Source: a bacterium UBP13_UBA5359
GTDB lineage: Bacteria > UBP13 > UBA5359
NCBI GenBank assembly: GCA_002410925.1
Contig: DHPR01000008.1
Location: 1 to 40,287, forward strand
Reading direction: 5' to 3'
Length of the DNA stretch: 40,287 bases
Shown: positions 1 to 40,287 of the stretch, one piece after another
How the letters are laid out: the number at the start of each line of letters is the position of its first letter
Numbering within the stretch: the first letter of the stretch is position 1
The notes under the pieces: model-generated
Databases searched by the model: none
The model's input: the letters and a program-made list of their open reading frames with translations, nothing else
Told to the model about the DNA's origin: nothing
Translations under genes and position numbers: made by a program

Positions 1-406
1 ATCCATACTCAGCCCTTCAAGAGAATACTGCATGGTAACGCGGTCTCACAGAGCCGCTGTAGCCGGTCTTCTCAACTTCTGGCGAATAGCCGGGTGTCCG
101 ATGAAGATAAGGATCAGGTAATCCATACTATCTTGACAGAAGGTGTGCAGTTCTTCCAGAGCTTTGTCTTCCAGCAGATGCGCTTCATCTCCGTCCAACA
201 TGGCGCTGATGCTCTTAAGGCTGCGGGAATGCAACTCCTTGACCGCTTCACGGTAAAGTTGCACCCAGCGGCGCAGACTTCTCTCACTGACTTTGATGTA
301 GCCTTGCGGGAAAACGTGCAGCTTCCCCTTTGGTCAGTTGACGGGAGATAAGCAGAGCGATGACCCCGTAGCGACACAGAGCCAATTTTTCATCCTCTTC
401 ATTCAC
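1..406 (-). pseudogene. Degenerate DDE transposase N-terminus fused by internal deletion to the C-terminal part of an ExeA-like AAA ATPase (runs off the window edge)
   Basis: From GTG at 406 the frame reads VNEEDEKLALCRYGVIALL (transposase-like N-terminus). After a frameshift it reads KVSERSLRRWVQLYRE (HTH), joined directly to the Walker B-like DEAHLL...LILIFIGHPAIRQKLRRP. An in-frame TGA lies at 46-48, after which the ExeA-like sequence continues (DRVTMQYSLEGLS). Confidence 0.7.
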
Positions 407-659
407 TTCAAACACCTGCCTTCAAGTAAAGTACACCCAGGTTCCCTGAGTACCCAACCTTCAGAATACCCTTCAAGGCCCAAAGAGGCGATGTAAAAAC
501 TCTGTGACAAGCTCCGGCGTGCTGTGCCGGGAGGTCACACAGCCTTTGGAGGACCCCAGGATGTGAAAAAAGGAGGCTGAAAACGCCCTCAAGGTAAGGC
601 CACATTGAAAATGTTCACTTTTGACCGCTGGATGGGCACACTTACCGAGCGGAAAGCCG

Positions 660-1316
660 TTAAAACAAGTGCGCCAGCGTTTCTGAAGGTCCGGTATCCA
701 AGCCTGCCAGATTGCGGAAGTAACACAGTTCGTAAAGCCGGCCGTAGACCTGCCTGTCGCGAAGGTAAATGGTATCCGGGGCTTCGTCACCATGCAGATG
801 CTCTAAAGATATTCCCAGCAGATGCTCTCCGGCCGACCTCAGCCCCTTCAAAGCCATCTTCACCCAATTGCCTACAGTGCGGGGATCGAAAGCATATATC
901 TTTTCGCTGTAAGGGGAGACCTCCTGCAGGGACACCATGCCCGGCATCCGCTGTAATACCTTCGTCATGCTCAGAACCTCATAAAGGTAAAGGCGGACAG
1001 CCTCGACCATGGTCATCCTGAGATAATGCCTGTAAGGCACCAAAAAACCCGGCAGAACAGTGATGTTGAGATTACATCTTTTACAGCGGTAACGGTAGAT
1101 CGGCAGCATCACACTCAGTCCCAGAACGGCAAGCACTATCTTGCGCAGATAGCTACCGTTATGCGCCAGGAGCCTATGGCGCAAAGGACAGTGCCTCGGG
1201 CGGTTACGGAAACTTTCCGAATCTTCCCTGTAGCTCTTGAAATCTGTTTTCTTATCCAGTAGAATCAAGCCATACCTCGTGCATGTGAGGTGCGTCTGGC
1301 TAGGACATTTCCTCAT
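660..1316 (-). CDS. DUF6431-like Zn-ribbon protein, first gene of a DUF6431-transposase-ExeA element
   Basis: HCPxRH...HNGSYxR...IYRYRCKRC...TVLPGFLVPYRHY pattern; lies upstream of the transposase/ExeA remnant on the same strand. Confidence 0.65.
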   Translation of the reverse strand: MRKCPSQTHLTCTRYGLILLDKKTDFKSYREDSESFRNRPRHCPLRHRLLAHNGSYLRKIVLAVLGLSVMLPIYRYRCKRCNLNITVLPGFLVPYRHYLRMTMVEAVRLYLYEVLSMTKVLQRMPGMVSLQEVSPYSEKIYAFDPRTVGNWVKMALKGLRSAGEHLLGISLEHLHGDEAPDTIYLRDRQVYGRLYELCYFRNLAGLDTGPSETLAHLF

Positions 1317-1425
1317 TGTACACGAGAAAAGCCCCCGGGTTAACCCCCAGAGGCTTATTCATTCAACTCGTTTTCGTATCTCCGGCCTAAAAGACAATGG
1401 TCATTTATTCTGATCTAAACCTGCC

Positions 1426-1629
1426 CTATACCGGCCATCTTCCGCGTGCCGAAACACCATAGTCGGTGAAGAGCTTCTCCCCTGCTTTGTGCTCCTGGCG
1501 CATGACAACGTCCAGTTTCTTCTTTTGCCGGCCGTAATGGTAGCAGAACTGGGAATACTGGTAACCATCGGGGTTATTGGCCTTGTATTCCTGCCATAGA
1601 AGAGCTAGGGTAACGCCTTTGCGACGCAT
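1426..1629 (-). pseudogene. istA: IS21-family transposase IstA internal fragment
   Basis: RRKGVTLALLWQEY...PDGYQYSQFC...MRQEHKAGEKLFTDY is typical IstA sequence; only about 60 aa of a roughly 500-aa protein. Confidence 0.8.
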
Positions 1630-1644
1630 TTCCCCTTAAGCGGA

Positions 1645-2247
1645 ATGTGTATAAAGATTGATGGCAATCCAGTTATTGCCATCAATTCTTATATGTCGAT
1701 TGGTAGACAGCGTTTTTCAATGGCTCACGAATTATATCACTTGTATTTTGATGAGAGTGGCCAATCGGCGGTATGTGCTATAAGTATTGGGAGTGGCAAT
1801 GAAGTTGAAAAGGCGGCTGACCAGTTTGCTTCCTATTTTCTTATGCCACCGGTTGCTTTATCTGATGCAATAACAAAAATACATAGCAGCGATTCAACCG
1901 TTTTAGGAATAAAGGAAATTGTTAAACTGGAACAATTTTTTAGGGTAAGCAGACAAGCGCTTCTTTACAGATTAATTGATGATCACAAATTAACCCCGCA
2001 AGAAGCTGATCGGTTTAGGCAAGGAGTTATTCGTTCTGCTGTAAATTTGGGTTATGATGATTCTCTTTATAAACCGCTTCCGGAGAATCAGCAATATAAA
2101 ACATACGGATATTATATTCAACAAGCTAAAGAACTTCTTGAAAAAGATCTTGTTTCAACTGGTAAATATGAGCAATTATTATTGGCAGCTTTCAGACCGG
2201 ATCTTGTTTACGGAGATGAATTTGAGGAGGGCGAATTAAATGATTGA
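1645..2247 (+). CDS. ImmA/IrrE-family metallopeptidase, probably 5'-truncated
   Basis: GRQRFSMAHELYH (HExxH) and EKAADQFASYFLMP motifs. AT-rich relative to its flanks and abutting the istA fragment. Confidence 0.75.
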   Translation: MCIKIDGNPVIAINSYMSIGRQRFSMAHELYHLYFDESGQSAVCAISIGSGNEVEKAADQFASYFLMPPVALSDAITKIHSSDSTVLGIKEIVKLEQFFRVSRQALLYRLIDDHKLTPQEADRFRQGVIRSAVNLGYDDSLYKPLPENQQYKTYGYYIQQAKELLEKDLVSTGKYEQLLLAAFRPDLVYGDEFEEGELND

Positions 2248-2373
2248 TTCGCTTTTCTTTGATAGCGATTGTATTTCGGTATTCTTATGGGTCAAAAAAC
2301 AGAATTTATTAACTTTGCTTTACCCTGGAAAGATCATGATCCCAAAGCCAGCTTATATAGATGACTGGCTGGA
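2240..2373 (+). pseudogene. PIN-domain protein N-terminal fragment interrupted by the IS21 end
   Basis: MIDSLFFDSDCISVFLWV...IMIPKPAY resembles a PIN N-terminus (D-S-D/DTS strand plus IP..V.xE). It overlaps the ImmA stop. The ORF-track continuation beyond ~2373 is IS sequence. Confidence 0.55.
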
Positions 2374-2860
2374 TGTTTTTTGCAAGCCCAAATTCCCCAG
2401 CTTTGCAAAAGCCATTCCCCAGGCACAGGGTAGGGAATTTTTAAGTTCGCATAAGCGAACTGCTAAGTCACCTGCTTGCCCCATCAAAGATCAGCAGATG
2501 GCTGTGATGCACCAGCCTGTCAATCAGGGCGGCGGTCATCTGGGCATCATAGAAGATGTTGACCCATTTGCTGAACTCCAGGTTGGTGATAATGATGACG
2601 CTATGTCTTTCATAGCAGTATGAGATTACCTCAAACAGCAGTTGGGAACCGTCTCTCTCCAATGGAATATAGCTCCACTCATCGCAGATAAGCAGATCAA
2701 GCTTATGCAATTGTTTCAGAAACCGAGCAAGATCATCTTCTTTACGCGCATTGCTAAGTTGGTTCACCAGGGCCGCTGTACGGAAGAAGCGCATATGCAT
2801 CCCCATATTGCAGGCGGCTGCTCCGATGGCGGTGGCCAGGCTATGGGTTTTGCTATCCGG
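2374..2860 (-). mobile_element. IS21-family element right-end remnant (terminal repeats plus istB 3' part)
   Basis: Terminus TGTTTTTTGCAAGCCCAAATTCCCCAG at 2374, with tandem subterminal repeats TTGCAAgcccaaATTCCCCAG (2380-2400) and TTGCAAaagccATTCCCCAG (2403-2422), adjacent to the istB C-terminus. Confidence 0.7.
2441..2860 (-). pseudogene. istB: IS21 helper ATPase IstB C-terminal fragment
   Basis: LATAIG..AC...RFFRTAALVNQL, DLLICDEWSYIP, IITNLEFSKW, ALIDRLVHH. Walker A is degenerate or missing, and a premature TGA at 2468-2470 precedes the residual LSSSLMRT. Confidence 0.8.
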
Positions 2861-2874
2861 ATGTGCCGGAATAT

Positions 2875-3549
2875 TCACAAGCCGCCTATTCCTAACAGCT
2901 CGAACTGATTTTTATGAAAAGTCAAAGCGCCACTCTTCTTAAGCTTTGAAAGCTCCGCCGACATAGCGCTGCGCTCGACGAAAAGATAATCTGCAAGCTG
3001 CTGGCGGTTGAAAGGGATGCTGAAACGGTTGCTTCCTGCTCTCTTTGCTTCGGCTGAAAGGTAGGCAAGGAGCTTTTCGCGGGTGGTACGCTTTGAGATA
3101 AATTCAACTTTTTGAGTCAGCAATATATTCTTTATGGATACAATATTCAGCATATTTTGAATGAGCCTGCAATGAAAGCCGCATGCCCTGGCACACGGAA
3201 CGGCAAGCCTGTGGTAATCAATGAAAAGAAGCTCGCTTTCAGTTGTTGCGATCACACTGACCGGAAGCGTTTTTATTTCAGCACAGGCAAAGGATTCTCC
3301 AAATAAATTTCCTGTGTCCATTCTGGCAAGGATACTTCTGTTTCCGTAATAGTCATCCTGAACAATCTGAACCTCTCCTGATAAAACGATGCCGAAGCGT
3401 TCTATGCTTTCACCGTTGAAAAAGATAGTCTGCCCCTTTTCGTAGTGAGACTCTTTAGCCGATAGGCATGATAGAAGTGATTGCAGCTCGGCCTCTTCAA
3501 TGCCTCTGAATAAATTTACTCTTTTCAATACAGGCAAATATTTGTTCAT
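2875..3549 (-). CDS. Crp/Fnr-family transcriptional regulator (HcpR-like)
   Basis: cNMP-binding-like N-domain (FGESF) and C-terminal HTH (RQQLADYLFVERSAMSAELSKL); divergent from the hcp cluster. Confidence 0.9.
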   Translation of the reverse strand: MNKYLPVLKRVNLFRGIEEAELQSLLSCLSAKESHYEKGQTIFFNGESIERFGIVLSGEVQIVQDDYYGNRSILARMDTGNLFGESFACAEIKTLPVSVIATTESELLFIDYHRLAVPCARACGFHCRLIQNMLNIVSIKNILLTQKVEFISKRTTREKLLAYLSAEAKRAGSNRFSIPFNRQQLADYLFVERSAMSAELSKLKKSGALTFHKNQFELLGIGGL

Positions 3550-3561
3550 AAAAGCCCCTTT

Positions 3562-3604
3562 TGTTGGAATTACAACAGATTTATTGATTTAAGGATAGTA
3601 TGCT
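3562..3604 (+). promoter_or_regulatory. Putative Crp/Fnr (HcpR) box and class II promoter of the hcp operon
   Basis: Palindrome TGTTG-N6-CAACA (3562-3577). TATGCT at 3599-3604 fits a -10 box if the site is centred at -41.5. Confidence 0.55.
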
Positions 3605-3660
3605 TAAGACATAAAGTCAACAATATGTAAAAGATATTTCAAGAAGGGGGTAAATGGAGG

Positions 3661-4365
3661 ATGCTTCGGAAAATAATCAAAATTGACGAAGAGAAATGCA
3701 ACGGTTGTGGCTTGTGTGCAGCAGCCTGTCATGAAGGCGCGATCGGAATGGAAAAGGGTAAGGCGAAGCTTCTGCGCGACGATTACTGCGACGGTCTCGG
3801 CGATTGTCTGCCGGTCTGTCCGGCGGGAGCCATCGGTTTTGAGGTGCGTGAAGCGGCGGAGTACGATGAAGCCGCCGTTAAGAGGAATAAGCTGAAGAGA
3901 GAGGGAGAGGCGCTGCCCTGCGGTTGCCCCGGCACAGAGTCCAAGTTCATCCGGCGGGAAAGAGAATGTGAAGCCTTCGACGCTGATACTAATGAAAATA
4001 GAAGCCGGCTCTCTCAGTGGCCTGTTCAGATCAAACTTGTGCCGGCCAACGCACCGTATTTTACTGATGCAAATCTTCTGATTGCCGCTGATTGTACTGC
4101 CTATGCTCGCGGCGATTTCCATGATAGATTCATCAGGAACCGAGTAACCTTAATAGGCTGCCCCAAGCTTGACGAAGGGGATTACAGCGATAAGCTGGCA
4201 GAAATTATTAAAAACAACAGCATTAAAAGCGTCACAATCGTGCGGATGGATGTTCGGTGCTGCGGAGGAATGGAGAATGCAGTAAAGAAGGCTCTTCAAA
4301 AGAGCGGAAAGTTTATTCCCTGGCAGGTAGTGACCGTTTCAGCCGATGGCAGGATTATTTATTGA
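3661..4365 (+). CDS. 4Fe-4S dicluster protein (Hcp-associated ferredoxin-like protein)
   Basis: CNGCGLCAAAC and CDGLGDCLPVCP motifs, plus CGCPG, QWPVQ, AADC, GCPKLD and CCGG. Confidence 0.85.
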   Translation: MLRKIIKIDEEKCNGCGLCAAACHEGAIGMEKGKAKLLRDDYCDGLGDCLPVCPAGAIGFEVREAAEYDEAAVKRNKLKREGEALPCGCPGTESKFIRRERECEAFDADTNENRSRLSQWPVQIKLVPANAPYFTDANLLIAADCTAYARGDFHDRFIRNRVTLIGCPKLDEGDYSDKLAEIIKNNSIKSVTIVRMDVRCCGGMENAVKKALQKSGKFIPWQVVTVSADGRIIY

Positions 4366-4381
4366 CAGGAGGTGATTAACA

Positions 4382-4702
4382 ATGATAGAAAGGGAATATA
4401 AGCTGTCTCGAACCGATGAAAAAACGATAGAAAAAGTCATACTTGATGAAAACATTCATTATCTCCATATGGTGCTTAACAAGAGTGAGGGACCGCCGGA
4501 GCACTTTTCCAATTCGAACGTGTATATGACCGTTATCAGAGGAAGGCTCTCCATCGGTCTTGATAAACAGGAAATTCACGAGTATGAGGCTGGAACGCTG
4601 CTGAAAATTCCATTTCAGAGAAAGATGAATATTAAAAATCTGCATTCGGACGTATTGGAGCTGATTATCATAAAAGCTCCCGCCCCTAAGAACCGGCTGT
4701 GA
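4382..4702 (+). CDS. Cupin-domain protein
   Basis: HMVL...PEHFSNSNVYMTVIRG...H cupin pattern; RBS GGAGG. Confidence 0.75.
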   Translation: MIEREYKLSRTDEKTIEKVILDENIHYLHMVLNKSEGPPEHFSNSNVYMTVIRGRLSIGLDKQEIHEYEAGTLLKIPFQRKMNIKNLHSDVLELIIIKAPAPKNRL

Positions 4703-4782
4703 TATTCGTTTTACCCTCATTATCGATATTTAAATATTGAGAATGAGGATAGATTATAATGAGGAAAGGAAGAGTGATAAAG

Positions 4783-4947
4783 ATGCAAAGATACATATGT
4801 ATACCCTGCGGCTATATATATGATCCTTCTGTCGGCGATGGCGACAGCGGTATTGCGCCGGGCACGACATTTGAAGATTTGCCCGATGATTGGCAATGTC
4901 CCATATGCTTTGTCGGCAAGGATGATTTTGAACCTATTGCAGATTAG
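4783..4947 (+). CDS. Rubredoxin
   Basis: [12 protein letters not shown]...[16 protein letters not shown]. Confidence 0.95.
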
Positions 4948-4965
4948 AACGTGAGGAGGAAAACA

Positions 4966-6597
4966 ATGGGTATGTTTTGTTATCAATGTCAGGAAACAGC
5001 AGGAGGAAAGGGCTGCACGGTACGCGGCGTATGCGGAAAAACCGCAGAGACCGCACGGTTACAGGATCTTTTGATTTACACGCTTAAAGGCATTTCGGAG
5101 ATTGTAACCAAGAGAAAAATTGATATTAACGACTTGGGTGATATAAATTATGAAGTGCTCAGCAGCCTCTTTATGACAATTACCAACGCAAACTTTGACG
5201 ACATATCGATTGAAAAGCAGCTCATGAAAATGATTGCTATCAGAGACGAACTCGGAAAATCTCTTGCTGTGGATGATTTACACGATGCGGCAAGCTTCAC
5301 TGTAAATTCCAGGCAGTCCATGTTGGAAAAGGCTTCTTCCATCGGTGTGCTGTCAACCGTAAACGAGGATGTAAGATCCCTTCGTGAGATGATTACATAT
5401 GGCCTCAAGGGTATGGCGGCTTATGCGGAACATGCAAAGAACATCGGCAAAGAAAACCTTGATATCAACGCCTTTATTTATGAGGCGCTGGCAGCAACGC
5501 TGGATGATTCTCTTTCTGAGGATGAGCTTATGGCTTTGGCGTTGAAAACCGGCGAATACGGCGTAAAGGCTATGGCGCTTCTGGATGAGGCCAACACATC
5601 GAGATTCGGCAATCCCGAAATCACGGAGGTCGATATCGGTGTCGGAAGGAATCCTGCAATTCTTATCTCCGGTCATGATCTGACTGACCTGGAACAACTG
5701 CTGGAGCAGACCAGGGGTACCGGTGTAGATGTCTATACTCACAGCGAGATGCTGCCTGCCCATTATTATCCTGCTTTCAAGAAGTATGATAACTTTGTGG
5801 GCAACTACGGTAATGCGTGGTGGAAGCAATCCGATGAATTTGAATCCTTCCATGGTCCGATCCTTTTCACTACCAACTGTATCGTTCCTTCCAAAAGCGA
5901 AGAGGTCAGAGGTAGAATTTTTACCACCGGCTCTGCCGGCTTCCCCGGATGCAGCCATATTACGGCTGATGAAAACGGCAAAAAGGATTTCTCTGAAATT
6001 ATCGCGCTTGCCGGAACTCTTCCCGCTCCCGATGAAATTGAAACCGGCAGCATCGTGGGCGGCTTTGCTCACAATCAGGTGATGGCTCTGGCGGACAGAA
6101 TTATAGAAGCCGTCAAATCCGGAGCGATCAAAAAGTTCTTTGTCATGGCAGGTTGCGACGGGCGTATGAAGTCCAGGGGATATTACTCTGAGTTTGCAGA
6201 AAAGCTCCCAAAGGATACTCTTATTCTCACTGCGGGCTGTGCGAAATACCGTTACAATAAGCTGAAGCTCGGTGATATCGGTGGCATCCCGAGAGTTCTG
6301 GATGCCGGGCAGTGTAATGACTCCTACTCGCTGGCGGTCGTTGCGCTGAAGCTTAAGGAGGCCTTCGGCCTTGACGATATCAACAAGCTGCCGATTGTTT
6401 TTAATATTGCCTGGTATGAGCAGAAGGCCGTAATTGTGCTTCTTACGCTGCTTTATTTGGGTGTGAAGAAGATTCACCTTGGACCTACGTTGCCGGGCTT
6501 CCTCTCTTTGAATGTAGCTAAGGTTCTCGTCGATAAATTCGGCATTGCGGGCATCGGCTCCGTTGATGCGGATATTGACCTTTTTATGGCTCAATAG
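4966..6597 (+). CDS. hcp: Hybrid cluster protein (hydroxylamine/NO reductase), class I
   Basis: MFCYQCQET...[10 protein letters not shown] (CX2CX8CX5C), [41 protein letters not shown]. Confidence 0.97.
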
Positions 6598-6600
6598 GTA

Positions 6601-6650
6601 AAGAAAGTCACGCCGGTATGAAAGAGTCATAACGGCGTGACTTTCTTTCA
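6601..6650. terminator. Intrinsic terminator after hcp
   Basis: Inverted repeat AAGAAAGTCACGCCG / CGGCGTGACTTTCTT. Confidence 0.75.
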
Positions 6651-6838
6651 TAACAATTGCTCTTCCTATCCCTTCCAATATAAACTTCCGCCGTCCGGCT
6701 TTGGCGCCGGGTATCTCCTCTTGGTTGGCGAGAGAGAAAGGTGCTTCGGCTAAGCAGCTGGCTTTGTCGCAGGCTTGACCAACAATCGTTAACTGTTTTA
6801 ATATATTAAAAAGATGAAGAAGCTTGGAGAAGGCAAAA

Positions 6839-8068
6839 ATGAAAGTTCTTCACACCTCTGATTGGCATATCGGGCGGACCCTGTACGGCCGAAAGCGTTA
6901 TGAGGAATTCGAGGCCTTTCTGAATTGGCTGGCAGAGACTATTCAGCAGGAACAGGTTGATGCTCTCTTGGTTGCCGGCGATATTTTCGATACCAGCACC
7001 CCAAGTAATCGGGCGCAGGAGCTTTATTACCAATTTTTAGGCTGTGTGGCAGCTTCTTCCTGCCGGCATGTAGTTCTGATTGCAGGAAATCACGATTCCC
7101 CTTCATTCCTGAATGCGCCCAGGGAGCTGCTCAAAGCGCTTCATGTTCATGTGATAGGCTCCATTCCTGAAAAGCGGGAAGATGAAGTTCTTCTTCTCAG
7201 AAGAGCAGATGGTTCTCCGGAGTTGATCGTTTGCGCCGTTCCATATCTGCGGGATCGGGATATACGGTCGGCTGAAGCAGGTGAGAGCGTTGAGGAGAAG
7301 GAGCGGAAGCTGGTAGAGGGTATTCGCCATCACTATGCAGAGGTGATTGCTCGGGCTGAGCAGAAACGTGCGGAGCTGGGCGCAGAGCTGCCCATTATAT
7401 CCATGGGGCATCTTTTTACCGCCGGAGGACAAACGGTAGATGGCGACGGCGTCCGGGAGCTGTATGTAGGCTCGCTGGCTCACCTTTCATCCGGGATATT
7501 TCCGGACAACCTGGATTATCTGGCTCTTGGTCATCTTCACATTCCACAGAGAGTAAATGCTTCTGAAACGATGCGTTATAGCGGCTCTCCTCTGCCTATG
7601 GGGTTTGGCGAGGCTAAAGATAAAAAAAGCCTTTGTCTGGTGGAGTTTAACGGTATTAAGCCCGTCGTCCGACTTATCCAGGTGCCTGTTTTTCAAAGGC
7701 TCGAGCGTATCAAGGGGAGTTGGAAAGAGCTCTCAGCCAGGCTGCTGGAGCTATCATCTGCCGGGTCTCGGGCCTGGCTTGAAATTATTTATGAAGATGA
7801 TGAAGTCATCGGCGATTTGCGCGAGCGCATCGATGCAACCCTTTCAGGATCGGAGATGGAGGTTCTGCGTGTAAAGAATAACCGGATCATTGACCGGGTT
7901 CTTAATCAAGCTCATGATAATGAGGTGCTGAATGAATTGAATGTAAATGATGTGTTCGAGCGTTGTCTGGCGCTTCATGAAGTGCCGAAAGAGCAATGGC
8001 CGGAATTGCTGCGTACCTATCAGGAGACCGTTATATCTCTATATGAAGATGACGCCGAGGCGGAGTAG
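6839..8068 (+). CDS. sbcD: Exonuclease SbcCD subunit D
   Basis: Metallophosphoesterase motifs HTSDWHIG, GDIFD, GNHDS, GHL and ALGHLH, plus YSGSP. Confidence 0.95.
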   Translation: MKVLHTSDWHIGRTLYGRKRYEEFEAFLNWLAETIQQEQVDALLVAGDIFDTSTPSNRAQELYYQFLGCVAASSCRHVVLIAGNHDSPSFLNAPRELLKALHVHVIGSIPEKREDEVLLLRRADGSPELIVCAVPYLRDRDIRSAEAGESVEEKERKLVEGIRHHYAEVIARAEQKRAELGAELPIISMGHLFTAGGQTVDGDGVRELYVGSLAHLSSGIFPDNLDYLALGHLHIPQRVNASETMRYSGSPLPMGFGEAKDKKSLCLVEFNGIKPVVRLIQVPVFQRLERIKGSWKELSARLLELSSAGSRAWLEIIYEDDEVIGDLRERIDATLSGSEMEVLRVKNNRIIDRVLNQAHDNEVLNELNVNDVFERCLALHEVPKEQWPELLRTYQETVISLYEDDAEAE

Positions 8069-8079
8069 AGAGGCTGTCG

Positions 8080-11000
8080 ATGCGGATACTACAGGTAAGA
8101 TTCAAAAATCTTAATTCATTGGCCGGCGAATGGGAAATTGACTTTATGCATCCCTCCTTCACTGCCGACGGAATTTTTGCCATTACCGGCCCTACCGGCG
8201 CCGGCAAGAGCACCATTCTCGATGCTCTCTGCCTGGCTCTCTACGGCCGCACGCCTCGTCTCCATAAAGTTACCAAAAGCGGCAATGAAATCATGTCTCG
8301 ACAAACCGGAGAGTGCTATGCCGAAGTAATATTTGAAACTCAGACCGGCCGTTATCGCTGCCATTGGAGTCAACGCCGGGCGCATAAGAAGCCTGATGGA
8401 GAGTTGCAGTCTCCAAAGCATGAAATGGCCGATGATGCTTCCGGGCGAATTTTTGAGGCTAAAATTCGGGGCGTGGCCGAGCAGATTGAAGCGGTTACCG
8501 GTATGGATTTTGATCAATTTACCCGCTCTATGCTTCTTGCTCAGGGGGGCTTTGCTGCCTTTCTGCAGGCGGCTCCTGATGAACGGGCACCGATCCTGGA
8601 GCAAATAACCGGAACGGAGATTTACAGCAAGATCTCCGTTCGCGTTCATGAACGTCGTTTCGATGAGCGTAAAAAGCTCGATATGCTGCAGGCGGAGCTG
8701 GCCGGTATGCAGCTTCTGGGCGAGGATGAAGAGCTGCAGCTCAATACTGGCCTGGAGCAAAAGATCCGACAGGATGAAGAGCTGAATGAGCAGATCTCCA
8801 TGAAGAACCGGGCGATTGCCTGGCTTGGCGGCATAATCCGGCTTGAAGCGGAGATAAGGGAGCTCCAATTGCAAAAGCAAGCTTGGCAGTCTCGCCAAGA
8901 TGCCTTTGCTCCTGAACAGGGAAGGCTTGGACGAGCTATTCAGGCTCTGGAACTGGCGGGTGAATATGCCGGGCTGATATCTATCCGGCAAGAGCAAGAG
9001 AACGATCGGCACGATCATAAGGAGTGCCTGGAAATATTTTCCGGTTGCGAGAGGGATGTAAAGCAGGCCAAAGAGGCTATGAAAGAGGTTTCCGGGCGAC
9101 TCGGCGCCGTAAAGGCAAAGCAGAAAGAGGCATTGCCTGTAATTCGCAAAGTGTTGGAACTCGATTTGAAAATCCGTGCAAAGGAGGACCCTGTCAAGGC
9201 TGCCGAAGAGGCTATAGCGGAGCAGCAAAGCTCTCTTGACAGGCTTCGTTCCGGGCAGAATAAAGATTGCGCTGATTTGGAAGATAAGCAAAAAGATTTT
9301 GCAGAGTTGCTGAAGAAACTTGGCGAAACAAAGGCGGATGAAGGCCTGGTTGAGTATCTGGCAGGGATCGGTGAAAAAGCAGATGCCTTGAAAAATCTTC
9401 ACAGGCAGCATAACGACACAATAGAAGAGATCAATAAGGCGGAGGGCCAGGCGGCCAGGGCCAAGCAGCTGTGGAAAGAAGAAGCCGGCAATCTGGAAAA
9501 AGAAGAGCGTGCTCTTCTTTCAAGGCGGAAGGAGCTGGCACAAAAGCAGGAGGAGCTCAGGCATATTCTGCAAGATAGAGAGCTGTCAAGCTGGCATGAT
9601 AGCGTATCATCTCTGGCGGCACAGAACGTTCTTATCGATAAAGGCAATGAGGCGGCGCAGATTCTTGTAAAATCAAGAGAGGCCATTGATAAGCTTACGA
9701 AAGACCGAGAGGCTCTCAATAATAAAAAGTCGTTTATCGAGGAGCAGCACCGGGCGCTCGCCGAAAAAAAGGGCTTGCAGGCGAGGGAGCTAAGTCTGCT
9801 GGAAAGAGAGCTCTTCTTGCTTAAGAAAATTGAGGATTTCAAAGAGGCTCGGCGGCAACTGCAGGATGGCAGGTATTGTCCTCTATGCGGCTCCAGGGAG
9901 CATCCCTTTGCCGAAGGTAATATTCCTGTTCCTGATGAGATGGAGCAGCAGCTTGGCACGGCAAGGGCGGACTTGGAAAGAACGAATGAGGCAATTGCTG
10001 AATTAATGGTCACGCAGGCTGAGGTGAATAAGGATATCGAGCAAGCTTTGGCCGGCCAAAGGGAATGCTCTGAGAAAGCCTTTGAAGCAGAGCTTTTGAT
10101 TGCTCGGATCTGCTCAGAGCTCTTTCTCGATGCAGCTGCTATCGATCCCGGTGAGAAATTGAAGCAGCTTCGGATTGAGAATGAGAAGGAACTGAAACAT
10201 GCCGTCGGGATTGTGCAAGGCGTTGAAGGCATGGAGAAGAAAATAAATGAATTGCGTGAAGCTCTGGATAAGGCTAAAGAAGAGGTTACCAAGGCGGAAC
10301 ATAAGACTCAGACAGCCTTGCACGGGATGGATTCTGTCGCGCAGCTGCTGGAGCGGCTGAGAAAGGAAGCAAAGAGACTCCTTTCCCAGCAAGAGGAATC
10401 CGTGAATATATTGCAGCGGGATATTTCGGGTTACGGAGTGCAGATAACATCGCTGGATAGCCTGGACTATATTCAGGAGCAGCTGACAGCCAGGCGTGAT
10501 CAATGGGTATTGCGCCGGCAGCAAAAAATGGAGCTTGAGCAGAAGATCGGTGCTCTGGATATGCGGACACGTCATCAGGCAGAGCTGATGCGGGGGAGCG
10601 AGGCTGAAATAAGGAAGCAACGGGAACTGCTGGATACTATGCTTCGTGAACAGGAGAGCTTGCGCAGGGAGAGATATGAGGTATTCGGCGATAGGAACCC
10701 TGAAGCGGAGGAAGAACGCCTTGCCAAAGCTGTTGAGGCTGCAGAGAAGGAATTGGAGACGGCTCGTCAGGAAGTTGAAGCAAGAACCCGGACATTCAGC
10801 GAGCTGAAATCCAAAATTGAGGAGCTGGAAAAGTCTATAGACAAAAGGGATGCCAAATTGAAGCCGGCTGAAGAAGCCTTTCAAAAGCGGCTTGAGGGGC
10901 TGGGCTTTATAGATGAAGAAGACTTTGCAGCCGCATCTTTGCCGGAGGAGGAGCGCAACGCCCTGGCGCAGAAGGCTCGGGCACTTGCTGATGAGAAAAC

Positions 11001-11760
11001 CGAGCTGCTCTCCGAGGAGCGGGGCAAGATAGAGCTGTTGGAAGGAGAACGGCAAAAAGGAATTACCGACCGGTCGCAAGAGGAGCTTGATCGGGCTCTG
11101 ATTAAACTGGTCGCCGACCAGAAGGAGCTTCAACAGGACATTGGCGGCATCCGGCAGAGACTCAAAGATAATGAAAAGCTGAAGGAAGAGCAGCAGGGCA
11201 GATTACGGGCTATCAAGCTGCAACAGAGAGAGTGCTCACGGTGGGATTTGCTGCATGAAATAATCGGTTCGGCCGATGGCAAAAAATACCGTAATTTCGT
11301 TCAGGGCTTGACTCTTGAGATGGTGACCTCTTATGCCAACCGGCAGCTGCAGAAGATGACCGATCGCTATCTGCTGATTCGGGATGAGACCCAACCTTTG
11401 GAGCTCGATGTTATCGATAATTATCAGGCAGGAGAGATCCGGTCCACCAAGAATCTCTCCGGTGGCGAGAGCTTCATTGTCAGCCTCTCATTGGCGCTTG
11501 GCCTCTCTCACATGGCCGGTAAAAATATTCGAGTCGATTCTCTATTCCTGGATGAGGGCTTCGGCATGCTGGATGAAGAAGCCTTGGACACGGCGCTTGA
11601 AACTCTCGCCGGCCTGCAGCAGGATGGCAAATTAATCGGTATGATTTCACATGTGCCGGCTCTCAAAGAGCGTATCGGCACTCAAATCCAGGTTATTCCT
11701 CAAACGGGAGGAAGAAGCAGGATTTCAGGCCCGGGGTGCAGGAAGTGCCCGGTCGATTGA
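8080..11760 (+). CDS. sbcC: Exonuclease SbcCD subunit C (Rad50-like ATPase)
   Basis: Walker A GPTGAGKS, long coiled coil, Zn-hook CPLCGS, signature LSGGE, Walker B LFLDEGFG. Confidence 0.95.
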   Translation: MRILQVRFKNLNSLAGEWEIDFMHPSFTADGIFAITGPTGAGKSTILDALCLALYGRTPRLHKVTKSGNEIMSRQTGECYAEVIFETQTGRYRCHWSQRRAHKKPDGELQSPKHEMADDASGRIFEAKIRGVAEQIEAVTGMDFDQFTRSMLLAQGGFAAFLQAAPDERAPILEQITGTEIYSKISVRVHERRFDERKKLDMLQAELAGMQLLGEDEELQLNTGLEQKIRQDEELNEQISMKNRAIAWLGGIIRLEAEIRELQLQKQAWQSRQDAFAPEQGRLGRAIQALELAGEYAGLISIRQEQENDRHDHKECLEIFSGCERDVKQAKEAMKEVSGRLGAVKAKQKEALPVIRKVLELDLKIRAKEDPVKAAEEAIAEQQSSLDRLRSGQNKDCADLEDKQKDFAELLKKLGETKADEGLVEYLAGIGEKADALKNLHRQHNDTIEEINKAEGQAARAKQLWKEEAGNLEKEERALLSRRKELAQKQEELRHILQDRELSSWHDSVSSLAAQNVLIDKGNEAAQILVKSREAIDKLTKDREALNNKKSFIEEQHRALAEKKGLQARELSLLERELFLLKKIEDFKEARRQLQDGRYCPLCGSREHPFAEGNIPVPDEMEQQLGTARADLERTNEAIAELMVTQAEVNKDIEQALAGQRECSEKAFEAELLIARICSELFLDAAAIDPGEKLKQLRIENEKELKHAVGIVQGVEGMEKKINELREALDKAKEEVTKAEHKTQTALHGMDSVAQLLERLRKEAKRLLSQQEESVNILQRDISGYGVQITSLDSLDYIQEQLTARRDQWVLRRQQKMELEQKIGALDMRTRHQAELMRGSEAEIRKQRELLDTMLREQESLRRERYEVFGDRNPEAEEERLAKAVEAAEKELETARQEVEARTRTFSELKSKIEELEKSIDKRDAKLKPAEEAFQKRLEGLGFIDEEDFAAASLPEEERNALAQKARALADEKTELLSEERGKIELLEGERQKGITDRSQEELDRALIKLVADQKELQQDIGGIRQRLKDNEKLKEEQQGRLRAIKLQQRECSRWDLLHEIIGSADGKKYRNFVQGLTLEMVTSYANRQLQKMTDRYLLIRDETQPLELDVIDNYQAGEIRSTKNLSGGESFIVSLSLALGLSHMAGKNIRVDSLFLDEGFGMLDEEALDTALETLAGLQQDGKLIGMISHVPALKERIGTQIQVIPQTGGRSRISGPGCRKCPVD

Positions 11761-11800
11761 TACTCCTCGCATATGGTATCCATTTCAGCCTACCGGGGGC

Positions 11801-11829
11801 TTGACTCCCCGCCTTTGCCGTGTTACTAT
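11801..11829 (+). promoter_or_regulatory. Sigma70-type promoter of the prepilin-metal ABC operon
   Basis: TTGACT-17 bp-TACTAT with an extended -10 TG. Confidence 0.65.
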
Positions 11830-11925
11830 TCTTAAATTGGTGTTACAACGCATCGGAGAGTATTTGCAGAACAATTTGATAGAATGCAGGAAGATCGTGT
11901 TAACGATTATGCGCAGGAGGATAAA

Positions 11926-12699
11926 ATGATATCAAAACCGCATATACGACGGCAGAACGAGAGGATATCGGGGCTTTGTGAATATGGCAGGGTGCGTAGA
12001 AGGGGGTTGCCGGGCAGGGGCTTTACGCTGATCGAACTTTTGGTAACAATAGCGATCATATCTATACTGGCTGCTATCCTCTTTCCTGTCCTGGCGCAGG
12101 CCAGGGATAAGGCCAGGGCGGCTACCTGCCAGAGCAACTTGAAGCAGCTTGGATTGGCGTTTGAAATGTACTCTATGGATTATGATGAGACTTATCCTTG
12201 CAATCCGCAGTGGAAGGGACGTCTGGATTCTTATGTGAAAAACAAGGAGATTTACAAATGCCCGAATCGAACGGAGTTCCCATGGCATTATGGACAAGGT
12301 TATAATGTCGGCTGTGCTTCGGCCAGCCCGGCCGTGCCTGGCTTTGCAGGGGCAAGCGCGGCGGCTGTCGTCAATCCTGCCGATAAGATATTGGTGGCTG
12401 AATGGGGCGCTCCTGCTACCGGAGTGGGCGGTTGCAATGCCGGACCTCCCTGTGGCCCCACCGGCTTGCTGGGCGGAGGTTCCACCAGTCACTGGGCTGT
12501 CTGCCGGACGCATTCCGGCGGCTCCAATCTGCTTTTCGGCGACGGACATGTGGCCTGGCTTAAGCCGGATATCTATCATAGCAATACCGACCATATCGAT
12601 AATAACGGCCAGCCTGTCGTCTCCGGCGGCGGGGAAGCGGTGGCTGTGCCGGAGAGCACCTGGCGTAAATACTGGGATACGAGTTACGGAGGAATATAG
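11926..12699 (+). CDS. Prepilin-type N-terminal cleavage/methylation protein (DUF1559-like, C-terminal H-X9-DG motif)
   Basis: [32 protein letters not shown]...CQSNLKQLG and [23 protein letters not shown]. Confidence 0.9.
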
Positions 12700-12702
12700 G
12701 GT

Positions 12703-13551
12703 ATGAAGCGCATCAGAGCTGCACTGGGGATAGCAGCGGCACTCTTCCTGTTGACCGTAATCTTTATCCGATTTGAAGAACGGGCGGCCGGGCTTAACGT
12801 AACGGCTACCACTACCATGATGCGGGCGGCCATCAACGATATAGGTGGAGAACGAGTAAAAGTGAACGTGCTTATCCCGGGAGGGAGTTGCCCCGGGCAC
12901 TATGATATCAGGCCGGGCGATATCCGGACACTGAAGCAAAGTGCCCTCTTCTTTACGCACGATTATGAGGGATTCGTGCCGCGCTTGTGCGCTGCCGCAA
13001 AGCTACCGGAATCACGGGTGATGCGGATACCGGTGTCAGAGAACTGGCAATTGCCGGATGTATATGTCAGGGCAGCGCAGGCGGTTGCCGCCGCTCTATC
13101 CAAAGTGGATGCTGCCGGGCGCTCGGAGTATCTGCAACATTTGAAAGCGGTGCAAGATAAAGCCGGCGCTGTTGAGGCCGAAATTCGCAAGCAGGCCCAA
13201 AGAGAGGATTTTGGCAGCGTCGCTGTAATCTGCTCCGAGCAACAGGCTGCTGTGCTGCGCTGGATGGGGTTCAAAGTAGCGGCCGTCTACGGCAGGCCGG
13301 AGGAGTTTACACCGTCGGGAATGCACCATCTTGTCAGGATGGGTAAGGATAAAAAGGTTGAACTGGTGGTTGATAATCTGCAAAGCGGGCCTGCCGCCGG
13401 TAGAGAATTGGCTCGGGAGCTCGGAGCCCGGCATCTTCTTCTATCCAATTTTCCGGACGGCTTTGATAATACCGAGACATGGGAGAGGACTGTGCTGGAG
13501 AATATGAAGCGCATCGTGACGGCGCTGGGCGGGCGCAAAGATGGGAAATGA
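12703..13551 (+). CDS. Metal ABC transporter substrate-binding protein (ZnuA/TroA-like, atypical ligands)
   Basis: N-terminal hydrophobic segment, VTATTT...IGGERVKV.VLIPGGSCPGHYD, and operon position before the ATPase and ABC-3 permease. Confidence 0.8.
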   Translation: MKRIRAALGIAAALFLLTVIFIRFEERAAGLNVTATTTMMRAAINDIGGERVKVNVLIPGGSCPGHYDIRPGDIRTLKQSALFFTHDYEGFVPRLCAAAKLPESRVMRIPVSENWQLPDVYVRAAQAVAAALSKVDAAGRSEYLQHLKAVQDKAGAVEAEIRKQAQREDFGSVAVICSEQQAAVLRWMGFKVAAVYGRPEEFTPSGMHHLVRMGKDKKVELVVDNLQSGPAAGRELARELGARHLLLSNFPDGFDNTETWERTVLENMKRIVTALGGRKDGK

Positions 13552-14272
13552 TGCTTACAGCATTTTGATAAAGGATATCTGCACGGCATATCACGGTTTG
13601 CCGGTGTTGGAGAGCTTCTCACTGCAGGTGCCGGAGGGGGAACTGCTGGGAGTGTTCGGGCCGAACGGAACGGGTAAGAGCACGCTAATAAAGGTCTGTC
13701 TGGGTTTGGTGCCGGTGGCATCGGGCGAAGTAAGGATATCCGGTTACAGGATGAGCAGAGAGGGCATATCCTTTATTAGAAAATTGACCGCTTATGTGCC
13801 ACAGAGCTTTGATGTCGACAGACGAATGCCGGTGACGGCCGGAGAAGTAGTGATGATGGGGCGTTTCGGCCGGATGGGCCTTTTCAATCGGATTGGCCCG
13901 GGCGATCAAGCCGCCGCCGACGATGCGCTGAATATGCTTGGCGTTAAGCATCTGGCCGGGCGGACTTTCGGCAGGCTTTCCGGTGGTGAAAAACAGCGGG
14001 TGATCGTTGCACGTGCTCTGGCGCAGGAGCCGAAAATATTATTGATGGATGAGCCTACTAATTCGCTCGATTGGGAGTCAAAGAAAAGGATATGCTCTCT
14101 GATACGCGAAGTACATGTGGAGCGAAAGCTGACCACTCTCATCGTGTCGCATGATATTGATCTGCTGGCCGATACATGTGATCGTATCATGCTGATGGAG
14201 CGGGGACATATTATCGGTGCAAGGGATCCATCGGAGTTCAGACACTGTTGCCGCGGGCAGAGGCATTCTTGA
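13541..14272 (+). CDS. Metal ABC transporter ATP-binding protein (ZnuC-like)
   Basis: GPNGTGKST, YVPQ, LSGGEKQRV, LLMDEP, VSHD. Confidence 0.92.
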   Translation: MGNDAYSILIKDICTAYHGLPVLESFSLQVPEGELLGVFGPNGTGKSTLIKVCLGLVPVASGEVRISGYRMSREGISFIRKLTAYVPQSFDVDRRMPVTAGEVVMMGRFGRMGLFNRIGPGDQAAADDALNMLGVKHLAGRTFGRLSGGEKQRVIVARALAQEPKILLMDEPTNSLDWESKKRICSLIREVHVERKLTTLIVSHDIDLLADTCDRIMLMERGHIIGARDPSEFRHCCRGQRHS

Positions 14273-14308
14273 TGTATAATAGAAATTGATGAAAGAGAAA
14301 GGATCCGA

Positions 14309-15259
14309 TTGACGGTGCTGGAACTGCTTCAGGACGATTTTATGCGGCATGCTATTCTGGCTACTTTTCTGGCCGGGGTGACCTGCTCCTGCGTGGGGGT
14401 GCTTGTAGTTACCATGCGAATTTCCTTTATAGGCGTCTGCATGTCGCATGCAGCCTTTGCCGGAGCGCTTCTGGGGATTATCCTGGGTTTAAATCCTACA
14501 GTTGTGGCCCTGATATTTACTCTTCTTGCGGCTGCCGCACTCGGCCCGCTTGCTGATAGGGGTAATTTTAGTCCGGATACTTCACTGGGCATAATTTTCT
14601 CTTCTACCCTTGGAATAGCCTTTCTGCTGCTCAGCCTTGTGCCCGGTCCCAAGACCGAGGCCTTAGGATTGCTATGGGGCAATGTTCTTACGGTTGGAAA
14701 AATAGATATTATTATCCTGGCTGCGGTCGCGTTGGCCATAATCGTGCTGTTGAGGCTGTTTTTTAAAGAGGTTCAAACGGTGGTTTTTAACCGGGAGATG
14801 GCTCTGGCTTCCGGCATTCCGGCCACTGCCGTATTCTACGGTATCCTTATCTGCAGCGGGCTGACGACAGTGGCCTCTCTTAATGCCATCGGCGGACTGC
14901 TGGTGTTCAGTTTAATCATCAATCCCGCCGCTGCCGCCTATCAAATAGCTTCTGATCTGCGCAGCATGTTTTTTATATCCGCCTTGTTCGGAGTGCTGTC
15001 GGGATGGGGTGGCCTATGGCTTTCATATCTGCTCAACTTACCCAGCGGAGCACTGATTATTCTATGCTCGACACTGCTCTTTTTTGGTGCGGTCGCCTTT
15101 TCATCTAAAAAGCGTTCGTGGCCTGCAAAAGCTGTGAGCGACGAGCCGAGATCTGAAATTTGTCAAGGAGGCAAGCTTAACCCTGAAGCAGGCTTGCAGG
15201 GCAAGCCTGAAAACGATAGCCGGCAACCGTGTTCTAAGAGCGCATTAATGGAGGAGTGA
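14309..15259 (+). CDS. Metal ABC transporter permease (ZnuB/ABC-3)
   Basis: Multiple TM helices; SHAAFAG, LLWGNVL, GGLLVFSLIINPAAAA. Confidence 0.92.
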   Translation: MTVLELLQDDFMRHAILATFLAGVTCSCVGVLVVTMRISFIGVCMSHAAFAGALLGIILGLNPTVVALIFTLLAAAALGPLADRGNFSPDTSLGIIFSSTLGIAFLLLSLVPGPKTEALGLLWGNVLTVGKIDIIILAAVALAIIVLLRLFFKEVQTVVFNREMALASGIPATAVFYGILICSGLTTVASLNAIGGLLVFSLIINPAAAAYQIASDLRSMFFISALFGVLSGWGGLWLSYLLNLPSGALIILCSTLLFFGAVAFSSKKRSWPAKAVSDEPRSEICQGGKLNPEAGLQGKPENDSRQPCSKSALMEE

Positions 15260-15262
15260 CAA

Positions 15263-15868
15263 TTGAAGCATAGTAAATTTTTCGATAATCTGGCTGAGAA
15301 ATGGGATGCCATGGAGCGGGAAGATATAGGGCGGCGTCTGTCCAGAGTGGTGGCGGAGGCGGCTGTTCATCCCGGACAGCATATTCTGGATGTAGGTACG
15401 GGAACGGGTGTTCTTATACCTTATTTGCTGGAAGCTATGCAGGAGGAGGGGCATATCCTGGCGATAGATATATCTTCAGGTATGCTGGAGGTGGCCGGCC
15501 GCAAAGCCTTTCCTGCCAATGTCGATTTTTTGCAGGCAGATATAGCGGAGAGCGGATTGCCGGAGAACCGATATGACCGGATATTCTGCAATGCGGTTTT
15601 TCCGCACTTTACCGATAAATCGAAGGCTCTATCGGAGATACGGCGTTTGCTGAAGCCTGGCGGAAGGCTGGTAATTTCACATCCCATCGGCCGGGAGGCG
15701 GTAAACAGCTTGCATCAGGGTGCCGGCGGGGTGGTAGCGGAGGATAGGGTGCCGTCGGCGCAGGTGATGATCTCTCTGCTTGAGGCGGCAGGAATGATTG
15801 ATGTACTGGTTGTCGATGAACCGAATTTTCATCTGGTGCTTGGTGATAAAGCGGTCGCCGGCAGTTAA
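15263..15868 (+). CDS. Class I SAM-dependent methyltransferase
   Basis: ILDVGTGTG motif I, AIDIS..ML, LKPGGRL. Confidence 0.9.
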   Translation: MKHSKFFDNLAEKWDAMEREDIGRRLSRVVAEAAVHPGQHILDVGTGTGVLIPYLLEAMQEEGHILAIDISSGMLEVAGRKAFPANVDFLQADIAESGLPENRYDRIFCNAVFPHFTDKSKALSEIRRLLKPGGRLVISHPIGREAVNSLHQGAGGVVAEDRVPSAQVMISLLEAAGMIDVLVVDEPNFHLVLGDKAVAGS

Positions 15869-15874
15869 CGGCGT

Positions 15875-15903
15875 TTGCTCCTTGCATCTATTTACGCTAT
15901 AAT
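15875..15903 (+). promoter_or_regulatory. Sigma70-type promoter of the Ehr operon
   Basis: TTGCTC-17 bp-TATAAT. Confidence 0.55.
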
Positions 15904-16015
15904 AAACGTTGTTCGGGTGTGCAAACTTAAAACACTCTAAACGACAGGACGTGCAAGTAGTCGCCTATCCATTGTACGGGGCGAGTTATCGCTTGTATGT
16001 TGGGATAGGTAAGGT

Positions 16016-17815
16016 ATGTCTTTCATTCCATGGTTCCTCGGCGATGCGGGGTTTACCTTTACGGTAGATCCTTTGAGCTGCTGGTTTCTGGCTATTATAG
16101 GTGCGGCCGGTCTTCCGGTCCTGATATTTGCTCCCGGCTATCTGCAACATCTGCGCCATCGTGTTTCACTCAATCTGGTATGGGTTGCTCTGATTCTATT
16201 GATGATCAGCATGGCGGGAGTGGTAATGGCGGCCAATGCCATACTCTTTTTGGTAGCCTGGGAAGTTATGTCTCTCTCTTCCTTTGCTCTGGTTACTGCT
16301 GATCATGAGCAGCGTGACAACCGCCGTGCCGCAATTATTTATCTGGGCGCAACACGGGCAGGTACGGCCTTTCTGATGATCGGGTTTCTCTGGACGCATC
16401 ATCTTACCGGCAGCTGGGTTTTCTCCGAATGGAGTGTTTCCGGGGCGGCGGCCCTGGTTCCCGCTCTGCTGATCTTTGTCGGACTGGCGACCAAGGCCGG
16501 ATGCTGGCCTTTTCATTTGTGGTTGCCCATCGCTCATCCGGCCGCACCGGCGCCGGTATCTGCACTTATGAGTGGCGTTATGATAAAGACGGCTATTTAT
16601 GCCATGATACGGCTTTTTATCCTGGATAACCACTTTGTTCTTCCTCTTCTTGGACCTATCCTGTTGATTCTGGGTGCGATATCTGCCTTTTGGGGGGTTA
16701 TCTTTGCTCTGCTGCAGCATGACCTTAAACGTTTGCTGGCTTATCATAGTGTGGAGAATATCGGCATCATTCTCATGGGGCTGGGTGTGTCGCTTCTTGG
16801 ACAGCGGTATCATCTTCCTTTGCTGGAGCAGCTCGGCCTGGCGGCGGCATTGTTTCATACGCTCAATCACGCCATTTTCAAGAGCTTGCTCTTTCTGGGG
16901 GCGGGTGCAGTGGATGCCTGCACGCATTTACGGGACATCGAAAAACTCGGTGGTCTGGTTCATCGCATGCCATGGACTACGGGAGCCTTTGTAGCGGGCA
17001 GCGCCGCCATTTGTGCTCTGCCGCCGCTTAACGGCTTTGCCAGCGAATGGCTGCTTTATCAGGGATTTTTCAACTTGGCCATGGATGCTCCGTCTGCCGG
17101 GTTGCGGTTTGGAGCTCTCTTGCTGATGGGATGGCTGGCGCTCGTTGGCGCTCTGGCTATCGCCTGCTTTGTCAAGGCTGTGGGCGTGGTCTTCCTGGGC
17201 AGCCCGCGCAGCCGGCGGGCTGCACGGGCCACGGAGGCCGGCAGAGGAATGGTTGTTGCTCAGGTGTTGCCGGCATTGATGTGTATCGCTCTCGGGGTGG
17301 CTGCTCCCGCTGTCCTGGGCCAGTTGGGCAGGATAACATCCCGGCTTGGTGATCCATCACCGCTTTATCATGCCTGGACAATTCCGCTTGCACTTATTGC
17401 TCTCCTGTTAGCCTGCACTGCAGGAGGCTTAGCTATGTGGATGGCGGCCTTGTCCCGTTTGCTTCCGGCCCGGCGATTTATAACCTGGGAATGCGGCTTC
17501 GGTAATCTGGGGCCAAGAACGCAGTATACGGCAACCAGTTTTGCCCAGCCGATCTCGCGTATCTTCGGTGCGGTCTACAGCTACACGGTAGATATCAATG
17601 TCAAGGGGCGAAATCGTCGTTATTTCCCTGATAAAGTTACGGCTGAAACTGCACATGAAGCATATCTGGAAACAAAGGTGTATACGCCGTTGCTGCAGAG
17701 CATCAAGCGGATGGCAGGTATCTTTCTTATGCGTTTGCAAGCAGGCAGCATACATCAATACCTTATATATATGGCGCTGATGCTGGGATTATTGCTCTGG
17801 GTGGGGGTGAGTTGA
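16016..17815 (+). CDS. hyfB: Ehr/hydrogenase-4-like antiporter subunit (HyfB-like)
   Basis: WEVMSL, KAGCWPFHLWLP.AHPAAPAPVSALMSG, KRLLAYHSVENIG, HAIFKSLLF, PPLNGFASEW, TWECG. Confidence 0.88.
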   Translation: MSFIPWFLGDAGFTFTVDPLSCWFLAIIGAAGLPVLIFAPGYLQHLRHRVSLNLVWVALILLMISMAGVVMAANAILFLVAWEVMSLSSFALVTADHEQRDNRRAAIIYLGATRAGTAFLMIGFLWTHHLTGSWVFSEWSVSGAAALVPALLIFVGLATKAGCWPFHLWLPIAHPAAPAPVSALMSGVMIKTAIYAMIRLFILDNHFVLPLLGPILLILGAISAFWGVIFALLQHDLKRLLAYHSVENIGIILMGLGVSLLGQRYHLPLLEQLGLAAALFHTLNHAIFKSLLFLGAGAVDACTHLRDIEKLGGLVHRMPWTTGAFVAGSAAICALPPLNGFASEWLLYQGFFNLAMDAPSAGLRFGALLLMGWLALVGALAIACFVKAVGVVFLGSPRSRRAARATEAGRGMVVAQVLPALMCIALGVAAPAVLGQLGRITSRLGDPSPLYHAWTIPLALIALLLACTAGGLAMWMAALSRLLPARRFITWECGFGNLGPRTQYTATSFAQPISRIFGAVYSYTVDINVKGRNRRYFPDKVTAETAHEAYLETKVYTPLLQSIKRMAGIFLMRLQAGSIHQYLIYMALMLGLLLWVGVS

Positions 17816-18738
17816 TGAATTCGCTCTTTTTGCCTCTATTTCATCTTATAAATCTCCTCCTCCTGCCGCTGTTGCTGATGGGGATAATTCGTAAAGTTAA
17901 GGCGGTTATGCAGAACCGTACCGGTGCGCCGTTGCTACAGCCCTTCTATGATATGGCAAAATTCATTCGCAAGGCGGAAACTATCAGCGGGAATGCCGGT
18001 TGGATATTTGTCTGGGCCCCACGTGTGGGATTGGCGGTAGCGGTTATAGCGGCAATCCTGGTGCCCTGGGCCGGCGTGCTGCTGCCGCCCGGCTGGGCGC
18101 CCGCAACCAATTTCCTGCTGATGCTTTATCTGCTGACTTTAGGTAAATTTTTTACTATGCTGGCGGCGCTTGATACCGGCTCTGCTTTTGGCGGATTGGG
18201 AGCCAGCCGGGAAGCCACCATTTCCATGTTAGCAGAGCCTGCCCTTATCATTGCTCTCGGTGCGCTTGCGCTGGGAGCAGGAAGCACCGATCTGATGACT
18301 ATCTACTCTTCTCCGGCCAGCCCTTTTATTGCTCTTCTGGCGGGAGCAGGTCTGGTAATAACGGCATTGGCAGAGCTTTCACGAATGCCGGTGGATGACC
18401 CTACCACTCATCTGGAATTGACCATGGTGCATGAAGCGATGATTCTGGAATACAGCGGACGCAGCCTGGCGATGATAGAATATGCAACGGCATTGCGTGC
18501 ATGCATATTCTTCGGCCTGGCTGTACAGACTCTTCTGCAGGCCTGGCCGGCTTTTCATGCTTTGCCTTTGCTCTTGCATTATGCTGCAAGCCTGTTAGGG
18601 CTGGTGATGCTGGGTATATCGGTTGCTGTGGCGGAAGGCATCCTGGTGAAGCTAAAGTGGCGAAGTGTGCCTAATTTTTTAACCTTTGCCGTAGTGTTAA
18701 GCCTATTGGCTGCTGTGATTGCGGCTGTTCAATCTTAG
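17815..18738 (+). CDS. hyfC: Ehr/hydrogenase-4-like membrane subunit (HyfC/HycD, NuoH-like)
   Basis: RKVKA.MQNR.G.PLLQP, DTGSAFGGLGASRE, RMPVDDPTTHLELTMVHEAMILEYSG. Confidence 0.88.
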   Translation: MNSLFLPLFHLINLLLLPLLLMGIIRKVKAVMQNRTGAPLLQPFYDMAKFIRKAETISGNAGWIFVWAPRVGLAVAVIAAILVPWAGVLLPPGWAPATNFLLMLYLLTLGKFFTMLAALDTGSAFGGLGASREATISMLAEPALIIALGALALGAGSTDLMTIYSSPASPFIALLAGAGLVITALAELSRMPVDDPTTHLELTMVHEAMILEYSGRSLAMIEYATALRACIFFGLAVQTLLQAWPAFHALPLLLHYAASLLGLVMLGISVAVAEGILVKLKWRSVPNFLTFAVVLSLLAAVIAAVQS

Positions 18739-18776
18739 CATAGCCGAGCCTGGAGAATAACAGAGGAGAAAATCGA

Positions 18777-19421
18777 ATGAACCTTTCACAGATAGATATA
18801 TTGGCGGCAGGTGTTGCTGTGCTGGCTGTTTGGATGTGCGGAGTAACACGCCTGAAGATGCAGGTATGGGGCTTGAGCGGCCAGACAGTGCTCTTGTCCG
18901 GTATTTGTGTGCTGCTGGGGCGGGAAGAGGCTGCGACGGGGATGTTTATTCTGGCGCTGGTGGTATTTTCCATCAAAGCGGTCGGCATTCCGGTCTTTCT
19001 CAGTAAAGCAGCTGAACGCATGGATATCACACGGGACAGAGGCATTTATAATAACTCTACGCAAGCTCTGCTGATGGGATGCGGATTATTGATTCTGGGG
19101 TATTTTATGACGCCTAAAGTTGCTGTTCCAACGATGATGAATCAAGGGACGGCCGGTATGTCTCTGGCGCTGATCTTTATAGGTATGCTGCTGATGGTTA
19201 CACGACGATTGGCACTCAGCCAGGTTGTTGGATTTCTCACCATGGAGAACGGTATCTTTCTCTACGGTCTTACTCAGACAAGCGGTATGCCGCTGTTGAT
19301 GGAAATGGGGATTCTCTTTGAGGCGCTTGTCGGTGTGCTGATAGCCGGTTTGGTCATGTTCAGAATCAACCGCAGCTTTGAGCACATCGATGTTACCGAT
19401 ATGAGGGGGTTACGTCATTGA
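18777..19421 (+). CDS. hyfE: Ehr/hydrogenase-4-like subunit HyfE
   Basis: KAVGIP, QVVGFLTMENGIFL, MPLLMEMG; operon position. Confidence 0.85.
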   Translation: MNLSQIDILAAGVAVLAVWMCGVTRLKMQVWGLSGQTVLLSGICVLLGREEAATGMFILALVVFSIKAVGIPVFLSKAAERMDITRDRGIYNNSTQALLMGCGLLILGYFMTPKVAVPTMMNQGTAGMSLALIFIGMLLMVTRRLALSQVVGFLTMENGIFLYGLTQTSGMPLLMEMGILFEALVGVLIAGLVMFRINRSFEHIDVTDMRGLRH

Positions 19422-20866
19422 ATCCATTTTTGCTGATAAGCGTACTGCCGTTGTTGATGGCATGTCTGGGTCTTTTCCCTCGTGCGGCACGCTGGCTGCC
19501 GCGAGCAGGCGCTATCATTCTTCTGCTTCAGCTTCCGGTGGTGGGTTGGGTATGTCTGCCCGCCTTCTCCGGCGCTACCATTGCCTGCGGCGGCTTTCTT
19601 ATGGATGGTATAGGAGCTGCCTTTACGATTATTACCACTCTGGTGGCGGCAGCCGCTCTTGTTCAGTCGGCTTTGCTGTTGCCCGCCGAGCGGCTTGAAG
19701 ATAGTAAAATGACGGATAGGCGATTCTGCCTGTTTTATACGCTGTCAGGTATATTTATCCTGGCGGTGTACGCCGTGCCCCTCGTTCAGCATCTCGGCTA
19801 TCTCTGGATTGCCGTTGAGGCCACCACGCTGATATCGGCGCCGCTTATCAATTATCATCGCAGCCGTAATTCTCTGGAAGCTACCTGGAAATATCTCTTG
19901 TTATGCAGCGTCGGCATAGCTTTCGCTCTCTTCGGCACGGTGATTATTTTTGCGGCTCAGCATGCTTTCACAAACGGCGGGACCATGATGGCGAGCGAAT
20001 TGGTTGCGCATGCCGGTACCCTTGATCCACGTTTGCTACGTCTGGGATTTGTCTTCTGCCTGCTGGGCTACGGGACCAAGGCGGGCATCTTTCCGCTACA
20101 TAACTGGTTGCCTGATGCCCATAGTGAGGCACCATCCGCTGTGTCAGCCATGCTTTCCGGCGCCTTGCTCAACTCTGCTCTGGTGGCTGTCTGGAGACTA
20201 TCTCAGATAATGGCCGCCGCCGGCCAAAGTGGATTATTGCGTCAACTGCTTGTTCCGGCCGGGGCAATAACTGTGATTGCCGCCAGCATCATGCTGGTGC
20301 GCCAGCATGATTTGAAGCGTATGCTGGCTTATTCCAGCGTCGAGCACGCCGGGCTGCTGACACTGGCTATCGGTATTGGATCGGGAAAGATTTTTATTTT
20401 ACATGCTTTTAACCACAGTCTGGTAAAGGCGGCTCTCTTTCTTTTAGCCGGAGGCGTGACGTATGCTTATGGAACCAAGGCATTATCCAGGCTGGGAGGA
20501 ATTATAAAGAGAGCGCCCGCCTGGGGAATCGCGTTGATGGTAGCCGGTTTTGCTGTTGCCGGCAGTCCACCCTTCGGCACGTTTATCAGTGAATGGCTCC
20601 TGCTTCGCGATGCATTTGCCGCAGGAGAAGTGCTTGCAGTTGCAACCGTGGCGATAGGATTGGCCATTACCCTTATTGCGATTACAACTCATATGGGGCG
20701 GGCAGTATTCGGCAGAGGGCATGCTCCTGTAAGAGATGTGGCTGTGCGCACCTGGACATTGACGCCGGCTGTATTGCTGGCTCTCTCTCTGCTTGCAGGA
20801 GTGGCTATATCTCCGCCGGCGATGCAGATGCTCTCTGTTCTGGCAGGGCAGGGGGGACAGCCGTGA
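19418..20866 (+). CDS. hyfF: Ehr/hydrogenase-4-like antiporter subunit (HyfF-like)
   Basis: WIAVEATTL, SLEATWKY, GYGTKAG.FPLH.WLPDAHSEAPS, KRMLAYSSVEH. Confidence 0.88.
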   Translation: MNPFLLISVLPLLMACLGLFPRAARWLPRAGAIILLLQLPVVGWVCLPAFSGATIACGGFLMDGIGAAFTIITTLVAAAALVQSALLLPAERLEDSKMTDRRFCLFYTLSGIFILAVYAVPLVQHLGYLWIAVEATTLISAPLINYHRSRNSLEATWKYLLLCSVGIAFALFGTVIIFAAQHAFTNGGTMMASELVAHAGTLDPRLLRLGFVFCLLGYGTKAGIFPLHNWLPDAHSEAPSAVSAMLSGALLNSALVAVWRLSQIMAAAGQSGLLRQLLVPAGAITVIAASIMLVRQHDLKRMLAYSSVEHAGLLTLAIGIGSGKIFILHAFNHSLVKAALFLLAGGVTYAYGTKALSRLGGIIKRAPAWGIALMVAGFAVAGSPPFGTFISEWLLLRDAFAAGEVLAVATVAIGLAITLIAITTHMGRAVFGRGHAPVRDVAVRTWTLTPAVLLALSLLAGVAISPPAMQMLSVLAGQGGQP

Positions 20867-22371
20867 AACTGGTAAGTGATAAATTTGAAATAATTGTCGA
20901 AAAGCCGGCTATGCTGGCGATCGCTGCCCGGCATTGGCTGAATCAGCCCGGCCGGCGTTTTGGACATCTGACAGCCAGAGTTTGTGCCGAAAAAAATCTG
21001 GTTATCGAGGTCTTGCTGCTCGATACGCGAACTGGTGGAGGCGTTATTCTGACAGCACCGCTGCCTGATGGAGAATCTGAATATCCTGCACTCTCTCCGG
21101 AAATACCGGCTGCTCACTGGGCGGAGCGCGCTGTCGGGGATTTCTTCGGCCTGCGGGCCTGCGGCCATTTGCGCTGGAAGAGCTTGATACTGCATCATGA
21201 TGTATGGCCTGATGATTTCGCTCCACTGGCACCGCAGAGTATTGCACCTCGGGAACCTTATGCCTTTCTTAAGGTGTCCGGCGAGGGTATTCATGAGATT
21301 CCGGTAGGACCCATACATGCCGGAATTATCGAGCCGGGTCATTTCCGATTCAGTTGTGTGGGTGAAATCATAGCCAATCTCGACATCCGTCTCGGTTATC
21401 AGCATCGCGGGATAGAAAGGCGGTTAACGGAGATTCCCTGGCAACAGACCTCATATCTGGCTGAAGCAGTCAGCAGCGATGCAGCGGCCGGCAATGCGCT
21501 TGCTCACGCTGTAGCGATGGAGCAATTGATGGATATATCACCATCACCACGAGCGCAAACATTGCGTACCATTGCACTGGAAATCGAGCGTTTAGCCAAT
21601 CATATAGGAGATATTGGAGCGCTATGCGGCGATATTGGCTATAGTGCGGGTGCTGCTCTCTTTCCACCCATGCGAGGGGCTGCTCTGGCGCTGGGAGAAC
21701 TACTGACAGGAAATCGTCGTCAGCATTACTATATCAGGCCGGGCGGAGTGGCTCGTGATCTGAATGATGAACGAAGAAGGGACATGCTTCAGGCGCTTTC
21801 GAATATAAAGCTTCGTTTGCAGGAAATCCTGCCGCTGGTTTTTACCAATCCTGCCGTTATCGAGCGTATGGAGGGTACGGGACGCCTTGCGCCCGAACTG
21901 GCTCGTGATTTCGGCCTGGTCGGCCCGGCGGGACGCGCTTCCAAGGTTGAGTATGATGTTCGAAGCTGCTATGCCCATGGTCTTTATCCTGAATTTGCTC
22001 CCGTGCCTGCCGGTCGTGAAGCAGGCGACGCTTTGGCGCGGGCGCAAATACGCGCCGATGAAATCCAGAGTAGTTTATCATTACTCTCCAATATGCTGGA
22101 AAGCATTCCCGGCGGCTCTGCTATGGTTGATTGCCATGACAGGGCTTTGGAGCCGAACAGAGTAGGCATCGGCATTGTGGAAGCCTGGCGTGGTGAACTT
22201 ATACACTGGATCACCGCTGACGATACCGGTGCCATATCACGTTATGCCGTTAAAGATCCCAGCTTCAATAACTGGACCGGCCTGGCGATTGCAGTACGTG
22301 GAAATCTGGTGGCCGATTTCCCGCTGTGCAACAAGAGCTTCAACCTGTCGTACAGCGGCAATGATTTATAG
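20863..22371 (+). CDS. Ehr large subunit (HyfG/NuoCD-like, no NiFe ligands)
   Basis: GTG overlaps the hyfF stop. VGPIHAGIIEPGHFRF, HRGIE, EAWRGE and C-terminal DFPLCNKSFNLSYSGNDL are present; no CxxC L1/L2 motifs. Confidence 0.88.
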   Translation: MKLVSDKFEIIVEKPAMLAIAARHWLNQPGRRFGHLTARVCAEKNLVIEVLLLDTRTGGGVILTAPLPDGESEYPALSPEIPAAHWAERAVGDFFGLRACGHLRWKSLILHHDVWPDDFAPLAPQSIAPREPYAFLKVSGEGIHEIPVGPIHAGIIEPGHFRFSCVGEIIANLDIRLGYQHRGIERRLTEIPWQQTSYLAEAVSSDAAAGNALAHAVAMEQLMDISPSPRAQTLRTIALEIERLANHIGDIGALCGDIGYSAGAALFPPMRGAALALGELLTGNRRQHYYIRPGGVARDLNDERRRDMLQALSNIKLRLQEILPLVFTNPAVIERMEGTGRLAPELARDFGLVGPAGRASKVEYDVRSCYAHGLYPEFAPVPAGREAGDALARAQIRADEIQSSLSLLSNMLESIPGGSAMVDCHDRALEPNRVGIGIVEAWRGELIHWITADDTGAISRYAVKDPSFNNWTGLAIAVRGNLVADFPLCNKSFNLSYSGNDL

Positions 22372-22462
22372 TCCTGCCATAATCATCTATGGCAAGAGAG
22401 CCTGAAGCTATGGTTCGGTTGCCGAGCCTTTGAGCGTATTTACATCTTTTGGAGGCTGAATT

Positions 22463-23209
22463 ATGAGCAATCCGCTTCTGACAATATTAAAAACAGGTAT
22501 TATCACACAGAGAGAGGTATTTCCTGACCTGTCCGATGATGCTGATGGAATGCCTGCTCTTACCGCAGCACCGTGTGCCGGTGTCGCTTGCGGGCGCTGT
22601 ACGGCTGTCTGCCCTACCAAAGCTATCAACCTTTCAGGCGATATTGTTACGCTGGACCGGGGACGTTGCCTGGGCTGCTCCTCCTGTGTCAGGAGATGCC
22701 CTTCAGGAAGCATTATGCACGATCGCTCTACCCGGACGGCCGTGAGCAGGCGTGAGGAGCTTATTCTTACCAATCAGACCAGCGATAAGGCTGCGCCGGC
22801 TCAACCGCGATTGCCGTTCCGAAAATCGCTGCATATCCGTGAAGTTTCCACCGGCGATAATGCCGCCGACTTGGAAATTATCGCCTGCACCAATGCAATC
22901 TTCGATATCGCCCGCTTTGGGATACACTTTGTTGCTTCGCCTCGCTTTGCAGATGCTCTCCTTGTTACCGGTCCTGTCGGCAAGGCTATGCAGGAGCCTT
23001 TGCTGCGCTGTTATGATGCTATGGCTGAGCCTCGCCTGGTGATTGCCGTCGGTGCCGGCGCCATCAGCGGCGGTTTACATAGCGGAGGTTATGCAGAGGC
23101 TAATGGTGTGGACGACCTGCTACCCGTTTCCAGCTATATCCCCGGAGATCCTCCGCATCCATGGAGCATTATTCACGGGATACTTTTGGCCATGGGAAGA
23201 ACGGAATGA
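22463..23209 (+). CDS. Ehr small subunit: 2x[4Fe-4S] ferredoxin domain fused to a NuoB/HyfI-like domain lacking its Fe-S cysteines
   Basis: CAGVACGRCTAVCP and CLGCSSCVRRCP, then RKSLHIREV, RFGIHFVASPRFAD.LLVTGPV and IPGDPP. Confidence 0.85.
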   Translation: MSNPLLTILKTGIITQREVFPDLSDDADGMPALTAAPCAGVACGRCTAVCPTKAINLSGDIVTLDRGRCLGCSSCVRRCPSGSIMHDRSTRTAVSRREELILTNQTSDKAAPAQPRLPFRKSLHIREVSTGDNAADLEIIACTNAIFDIARFGIHFVASPRFADALLVTGPVGKAMQEPLLRCYDAMAEPRLVIAVGAGAISGGLHSGGYAEANGVDDLLPVSSYIPGDPPHPWSIIHGILLAMGRTE

Positions 23210-23393
23210 TTCGAATTTAAATTTGCTTGCTTGCTTATGAAACATTTTCCCGGTGCTCGTTCGTATATTACTATGTTATGCTGCGCTGCGAAAGCTCAAT
23301 AACGATCAGGGCGATAAAGATTCTGCAGGGTATGTTTTCTCGGCCATACGCACCGAGCGCAGGATCCATATCGCGGGAAGGCGAAGGGCTGTA

Positions 23394-24683
23394 ATGGTAT
23401 CAAGATGCAGATACTTCTTTTCAGGCATAGTCCTGTCGATTCTTTTATCGGTGTCCGTTGTCGTGCAAGCAGACGTCGATAGCAGCAAAGGCCTCTCTTT
23501 ACAGCAATGTATAGAGATAGCCATGCAGAATCAGGATGATATTTTGATAGGGGGAAATACGGTAACTGCGGCTACAGAGAGGCAAAAGCGTACTCTGAGC
23601 GATTATTATCCTCGTGTTACCACTCAATACTCGACCGCTCTGGCGGAATCCGGAGGCCTCAATACCAGAAAGGCGGATGGTCTCTCCGTATCTGTTTCGC
23701 ACGATTTCTATGACGGAGGAATCAGAGAGGCTAAAGCGCATGAAGCGGCGGCCGGACTGGCGCAGAAGCTCTTTGCTCTGGACAGAACACGGCAGAAGGT
23801 TCTTTACAATGTAACCCGAGAATATTTCTTGCTGCTTCAAGCCCAGCATCTGGCAGAGGTACGGCACACCCAGGTGAAGTATCTTGAAGGGCAGCTGGCC
23901 ATGATAAGTACTCGCGTCCAGTTGGGTGCTGCAGCACGGGTTGATACTCTTCCTGTTGAGGCGCAGCTCTCCAATGCACGGGTAGATCTGCTGGAGGCGG
24001 AAAATACTATTAGGACCTCGGCTATCCAACTACAGAATGCAATGGGACTCCTTCCGGATCCCGATTTTTCCATTATGGAAACCGCTGAGCCGGCTATCAT
24101 CGCTGTTCGCTCTGTGGAAGATTATGTAACTATGGCGTTATCTGAGCGCCCTGATCTCCAGGAAGCGGAAGCCGGCATCAAGTCTGCCGAAGCCGGGGTA
24201 GAAAGGGCCAGGCTTTCTTTACGGCCGCGGCCTATTCTTTCCGGCTCTTACGATAACTCTTTTGATGGCAAGGATGAATTACGCATCACCGGCGGCATTG
24301 CTTTTAATCTCTTTGATGGAGGCAGCAATCGTGCGACATATCGCGAAGAGGTTGCCAATAGATCAAGTGCTGAGCTGCGCGTTGCGCAGTTGAAAAAAAC
24401 TATCCGGTCAGAGGTGCGCCAGGCATATCTAAATCTTACCTGCGCCGAAGAGCGAATGGCAGCCGCCGACCTCAGCCTGAAAGCGGCACGGAAGAATCTT
24501 GAGGCTCAGGAAGGCCGGTACAAGCAGGGATTGGCTATTACTCTGGATTTGCTCAATGCGCAACTGGAGATAACCACTGCTCAGAGGAATGCAGTACAGG
24601 CGCGCTATGATTACTATCTTTCTATAGCGCAGCTTGAATATGCCGCAGGCAAGCAGGGAGGTTTGTATGAGAAAGCCGACTAA
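23394..24683 (+). CDS. TolC-family outer membrane efflux protein
   Basis: Signal peptide; two OEP repeats (YYPRV...YDGG; PRPIL...LFDGG); RYKQG...LDLLNAQ. Confidence 0.88.
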   Translation: MVSRCRYFFSGIVLSILLSVSVVVQADVDSSKGLSLQQCIEIAMQNQDDILIGGNTVTAATERQKRTLSDYYPRVTTQYSTALAESGGLNTRKADGLSVSVSHDFYDGGIREAKAHEAAAGLAQKLFALDRTRQKVLYNVTREYFLLLQAQHLAEVRHTQVKYLEGQLAMISTRVQLGAAARVDTLPVEAQLSNARVDLLEAENTIRTSAIQLQNAMGLLPDPDFSIMETAEPAIIAVRSVEDYVTMALSERPDLQEAEAGIKSAEAGVERARLSLRPRPILSGSYDNSFDGKDELRITGGIAFNLFDGGSNRATYREEVANRSSAELRVAQLKKTIRSEVRQAYLNLTCAEERMAAADLSLKAARKNLEAQEGRYKQGLAITLDLLNAQLEITTAQRNAVQARYDYYLSIAQLEYAAGKQGGLYEKAD

Positions 24684-26187
24684 GAAAAAACGTCTTATAA
24701 CCGGTGCATTGATTGCACTGCTGGTAATCATCGTTGTTGCGGTGGCAATGCGGCGCAACCATAATAACAAAGGGCAAATGGCGGTGCGTACGGAGGCAGT
24801 GAGCCGAGGTATGATCGTTTCCAGCATTTCCGCTAACGGCGTGCTTAAACCCTTGACTACCGTGGAAGTAAAGTCCAATGTCGGGGGGCAGGTAATTCAA
24901 ATGGCCGTTGATGAGGGAGATGTTGTTCGTGCCGGGCAGTTAATCGCCCGCATCGATCCCTCCGATACCCTGACCAGCTTGCAGCAATCGGAAGCAGATT
25001 ATGCCGGCGCCTCAGCCAAAGTTCGCCAAGCTAAGAGCCAAGCTGATGTACAGCCCAGACTGACGGGTACGGCTATCAAGCAGGCGGAGAGCTCTCTGGC
25101 CTCAGCACAGGCGGCGCTGAAGCAGACCCAAAGCGCCTTGATACCGCAAAAAATCGCCTCTGCCCAATCAGCCTATAATCAGGCTAAAGCTGCTTGTGAT
25201 CAGGCAGAGAAGAGCCTTAAACGGCAAAAGGCGCTGTACGAGCAGGGCTTTGTCGCCGGAAGCGTAGTTGACGATGCTCAGGAAGCGGCAGCTTCGGCCA
25301 GGGCCCAATTGGAAGCGGCTCAAAGCAGATGGAGCACCGTTAAGGAGGAAACGGCGCAGGAGCTTAAGGCCGCTCAGGCCCGGGTACAGGAAGCTTCGGC
25401 CGCATTGGAAGCGACCAGGGCAAATGCCTATCAGGTAGGTATGAAGAGGGAGGATATTGTTCAGGCTCAGGCGGCATTGCAGCGCGCCCGGGCATCGGTG
25501 GATAACGCGCGGACACAATTGAGATACACCTCGATTTATGCGCCGAGGTCAGGTATAGTGGTTAGTAAATATGTGGAAGAAGGCTCCATTATTATGGCTG
25601 GACGAGCCTCGAATGCAGGAGCAGGCTCCGGCGTCACCATCATCGATATAGCGGATGTTATCCGCATGCAGGTGGAAGTCAATGTGGATGAAGCCGATAT
25701 AGGAGAGATTCGTCAAGGCCAGCCGGTACGAATTTCAGTGGATGCTTATCCTGACGAGCGCTTCAGAGGAAGGGTAACCAGGATTGCTCCTCAGGCTGTT
25801 GCGGAGCAGAATGTTACCACCATACCGGTGACGGTAGAGGTATCCGTCCGGGATGACAGGCTGAAGCCCGGCATGAACGCTACCTGCGATTTTATTGTTG
25901 AGCGCAAAGAGAATGCTCTTCTGGTGCCGAACAAGGCGGTCAAAGAGAGCGCCGATGGAACGATGGTAACGGTTTTGCAGCATGGTGAGCAGGTGTCGTG
26001 CCGGGTAAAGACCGGTATCTCTGACGACAGGAATACCGAGATTATCAGCGGTCTGCAGGAGGGTGATCTGGTGGTAATGCCTGCAGGCATGGCATTCGGC
26101 AATGCCGGAGCAGGCAGAAGAAATCAGACCTCGGGGAACGCACCGCGACGCAGTATGCGACGGGGCGGTCCGCCCAGGATGTTCTGA
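24667..26187 (+). CDS. MacA/HlyD-type periplasmic adaptor (membrane fusion protein)
   Basis: N-terminal TM; EVKSNVGGQV..V.EGD.V..GQL, long helical hairpin, IYAPRSG, LKPGMNA. Confidence 0.9.
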   Translation: MRKPTKKKRLITGALIALLVIIVVAVAMRRNHNNKGQMAVRTEAVSRGMIVSSISANGVLKPLTTVEVKSNVGGQVIQMAVDEGDVVRAGQLIARIDPSDTLTSLQQSEADYAGASAKVRQAKSQADVQPRLTGTAIKQAESSLASAQAALKQTQSALIPQKIASAQSAYNQAKAACDQAEKSLKRQKALYEQGFVAGSVVDDAQEAAASARAQLEAAQSRWSTVKEETAQELKAAQARVQEASAALEATRANAYQVGMKREDIVQAQAALQRARASVDNARTQLRYTSIYAPRSGIVVSKYVEEGSIIMAGRASNAGAGSGVTIIDIADVIRMQVEVNVDEADIGEIRQGQPVRISVDAYPDERFRGRVTRIAPQAVAEQNVTTIPVTVEVSVRDDRLKPGMNATCDFIVERKENALLVPNKAVKESADGTMVTVLQHGEQVSCRVKTGISDDRNTEIISGLQEGDLVVMPAGMAFGNAGAGRRNQTSGNAPRRSMRRGGPPRMF

Positions 26188-26217
26188 AAAAGCCTGACTA
26201 AAGGAGATGCCCGGGAT

Positions 26218-26949
26218 ATGATAAGCGTCAAAAATCTGCAAAAGACTTATTATATGGGAGATGTTACCGTTCGTGCACTTAAAGGGGTTTCCCTGGAGGT
26301 TAAAACGGGTGAATTTGTGGCTATTATGGGCCCGTCCGGCTCCGGTAAATCTACTTTCATGAACATCGTCGGTTGTTTGGATAAGCCTACGGAAGGTTCG
26401 TATATCCTTGATCATCAGGAAGTGGCCGTAATGGATAACGATGAACTGGCGCTGGTGCGCAACCGGAAGATAGGCTTTGTTTTTCAGACCTTCAATTTGA
26501 TTTCACGCCGTCCGGCGGTTCGCCAGGTAATGCTGCCGCTGCTTTACAATCCGGAGGTTTCCGATGATTCTCAGGCTATGGCTATAGCTGCTCTGAAGAG
26601 GGTGGGGCTGGGCGACCGTATTCATCATAAACCCAACGAGCTCTCGGGCGGGCAGCAGCAGAGAGTGGCCATTGCCCGGGCGCTGGTAAATAATCCTCCT
26701 GTTATCCTGGGAGATGAACCTACGGGAAACCTGGATACGCGGACGAGTGAAGAGATCATGGCTATATTTCAAAGCCTGCATGCGGAAGGGAAGACGGTTA
26801 TCATTGTTACTCACGAAAGCGATATTGCCAGGCATGCACAACGTATTATACGTTTCAAGGATGGACATATAATTTCCGATCAGAAGGTGGATACGCCTCT
26901 TAATGCGTATGCTGAACTGGAGAAACTGCCGCCGGAGGAAGAAGAATGA
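26218..26949 (+). CDS. MacB/LolD-type ABC transporter ATP-binding protein
   Basis: [43 protein letters not shown]. Confidence 0.95.
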
Positions 26950-28163
26950 ATCTTTGGGAAAGTATTTCCATAGCCCTGGAGGGGCTGGCTGCCAATAAAA
27001 TGCGCTCCATTCTCACCATGCTAGGTGTTGTTATCGGCGTAGCGGCCGTTATTACCATGCTGGCGCTGGCCGGAGGGGCCAAGGCCAGAATGATGAACCA
27101 GATCAAGCAGATGGGCACCAATGTCCTGACGGTAATGGCCAATCGCTCGCGGCGAGGAGGAATTACCGGAAGCTCAGGCAGCAGACAATCGCTGACGCTG
27201 AGTGATGCAGAGGCCATAGCTGACCAATGCTCATCAGTGGTGGGGGTAGCGCCTGAAGTATCATCTAATGCTCAGATCAAGTACCGCAACCAGAATACCA
27301 ATACGAGCGTACTGGGCACTACATCCGATTATCCAAGTGTGCGTAACTACCGAATACGAGAGGGAGAGTTTTTCACCGATCGCGACGTAAGAGCCGTGCG
27401 GAAGCTGGCCGTTATCGGCCCGACCACGGCCGAAAATCTTTTCGGCGGCAGCTCTCCTGTGGGAAAAGCGATAAGCATTCAGGGAACGCGTTTCACGGTT
27501 ATTGGTGTTACAGCTGAAAAAGGCATGGCAGGTGGTTTCAGAGATCCTGACGATCAAATTATTATTCCGGTAACCACGGCTATGCGTAGAATGTTTGGTC
27601 TGGAATATGTTCGGGCTATCAACGTTCAGGCTGCCGGCATGGAGCTTATGGAGCAGGCCGAAATGGAAATTACGGCCTTGCTGCGTAAGCGCCATCGTTT
27701 GGCTGATAACACGGAGGATGATTTTATTATTAGAAGCCAGGCCGAGATCATCGACATGGCTAACGAAACATCGGGGGTCTTCACACTTCTGCTTGGCGGC
27801 ATTGCCAGCGTTTCTCTGTTGGTAGGCGGTATCGGCATTATGAATATCATGCTGGTATCCGTTACCGAACGAACCAGAGAGATCGGTATTCGGATAGCTG
27901 TGGGCGCACGTGGTCGTGATATTCAGATACAGTTTCTGGTAGAAGCCATGGTCCTCTCCATGCTTGGCGGCATTGTCGGCATACTGTTGGGGATGCTCGG
28001 CGCCTTTCTCATCAAGAGCTTCTCAACCATCGCCGCCAGCGTATCAATGGCATCCATTATTCTGTCCTTCGGCTTTGCGGCCCTTGTCGGCATCTTCTTT
28101 GGCTTTTACCCGGCTCGCACAGCGTCCCGTCTGGATCCGATAGAAGCATTGAGATACGAGTAG
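26946..28163 (+). CDS. MacB/FtsX-type ABC transporter permease
   Basis: [46 protein letters not shown]...[10 protein letters not shown]. Confidence 0.95.
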
Positions 28164-28167
28164 GAGA

Positions 28168-29589
28168 CTAAAATCTCAAGTCCCTCTCCCCGGCGCGTAT
28201 TCTGTCAAGATATTCTCTGGCTTTCTGCTGCGCTACGGCGTTGGGAATGGCGTTGAGCTCTCTGGCTATAGCCTTGCCGCCGAGTTCACGCAATTCATCG
28301 TCGCCGTAATCATCGATGTATTCCTGGAATGTCAGGATAGCGTTGGCCTGGCAGACGTTGCCTATCTGTCCCGTCTTGGCCAAATTCATAAAGCGGTCAC
28401 CCGTACGCCCCTCTCTGTAGCAAGCCGTGCAGTAGCTGGGGATATAACCATCTCTGAGCAGTGCTTTCAGCACTGCATTGGGAGAGCGATTATCCAGTGG
28501 TTCAAACTGTGGCTTCTGTTCTTTGCCATCAAGCTTTCCGGCATTTGCATAACCGCCGACGCCTGTGCATGACCCGGCGCTCACCTGCGATATTCCCAGG
28601 GCGACGACCTCTTCACGATAGCCCTGAGGTTCGCGTGTGGTCAGGATCATGCCTGTATAAGGTACGGCCAGGCGCAGAACAGCTACGATCTTCTTGAAAT
28701 CATCATCGGAAACCAGGTAGGGGAAATCAGTTGCTCGTACACCTTCAGCGGCTCTTATTCTGGGTACCGACAGGGTATGCGGTCCCACTCCGAAAGCAGC
28801 TTCCATATGCTCGGCATGCATTAACAGTCCCACGGTTTCATATTTCCAATCATATAATCCGTAAAGTACGCCGAAGCCCACATCGTCAATGCCTCCGGTC
28901 ATGGCTCTGTCATGTGCCTCTGTATGCCATTCGTAGTTGTGTTTAGGCCCGCCCCGGTGCACCTGAAGATAGGTAGGCTTGTGGTATGTCTCCTGGAAAA
29001 GAATGTAAGTGCCGATATCGGCGGCCTTAAGACGGCGGTAATCCTCAACTGTTGTCGCCGCTATATTAACGTTGACCCGGCGAATCTCCCCATGATCGAA
29101 CTTCAAAGAATAGATGGCCCTGATGCATTCGATAATGTAATCCAGAGGGCAGTTGATCGGATCTTCGCCTGCTTCCAATGCCAGGCGCTTGTGGCCCTGG
29201 CTCTCTATCATGCGAACCTCTTCGATCAGCTCTTCTCGGGTAAGCTTTTTTCTTGGTGTGCAGCGTTCGTTGTTATAGCCGCAGTAGGAACAACGGTTGA
29301 TACAGTAATCCGAAACGTAAAGCGGGGCAAAGAGGACTATTCGACGCCCGTAGATATGCTCCTTGACCTTGCGGGCCAGCGCAAACATATCCGCCAGAAT
29401 ATCCGGCGCCGTCACTTCCATCAATACGGCCGCTTCGCGATGAGCCAGGCCATGAAATCCGGCTGCCTTATCCAGAATTTCACGCACACGTTTGGCATCG
29501 CCGGCCTCCTCTTTGGCCTCTTTCAGCGTCGTCTCTATCTCCTCGTGGCAGATGAATTCGTTAGCATCTTTTGATTTAGGATTATACAT
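28168..29589 (-). CDS. hydG: [FeFe]-hydrogenase H-cluster radical SAM maturase HydG
   Basis: CINRCSYC, GEIRRVNVN, LFQETYH, GPHTLSVPR (dangler-Fe His), and C-terminal CTAC-X22-C. Confidence 0.93.
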   Translation of the reverse strand: MYNPKSKDANEFICHEEIETTLKEAKEEAGDAKRVREILDKAAGFHGLAHREAAVLMEVTAPDILADMFALARKVKEHIYGRRIVLFAPLYVSDYCINRCSYCGYNNERCTPRKKLTREELIEEVRMIESQGHKRLALEAGEDPINCPLDYIIECIRAIYSLKFDHGEIRRVNVNIAATTVEDYRRLKAADIGTYILFQETYHKPTYLQVHRGGPKHNYEWHTEAHDRAMTGGIDDVGFGVLYGLYDWKYETVGLLMHAEHMEAAFGVGPHTLSVPRIRAAEGVRATDFPYLVSDDDFKKIVAVLRLAVPYTGMILTTREPQGYREEVVALGISQVSAGSCTGVGGYANAGKLDGKEQKPQFEPLDNRSPNAVLKALLRDGYIPSYCTACYREGRTGDRFMNLAKTGQIGNVCQANAILTFQEYIDDYGDDELRELGGKAIARELNAIPNAVAQQKAREYLDRIRAGERDLRF

Positions 29590-29703
29590 TTTTTCTCTCC
29601 CGCTGCGCTCTTCGAGCGCCGTTGTTTCGTCAGATACTAAGGCACTGATTTGAGAATTCGATCCCTCATACCTCAGTAACCTGCTTGGCCTTCTATCTCT
29701 TCT

Positions 29704-29955
29704 TTAATGTGCTTCTTTAGCCAGCGCCGTCTTTACCGATACATGCTTTACTCGTCCCAGACGTCCCGTCAGAGCGCTTATCTCATCACCGGAACCATCC
29801 ACAATAATGGAGATGATCGAGACACCGCGCTCCCGATAAGGTATTCCCATTCTGCCGACAATAAGAGCCGCAAAATGGTGTAAGACGCTATTGACCTCTT
29901 CAGCAGCTCTGAGGTCCTCTATTATGATTCCGACAACTCCCAATCGTTTCTGCAT
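29704..29955 (-). CDS. TM1266-family putative iron-only hydrogenase system regulator (ACT-like)
   Basis: RLGVVGIIIED...VN.VLH...IVGRMGIPY...ISALTGRLG; directly upstream of hydG. Confidence 0.88.
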   Translation of the reverse strand: MQKRLGVVGIIIEDLRAAEEVNSVLHHFAALIVGRMGIPYRERGVSIISIIVDGSGDEISALTGRLGRVKHVSVKTALAKEAH

Positions 29956-29970
29956 ATCGCCCTCCGACGA

Positions 29971-30003
29971 ACAAAAAGCCCTCCCTGCAGGGCACAGGAG
30001 GGC
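29971..30003 (-). terminator. Intrinsic terminator (attenuator) in the 5' leader of TM1266-hydG
   Basis: Minus strand GCCCTCCTG-loop-CAGGGAGGGC followed by TTTTTGTT, just before the RBS. Confidence 0.7.
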
Positions 30004-30023
30004 CGAAAGATAAAATCCGTATT

Positions 30024-30104
30024 CGACGCTTCATGCGCCCTTCCGCTTGGGAAAAGCCTTGCGGTCGGGTATTTTAATTACCGGCGCCGGAATAAATCCC
30101 GTCG
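30024..30104 (-). ncRNA. Candidate cis-regulatory RNA (riboswitch-like aptamer), class unassigned
   Basis: Nested stems between the promoter and the leader terminator: CGACG/CGTCG, GCGCC/GGCGC, GGTA/TACC, CC-GCAA-GG and TTCC/GGAA. Confidence 0.45.
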
Positions 30105-30117
30105 CTCGTATAATGCT

Positions 30118-30146
30118 ATTCTATTGCGCAAAGTGATCGATGTCAA
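30118..30146 (-). promoter_or_regulatory. Sigma70-type promoter for TM1266-hydG
   Basis: TTGACA-17 bp-TAGAAT on the minus strand. Confidence 0.7.
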
Positions 30147-30267
30147 ATTTTATTGACATGGCCGGAGCCCGATTATTGTAAAACACTGCTTGTTAGGGTA
30201 TATTCTTAGCATAACAGAGACAAGCATCAGGGGGAAGGCTATTACAGGGCTGTTTGGGAGGTAAGTT

Positions 30268-31152
30268 ATGCCGGAGAATATTCTCTCTTCAAGCTGGGAT
30301 ATAGTTGTTATCGGCGGCGGACCGGCCGGTCTGTCGGCAGCCGTTAATGCCGCTGTGCGCAACAAGAAGGTCCTGGTCCTGGAGCATCAGGGACTCTGTC
30401 GCAAGGTAGCCTGGGCAGAGAAGATCAATAATTACCTGGGGCTGCCGGCGATTGCCGGAAAGGATCTGGCGGCGGCTTATATCAGGCATTTCAAGGAGTT
30501 TGACATTCCTGTCCTTGAAAAACGGGCAGAGATGATAGTCGCTGCGAGCAACGGCTTGATGATCAATATAGGCACCGGAGATATCCAAGCTTCAGCCGTT
30601 ATTCTGGCGCTGGGGGTAATCTTCCAGCAGGCTCTGCCGGGTGAAGAGCACTTTCTTGGCCGCGGCATCAGTTACTGTGCCACCTGCGACGGTCCGCTCT
30701 ATCGCGGCCGGGATGTGGCTGTTTTGGCTTACGGACATGAGGCGGTGGAGGAGGCTAACTTTCTGGCGGAGATATGCCGTAGCGTCTATCTGCTAAAGGC
30801 TACGGACGATATATCCGGGCTGCGTCCGGAAGTTAGAATTATCGATAAGAAGCCTCAGGCGATCAAGGGCGATGATTTCGTAACTCATGTTATCGTTGAA
30901 GGAGAAGAGCTGCCGGTGGAAGCTGTTTTTATCATGCGTCCCACTCTTCCTGCCCAGCGCCTGCTCTTCGGGCTGGAGATCGAGAACGGATTTATCAAGG
31001 TTGGCCATGACCTCTCCTCTTCGGTTGCAGGAGTATGGGCTGCCGGAGATTGCACCGGCAAGCCGCATCAGATATCCAAAGCTGTGGGAGAAGGAGCGAC
31101 AGCTGCTCTCAATGCAGCAAAGTATCTGGAGGAAAAGAGGCCGGGAAGGTGA
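30268..31152 (+). CDS. Thioredoxin reductase-like flavoprotein (probably ferredoxin-dependent FFTR type)
   Basis: GGGPAGLSAA FAD motif, GISYCATCDG redox disulfide and AAGDCTG. The NADPH motifs are degenerate. Confidence 0.85.
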   Translation: MPENILSSSWDIVVIGGGPAGLSAAVNAAVRNKKVLVLEHQGLCRKVAWAEKINNYLGLPAIAGKDLAAAYIRHFKEFDIPVLEKRAEMIVAASNGLMINIGTGDIQASAVILALGVIFQQALPGEEHFLGRGISYCATCDGPLYRGRDVAVLAYGHEAVEEANFLAEICRSVYLLKATDDISGLRPEVRIIDKKPQAIKGDDFVTHVIVEGEELPVEAVFIMRPTLPAQRLLFGLEIENGFIKVGHDLSSSVAGVWAAGDCTGKPHQISKAVGEGATAALNAAKYLEEKRPGR

Positions 31153-31220
31153 ACACCAAGGCGAAGAGAAGAGAATCGATTATCATTAACGCTTGAAATT
31201 CAGATAGAAGCCTTGGCGCT

Positions 31221-31256
31221 ATAAAAACCTCCGGAGGGGTGTCCGGAGGTTTTTAT
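31221..31256. terminator. Bidirectional intrinsic terminator
   Basis: Perfect 15-bp inverted repeat ATAAAAACCTCCGGA / TCCGGAGGTTTTTAT. Confidence 0.85.
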
Positions 31257-31274
31257 TCTTTTTTGGCAGGGTAT
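31249..31274 (+). promoter_or_regulatory. SigB/SigF-type general stress promoter
   Basis: GTTTTT-14 bp-GGGTAT ahead of stress-type genes. Confidence 0.5.
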
Positions 31275-31307
31275 ATACGTTGTAAATGGAGTGGAAGGAG
31301 TAAGCCT

Positions 31308-32018
31308 ATGCCTGATGAATATGAACGCGACAGGGAGCGTGCAAAAGAAGAGAGAGCCGAAGAGCATGATAGGGAAGAGCGCAGGCGTGAAGAGCGATAT
31401 TATAGGCCCGGGTTTGACTGGATATCATTCCTTCTGGGGCTTCTTTTGGGAATGGCGCTTCTGGCTGTTCTATGGTTCTTTACCGGCTCACAGCGTATCA
31501 GCCAGGGACAGGCCCCTCAGCAGATAGCCTATGCCAGCCGAATCTGGGCGGCTGCAGGGAAGCCGCAAAAGATAAATGACAGTGAATTTATCCAGGTGGA
31601 TACGGCAGATGGGATCTCTATCTATGTGCGGCGCAATCAAAGCCGGCCTTACGCAGTAATATATATCAGAGAAGGAGAGAATACTTATCAATCCTATCAG
31701 CCGGTAGCGAGCTTCCCCGGCCCGCAGGCAGGCGGAGGAAGCACTGCTACCCCAACTATCCAGGAACCCACTGTCGCTACGCCACAGGATATAGCGCAGC
31801 AACGAGCTAATAAGCTGGTAAAACAGGTTATTATCAATGGTCAGACCTGGAATAAAGAGAACCTGGTAAGCGGTGAAAATCTTGATCTTGAGAGGTACGG
31901 CACATACACAGTGGGCAGGTTTAACGTATATAAGGAGGTTCAGACACCGGAAAATATGTTGAACGATATATATGTCGGTGTAGGATCCGGGTTGTACGTT
32001 CATTATCATAAAGATTGA
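31308..32018 (+). CDS. Hypothetical single-pass membrane protein
   Basis: Charged R/E-rich N-terminus, one TM helix (WISFLLGLLLGMALLAVLWFF), and two small domains joined by a Pro/Thr/Gly linker; RBS AAGGAG. Confidence 0.7.
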   Translation: MPDEYERDRERAKEERAEEHDREERRREERYYRPGFDWISFLLGLLLGMALLAVLWFFTGSQRISQGQAPQQIAYASRIWAAAGKPQKINDSEFIQVDTADGISIYVRRNQSRPYAVIYIREGENTYQSYQPVASFPGPQAGGGSTATPTIQEPTVATPQDIAQQRANKLVKQVIINGQTWNKENLVSGENLDLERYGTYTVGRFNVYKEVQTPENMLNDIYVGVGSGLYVHYHKD

Positions 32019-32033
32019 TAAAGGAGGCGAAAG

Positions 32034-32246
32034 ATGGCGGTTTTGAAAACTATAATGCTGACCGGTGTATCGGAACAGGGGTGGACGGATGCTGTGCATA
32101 CAGCTCTGGAAGAGGCGGCTGAAACCATAGAGGGAATTGAATGGATGGATATTAAAAGATATTCCGCCAGGATAGAAGATAACCGCATAAAGGAGTATAG
32201 AGCTGTCGTTAAGGTTACCTTCAAAGTTGAGCGGCATAAGCACTGA
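32034..32246 (+). CDS. Dodecin-family protein
   Basis: K.I.LTG.S..GW.DAV..A...A..T...I.W...EY...KVTFKVE; 70 aa. Confidence 0.88.
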   Translation: MAVLKTIMLTGVSEQGWTDAVHTALEEAAETIEGIEWMDIKRYSARIEDNRIKEYRAVVKVTFKVERHKH

Positions 32247-32282
32247 CGTAGCAATTTAGCTGATAAGGAGCGTGAATGAAAG

Positions 32283-32948
32283 ATGAAGAGCGATGCTGAA
32301 ATAGCGGCGGATGTTCTGGCATCTCTGGCCTGGGACCCGCGCGTGGACGAAACAGAGATATCTGTCCGTTCCAGCAATGGTGTCGTCGTTCTGTCAGGAA
32401 ACGTATCTACTTATGCTCGTAAGTTTGCCGCCGCCCAGGATACCAGAAGGGTGGAGGGTGTTAAGGATGTCGTCAATGAGATAAATGTCAGGCCGGAGAT
32501 TACCAGATCCGATTATGACATCGCCGATGATGTCAAGGCTGCTCTTACCTGGGATACGCGTGTCGATCCCAAGGAGATAGGTGTCGATGTCCGCGGCGGT
32601 GTCGTCACCCTTAGCGGTAAAGTAGATTCCTTTGCCGAAAAACGAGCGGCGGAAGAGGATACCTGGTGGACGCCGGGAGTAGTTGATGTAGACAATGATC
32701 TTTCCGTAATCAACTGGCAATCCAGGACGGATGAAGAGCTTAAGAATGCTGTTCATAATGCCTTTGTCCGTGACGTTTGGGTACCGACTAAGGATATTAT
32801 TATAGAAGTGATCGGAGGCGTTGTCAGGCTGAAAGGTGAAGTAGGTTCTTTTGCTGAAAAAACAGCGGCGGAAGATGATGCCTGGTGGACGCCGGGTGTC
32901 ATCAATGTTATCAATGATCTGGAAGTTCGCTCCCCGGCAGAAATATAA
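32283..32948 (+). CDS. BON-domain protein (three BON repeats, OsmY-like)
   Basis: Three repeats of D..I...V...L.WD.RV...I.V....GVV.L.G.V.S.AEK.AA......GV..V.N.L.V. Confidence 0.9.
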   Translation: MKSDAEIAADVLASLAWDPRVDETEISVRSSNGVVVLSGNVSTYARKFAAAQDTRRVEGVKDVVNEINVRPEITRSDYDIADDVKAALTWDTRVDPKEIGVDVRGGVVTLSGKVDSFAEKRAAEEDTWWTPGVVDVDNDLSVINWQSRTDEELKNAVHNAFVRDVWVPTKDIIIEVIGGVVRLKGEVGSFAEKTAAEDDAWWTPGVINVINDLEVRSPAEI

Positions 32949-32984
32949 AACGATATCCATTTTGTGTGCACAGGAGGGTTTAAT

Positions 32985-33173
32985 ATGGTATCTATGACAG
33001 CTATAGCCCAATATCTGGAGGGTATTGATTTTCCTGCTACCAAAGGTGATGTGCTTCTTTTTGCTCATGAGCATAATGCTCCTTTGGACGTTATCGATGC
33101 GCTGGAGAGGATGCCGGAAGGTACTTTTCACAGCATGGCCGGTATATGGGACGCTGTCGGAGAGATCTCATGA
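32985..33173 (+). CDS. DUF2795-like small protein
   Basis: YLEGIDFPATK..L..A....A...V..AL...P. Confidence 0.75.
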   Translation: MVSMTAIAQYLEGIDFPATKGDVLLFAHEHNAPLDVIDALERMPEGTFHSMAGIWDAVGEIS

Positions 33174-33703
33174 AGCGTCTGCAACAGGAATACCAGCCTA
33201 TGCGGCGCATCTTTTATCGCCCCAGACAGATCGATGCGGAGGATGGCAAATACCATATACGCAAAGAAGAGCCGTCGTTAGCCAGAATCTGTTCCGGCTG
33301 CGGTGCAATATCTTTGGAAAAGCGATGGTTTTTTGATAAAGCGCTAAAGGAAGAGCTCATAAACAGCGGGCAGTTCGAGTATGAATGTTGTCCGGGTTGT
33401 GCGGCGGTGGAGGCAGAGGAAGTAGGCGGGGTTGTTCTCCTAAGCGGAGGCTTTCTGGAAGGACGTACAGATGAACTGTTGAAGGCCATTCAGCATGAAG
33501 AAGAGGAATTGCGTGCAGATAATCCGGCATCTATGATTATCAATATAGCCTCTTCCGGTGAAAATATAGTTATTCGTACCGCCAATCCTTTTATGGCTGA
33601 GCGTATAGGTAAGAAACTGAAAAAGGCTTATGACGGTGAGTTGGCTATTATCTGGTCTCATGAGGATCGCTTGGTTAGAGTATATTGGTCACGGGAGGAA
33701 TAA
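33170..33703 (+). CDS. BCAM0308-like Zn-finger protein
   Basis: CSGCGA...KRW, CPGC, GGVVLLSG.F, AERIGK.L..AY.GEL...W...VRVYWSR. Confidence 0.7.
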   Translation: MKRLQQEYQPMRRIFYRPRQIDAEDGKYHIRKEEPSLARICSGCGAISLEKRWFFDKALKEELINSGQFEYECCPGCAAVEAEEVGGVVLLSGGFLEGRTDELLKAIQHEEEELRADNPASMIINIASSGENIVIRTANPFMAERIGKKLKKAYDGELAIIWSHEDRLVRVYWSREE

Positions 33704-33704
33704 G

Positions 33705-34352
33705 ATGCCCAGAGATGAGGAGATATGCTGGCAGATCAGAGAGGCTATGGCCAGGGATTTAGATCTCGATATTTATAGTATAAATATAGATTGCGTCAAT
33801 GGCCTGGTCAGGCTCGATGGTCTGGTGGAGAATGCCGAGGCAAGATCCAGAGCTGAGCAGATAGCTTCCGCGGTAGAGGGAGTCAGATTTGTGGATAACT
33901 CTCTTACCGTGCCTATAGATAGGGATATACCAGACAGAAAGCTTGAAGATGCAGCCCGGAAGGCGGCCAGCCGGGAAGCCGGACTCGATCTCAAAGATGT
34001 AGAGGTTGAAGCAGCCGAGGGAAATATTATTCTTAAAGGGAATGTACAATCCATCGGCGATGTCCGTAAGGCTGAAGAGGTGGTAGAAAGAATCAAGGGA
34101 GCCCGGGATGCCATAAACGAGCTTGGCGTGCACCATATCGGTTATGATGATCGGATCAACCTTACTGTAGAGCAGAATATTAATTCGGACAGGGAGCTGT
34201 CGCAACTCAATGTTACCGCTTATACGGAAGGAGGCACAGTCTTTCTGAATGGTGCGGTCAATACTATTGAGCAGCGCAAGCGGGCAGAAAGATTGGCTGG
34301 ACAGGTGGAGGGAGTCAGAGAAGTAAGAAACAGATTAGAAGTTCTGGATTGA
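33705..34352 (+). CDS. BON-domain protein (three BON repeats)
   Basis: Repeated G.V.L.G.V......AE......GV..V.N.L.V motif. Confidence 0.88.
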   Translation: MPRDEEICWQIREAMARDLDLDIYSINIDCVNGLVRLDGLVENAEARSRAEQIASAVEGVRFVDNSLTVPIDRDIPDRKLEDAARKAASREAGLDLKDVEVEAAEGNIILKGNVQSIGDVRKAEEVVERIKGARDAINELGVHHIGYDDRINLTVEQNINSDRELSQLNVTAYTEGGTVFLNGAVNTIEQRKRAERLAGQVEGVREVRNRLEVLD

Positions 34353-34391
34353 ACTAGACATATGTCTTCAGCATAATATATACTATATGAT

Positions 34392-35234
34392 ATGCTAAAG
34401 ACGATGACACAGCAGGGGTGCCTGTATGTTTGCGGCACCCCTATCGGCAATCTTGAGGATATATCGTTGCGCGCCCTGAAGATATTGCGCCAGGTGGATT
34501 TAGTGGCGGCAGAGGATACGCGGCATACCCGCAAACTGCTTAACTATTATGATATTAAGGTTGAGCTTATCTCCTATCATGAGCACAACAAATATGAACG
34601 CGGCCGTGAACTGGTGAGACGTATCGCAGATGGGCGGCAGGTGGCGTTGGTCTCAGATGCCGGTATGCCCGGCATATCGGATCCGGGGCATGAGCTGATA
34701 GCAGCCGTGCTGGAAGCCGAATTGGCGGTTATACCGGTGCCGGGACCGACAGCTGCCGTTACTGCGCTGGTAGTATCCGGCCTAAAGACGGACCGGTTTG
34801 CTTTTATGGGTTTCCTCCCCAGGAAGAGGAACGAACGGCTGGCAGAGCTTGAACGGCTGAAGAATTACCCCTATACAATAATCTTTTATGAAGCGCCGCA
34901 TCGGTTGAAGGCCACTCTAAGGGATATGTATGAAGTTCTGGGCAACAGAAAAGCCTCAGTATCACGCGAACTTACCAAGCTATATGAGGAAACCTTGAGG
35001 ACGCATTTGCAATCTCTGAGAGAACATTTTGAGCACAACGAACCCCGGGGAGAGATAACTCTGATAATCGAAGGCGCGGGAGAGGATTCTCTCGCTCATA
35101 TGCCTGCTGATATCGACCTCGATGAGCTGCTGCAACAGCTTCTTGCCGGCGGTCTTAGTAAGAGCGAGGCGGCACGTGAAGCAGCCTCAAGGACAGGTCT
35201 GCCGCGGCGCGAGCTGTATAAGCGGATGCTCTGA
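34392..35234 (+). CDS. rsmI: 16S rRNA (cytidine(1402)-2'-O)-methyltransferase
   Basis: TPIGNLEDIS.RA, AEDTRHT, LVSDAGMPGISDPG, FYEAPHR, RELTKLYEE, PRGEI. Confidence 0.96.
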   Translation: MLKTMTQQGCLYVCGTPIGNLEDISLRALKILRQVDLVAAEDTRHTRKLLNYYDIKVELISYHEHNKYERGRELVRRIADGRQVALVSDAGMPGISDPGHELIAAVLEAELAVIPVPGPTAAVTALVVSGLKTDRFAFMGFLPRKRNERLAELERLKNYPYTIIFYEAPHRLKATLRDMYEVLGNRKASVSRELTKLYEETLRTHLQSLREHFEHNEPRGEITLIIEGAGEDSLAHMPADIDLDELLQQLLAGGLSKSEAAREAASRTGLPRRELYKRML

Positions 35235-35346
35235 TTGAAGGGCCTTTCCGTGTTTTATTGAAACGAAACCGGTTGTGGCTTTCATCAGGCCGGTAACTGA
35301 ACAGGGTAATCGTAATTATAATTTATATATGCGAGGACAACCGATC

Positions 35347-36663
35347 ATGAGCAAGGATAGATCTCTTTCCCCTGAATTGCTGGAGCAGCATCTTTCTCAT
35401 TTGACAAAGGATATCGGAGTACGCCTGGCCGGGTCGGAGGGCGAGCGGCTGGCGGCCGAATATATTGCCGGAGAGTTTGCCGGCTATGGCGCCGCTGTAT
35501 CGTTGGAGGAATATGAGATCCAAAGCCGGGTAGTGGAGGAGCAGCATCTTTTAATCAATATCGGCGGCAGGTGGGAAGAGTTTCCCTGCTCTCTCTTTAG
35601 CAATACTCCCGGCACTGACGGCAGGATGCTGGAAGCACCCTTGGTCTTCTTTGAAGGTGCCGGCAGCAGTGGCCTTCCTGATCTTTCCGATTTACGAGGG
35701 CGGGCGGTAGTCCATCTGGGAACGCATATTGAATCCAGGAATTACTACCGCGCCCTGATGGAAGCCGAGCCTGCCTTTCTGTTGATGGTTGATATCAGGT
35801 ATCCCGGTAACGTACCCCTGGCCGACGGCATGTTTCCGGCTTATACGCACAGCATGGGAGCTCTGCCTACTGTCAATGTGGCCTTTATGGATGCCTGGAG
35901 ATGGAAAGCGGAGGGAGCAACAACAGCCCGTTTATCTGTTCGGGGAGGTATGCAGCCCGGTATCTCACAAAATGTGATCGCCGATCTTCCCGGAACGGAT
36001 CCCGGGTCCGGGCTGGTGATTATCGGTGCTCATCATGATACCCAGGCCGATTCTGTCGGCGCCGATGACAATGCGGTAGGAGTGGCCGGTCTGCTTGAGC
36101 TGGTCCGGGCCCTCTCTTCGTTGAAGTTGAAGAGAGATATCAGGTTGATCAGCTTTGGGGCGGAGGAGCAGCTATCGGTCGGCAGTGCCGTTTATGTGAG
36201 ACGGCACCGGCAGGAGATGAAAGAGAGAGGCCTGCTGATGGTCAATCTGGATAGCTACGGCTCTCTTCTGGGATGGACTGAACTGATCTGCAACGGATCG
36301 CAGGAGCTGGCCGATTACGCTCGCAGCTTCTACGAAGCGGGAGGGCAATATATAAAGATAAGCCGTAAAATGGAGCCTTATGCCGATCATTTTCCCTTTG
36401 TGGCTGCAGGCGTCTGCGGGCTGTACCTGGGACGCAGCAATTGTCTGGGCGGCAGGTTCTTTCACCATCGCCCCGATGACAATATGAGCCGAATATCGGT
36501 CCGGATAACAGCAAGCCTGCTTGCTTGCACCGCTGCTCTGATAAGAGATGCCTGTATGGCAAAGAGACCTTTCAAGCCGGGAATACCTTCTGAGGAGGCG
36601 CAGACTATAGCCGGCCTCTGGGAAGATCTCTTCGGCGGCTGGGATCAGTGCGTATCCTTGTAA
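35347..36663 (+). CDS. M28-family Zn aminopeptidase with PA-like insert
   Basis: GAHHDT, GADDNAVG, FGAEEQ, NLDS, ADH, FHHRPDD; no signal peptide. Confidence 0.85.
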   Translation: MSKDRSLSPELLEQHLSHLTKDIGVRLAGSEGERLAAEYIAGEFAGYGAAVSLEEYEIQSRVVEEQHLLINIGGRWEEFPCSLFSNTPGTDGRMLEAPLVFFEGAGSSGLPDLSDLRGRAVVHLGTHIESRNYYRALMEAEPAFLLMVDIRYPGNVPLADGMFPAYTHSMGALPTVNVAFMDAWRWKAEGATTARLSVRGGMQPGISQNVIADLPGTDPGSGLVIIGAHHDTQADSVGADDNAVGVAGLLELVRALSSLKLKRDIRLISFGAEEQLSVGSAVYVRRHRQEMKERGLLMVNLDSYGSLLGWTELICNGSQELADYARSFYEAGGQYIKISRKMEPYADHFPFVAAGVCGLYLGRSNCLGGRFFHHRPDDNMSRISVRITASLLACTAALIRDACMAKRPFKPGIPSEEAQTIAGLWEDLFGGWDQCVSL

Positions 36664-37247
36664 GCCTTGAGATCGTTCAGCACTTGCTCCAGCCTGTTGA
36701 TCAGTAAATCCAGCTCTTTATCCGATTGCACAGCTTCATAAGCCCCCACCTTGAAGATTTCGGCATAACGGTTGCTGCCCCAATTGGATAGCACCCTTAT
36801 CATCAGATACTTTGTCTTAACAGGCTTGAAATAGAAATCCTGCTGGTTCGAGCGCAGTTCTAAACGAAAGTTACCTACGGAAGAAAAACCCTCCCGAGGG
36901 CCGGAAGTGGATACCAGTATCTCAAAATCCTTTATCCAGCGTACATCTATATCTCTGACGAAAGCCAGCATGGATACCTTGTTAATCTCTATTACCGCTT
37001 CATCCTTGAAAGCAAAGACAATTTCCTGCGGAAAGACAGCGTCAGAGCTGCTCCAGCCGCAATCAGTCTTCTTCTCGTCTATCAGGTTGGACGCCGCCCA
37101 GGTATTGTCATTATACTGGCTGGTGAAACCGATCAGCTTGCCACCGTTGGAGATATCCAGCAGATTACTGCCGCCGGAGGCGGCGAAAGCAGGAAGAGAT
37201 AATACTAGAGAGAGGCTTAAACAGATTAATATCTTGATTTTTGACAT
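36645..37247 (-). CDS. Secreted discoidin (F5/8 type C, CBM32-like) domain protein with C-terminal coiled coil
   Basis: Signal peptide; W.ASNLID....GW.S....PQEI; F.PVKTKY..IRVLSNWG. Confidence 0.75.
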   Translation of the reverse strand: MSKIKILICLSLSLVLSLPAFAASGGSNLLDISNGGKLIGFTSQYNDNTWAASNLIDEKKTDCGWSSSDAVFPQEIVFAFKDEAVIEINKVSMLAFVRDIDVRWIKDFEILVSTSGPREGFSSVGNFRLELRSNQQDFYFKPVKTKYLMIRVLSNWGSNRYAEIFKVGAYEAVQSDKELDLLINRLEQVLNDLKAYKDTH

Positions 37248-37520
37248 AACATCCGACCTCCTGAGATAGTTCAATACAATATTAAGCATTTGCGGCCCAA
37301 ATAATGCCAAACGGACTATCTTCTAATATATGCCTGTTCGTTATACTTACGGTATGCGAACATCTGATTACATTATAATACAATTTATGATAAAGCGCAT
37401 AGTCGCTTAGCAAGCACATACAGCCGAGAGGCTTTATCGTCCTGGGAAAATAGAGGGAATCAATGCATCTGTATAGAATTAAATTAAGCAAGCGAAGGGT
37501 GATATTCATATGTCAATAGG

Positions 37521-38384
37521 ATGCCTGTTATGACCGATGATTATATTAAACCCGTCCATGAGCCTGTGCTTATGCATCCCGATGACCCTCCAATAATCGT
37601 TTCTTGGGCGAGAGCTATATTCAACAATCATGCATTAACTTATCATCGGGAGGTAGAGCTACAGTTCATAAGGCAGGGCCAGGGGGCATATTTTATTCAG
37701 GATCAGAATTATGCCTTTAAGAAGAATTCCCTGATTGTAATTCGTCCTAATGAGTTACACAGGTTGATACCCCATCCCGATCTGCGGCTAGAGAAATATA
37801 CTGTTCTTTTCCCGGAAAATGTGTTGGAAGGCGATAGCAAATCGGCCCCTTTCTCTGTAGATTTTCCCCGGCATATCAGCTTGCCGGAAAGAGATGCTAC
37901 AGATATAGAGATAATTCTCAGAAGTATAGAAGCGGAGAGAAGATATCGTCGATCTTACTGGATGGAGGTGGTAAAGACGGATTTAAAAAAGCTCCTCCTG
38001 TTTATAAGAAGAAACCGTATTTCAGGTAACGAGGATGCGCCGAAACCTGAGAATCAATTGGTGAAAAAAATAGTAAGTTATATAGAGCAGAACTTTGCGC
38101 AGGACCTTACGCTTAACTCCTTATCCGAAATATTCTCTCTGTCACCCAGCTATCTGTCGCGTCTTTTCAAAAGAAGCACCGGCTTGAACCTGAAGCATTA
38201 CGTTCTTCAGAGACGTATCCTTGAGGCAAAACGTTTATTGGAGAATGACCCCATGCTCAAGATATCCGCGATGCCGCAGATGGTTGGCTTCAACGATTTC
38301 CCGGTATTCAATCAAAACTTCAAACAGATTGTCGGGCTTACACCTTCCGCCTATCGCAAGGTTATGAGCGAGCATAATAAATAA
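37521..38384 (+). CDS. AraC-family transcriptional regulator
   Basis: Cupin-like N-domain; C-terminal double HTH (LSPSYLSRLFKRSTG, VGFND...F.Q.FK..VGLTPSAYRK). Confidence 0.92.
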   Translation: MPVMTDDYIKPVHEPVLMHPDDPPIIVSWARAIFNNHALTYHREVELQFIRQGQGAYFIQDQNYAFKKNSLIVIRPNELHRLIPHPDLRLEKYTVLFPENVLEGDSKSAPFSVDFPRHISLPERDATDIEIILRSIEAERRYRRSYWMEVVKTDLKKLLLFIRRNRISGNEDAPKPENQLVKKIVSYIEQNFAQDLTLNSLSEIFSLSPSYLSRLFKRSTGLNLKHYVLQRRILEAKRLLENDPMLKISAMPQMVGFNDFPVFNQNFKQIVGLTPSAYRKVMSEHNK

Positions 38385-38570
38385 TATCGTTTATTCTGAA
38401 AATAATTATAGAGTGTGGATAATATGGAGAACAACATAAAAGCATAAGATGACAAAAAATCATATGATATGGACAAGTAACCATATTGCTATCTTATGAC
38501 TGTGGAAATATCATATAACTACGGCAGATAGCTTTGGAGGCGAAGAATAAAAGATCGGGGGGCCAGGAAA

Positions 38571-39275
38571 TTGCTCGAGAAAAAGGGATTTACCCTTATT
38601 GAACTTTTAGTCGTTATTGCTATAATCGCTCTGTTGGCAGCTATACTCTTCCCTGTATTTTCACAGGCAAGGGAGAAGGCCAGGCAAACCAAGTGTGCCA
38701 GCAATCTGAAGAATTTGTGCGCAGCGATGCTGATGTATGCTCAGGATTATGATGAGTATTTTGTTCCCAACACGACCGGCAAGGATAAAAACGGGGATAC
38801 CATCCGTTGGCCGGTTATTCTTAGCAACTATACGGGAAATAAGTGCGATACCGTAAAGGAGTTTCGCGATAAAGCGAAATCGGATTCGGTCTTCTTTTGC
38901 CCAAGCCAGGCAATTGATAAAACCCAAACATTCTCACTAGAGGATTGGGTTTCTTACGGTCTTAACGGTTATCTCTCCGTAGGTGGCATTACACCAGGAA
39001 AAACTCCGGCGCAGATCACCGTTTTCAAACGTTCTCATGACAGGGTAGCTCTATTTATCGATACCAGATACACTGCAGGCGGCGTACCATATGACGATCT
39101 GGGCTATAGGACACTGACTCCCGCTTATCTGGATACGGGACGCCATAAAGGGCGTATCCAGATAGGCTGGCTTGATGGGCATGTCAGCAACGTAGACGCG
39201 GCCTGGGCTGCAAATAATATCGCTTCCGGTGCGGATATCCTTGCTTATGGTGAATTATTAACGAACTATTGGTGA
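38571..39275 (+). CDS. Prepilin-type N-terminal cleavage/methylation protein (DUF1559-like, H-X9-DG motif)
   Basis: [67 protein letters not shown]. Confidence 0.9.
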
Positions 39276-39467
39276 TACTCTTTAGCAAGTATGCTGCAAG
39301 AGAGAATAACCGGTGCTATAAACTTTACGGAGAAGGATAAGATATTTGCAAGTTGCCTGGTTGAGCCGGTTCTGTGCCCCTGGCTGATAGAATAAGCCTT
39401 TGTGGGCGACCTTCGCTGTTCGGAAGATCAAGGCATGATGTGTGTTGAATATATGAAGGTGCAAGAA

Positions 39468-40157
39468 ATGCGTAAAATATGGATCGTTATGTGTGCCGTT
39501 ATCGTAGTTGTGAGCCTGGTATCTGCAGCTGGCGCTGCGACCAACATTATGCCCAATCCTGGGGCGGAGGAGGTGGGAGCATCTCCTTACAGCGGATATC
39601 CTCAGGAATTGTTATCGCTCAGAGGCAAGGCGGCTGAATTCATACCTATTGAAGGCTGGGGATGTTATCCATCATGCGGTTATTGCACCTGGGGAGCGAC
39701 CGATAAGGAAGTGCATAGCGGAAAATACAGTGCCTTTCTGACTGTTGACGGAAGCGATGACAGGGGCGTAACGGATCTTAATATATGCCTGGGGCAAACC
39801 GATGGGCGCAATGGTAAGTATGCCTTTACTGCTAAAGCCAATACAGCTTATCGTTTCTCGTTCTGGTTGAAAGGTGACCCTGCGCCTGCAGTAGTTTATG
39901 TCAGATGGCTGGCCTGGAAAACGGAAGAAGGCTTGCCGGAAGATCGTGAATGGAGAGATACCAATCTTATAGGCAGCAAGAGGATTATACCCAGTGCTGA
40001 ATGGAAGAAATATGAGGGTACATTCACGACGGCGGCCGATACCAAAAAGTTTGTAGTGCGTATCCAGATACCTTTGCAGGCTAAATCCCAGAAGGGTCAG
40101 ACAATATACATAGAGGATGTCGAGATAACCGAACTTACAGAGGGAAGAGTAAAGTAA
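39468..40157 (+). CDS. Secreted carbohydrate-binding-domain protein (CBM4/9-like beta-sandwich)
   Basis: Signal peptide; NIMPNPGAE, VHSGKYS, YRFSFWLKG, EWKKYEGTFTT, IYIEDVEI. Confidence 0.7.
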   Translation: MRKIWIVMCAVIVVVSLVSAAGAATNIMPNPGAEEVGASPYSGYPQELLSLRGKAAEFIPIEGWGCYPSCGYCTWGATDKEVHSGKYSAFLTVDGSDDRGVTDLNICLGQTDGRNGKYAFTAKANTAYRFSFWLKGDPAPAVVYVRWLAWKTEEGLPEDREWRDTNLIGSKRIIPSAEWKKYEGTFTTAADTKKFVVRIQIPLQAKSQKGQTIYIEDVEITELTEGRVK

Positions 40158-40287
40158 TAATATTCCGAGCATAAAGGTTATAAGGTTATACTGATAAGAA
40201 ATAGCTATATATAACAAGCCCGGAGAATGTGAAAGCGGGCGTACAAAAAGCAGGAGGCAATAATGAACGACGAAAAGAAGTGGTGGG

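Follow-up and report, generated by a model that had tools for sequence, protein, structure and literature searches.

A Candidate NikR-Repressed Nickel-Uptake Operon Headed by a Pilin-Like DUF1559 Protein

In the bacterium UBP13_UBA5359, a gene for a pilin-like protein of the DUF1559/H-X9-DG type heads an operon for a metal ABC importer, which raises the question of what such a protein would contribute to metal uptake, and of which metal. The operon lies within a 40,287-nucleotide stretch of DNA (hereafter, the window), whose initial annotation regarded this copy as a tip or minor pilin, specific for its substrate, that would use a shared T4P/T2SS machine to bring a metal or metal complex across the outer envelope to the importer, in place of a TonB receptor. 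No paper linking the pilin-like DUF1559 family with metal import was found in the literature.

Gene Organization of the Operon

The operon is comprised of five genes, all on the plus strand. The first (11926..12699) encodes a prepilin of 257 aa, assigned to DUF1559/H-X9-DG by families above curated cut-offs. Its ATG at 11926 is preceded, at a distance of 5 nt, by a Shine-Dalgarno sequence read as AGGAGG (11915..11920, +), and an in-frame ATG upstream at 11884 is also open. After 3 nt, the prepilin gene is followed by that of a ZnuA-family substrate-binding protein (12703..13551, 282 aa; PF01297, 95.4 bits), which overlaps by 11 nt with the gene of an ABC transporter ATPase (13541..14272, 243 aa; PF00005, 109.8 bits). 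An ABC-3 family metal permease with a TTG start (14309..15259, 316 aa; PF00950, 193.1 bits) comes 36 nt later and, after a further 3 nt, a class-I SAM-dependent methyltransferase (15263..15868, 201 aa; SAM methyltransferase families above curated cut-offs). This order, as given in the initial annotation, is borne out by the ORF coordinates and family profiles, and a family profile search of the operon agreed with its statement that neither a TonB-dependent receptor nor a pilus-assembly gene is present. A sequence scan detected no terminator-like site at the gene junctions. The cluster A-I importer set (PF01297, PF00950, and ABC ATPase) is complete in this single operon, with all members above cut-offs.

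With regard to the substrate, all named equivalogs for the binding protein are far below cut-off (MntC, 57.9 versus 400; AztC, 27.1 versus 350; ZnuA, 18.9 versus 268), and the best NCBIfam match of the ATPase, AztA, reaches 171.8 bits versus a cut-off of 220. The best NCBIfam rows for the importer genes are MntC, AztA/AztB, and SloB, all of them sub-cut-off. Across 29 sequences, the only invariant residues of the binding protein near the places expected for metal ligands are C63-P-G-H66, E89, and H244. The canonical cluster A-I ligand set is His/His/His-or-Glu/Asp; judged by sequence position, its second and third ligands appear not to be kept, and neither does the 'PHxW'-type second site. The binding protein therefore does not fix the substrate, which may be a complex instead of the free ion.

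A hydrogenase-like complex is encoded downstream of the operon. As read by eye, it seemingly lacks the [NiFe] cysteines and lends no support to a local nickel demand.

A Candidate NikR Operator and the Loci of Orthologs

A sigma-70-like promoter match is located at 11801..11829 (+; TTGACT, 17 nt, TACTAT, with TG ahead of the -10; 9 of 12 matches). It had been described as the single promoter of the operon; the site does exist, but its singleness is not shown by the scan alone, because promoter-like matches are no commoner than in shuffles (7 found in 11500-16200 versus 4.2 +/- 1.8 expected) and further ones lie inside the pilin gene. The match is made credible by an overlapping candidate NikR operator, GTGTTAC-N13-GTGTTAC (11820..11846, +), which lies over the -10 box and agrees with the published box in half-site and spacing. 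This pattern occurs once in the window and in none of 100 shuffles, even with one mismatch, and 11820-11846 is the only GTG[CT]TAC/GTA[AG]CAC pair at N13-14 in the genome of 2,254,220 bases, where single half-sites number 190. The NikR box predicted for delta-proteobacteria is GTGTTAC-[N13/14]-GTAACAC in the cited section of Rodionov et al. 2004 (PMC545781). The candidate operator matches it in half-site and N13, but its halves form a direct repeat, whereas the published ones are inverted; the direct orientation is also seen in 21 of 34 half-site pairs of relatives. A single NikR gene is present in the genome, on contig C3 (C3:64592-64819) and not adjoining the operon; its product scores 111 bits with PF08753 and also has a ribbon-helix-helix domain. 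Membership of the operon in the NikR regulon is, on this evidence, very likely.

Among the 120 relatives of the pilin listed, all are at least 53% identical, with E <= 1.2e-72. In Armatimonadota, 61 of the 401 genomes searched carry the orthogroup, 60 of them as a single copy; it also occurs in 36 of 65 second-phylum genomes and in two of the three genomes of its own phylum. The locus survey covered 62 Armatimonadota loci and 20 loci of the second phylum. An importer of either type is found at 48 of the 62 Armatimonadota loci, Znu-type at 7 and ECF-type parts (S component PF12822, FmdE, and CbiQ) at 41. The nikR gene is directly upstream of the pilin gene at 17 of these loci and downstream at one more, and a DUF4198 gene, of a family assigned to NikK, is upstream at five. 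The strict bipartite box occurs within 750 nt upstream at 30 loci, and a half-site only at 17 more. At least one of these nickel or importer features is present at 53 of the 62 loci; nine loci have no nickel feature, six of which precede a beta-helix protein. The bipartite box is concentrated upstream, where 45,724 nt of sequence has it at 30 loci; the other 664,073 nt from these loci contain it 7 times. Neighbouring half-site pairs upstream of ortholog loci are exactly 20 bp apart in 34 of 35 cases.

In the second phylum, the order pilin, binding protein, ATPase, permease, and methyltransferase is seen at 19 of 20 loci, the twentieth having 106 nt downstream only; the bipartite box is present in 12, and nikR lies behind the methyltransferase in three. 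The pilin gene is usually the first of its operon, directly behind the operator-like box, and no Fur/Zur-family gene appears among the recurrent neighbour-gene clusters. The neighbourhood survey agrees with the expectation that orthologs of this pilin are linked to metal importers, and linkage of the pilin gene to nikR and importers is conserved across three phyla. In a neighbour-joining (NJ) tree of the pilins, importer type follows pilin phylogeny, so part of the linkage is inherited and not independent.

The Pilin-Like Protein and Its Paralogs

Assignment of the pilin-like protein to DUF1559 is based on PF07596 (37.9 bits versus a cut-off of 23.3), with the alignment confined to the N-terminal end of the profile (positions 2-36 of 268). 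The H-X9-DG motif is recognized by TIGR04294 (25.1 bits versus 19) and was read in the sequence as H196-X9-D206-G207-H208, while the prepilin signal is recognized by PF07963 (31.7 bits versus 21.2) and TIGR02532 (33.4 versus 16.3). The class III signal, G32/F33-T-L-I-E37, has Glu at +5 and a hydrophobic N-terminal helix; of the 36 copies examined, 34 retain G/FTLIE, and the other two read GFTLVE and GFTLTE, again with Glu5. The GspG major pseudopilin equivalog TIGR01710 matches residues 31-95 only, at 45.5 bits, below its cut-off of 88.85. A confidently predicted model of the pilin (pLDDT 88.3) gave no Foldseek match at E <= 0.001. In a structure comparison, the top 15 rows were all pilins or pseudopilins, although the similarity is weak (best Z 5.5, 6xxd_A, 122 aligned, rmsd 3.4; EpsG 4lw9_A, Z 4.5).

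The mature pilin, which starts at F33, contains 7 Cys and 6 His, compared with 4 and 3 in the 38571 paralog; these counts agree with the initial annotation. Several of these residues fall in a ten-residue stretch from residue 169, in SHWAVCRTH from 188, and in YHSNTDH from 217. Conservation of the Cys/His set is confined to a part of it: none of the 80 orthologs departs from C170, H196, or H218 (nor from S219, W160, W190, R247, W250, or D251; all of these except H196 are specific to the subfamily), and H208 is kept in 74, but C130 (25 of 80), C176 (19), H189 (13), and H223 (20) are poorly kept, C92 is found in only 4 of 40 alignment rows, and H121 is mostly Y. There is no invariant Cys partner for C170 among the 80 orthologs. 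The paralog alignment indicates that C68 and C112 are family-wide, not particular to the operon-head copy. All 34 aligned paralogs have H196, while 31 have D206 and 32 have G207; since H196, D206, and H208 are family-wide and also occur in sugar-linked paralogs, they are not nickel-specific. On the other hand, the insertion with C170 is absent from 20 of the 34 aligned paralogs, and that with H218 from 28.

The genome (2.25 Mb) contains 37 DUF1559 family matches. A sugar-type regulator is directly upstream of 21 of 32 other paralogs, which are mostly found in cassettes of sugar regulators and glycosidases. The four flanking ORFs of these 32 include no ABC or ECF part, and a whole-genome motif search found no other paralog with a bipartite NikR-type box. 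T2SSE ATPases, 4 secretins, 2 prepilin peptidases, and one TonB-dependent receptor are also encoded in the genome. Such assembly machinery, together with a lone TonB-dependent receptor, is consistent with a pilus-based replacement of the receptor without showing it.

Proposed Function, Alternatives, and Known Systems

The reading that we prefer, at a probability of roughly 0.55, is a NikR-repressed nickel-uptake operon with a pilin-like capture and delivery component, likely on a short pseudopilus. Briefly, when nickel is plentiful, NikR would bind GTGTTAC-N13-GTGTTAC over the -10 and switch off all five genes. The pilin-like protein would be cut by prepilin peptidase and its mature form held by the N-terminal helix, with the head domain outside the cytoplasm and the subfamily-specific C170 and H218 beside the family-wide H196, D206, and H208. 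It may serve in extracytoplasmic capture and delivery of nickel or a nickel complex, acting ahead of the inner-membrane importer (ZnuA-like protein, ABC-3 permease, and ATPase), and would fill the slot taken by TonB-dependent receptors or NikK/NikL in other NikR regulons. Display would most likely be on a short pseudopilus from the shared type II secretion/type IV pilus machinery of the genome. A role of the pilin-like protein in nickel acquisition is likely, whereas its action from a fibre is put forward tentatively; nickel binding by the head domain, fibre assembly, and outer-membrane passage are candidate functions.

The earlier proposal is supported in part, in its link to metal import, and the metal is narrowed, most probably to nickel, by nikR linkage, the recurrent NikR-type box, and the position of this box over the -10 of the operon. 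A CbiM-family gene is also present in the genome, so the operon need not be the sole nickel/cobalt route. It is very unlikely that the operon imports zinc, manganese, cobalt, or iron instead and that the GTGTTAC repeat is bound by a different regulator or by none. Although the importer belongs to families of Zn/Mn/Fe importers, with its best, sub-cut-off NCBIfam rows of the same kind, and although the half-sites are direct, not inverted, nikR recurs directly upstream of, downstream of, or behind these operons, the half-site and N13 equal those of the NikR box in the cited part of PMC545781, Fur/Zur-family genes are missing from the recurrent neighbours, and the binding protein has an invariant Cys-Pro-Gly-His, apparently instead of the canonical Zn/Mn ligand set. 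The pilin-like gene might also be co-regulated but work outside uptake, in adhesion to nickel-bearing surfaces, in sensing, or simply as a passenger by operon inheritance, given that its role in binding or transport is putative, that six orthologs adjoin a beta-helix protein without importer or box, and that importer type tracks pilin phylogeny. However, the linkage outlasts the switch between Znu-type and ECF-type importers in three phyla, the near-single-copy pilin gene is usually the first behind the operator, and its subfamily-specific Cys/His residues are invariant, which makes this explanation improbable.

A further explanation keeps the regulon and the metal but dispenses with the fibre: the pilin N-terminus would be an inner-membrane anchor, and the head a periplasmic nickel metallochaperone that supplies either the binding protein or the S component of an ECF importer, in a NikK/NikL-like role. 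We consider it rather unlikely. Against it, all 36 copies examined have Glu5, a residue linked in pilins with assembly of the fibre and unnecessary for a mere anchor. The pairing of the pilin with two unrelated inner-membrane importers would suit a periplasmic helper, and the operon has no assembly gene; moreover, Legionella pneumophila PilA2 aids low-iron growth without PilD, PilT, or piliation (cited part of PMC13170364), and extra periplasmic components have been proposed for nickel ECF importers (cited part of Rodionov et al., PMC545781). However, the NikK-like DUF4198 gene found alongside the pilin gene in five loci argues that the pilin is not simply a NikK substitute, and sugar-linked paralogs without an adjoining importer point to a family step other than hand-over to an inner-membrane transporter.

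Several known systems resemble the preferred reading of a NikR-controlled, pilin-assisted nickel importer. As described in the cited section of PMC545781, nik(MN)QO and nikKMLQO also have a NikR box (GTGTTAC, N13) ahead of the uptake operon and an ATP-driven importer with additional exported components of putative role; an ECF-type module with CbiQ is shared by relatives of the studied operon. In contrast, the importer studied here is of the ZnuA/ABC-3 and not the CbiM/NikM type, it is accompanied by a DUF1559 protein of the prepilin type where those systems have NikK/NikL, half-sites in the operon and its relatives are mostly direct repeats, and the S component of the relatives is PF12822 and not CbiM. 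ZnuABC, MntABC/PsaABC, TroABCD, and AztABC have the same Pfam families for a co-operonic binding protein, ATPase, and permease. The studied operon differs from them in a binding protein that appears to have C-P-G-H, E89, and H244 in place of the canonical ligands, in control that looks NikR-type and not Zur/MntR, and in the pilin gene and methyltransferase as fixed members.

The class III signal (G/F...E5) and the long N-terminal helix are common to GspG/PulG/EpsG and type IV pilins, and the head domain aligns weakly to PilA4, EpsG, PilV, ComP, and PulG. However, the head of the protein studied here is roughly double the size and includes the H-X9-DG motif as well as insertions of its subfamily, and the genes of this expanded family lie beside substrate-specific regulators, not assembly genes. 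Helicobacter FrpB4 is a NikR-regulated, TonB-dependent outer-membrane nickel receptor, and would occupy the same proposed slot, that of a NikR-controlled, substrate-specific envelope component ahead of the inner-membrane importer; FrpB4 is a TonB-driven beta-barrel, whereas the protein studied here has a predicted pilin fold and its outer-membrane passage is only proposed.

Pilins have been associated with metals elsewhere: according to the cited parts of these papers, the type IV pilin PilA1 contributes to manganese acquisition in Synechocystis (PMC5634550), and PilA2 of L. pneumophila contributes to iron acquisition independently of piliation (PMC13170364). Both are general major pilins, whereas the studied pilin is a dedicated, apparently metal-regulated paralog inside an importer operon. 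In planctomycete crateriform structures, pili-like fibres bind substrate that then reaches the periplasm and are implicated in dextran uptake; the cited portion of this work (Boedeker et al. 2017, PMC5394234) calls the link between fibre and uptake speculation and names no DUF1559 protein. Such phyla have expanded sets of DUF1559 genes, and in the studied genome the copies lie in glycan-type cassettes; the substrate of those fibres, as described there, is a polysaccharide, versus a metal for the studied operon.

A broader and doubtful extension is that, in Armatimonadota and allied phyla, DUF1559 proteins are interchangeable, substrate-specific heads of a pseudopilus-driven outer-envelope uptake machine in the role of TonB receptors, each with its own regulator. 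If so, sugar regulators would serve the glycan copies and NikR the nickel copy, whose invariant Cys/His set and simple ligand would make it a tractable starting point from which to prove the mechanism. DUF1559 is a large family of unknown function, and its recurrent pairing with metal importers under apparent nickel control in three phyla suggests a testable role in nickel capture.

The methyltransferase is the conserved final gene of the Znu-type operons. It is last in six of the seven Armatimonadota Znu-type loci, the seventh contig ending within the gene, and its position is also kept in locus L174 and in 19 of the 20 second-phylum loci.

Operon layout and candidate NikR operator

The best-supported account of the five-gene operon is NikR-repressed nickel uptake, in which the first gene encodes a DUF1559 protein for extracytoplasmic capture or delivery. 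The genes lie head-to-tail on the forward strand, in the order and with the families proposed in the initial annotation. The prepilin-like gene (11926-12699), whose ATG at 11926 is preceded by AGGAGG (11915-11920, forward strand), matches PF07963, PF07596 and TIGR04294 (N-terminus, DUF1559 and H-X9-DG, respectively). It is followed after a 3-nt gap by the substrate-binding protein gene (12703-13551; PF01297, ZnuA), by the ATPase gene (13541-14272; PF00005), which overlaps the latter by 11 nt, by the permease gene (14309-15259; PF00950, ABC-3) after a 36-nt gap, and by a gene of the class-I SAM methyltransferase families (15263-15868) after another 3 nt; all of these matches exceed the curated Pfam or NCBIfam cut-offs. 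No convincing terminator was found between the methyltransferase gene and the next gene (15869-16015), a stretch whose fold is not unusual (z = -0.91).

A promoter had been proposed upstream of the prepilin gene, and the site is indeed present at 11801-11829, but sites of this kind are not enriched in the region over shuffled sequences (7 versus 4.2 +/- 1.8). Its -10 hexamer (11824-11829) is overlapped by GTGTTAC-N13-GTGTTAC at 11820-11846, the sole match for this pattern in the window; none occurred in 100 shuffles, even with one mismatch allowed. In the 2,254,220 bases of the genome, which contain 190 single GTG[CT]TAC/GTA[AG]CAC half-sites, this is the only pair of such half-sites at a spacing of N13-14. 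A lone GTGTTAA occurs at 11897-11903. For nickel importers of delta-proteobacteria, the NikR box derived by Rodionov et al. (PMC545781) is GTGTTAC-[N13/14]-GTAACAC; reversed half-sites were also observed by these authors in one species. Unlike that inverted repeat, half-sites at the ortholog loci described below are mostly direct (21 of 34 pairs). The genome contains one NikR gene (C3:64592-64819), located on a different contig and without a neighbouring transporter gene; NikR would repress the operon by binding the candidate operator.

Distribution and gene neighbourhoods of the orthologs

Generic DUF1559 paralogs share little past the N-terminus, and an initial alignment-based scan of contigs was swamped by the generic N-terminal pattern, yielding 76 loci with one apparent true ortholog (L002, 71% identity); whole-genome searches were therefore made with the C-terminal 199 residues. 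In the database, the pilin-like protein has at least 120 relatives, each at least 53% identical to it; all except one align over about 87% of its length or more, and the named ones among those listed are mostly from Armatimonadota. In this phylum, 60 of the 401 genomes searched have one match and one has two (E <= 1e-40), and single matches were obtained in 36 of the 65 genomes from the phylum of G007, labelled Candidatus Omnitrophota (E <= 1e-30). The window's own small phylum is represented by three genomes, two of which have matches; the other one is 87% complete. No member of the orthogroup was detected among 301 genomes of the phylum of G405, labelled Planctomycetota (E <= 1e-25, with up to 10 candidates scored per genome), or in four further genomes reached via the loci (G405-G408; E <= 1e-20).

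Flanks of up to 8 kb per side were retrieved for all 62 Armatimonadota matches and for genomes G007 and G001, and of up to 7 kb around 20 Omnitrophota matches; neighbouring ORFs were clustered, recurrent clusters were named by Pfam, and presence was re-scored by tblastn. The suggested linkage of orthologs to metal importers is borne out, and together with linkage to nikR it spans three phyla and two kinds of importer. A Znu-type operon (binding protein, ATPase and permease) occurs at 7 of the 62 Armatimonadota loci, with a complete methyltransferase gene in six and a contig that ends within this gene in the seventh. Parts of an ECF-type module, comprising a PF12822 S component (not CbiM), an FmdE-domain protein, CbiQ and an ABC ATPase, lie on the same strand at 41 of the 62, and this module behind the pilin appears to be a hitherto undescribed ECF system with a link to NikR. 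Examples in which the pilin precedes the module include L129:8558-9154, L136:2311-2754 and L150:6210-6959. At 19 of the 20 Omnitrophota loci, the pilin, binding protein, ATPase, permease and methyltransferase genes follow in this order, the remaining locus having only 106 nt downstream.

Regulatory features accompany the same loci. In Armatimonadota, nikR lies immediately 5' of the pilin gene at 17 of 62 loci and 3' at one, and a DUF4198-TrmO_N fusion, whose DUF4198 part we assign to the NikK family, lies upstream of the pilin at five (L119, L130, L133, L147 and L151), adjoining it directly in four (e.g., L130:6650-7909). A strict bipartite box is found within 750 nt upstream at 30 loci and a single strict half-site at 17 more; the 30 fall within 45,724 nt of upstream sequence, versus 7 occurrences in the other 664,073 nt. 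The most enriched upstream 7-mers are GTGCTAC (34 of 65 regions versus 5 in the control) and GTGTTAC (26 versus 2), and the spacing between neighbouring half-sites upstream of ortholog loci is exactly 20 bp in 34 of 35 pairs. Among the 20 Omnitrophota loci, the bipartite box is present at 12, and nikR lies 3' of the methyltransferase gene at three.

At least one feature among importer, nikR, DUF4198 and box or half-site is present at 53 of the 62 Armatimonadota loci. At three of the nine featureless loci the relevant flank is shorter than 350 nt, whereas two (L132 and L173) are featureless despite long flanks. A right-handed beta-helix protein (PF13229) is encoded 3' of the pilin at five of the nine and at a sixth locus with DUF4198 upstream (L133, L138, L141, L142, L144 and L158 together), all six being without a NikR box or importer. 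A rough midpoint-rooted neighbour-joining tree, which carries no support values, groups the Znu-type pilins of the window's phylum with those of the Omnitrophota-labelled phylum. In it, the Znu-type pilins of Armatimonadota branch close to the base of a clade that is otherwise ECF-type, and pilins of the beta-helix loci form a derived group. This placement suggests that the pilin was retained while the importer type switched and that the function of the beta-helix-associated orthologs may have shifted; part of the pilin-importer linkage is therefore inherited and not independent.

The same genome provides a control, since it contains 37 PF07596 matches. The four flanking ORFs were named for each of 32 copies outside the window (L199-L229). 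A regulator (GntR/LacI-binding-domain, AraC or DeoR) lies immediately upstream of 21, a glycoside hydrolase, ConA-like lectin (LamG) domain or CBM lies within two ORFs downstream of 13, and an ABC or ECF part was found among these flanking ORFs in none. The second DUF1559 copy of the window fits this regulator-pilin-glycan cassette, with AraC at 37521-38384 and CBM_4_9 at 39402-40157. The usual layout of the family in this genome is a regulator, a pilin-like gene and substrate-specific genes, and the putative nickel copy is arranged on the same principle, NikR being its regulator and an importer its substrate-specific part.

The pilin-like protein and its importer

The Cys and His counts and the three pilin motifs quoted in the initial annotation were correct, and the emphasis it placed on these residues holds for C170, H196 and H218, which are invariant in 80 full-length orthologs, but not for C130 (25 of 80) or C176 (19 of 80). 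Also invariant are C68, C112, W160, G173, P175, W190, S219, R247, W250 and D251, and partial conservation is seen for D206 (79), H208 (74), D225 (63) and C193 (55). In 34 aligned paralogs of the genome, C68, C112 and H196 are present throughout, G207 in 32, N201 and D206 in 31 and H208 in 30. C170 sits in a CNAGPP insertion, a segment absent from 20 of these paralogs, and the Y-H218-S segment is absent from 28. From the pattern in the 80 orthologs, C170 has no invariant Cys partner, which makes it a candidate free thiolate ligand alongside H218 and the family-wide histidines; the head domain (about residues 58-257) is predicted to bind nickel.

Where this protein acts is the point on which the main rival differs: it keeps the nickel role but takes the protein to be a membrane-anchored periplasmic helper, for which an iron role of Legionella PilA2 independent of piliation, reported in PMC13170364, is a precedent. 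In the preferred account, nickel capture by a protein assembled on a pseudopilus, it would act at the outer membrane. The G|FTLIE motif with Glu5 is present in 34 of 36 copies examined (GFTLVE and GFTLTE in the remaining two), and the genome encodes T2SSE ATPases, two prepilin peptidases and four secretins, along with a single TonB-dependent receptor. Confidence in the AlphaFold model is high (pLDDT 88.3, pTM 0.80); Foldseek gave no match to the PDB at E <= 0.001, and the first 15 matches of a wide structural search are without exception pilins or pseudopilins, but at modest Z (5.5 to 3.1). As related precedents, Synechocystis PilA has been linked to manganese uptake (PMC5634550), and fibres of planctomycete crateriform structures bind dextran (PMC5394234).

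With regard to the importer, C63-P-G-H66, E89, H244, N225 and N249 are invariant in the binding-protein subfamily (29 sequences, namely the window copy and 28 orthologs), whereas two of the ligand positions canonical for ZnuA-type proteins, the second and the third, are not kept. Every named Zn/Mn equivalog in NCBIfam scores far below cut-off. A zinc or manganese transporter label would be unsafe, and binding proteins with these invariants may mark a nickel-specific ZnuA branch. The methyltransferase is the fixed last gene of the Znu-type operons, in the window as at L112-L114, L116, L117, L121, L174 and 19 of L179-L198 (all but L187); its best NCBIfam matches, CpaM and the DVU_1556 family, are both below cut-off.

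Implications and other nickel-related genes

Few families of unknown function in Armatimonadota and in the Planctomycetota-Verrucomicrobiota group are larger than DUF1559, and it is scarcely mentioned in the searched literature despite 37 matches in one 2.25 Mb genome. A near-single-copy member linked to a candidate nickel operator and an importer operon in three phyla replaces the loose description 'pilin-like' with a concrete hypothesis, and it is tractable: the proposed ligand is small, the regulator is known, and C170 and H218 offer defined point mutants. On this reading, the NikR-controlled importer would have a new class of accessory component. No paper joining 'NikR' and 'pseudopilin' was found in the searched literature, subscription journals being outside its scope, and the listed papers pairing 'nickel uptake' with 'pilin' concerned, to judge by their titles, other subjects. 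Should the pilin prove to capture nickel for this importer, bacterial nickel acquisition would gain a new kind of component, and the wider idea of substrate intake via pilin-like proteins rather than TonB-dependent barrels would gain support. Annotation would benefit as well, in that the ZnuA-like importer should not be named after zinc or manganese.

Elsewhere in the genome (98.4% complete), a CbiM-family gene (C19:101461-102111), where no strict NikR box is found, is a candidate second nickel or cobalt route; NiCoT (PF03824) was not found, and HypA is encoded. SbcCD genes lie upstream of the operon and a hydrogenase-4/Ech-like membrane complex downstream (16016-23209). Local nickel demand from this complex was considered and rejected, as its large-subunit-like ORF (20593-22371) is, by eye, without CxxC at the expected [NiFe] places; the complex may be Ehr-type and nickel-free. 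Further downstream (23253-28163 and 28168-29589) are an operon encoding a TolC-like OEP, an HlyD-type adaptor and a MacB-type ABC exporter, which confirms a diderm envelope, and, on the opposite strand, a radical-SAM gene whose product has a BATS domain (HydG/ThiH-like).

Follow-up and report, generated by a model that had tools for sequence, protein, structure and literature searches.

Complexes of the Ehr type (ehrABCDLS) were reportedly described by Coppi in 2005 and by Marreiros et al. in 2013 from Geobacter sulfurreducens and Methylacidiphilum. The large and small subunits bind each other as a textbook pair. Structures of complex I and of the MBH complex show that the proximal cluster of the small subunit bridges the ferredoxin-type clusters and the pocket, and is a necessary stepping stone for electrons. 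By both sequence and fold, the best solved relatives of the complex studied here are HycG/HycE (7z0s) and MbhJ/MbhL (6cfw), with HycG at 40% identity. These carry a proximal [4Fe-4S] cluster and a NiFe site, whereas our complex has the ligands of neither. It shares with the Ehr complexes the same six subunit types and a large subunit without NiFe ligands; it differs, as far as published descriptions allow the comparison, in that its small subunit EhrS lacks the four proximal Cys, while those descriptions mention only the CxxC missing from the large subunit. In the open literature we found no function assigned to Ehr complexes and no discussion of the proximal cluster of their small subunit; the founding Ehr papers and the supplements of PMC6349859 and PMC7304191 lie outside this scope.

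The window analysed here is a stretch of 40,287 nucleotides (contig DHPR01000008.1, assembly GCA_002410925.1) from the bacterium UBP13_UBA5359. A six-gene ehrABCDLS cluster occupies positions 16016-23209, with all six reading frames intact:

ehrA, 16016..17815, + strand: 599 aa, NuoL/HyfB-like antiporter-type membrane subunit (Pfam Proton_antipo_M, 3.5e-55), first gene of the cluster.
ehrB, 17812..18738, + strand: 308 aa, NuoH/HyfC-like membrane subunit (Pfam NADHdh, 1.9e-35), position in the cluster conserved.
ehrC, 18777..19421, + strand: 214 aa, HyfE/NuoK-like membrane subunit (Pfam Oxidored_q2, 3.3e-4).
ehrD, 19418..20866, + strand: 482 aa, HyfF/NuoM-N-like antiporter-type subunit (Pfam Proton_antipo_M, 3.8e-50).
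ehrL, 20863..22371, + strand: 502 aa from GTG 20863, large subunit, NuoC+NuoD/HycE-like, without NiFe ligands.
ehrS, 22463..23209, + strand: 248 aa, N-terminal 2x[4Fe-4S] ferredoxin-like domain followed by a NuoB/HycG-like domain.

As identified with Pfam and NCBIfam, the cluster thus holds the Ehr gene set, namely NuoL-, NuoH-, HyfE- and NuoM/N-like membrane subunits together with a large and a small subunit. The Ehr subunit names in passages of PMC7894505 match the window's six subunits, and the gene naming 'ehrABCDLS' in PMC6688271 matches its cluster. The best NCBIfam match of ehrA is hydrogenase 4 subunit B (557.9 bits, below the cut-off of 667); ehrC matches the hydrogenase 4 membrane subunit (1.4e-21) and ehrD hydrogenase 4 subunit F (8.3e-96), both under cut-off. 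The start codon of ehrL, GTG 20863, shares the sequence GTGA with the ehrD stop, while the program-made list of open reading frames places the start at ATG 20593, within ehrD. ehrS is an open frame with GGAGG upstream at 22451-22455. The order A-B-C-D-L-S is kept in every locus with enough flank. No flanking gene family common to the loci that retain none of the four proximal Cys (zero-Cys loci) was found, shared flanks being confined to closely related loci that retain all four (CCCC loci), and no conserved neighbour gene hinting at function was found either. The gene at 22463..23209 encodes EhrS, and the complex to which this small subunit belongs is an Ech/Hyf-hydrogenase-related (Ehr) membrane complex.

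The large subunit lacks the ancestral active site, as the first-pass annotation of the window had stated for Ehr complexes. EhrL is closest among solved proteins to HycE (7z0s_E, E 1.2e-71), whose four NiFe Cys align to S204, A207, S496 and G499; the HycE motifs RVCGIC and DPCYSC stand opposite AVSSDA and NLSYSG. The four NiFe columns hold no Cys in 77/77 large subunits of zero-Cys, partial and CCCC loci from both clades described below. The quinone site is also absent. His38 and Tyr87 of Nqo4, given as quinone ligands in a passage of PMC4758237, align to I156 and S205 of EhrL, and these columns are I and S/T/G/A in 76/77 loci, with gaps in the remaining row. EhrL therefore classes with the NiFe-less group 4 large subunits, and neither with the group 4 [NiFe]-hydrogenases nor with large subunits bearing the complex I quinone site. 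The same genome provides a control: an Ech-type [NiFe]-hydrogenase operon, with hypA/hypB adjacent, keeps all ligands in both subunits (RICGICS and DPCISCTER in the large subunit; CNSCNGC, GACG and PGCPP in the small subunit).

In the solved FHL and MBH complexes the 2x[4Fe-4S] module is a separate subunit, HycF or MbhN, whereas in the window it is fused to the N terminus of EhrS. The two domains of EhrS and the four positions at which the proximal cluster would be held are as follows:

Ferredoxin-like domain, 22463..22813, + strand: residues 1-117, with eight Cys (38, 43, 46, 50, 69, 72, 75 and 79); matches several Fer4 Pfam families.
NuoB/HycG-like domain, 22814..23206, + strand: residues 118-248, Pfam Oxidored_q6 (PF01058) at 2.4e-19, without cluster ligands.
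D132, 22856..22858, + strand: codon GAT, position of cluster Cys 1; Asp in 86/121 close homologues.
A135, 22865..22867, + strand: codon GCC, position of cluster Cys 2; the 121 close homologues have S 57, T 29, A 16, C 14 and others.
G199, 23057..23059, + strand: codon GGC, position of cluster Cys 3; the 121 close homologues have S 82, D 22, G 6, C 6 and others.
D229, 23147..23149, + strand: codon GAT, position of cluster Cys 4; the 121 close homologues have D 104, E 7, C 5, S 4 and A 1.

HMMER alignment of EhrS to HycG and MbhJ places D132, A135, G199 and D229 at the four ligand Cys of the proximal [4Fe-4S] cluster. HycG of E. coli (7z0s_G, E 1.8e-25) and MbhJ of P. furiosus (6cfw_J, E 5.3e-23) present identical motifs, GCNGC, GACG and PGCPP, opposite the EhrS substitutions. 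The first-pass annotation had read these sites as Cys to Asp, Cys to Ala, Cys to Gly and Cys to Asp, and its coordinates prove exact. An Asp codon lies more than one step away from a Cys codon. EhrS thus lacks the proximal-cluster Cys that NuoB/HycG/PSST small subunits require, and a substitute Cys is conserved nowhere. The clusters of the ferredoxin-like domain were correctly described as intact, with all eight ligand Cys present. These form the motifs C38-x4-C43-x2-C46-x3-C50-P and C69-x2-C72-x2-C75-x3-C79-P, which both end in CP and make up two predicted [4Fe-4S] sites; the first reads Cx4CxxCxxxCP, the textbook form being CxxCxxCxxxCP.

Contigs from two other studies carry identical codons, which bears out the earlier view that sequencing error is unlikely. 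The contig from run X7 covers 22829-23209 with 0 differences, and that from run X4 covers 22607-23113 with one difference, at 22645. A third contig (run X2), from the same study as the window's possible source, covers the whole of ehrS, and its sole difference is again at 22645. None of the three differs at whichever of the four ligand codons it covers. A species-level genome that is 91% identical also reads DAGD at the four sites. Cys stands at all four positions in 98/140 representatives (50% clustering, all four columns present). Chance is no sensible explanation for the loss of all four ligands.

We then placed the substitutions among relatives of EhrS, which were found in 485 species-level genomes; the related-locus search used the narrower alignment A2, not the broad zero-Cys alignment of all lineages. 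Among 121 close homologues, none has the full set of four Cys and 93 have lost every one. D132 is the sole column of EhrS at which the CCCC and zero-Cys groups show a fixed difference. In a tree of the large subunit only (76 rows), 32 species-level loci, most of them with Armatimonadota labels, form a starred clade that comprises 21 zero-Cys and 11 partial loci and no CCCC locus. In its sister clade of 44, mostly labelled Melainabacteria, 43/44 loci are CCCC. The expectation that Ehr complexes normally keep this cluster is thus borne out only in part: it holds for the sister clade, but elsewhere the loss is clade-wide and found in at least six lineages. The window's clade spans sequences down to ~55% identity, and the tree needs 3-5 changes at each site to account for the piecemeal loss of the remaining Cys. 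Loss of the proximal ligands is a derived, clade-wide state, not a peculiarity of the window's copy. Most of the charged residues conserved among CCCC loci are still present at ≥90% in zero-Cys loci: 13/19 for subunit A, 17/22 for B, 7/8 for C, 13/16 for D and 45/49 for L.

The loss has recurred in at least six lineages, and the replacements are acid-rich almost every time. On the small-subunit tree the zero-Cys rows require 7 changes, and starred branches force at least 6 of these. A second zero-Cys lineage, Actinomycetota-labelled and independent on the tree, reads D-E-D-S in 72/80 loci. Two zero-Cys lineages carry Chloroflexota labels (from the member names of 10 zero-Cys representatives), and further four-site groups among the zero-Cys lineages are DTDN, NEGD/SEGD and TDES. 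Two to three acids occupy the four sites in 24/28 zero-Cys representatives, against a background of 10.4%, and at least two acids occur in 6/7 zero-Cys lineages (binomial 2e-7); among 23 zero-Cys rows (22 loci and the window's gene), 9 have only one acid. Shared by an entire clade and seen in at least six lineages, the loss does not make the window's gene exceptional.

The NuoB-like domain is under strong purifying selection, and its predicted fold is kept. Its dN/dS is 0.03-0.037 for the window against locus L003, and 0.076 and 0.097 for two other close zero-Cys pairs; the other five Ehr subunits give 0.05-0.17. Pairwise dN/dS is reliable for the closest pairs only, dS being saturated or biased beyond them, and some pairs with dS <1 give omega 0.2-0.5. 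Close CCCC pairs have omega of about 0.02 versus 0.03-0.10 in zero-Cys pairs, in a comparison unmatched for divergence, and selection on the zero-Cys pairs may be somewhat relaxed. PF01058 matches the domain at 69.7 bits, above its 27-bit cut-off; the best NCBIfam match of EhrS, NF005012, reaches 103.6 bits (cut-off 116), and all NuoB equivalogs fall far under their cut-offs. The AF2 model of EhrS has a pLDDT of 92.6 (93-98 across most of the NuoB-like domain) and a pTM of 0.89. Foldseek aligns the predicted fold to HycG (7z0s_G) with an rmsd of 1.2 Å over 131 columns, and gives a probability of 1.00 to the HycG, MbhJ and PSST chains.

Because the ligand loss is conserved and has evolved repeatedly, it suggests that Ehr complexes no longer send electrons to the old active site. 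On balance, we think it probable that the electron path to the old pocket has been cut, that carboxylates replace the cluster, and that redox chemistry at the canonical site does not power the ion-translocating module; the mechanism that we infer runs as follows. With no Fe-S cluster at the old proximal site, electrons would no longer reach the pocket between the large, small and NuoH-like subunits, a pocket that also has neither NiFe ligands nor the quinone-binding Tyr/His. Side chains with carboxylate and hydroxyl groups would instead take up the vacated site; Asp is nearly fixed at position 1, and the acids usually number 2-3 in total. These side chains may supply the bulk and negative charge that the cluster would otherwise provide, and so keep the interface in working shape; residue counts are what points to such charge mimicry at the four sites. 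In the least certain step, Ehr would translocate ions as a module of the Mrp/complex I type, drawing no redox power from the canonical site. The clusters of the ferredoxin-like domain could then gate or regulate the complex by their redox state, or swap electrons with outside partners.

Part of the evidence sits less comfortably with this mechanism. All eight ferredoxin Cys are present in 121/121 close homologues and in all 36 zero-Cys and partial rows (23/23 and 13/13, respectively). This invariance argues that redox chemistry still matters and would be awkward for a purely non-redox transporter. It favours a reading in which the wire ends at the ferredoxin clusters, as the first-pass annotation had raised, and the complex is still redox-driven, either by the redox cycling of these clusters or by direct reduction of a substrate in the vacated space. 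The pTM of 0.89 likewise suggests a fixed two-domain arrangement, and the D-E-D-S lineage still keeps exactly one complete set of ligands (C50, C69, C72 and C75). However, neither NiFe ligands nor the quinone Tyr/His are present, which leaves no evident acceptor site, and omega is higher in the ferredoxin domain than in the NuoB-like domain (0.21 versus 0.037), a sign of faster evolution. The stepping stone to the pocket that solved relatives need is, moreover, the very cluster whose ligands are missing. We therefore regard a complex still driven by redox chemistry as unlikely, if worth keeping in mind.

The second suggestion of the first-pass annotation was that an Asp-based site may bind another metal or ligand. 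Lined with Asp/Ser, such a site would hold, for example, a mononuclear Fe, Mn, Zn, Ca or Mg ion or a translocated cation and form a new functional centre. The near fixation of Asp at site 1 (86/121 close homologues and 22/28 zero-Cys representatives) and the recurrence of acids in independent lineages would fit such a centre, and the almost invariant D-E-D-S of the Actinomycetota-labelled lineage looks more like a defined site. In the window's clade, however, sites 2-4 vary (S/T/A/C/G/V/M, S/D/G/C/A/N and D/E/C/S/A), and such variability at three positions out of four speaks against an Asp-based metal site of defined make-up. Site 4 is H or N in other loci, and the window's own Ala and Gly leave two carboxylates, too few unless other residues contribute. 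A bound metal or ligand is accordingly an improbable occupant of the vacated site.

Two remaining readings have almost no claim on the data. Of the cofactor sites of the ancestral hydrogenase, three have been lost or changed, and the remaining Cys disappear piecemeal, as would befit a gene or a whole complex decaying under relaxed selection, but this is contradicted by the six intact frames, the conserved gene order, the spread of the clade and the low omega (0.03-0.10 in the NuoB-like domain, 0.05-0.17 in the other subunits), so that the random decay already doubted by the earlier annotation is extremely improbable. Equally hard to credit is an assembly artefact, which the independent contigs and the DAGD relative contradict, or a normal cluster rebuilt from other Cys, for although C142 (in 'IIACTN') lies seven residues past A135 and C183 is conserved in 93/93 zero-Cys homologues, these have only 1-3 Cys per NuoB-like domain, and C142 cannot rebuild the cluster because it is Cys in only 9/93.

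The mechanism we favour, with no electrons reaching the canonical pocket, can be set beside three known systems. Complex I NuoB (PSST)/NuoD shares the homologous fold, and its membrane arm is built from the same subunit families, but the window's complex has neither the N-module nor the quinone His/Tyr, and EhrS has no CC motif, the tandem-Cys N2 site of complex I NuoB. Mrp cation/proton antiporters have antiporter-like subunits (PF00361) in common with Ehr, and the NCBIfam Mrp A/D models match those of Ehr at 1e-40 to 1e-70, under cut-offs. They are not known to have a NuoH-, NuoB- and NuoC/D-like module or Fe-S clusters; Ehr, in contrast, keeps this module and the ligands of two Fe-S clusters. 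Mrp antiporters work without a redox cofactor, which by analogy would be the mode proposed for the window's complex. The D-E-D-S lineage, whose named members are Streptosporangiaceae MAGs (Actinomycetota), resembles the window in its large subunits without NiFe Cys, its absent proximal Cys and its acid-rich sites, but differs in gene order (B-C-D-L-S-A) and in a ferredoxin domain with only one complete four-Cys set.

A bolder proposal goes further, and we put it forward tentatively, as more doubtful than the mechanism itself. The repeated replacement of the proximal cluster by 2-3 carboxylates might be a natural fixed-charge stand-in for N2, and these Ehr complexes might be complex I-type machines without electrons to the canonical pocket: either cation/proton exchangers that run on a gradient and are gated through the ferredoxin clusters' redox state, or pumps with a chemistry new to the superfamily.

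Ehr complexes occur in many phyla. Should entire lineages have lost the wire's final cluster and yet keep the machine under strong selection, the range of possible functions narrows, and it becomes very unlikely that redox chemistry takes place in the large-subunit pocket of the zero-Cys lineages. The CCCC and zero-Cys orthologues form a natural pair for studying how the peripheral arm is coupled to ion translocation in the complex I superfamily, and the convergent acidic replacements supply a concrete hypothesis. If the acids are indeed a fixed-charge stand-in, comparing CCCC with zero-Cys complexes would be a ready-made test of the role of the N2 charge in coupling.

In the window, six genes form a compact cluster (16016–23209, + strand) whose last member encodes the small subunit EhrS. 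The cluster and its flanks are arranged as follows:

13541–15868, upstream of the Ehr cluster: Zn/Mn-type ABC transporter and SAM methyltransferase
+ strand, 599 aa: NuoL/HyfB-like subunit (EhrA)
+ strand, 308 aa: NuoH-like subunit
+ strand, 214 aa: HyfE-like subunit
+ strand, 482 aa: HyfF/NuoM-N-like subunit
+ strand, likely start GTG 20863: NuoC+NuoD/HycE-like large subunit (EhrL)
22463–23209, + strand, 248 aa: small subunit EhrS
23253–28163, downstream of the Ehr cluster: TolC-like/HlyD/MacB-type ABC efflux set

The GTG, the most likely start codon of EhrL, shares bases with the stop codon of the gene before it. None of the six cluster proteins reached a curated NCBIfam cut-off with any model; the gene content agrees with the 'ehrABCDLS' naming in PMC6688271 and PMC7894505. 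An alignment of EhrL with E. coli HycE (7z0s_E, E 1.2e-71) puts S204, A207, S496 and G499 in the NiFe Cys columns, and one with T. thermophilus Nqo4 puts I156 and S205 at the quinone ligands His38 and Tyr87. With this gene content, and with both sets of ligands missing from EhrL, the complex is of the Ehr type; it is not a hydrogenase, and not a quinone reductase either. Past the efflux genes, the − strand encodes a radical SAM protein of 473 aa (28168–29589) that carries a BATS domain (BioB/ThiH/HydG-like).

EhrS has two domains. The N-terminal one is ferredoxin-like and contains eight Cys (38, 43, 46 and 50; 69, 72, 75 and 79); the C-terminal one is NuoB/HycG-like (PF01058, 2.4e-19). In HMMER alignments, the proximal-cluster Cys of HycG (7z0s_G) and MbhJ (6cfw_J) face D132, A135, G199 and D229, encoded by GAT, GCC, GGC and GAT (hereafter DAGD, for sites 1–4). 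The four substitutions and codon coordinates in the first-pass annotation match these exactly, and both the alignments and contigs of other runs confirm them. Among contigs from other public runs, X2 covers the entire gene, and X7 and X4, each from another study, cover all four codons without a difference and three of the four, respectively; these matches contradict an artefact. A further run, X5, yielded no contig over the gene. The sole difference among the three contigs is T>G at 22645. This change occurs in contigs of two further samples, of which one belongs to another study; it would convert Ile61 to Met in the ferredoxin domain and is a minor strain polymorphism.

The same genome (2.25 Mb, 98% complete) encodes only one other PF01058 protein, within an Ech-type group 4 [NiFe]-hydrogenase operon (G000:C40:106000-124000, locus L163) of NuoL-like, NuoH-like, small, NuoC-like and large subunits. 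Its small subunit (CNSCNGC, GACG and PGCPP) and large subunit (RICGICS and DPCISCTER) retain intact cluster and NiFe ligands, and hypA, hypB and a HypC-radical-SAM fusion adjoin the operon. These motifs therefore indicate that the organism can make and use canonical cluster and NiFe sites. The Ehr paralogue differs from the Ech-type operon by design.

Between the window and L003, its 91%-identical orthologue (also DAGD), Nei-Gojobori dN/dS is 0.10 for whole EhrS, 0.03–0.037 for the NuoB-like domain, 0.21 for the ferredoxin domain and 0.05–0.17 for the other five Ehr genes. For the NuoB-like domain, the values are 0.076 and 0.097 in two other close pairs with no Cys at the four sites (zero-Cys) and about 0.02 in close pairs retaining all four (CCCC); values from more distant pairs are unreliable. 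Purifying selection on zero-Cys EhrS is strong, if perhaps a little less so than in the CCCC clade. Relaxed selection, which the first-pass annotation had allowed for, is contradicted by the NuoB-like domain value, and its view that sequencing error and random decay are unlikely is backed by the other-study contigs and by purifying selection. Conserved gene order also contradicts decay. An AlphaFold2 model of EhrS (81 sequences; pLDDT 92.6, pTM 0.89) places the NuoB-like domain on HycG with an rmsd of 1.2 Å over 131 columns. The zero-Cys group retains most residues whose conservation among CCCC sequences is 95% or higher, and Cys132 to Asp is the sole EhrS position fixed differently between the two.

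We then considered the 121 nearest proteins (60–100% identity; the named ones are from Armatimonadota MAGs). None keeps Cys at all four sites, contrary to the possibility that close homologues all retain them; 93 keep none, 18 one, six two and four three. Asp occupies site 1 in 86 and site 4 in 104 of the 121, with mostly Ser/Thr/Ala at site 2 and Ser/Asp/Gly at site 3. C142, proposed earlier as a substitute ligand, is Cys in only 9 of the 93 zero-Cys homologues, whose NuoB-like domains hold only 1–3 Cys each, so a normal cluster cannot be rebuilt from other Cys. Each of the 121 close homologues, and each of the 36 zero-Cys or partial (1–3 Cys) rows, has all eight ferredoxin Cys, in line with the earlier description of these clusters as intact.

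When one genome per species was scanned, 485 genomes proved to hold a relative. Among the best 80 loci, gene order is A-B-C-D-L-S wherever enough flank is available, no Cys occurs in the NiFe columns of the 77 large subunits found, and the small subunits are 45 CCCC, 22 zero-Cys and 13 partial. No flanking gene family common to related zero-Cys loci was found, and neither the efflux set nor the ABC transporter/methyltransferase flank is conserved beside Ehr in related loci. A tree of large subunits only (76 rows) contains a fully supported clade of 32, mostly labelled Armatimonadota: 21 of its rows are zero-Cys (20 loci and the window's own gene), 11 are partial and none is CCCC. The other 44 rows form a clade in which Melainabacteria/Obscuribacterales labels predominate, with 43 CCCC and one CCDC. 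Each site shows 3–5 Cys/non-Cys changes inside the 32-row clade. On our reading, the common ancestor of both clades already lacked the NiFe site, the four-Cys set broke on the stem of the 32-row clade, and the leftover Cys were then lost in parallel.

The genome that carries the window falls in a phylum-level group made up of just three species genomes from a single genus; we therefore call the clade Armatimonadota-labelled and give the organism no phylum. Its nearest Ehr proteins, however, come from Armatimonadota-labelled records. Loci L012, L046, L050 and L066 (labelled Bacillota, Proteobacteria, Flavobacterium psychrophilum and Bryobacterales) fall within the Armatimonadota- or Melainabacteria-labelled clades, L050 being almost identical to Obscuribacterales loci; these are probably mis-binned or mislabelled MAG contigs, the alternative being recent transfer. 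Residue 344 of EhrA (codon 17045–17047), in the GFAS[K/E]W motif of this NuoL-like subunit, is Lys in 37/37 CCCC-group loci and Glu in 16/16 zero-Cys and 7/8 partial rows. It resembles the Lys/Glu conserved in TM12 of antiporter-like subunits. Because the switch tracks the clade, it may reflect lineage history rather than a tie to cluster loss.

Loss of the ligands recurs across a 50%-clustered library (150 representatives plus the query), in which 140 sequences have all four columns: 98 CCCC, 28 zero-Cys (query included) and 14 partial. A tree of 139 NuoB-like domains requires 7 changes to account for its zero-Cys rows, and well-supported branches force at least 6 of these. A second zero-Cys lineage, whose named members are Streptosporangiaceae MAGs, was followed in 80 metagenome loci (L083–L162) of at least 548 relatives; it carries DEDS (72), DEDA (5) or DDDS (3), has no Cys in the NiFe columns of the 65 large subunits found, and most commonly has the gene order B-C-D-L-S-A. 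Of the eight ferredoxin Cys it keeps only C50, C69, C72 and C75, enough for one complete cluster. Two or three acids occupy the four sites in 24/28 zero-Cys representatives (background Asp+Glu 10.4%), and at least two do so in 6/7 zero-Cys lineages (binomial tail 2e-7). Given this excess, and since Asp is more than one step from a Cys codon, the acidic replacements look selected rather than mutationally convenient.

In the window complex, the ligands of the proximal cluster, the NiFe site and the complex I-type quinone site are all absent, and the fold, the membrane subunits and the ligands of both ferredoxin clusters are kept by selection. In the structures of complex I and MBH, electrons on their way from the ferredoxin-type clusters to the pocket must pass through the proximal cluster. 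Here the old proximal site would most likely hold no Fe-S cluster, so that electrons would fail to reach the large-subunit pocket. The carboxylates would instead stand in for the bulk and negative charge of [4Fe-4S](Cys)4 and hold the small/large/NuoH-like interface in shape. Least certainly, the complex would be an ion-translocating Mrp-like module that does not draw on redox chemistry at the canonical site for its drive, and its ferredoxin domain would serve as a redox gate or as an electron-exchange point for outside partners. There are two main rivals to this reading. One is a pump still driven by the ferredoxin clusters, to which the strict conservation of their Cys lends some weight. The other is a new Asp-based metal or ion site at the old cluster position; variation at three of the four positions weakens it for the window's own clade, and it gains plausibility in the DEDS lineage, where the sites are invariant.

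Ehr complexes are a described kind. In passages of PMC6349859, PMC10284858, PMC10432482, PMC7304191, PMC6728331, PMC7894505, PMC6688271, PMC4758237 and the preprint 10.1101/765248, their function is called unknown and only the NiFe ligands missing from the large subunit are mentioned. Our literature search found no statement on small-subunit cluster loss in Ehr, and an earlier description in the founding papers is possible. A single such gene would not surprise a specialist once the clade-wide pattern is known; what appears to be new is that the proximal cluster is lost, and acidic residues take its place, both clade-wide and convergently in an otherwise conserved and selected machine. This pattern of loss narrows the possible functions of Ehr and offers a clean experimental comparison.

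Follow-up and report, generated by a model that had tools for sequence, protein, structure and literature searches.

Tyrosine is the substrate from which HydG produces the Fe(CO)2(CN) synthon of the [FeFe]-hydrogenase active site, with release of p-cresol, and we know of no account of how the cell controls this costly step. In the 40,287-nt stretch of DNA analyzed here (the window; bacterium UBP13_UBA5359, contig DHPR01000008.1), hydG lies on the minus strand behind a gene of the TM1266 family, which is widespread next to hydG and whose members, to our knowledge, have for two decades been annotated only as "putative iron-only hydrogenase system regulator." The original prediction, made from the letters of this DNA, was that a riboswitch-like attenuator of no assigned class precedes the two genes. 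The locus raises the questions of whether the sequence upstream of the TM1266 gene is a regulatory RNA, which part of it would act as the sensor, and what would bind there. Titles and abstracts, with subscription journals outside the coverage, yielded no account of TM1266 function and nothing relevant on a hydG riboswitch, a hydG RNA motif, or a hyd-operon attenuation leader; in the same sources, the phrase "iron-only hydrogenase system regulator" appeared only in mentions of the annotation.

RESULTS

A single leader precedes TM1266-hydG

The features of the locus are listed below in the order in which they would be transcribed, with the basis for each.

30146-30141, minus strand: -35 hexamer TTGACA (sequence; hexamer and distance shared with homologues)
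30123-30118, minus strand: -10 hexamer TAGAAT, with a 17-nt spacer from the -35 hexamer
30110-30079, minus strand: hairpin A, a tetraloop-capped stem of 13 pairs interrupted close to its base by a conserved G.G mismatch
30078-30070, minus strand: A-rich single-stranded linker, variable in length and sequence between homologues (alignment A6)
30069-30038, minus strand: hairpin B, the proposed sensor (covariation; the same hairpin in other phyla)
30037-30027, minus strand: invariant CGC 3' of hairpin B and a small CGC-loop-GCG hairpin (alignment A6; terminator-state fold)
30025-30004, minus strand: middle hairpin, variable in sequence and length across the family
30003-29978, minus strand: G+C-rich terminator hairpin, -16.8 kcal/mol (fold and scan)
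29977-29970, minus strand: U-tract TTTTTGTT (sequence)
30041-30022 with 30007-29989, minus strand: predicted alternative antiterminator helix in this genus (MFE of the cut transcript; RNAalifold)
29965-29960, minus strand: RBS GGAGGG of the TM1266-family gene (sequence)
29955-29704, minus strand: TM1266-family gene, 83 amino acids, ATG at 29955 (TIGR03959, 2.4e-33; PF21699, 1.1e-32)
29589-28168, minus strand: hydG, 473 amino acids (TIGR03955, 1.3e-201)

The gene that follows hydG is encoded on the opposite strand, and the operon therefore consists of TM1266 and hydG only. Upstream, a divergent thioredoxin-reductase-like gene begins at 30268. A structured leader of 77 nt lies between the promoter and the TM1266 gene. 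The promoter that had been proposed on the minus strand, TTGACA-17-TAGAAT, matches the sigma-70 consensus at 11 of 12 positions. Since promoter-like sites in the 3.5-kb region number 4 against 3.5 expected by chance, the hexamers alone are not significant. The promoter is supported by its position: one of the TTGACA/TAnAAT type stands at equal distance, a few bases 5' of the structure, in all 20 homologous leaders described below, and this part of the original prediction holds. Transcription would probably start where hairpin A begins, at about 30111-30110.

Analysis by blastn and with the search model R1 (see below) showed one copy of the leader in the window's genome (G000) and one in each of its genus relatives G001 and G002, with no second copy in any of the three by either method. 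In the window's genome, hydE is located on contig 31, hydF on contig 9, and two hydA-type genes on contigs 9 and 10, and no leader copy was found at any of these genes. Since these hyd genes lie on other contigs and there is one RNA per genome, the RNA would control only TM1266-hydG. The claim of a cis-regulatory switch controlling these two genes is upheld, whereas its assignment to H-cluster maturation in general was too broad. Two metatranscriptome runs gave contigs spanning 29679-29876 and 29711-29953, both inside the TM1266 gene and at a depth of about 3; the leader was outside their reach.

Homologous leaders occur in a second phylum

The window's phylum is represented in the collection by three genomes, all of one genus. 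All three carry the leader at approximately 90% identity, while the sequence 5' of the -35 hexamer is not alignable. A pattern scan of the species genomes returned 25 loci, 7 of which were listed by model R1 at an E value of at most 1. Three of these had high scores (141.7, 138.1, and 51.9 bits); two of the three are the genus relatives G001 and G002, and the third, on a contig of Armatimonadetes bacterium UBA5829, led to genome G041. The 4 weak R1 loci (10.4 to 18.4 bits) and the 18 unlisted loci were taken as chance matches in G+C-rich genomes.

When applied to 151 sampled genomes of the phylum of G041, R1 gave 10 matches at an E value of at most 0.1, of which eight were kept. The other two (L056 and L057) were judged false, as they had no promoter and, by tblastn, no TM1266 gene within 1.5 kb. 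Model R2, built from 11 sequences, detected the leader in 14 of the 53 genomes in the class of G041. TM1266 is present in 19 of these 53 genomes, including all 14 with the leader. One R2 match (L073) was judged false on the same two grounds as the R1 matches; all three false matches were excluded from the counts. The final set comprised 20 distinct genomic leaders, and in every one of them tblastn identified TM1266 (72 to 100% identity) and then HydG (70 to 100% identity) directly 3' of the leader.

Run with filters off on the five R2-negative TM1266 loci of the class of G041 and on two further loci (L012 and L013), R2 returned nothing below an E value of 0.1. The two-hairpin form of the leader is therefore not universal among TM1266 genes. 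On folding, three of the R2-negative loci of this class (L091, L092, and L093) formed B-like hairpins before a terminator and L013 also gave a B-like hairpin; in L088, likewise R2 negative and of this class, such a hairpin was not clear.

Covariation supports two separate hairpins

The 20 leaders, 3 from the window's phylum and 17 from the phylum of G041, were aligned with MAFFT (alignment A6). A model with two separate hairpins, A and B, gave 95.0% paired cells on this alignment, with changes on both sides at 16 of 22 pairs (48 cells). None of 500 shuffles reached the model on any of five measures, although the shuffle statistics overstate independence because the 20 sequences are related. 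Slid controls did not exceed 54% paired cells or 7 double-changed pairs. Covarying homologues upstream of TM1266 genes, which the original prediction had put forward as a check on itself, are present in these data.

Hairpin A showed both-side changes at 11 of its 13 pairs and 94.2% paired cells over the 20 sequences, and its G.G mismatch is kept in 19 of the 20 leaders. Hairpin B showed both-side changes at 5 of 9 pairs and 96.1% paired cells. In the window, B is built of a 3-bp base, a GA/AA loop, a 4-bp middle helix, an AA/AA loop, a 2-bp tip, and a variable terminal loop; across the family, the corresponding order is a GA-opposite-RA loop, a 4-bp helix, an AA-opposite-RA loop, and a 2-bp tip. 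Each strand of B reads CYGA-N4-RAGG, giving the hairpin near two-fold symmetry with two tandem 2x2 purine loops.

The original prediction had drawn a different structure, a multiway junction closed by GCGCC/GGCGC and holding the helices GGTA/TACC, CC/GG, and TTCC/GGAA, with an outer helix P1 (CGACG/CGTCG). Over the 20 homologues, the junction fold gave 81.1% paired cells, with both-side changes at only 4 of 18 pairs, and 452 of 500 shuffles reached its paired fraction. The 5' strand of P1 lies inside hairpin A, where it covaries with a different partner; because its 3' partner falls in the unalignable region, P1 could be counted only in the three sequences of the genus, where it never varies. 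On the same three sequences, the junction fold gave 92.8% paired cells and no compensatory pairs, and RNAalifold preferred a three-hairpin fold with 99.1% paired cells and 3 compensatory pairs. A pairing that formed part of the junction, between the 3' strand of A and the 3' strand of B with its CGC, showed wobble-only compatibility and did no better than shuffles. These data argue against the junction and support two separate hairpins, A and B, as the structure of the leader.

Folded as a single sequence, the window's leader is unexceptional (z = -1.46; 18 of 200 shuffles fold equally well). Given this fold and the chance-level counts of promoter- and terminator-like sites, the case rests on the comparison of homologues and not on thermodynamics.

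Hairpin B shares nucleotides with a predicted antiterminator

The G+C-rich terminator and U-tract that had been noticed just before the RBS were recovered as the hairpin at 30003-29978, TTTTTGTT, and then GGAGGG. Terminator-like sites in the 3.5-kb region number 8 against 3.8 expected; a terminator with a U-tract closes all 20 leaders, with energies of -14 to -24 kcal/mol. Because the 3' arm of the terminator resembles the 3' strand of hairpin B, the latter can take its place opposite the terminator's 5' arm. The predicted energy of this duplex ranges from -6.4 to -26.3 kcal/mol among the leaders, and in 12 of the 20 its value was reached by at most 5 of 200 shuffles.

Each leader was also folded as a transcript cut before the 3' arm of the terminator. 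The MFE fold of the cut transcript contained at least six (9 to 13) pairs between the B 3' strand and the terminator 5' arm in 14 of 20 leaders, and in those 14 B was opened and the variable middle hairpin was enclosed. At full length, the MFE fold contained the terminator in 15 of 20 leaders, and B was formed in 15 of 20 folds constrained to contain the terminator. Since the MFE of the cut transcript favors the antiterminator and that of the full-length transcript favors the terminator, the two states are close in predicted energy. For the window, the terminator state has a predicted energy of -49.1 kcal/mol, against -43.5 kcal/mol without the terminator.

An antiterminator formed by pairing of GGAAGGGC with the terminator 5' arm GCCCTCC had been proposed for this leader. 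That proposal was right in kind, but the predicted helix in the window is longer and imperfect. In the window and 5 other leaders, the predicted antiterminator is such a longer imperfect helix rather than a plain duplex of the B 3' strand with the terminator 5' arm; in the window, it opens the 3-bp base of B, which includes three G residues, and occupies the entire 5' arm of the terminator. RNAalifold showed wobble-compatible changes in this helix within the genus.

The locus therefore presents the parts by which an attenuator is recognized, namely, an intrinsic terminator before the first gene, an antiterminator that cannot coexist with it and draws some of its nucleotides from the sensor, and a sensor that covaries. 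These observations suggest that the leader is very probably a functional attenuator in which B acts as the sensor.

Hairpin B recurs at TM1266 genes in other phyla and in metagenomes

A descriptor of hairpin B was defined as a base of 2 to 3 bp, GA, a helix of 3 to 5 bp, RA, a tip of 2 to 4 bp, a loop of 3 to 15 nt, RA, helix, RA, and base. On both strands of the window's 2.25-Mb genome it matched 15 times; one match was the leader, which was the sole family-like one. In the phylum of genome G028, where TM1266 is present in 90 and HydG in 117 of 301 sampled genomes, the descriptor matched 6 of 20 upstream regions of TM1266 genes taken from different families, and it also matched L013, from a third small phylum. 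In these matched hairpins, the 5' strand contains the SD and the 3' strand contains the AUG and the next three codons. A looser regular expression found a B-type hairpin in 10 of the same 20 regions and in L012 and L105. In contrast, the descriptor had no matches on either strand when applied to 20 regions upstream of hydG in genomes of this phylum with HydG but without TM1266.

Alignment A7, in which 18 hairpins of the leader family were combined with the 12 found by the regular expression, gave 97.1% paired cells and both-side changes at 5 of 8 pairs, figures to be read with the facts that the regular expression imposes two of the pairs in advance and that each group is internally similar. 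Indels in hairpin B led to the exclusion of two leaders (L054 and L072) from this alignment. The hairpin of the window has the features found across phyla: a base, a GA/RA loop, a helix of 3 to 5 bp, an RA/RA loop, and a tip, located before the start of a TM1266 gene. In the matched TM1266 leaders of other phyla, hairpin B is present in a translational version.

Metagenomes were scanned with a pattern consisting only of B and the CGC, which is blind to genes. The scan returned 15 loci, 14 of which were confirmed by R2. All 11 of the loci with enough downstream sequence encode TM1266 (58 to 86% identity), and the remaining three are cut by the end of the contig. The fifteenth locus (L187) had no R2 match and no TM1266 and was taken as a chance match. 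Most of the metagenomic loci form a subfamily that has conserved B, the CGC, and the terminator logic but has an unrelated, longer hairpin in place of A. Because A can be replaced in this way, B is regarded as the conserved core of the element, at approximately 35 nt.

The leader matches no catalogued RNA class

A search of the whole window against Rfam 15 (4227 models) returned no matches at the gathering score, in agreement with the view that the element is uncatalogued. At an E value of at most 10, positions 29850-30300 gave only PyrR (17.4 bits; cutoff, 54) and anti-hemB (14.9 bits; cutoff, 49.5), both on the terminator; no T-box matched in that interval even at this threshold. Rfam searches of 14 TM1266 leaders from other phyla and of 5 hydG leaders returned nothing relevant.

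Two further types of element were considered and rejected. A K-turn, the site of L7Ae and YbxF, consists of a 3-nt bulge followed by tandem G.A/A.G pairs, whereas the loops of B are symmetric 2x2 loops with no bulge in 18 of the 20 aligned sequences. A leader-peptide attenuator would need a short, conserved reading frame whose regulatory codons overlap the alternative hairpins; the sole candidate, with an ATG/GTG at 30034, runs out of frame into TM1266 in G000, and in G001 it terminates after 5 codons. As this reading frame is not conserved, ribosome-mediated attenuation is unlikely.

DISCUSSION

The covariation, the terminators, and the Rfam searches together suggest that a conserved, uncatalogued attenuator is real in front of TM1266-hydG. 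We propose that polymerase would begin at the base of hairpin A and go on to transcribe hairpin B, which is weak because it contains two 2x2 purine-purine loops. If B were left unclamped, its 3' strand and the invariant CGC would pair with the emerging 5' arm of the terminator; in this genus, it would mainly be the base of B and the next 16 nt that form the antiterminator. Formation of the antiterminator would allow read-through into TM1266 and hydG. If an effector clamped B, the terminator would form and transcription would stop before the genes, making the element an OFF switch. We infer this direction from the conservation of B and from the fact that the terminator becomes free to form once B is closed; the role of B as the element that is bound and the identity of the effector are likewise inferred.

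Our preferred, if tentative, candidate for the effector is the TM1266 protein itself, a possibility that the original prediction had also raised and with which the strict co-occurrence agrees. A symmetric oligomer of TM1266 would bind the nearly symmetric hairpin B, possibly with a metal or an amino acid as coligand, and the operon would then be self-limiting. We favor such autoregulation over a small-molecule riboswitch because all evaluable matches precede TM1266 (all 20 in genomes and all 11 in metagenomes), because each genome has one RNA, because B is symmetric, and because TM1266 is a single small domain whose solved homologue is an entry with four chains. The domain spans 83 amino acids and weakly resembles the C-terminal part of NikR (E value, 3.7e-4); a domain search detected no other domain and no DNA-binding domain in the protein. 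The solved homologue, 2NZC, was matched at 2e-13. Counting against autoregulation, no known RNA-binding motif was found in TM1266, and the protein is not notably basic. The position of TM1266 as the first gene downstream in all evaluable loci shows linkage and not function, and the co-occurrence could reflect a single inherited cassette.

A rather less likely alternative is that B, perhaps together with A, is a riboswitch for a small molecule or metal ion, with a metabolite linked to HydG chemistry binding directly and stabilizing B, thereby causing termination, and TM1266 being only a passenger in the operon. Candidate ligands on this alternative are tyrosine, cysteine, SAM, Fe2+, or a product. 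The helices covary around highly conserved unpaired purines, the same hairpin is joined to a terminator in some phyla and to sequestration of the SD and AUG in others, as is the classic pattern among riboswitches, and no protein-binding leader in Rfam matched. Tandem G.A loops are known metal-binding sites. However, metabolite riboswitches usually precede several kinds of genes, and this element was seen before only one, the TM1266-led operon; this context, together with the absence of the element from the 20 hydG leaders without TM1266, argues weakly against a riboswitch. Two 2x2 purine loops in a simple hairpin also offer little in the way of a binding pocket, and with A replaced by an unrelated hairpin in the metagenomic subfamily, the core comes to only about 35 nt.

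It is improbable that a different trans-acting factor (another RNA-binding protein, a small RNA, or a tRNA) is the effector or that there is none, in which case a fixed fraction of transcripts would terminate and the hairpins would tune that fraction or the stability of the mRNA. The closeness in energy of the two states would permit a constitutive partial terminator. Nevertheless, several phyla have conserved hairpins of the B type, with identical unpaired purines, on two kinds of platform, a pattern not easily explained unless there is a specific partner. Neither the T-box nor any other known leader family was matched, and the leader reading frame ends after 5 codons in G001. That the locus is not regulatory at all, but an ordinary promoter-proximal region with a chance terminator-like hairpin, is highly improbable, since the near-chance site counts (4 against 3.5 and 8 against 3.8) and the z value of -1.46 that would suit it are contradicted by 16 of 22 covarying pairs, by terminators in 20 of 20 leaders, and by conservation over two phyla and metagenomes while the sequence 5' of the -35 hexamer fails to align.

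If TM1266 is the effector, there is a close parallel with PyrR. In the Bacillus pyr operon, the binding hairpin for PyrR is an anti-antiterminator, binding leads to termination, and the regulator is encoded by the first gene of the operon. The leader described here likewise has three mutually exclusive hairpins, and its candidate regulator is also encoded first. However, the match to the PyrR model (RF00515) reached 17.4 bits against a cutoff of 54 and covered the terminator only, and TM1266, with a fold like the NikR C-terminal part or ACT, is unrelated to PyrR.

HutP, which acts on the hut leader, is an RNA-binding attenuation protein that forms a symmetric oligomer and recognizes short repeated motifs. 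TRAP, acting on the trp leader, is described as a symmetric oligomer that reads repeated short RNA motifs (PMC3064811, PMC4027176). As with these proteins, a small oligomeric protein with a ligand-binding fold would choose between antiterminator and terminator, a role that is putative for TM1266. In contrast to them, the repeats here are the two strands of one hairpin instead of 11 single-stranded triplets, and the protein fold is another one. Autoregulatory ribosomal-protein leaders that act by attenuation include those bound by L10(L12)4 on rplJL and by L20 on infC (PMC4538822, PMC1865079). They resemble the present element in that one RNA site is used on a transcriptional or a translational platform depending on the lineage. 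They differ in that their sites mimic rRNA, whereas for TM1266 there is no indication of another RNA target in the cell.

Small hairpin-type riboswitches provide a further comparison. In these, a promoter-proximal aptamer shares its 3' strand with the antiterminator, and the platform varies by lineage. The TM1266-hydG leader is similar in the sharing of the 3' strand, in its proposed OFF switching, and in its lineage-variable platform; in contrast to them, it occurs with only one family of downstream genes, and it matched none of the 4227 Rfam models.

What is new here is the two-hairpin terminator form of the leader in the window's three-genome phylum and the near two-fold symmetry of hairpin B. 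We suggest, with some hesitation, that the TM1266 family might be new RNA-binding attenuation proteins, oligomers with a NikR-C-terminal/ACT-like fold that sense a metal or amino acid linked to HydG and clamp the hairpin in their own leader, thereby setting the level of HydG. Such proteins would act by termination in the window's phylum and in the Armatimonadetes-labelled phylum and by blocking the SD and AUG in other phyla. With the RNA as operator and either TM1266 or a metabolite as effector, the leader and the TM1266 family would both gain a concrete, testable function. The leader would represent a novel system of protein-RNA attenuation or, alternatively, a novel class of riboswitch, and in either case, hairpin B would be a compact regulatory hairpin of 35 nt that is naturally coupled to both transcriptional and translational outputs.

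Variation in the TM1266-hydG leader family

A group of metagenome loci from fermentation and other contigs (L177, L180 to L186 and L188 to L190) forms a subfamily that retains hairpin B, the CGC and the terminator of the family, but in which hairpin A is swapped for a long, unrelated hairpin. The TM1266 proteins encoded at these loci are merely 58 to 69% identical to that of the window. In locus L059 of genome G101, approximately 100 additional bases containing further inverted repeats separate the terminator from the TM1266 start codon, whereas this distance is 15 to 45 nt in the other members of the family.

In the phylum of genome G028, the TM1266 leaders (loci L139 to L156 and L012) usually carry an extra unit approximately 20 to 45 nt 5' of the hairpin that covers the Shine-Dalgarno sequence (SD) and AUG, consisting of CUGA, a variable stem-loop and, after it, either AAGG or GAGG. 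The upstream unit of L147 on its own fits the B-type descriptor, which was built from hairpin B. Two or three putative binding units may thus be present in leaders of this group.

Other elements of the window

Further features of the window are as follows.

29590-29703, minus strand: TM1266-hydG intergenic spacer, 114 nt
29605-29619, minus strand: perfect palindromic hairpin within this spacer, directly before the hydG SD
31239-32018, plus strand: ORF of 259 aa, for which no Pfam or NCBIfam family was found
31221-31256: 15-bp inverted repeat with T-runs, preceding the 259-aa ORF

The gap between TM1266 and hydG is far shorter in most homologous loci, as in L061, where tblastn coordinates place it at approximately 10 nt.

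Distribution of hydG leaders and of the cassette

Upstream of hydG in two genomes without TM1266 (loci L162 and L168), we observed a common conserved leader that is distinct from the TM1266-hydG leader and whose end is formed by a hairpin and a T-run. No Rfam family matched this leader at E≤0.01, and it may represent an alternative means of hydG regulation.

The phylum of the window is represented by just three species genomes in the collection searched. The leader, TM1266 and HydG of the window's genome share 70 to 84% identity with their counterparts in the Armatimonadetes-labelled phylum; the leader-TM1266-HydG cassette may have been transferred as a whole between phyla.
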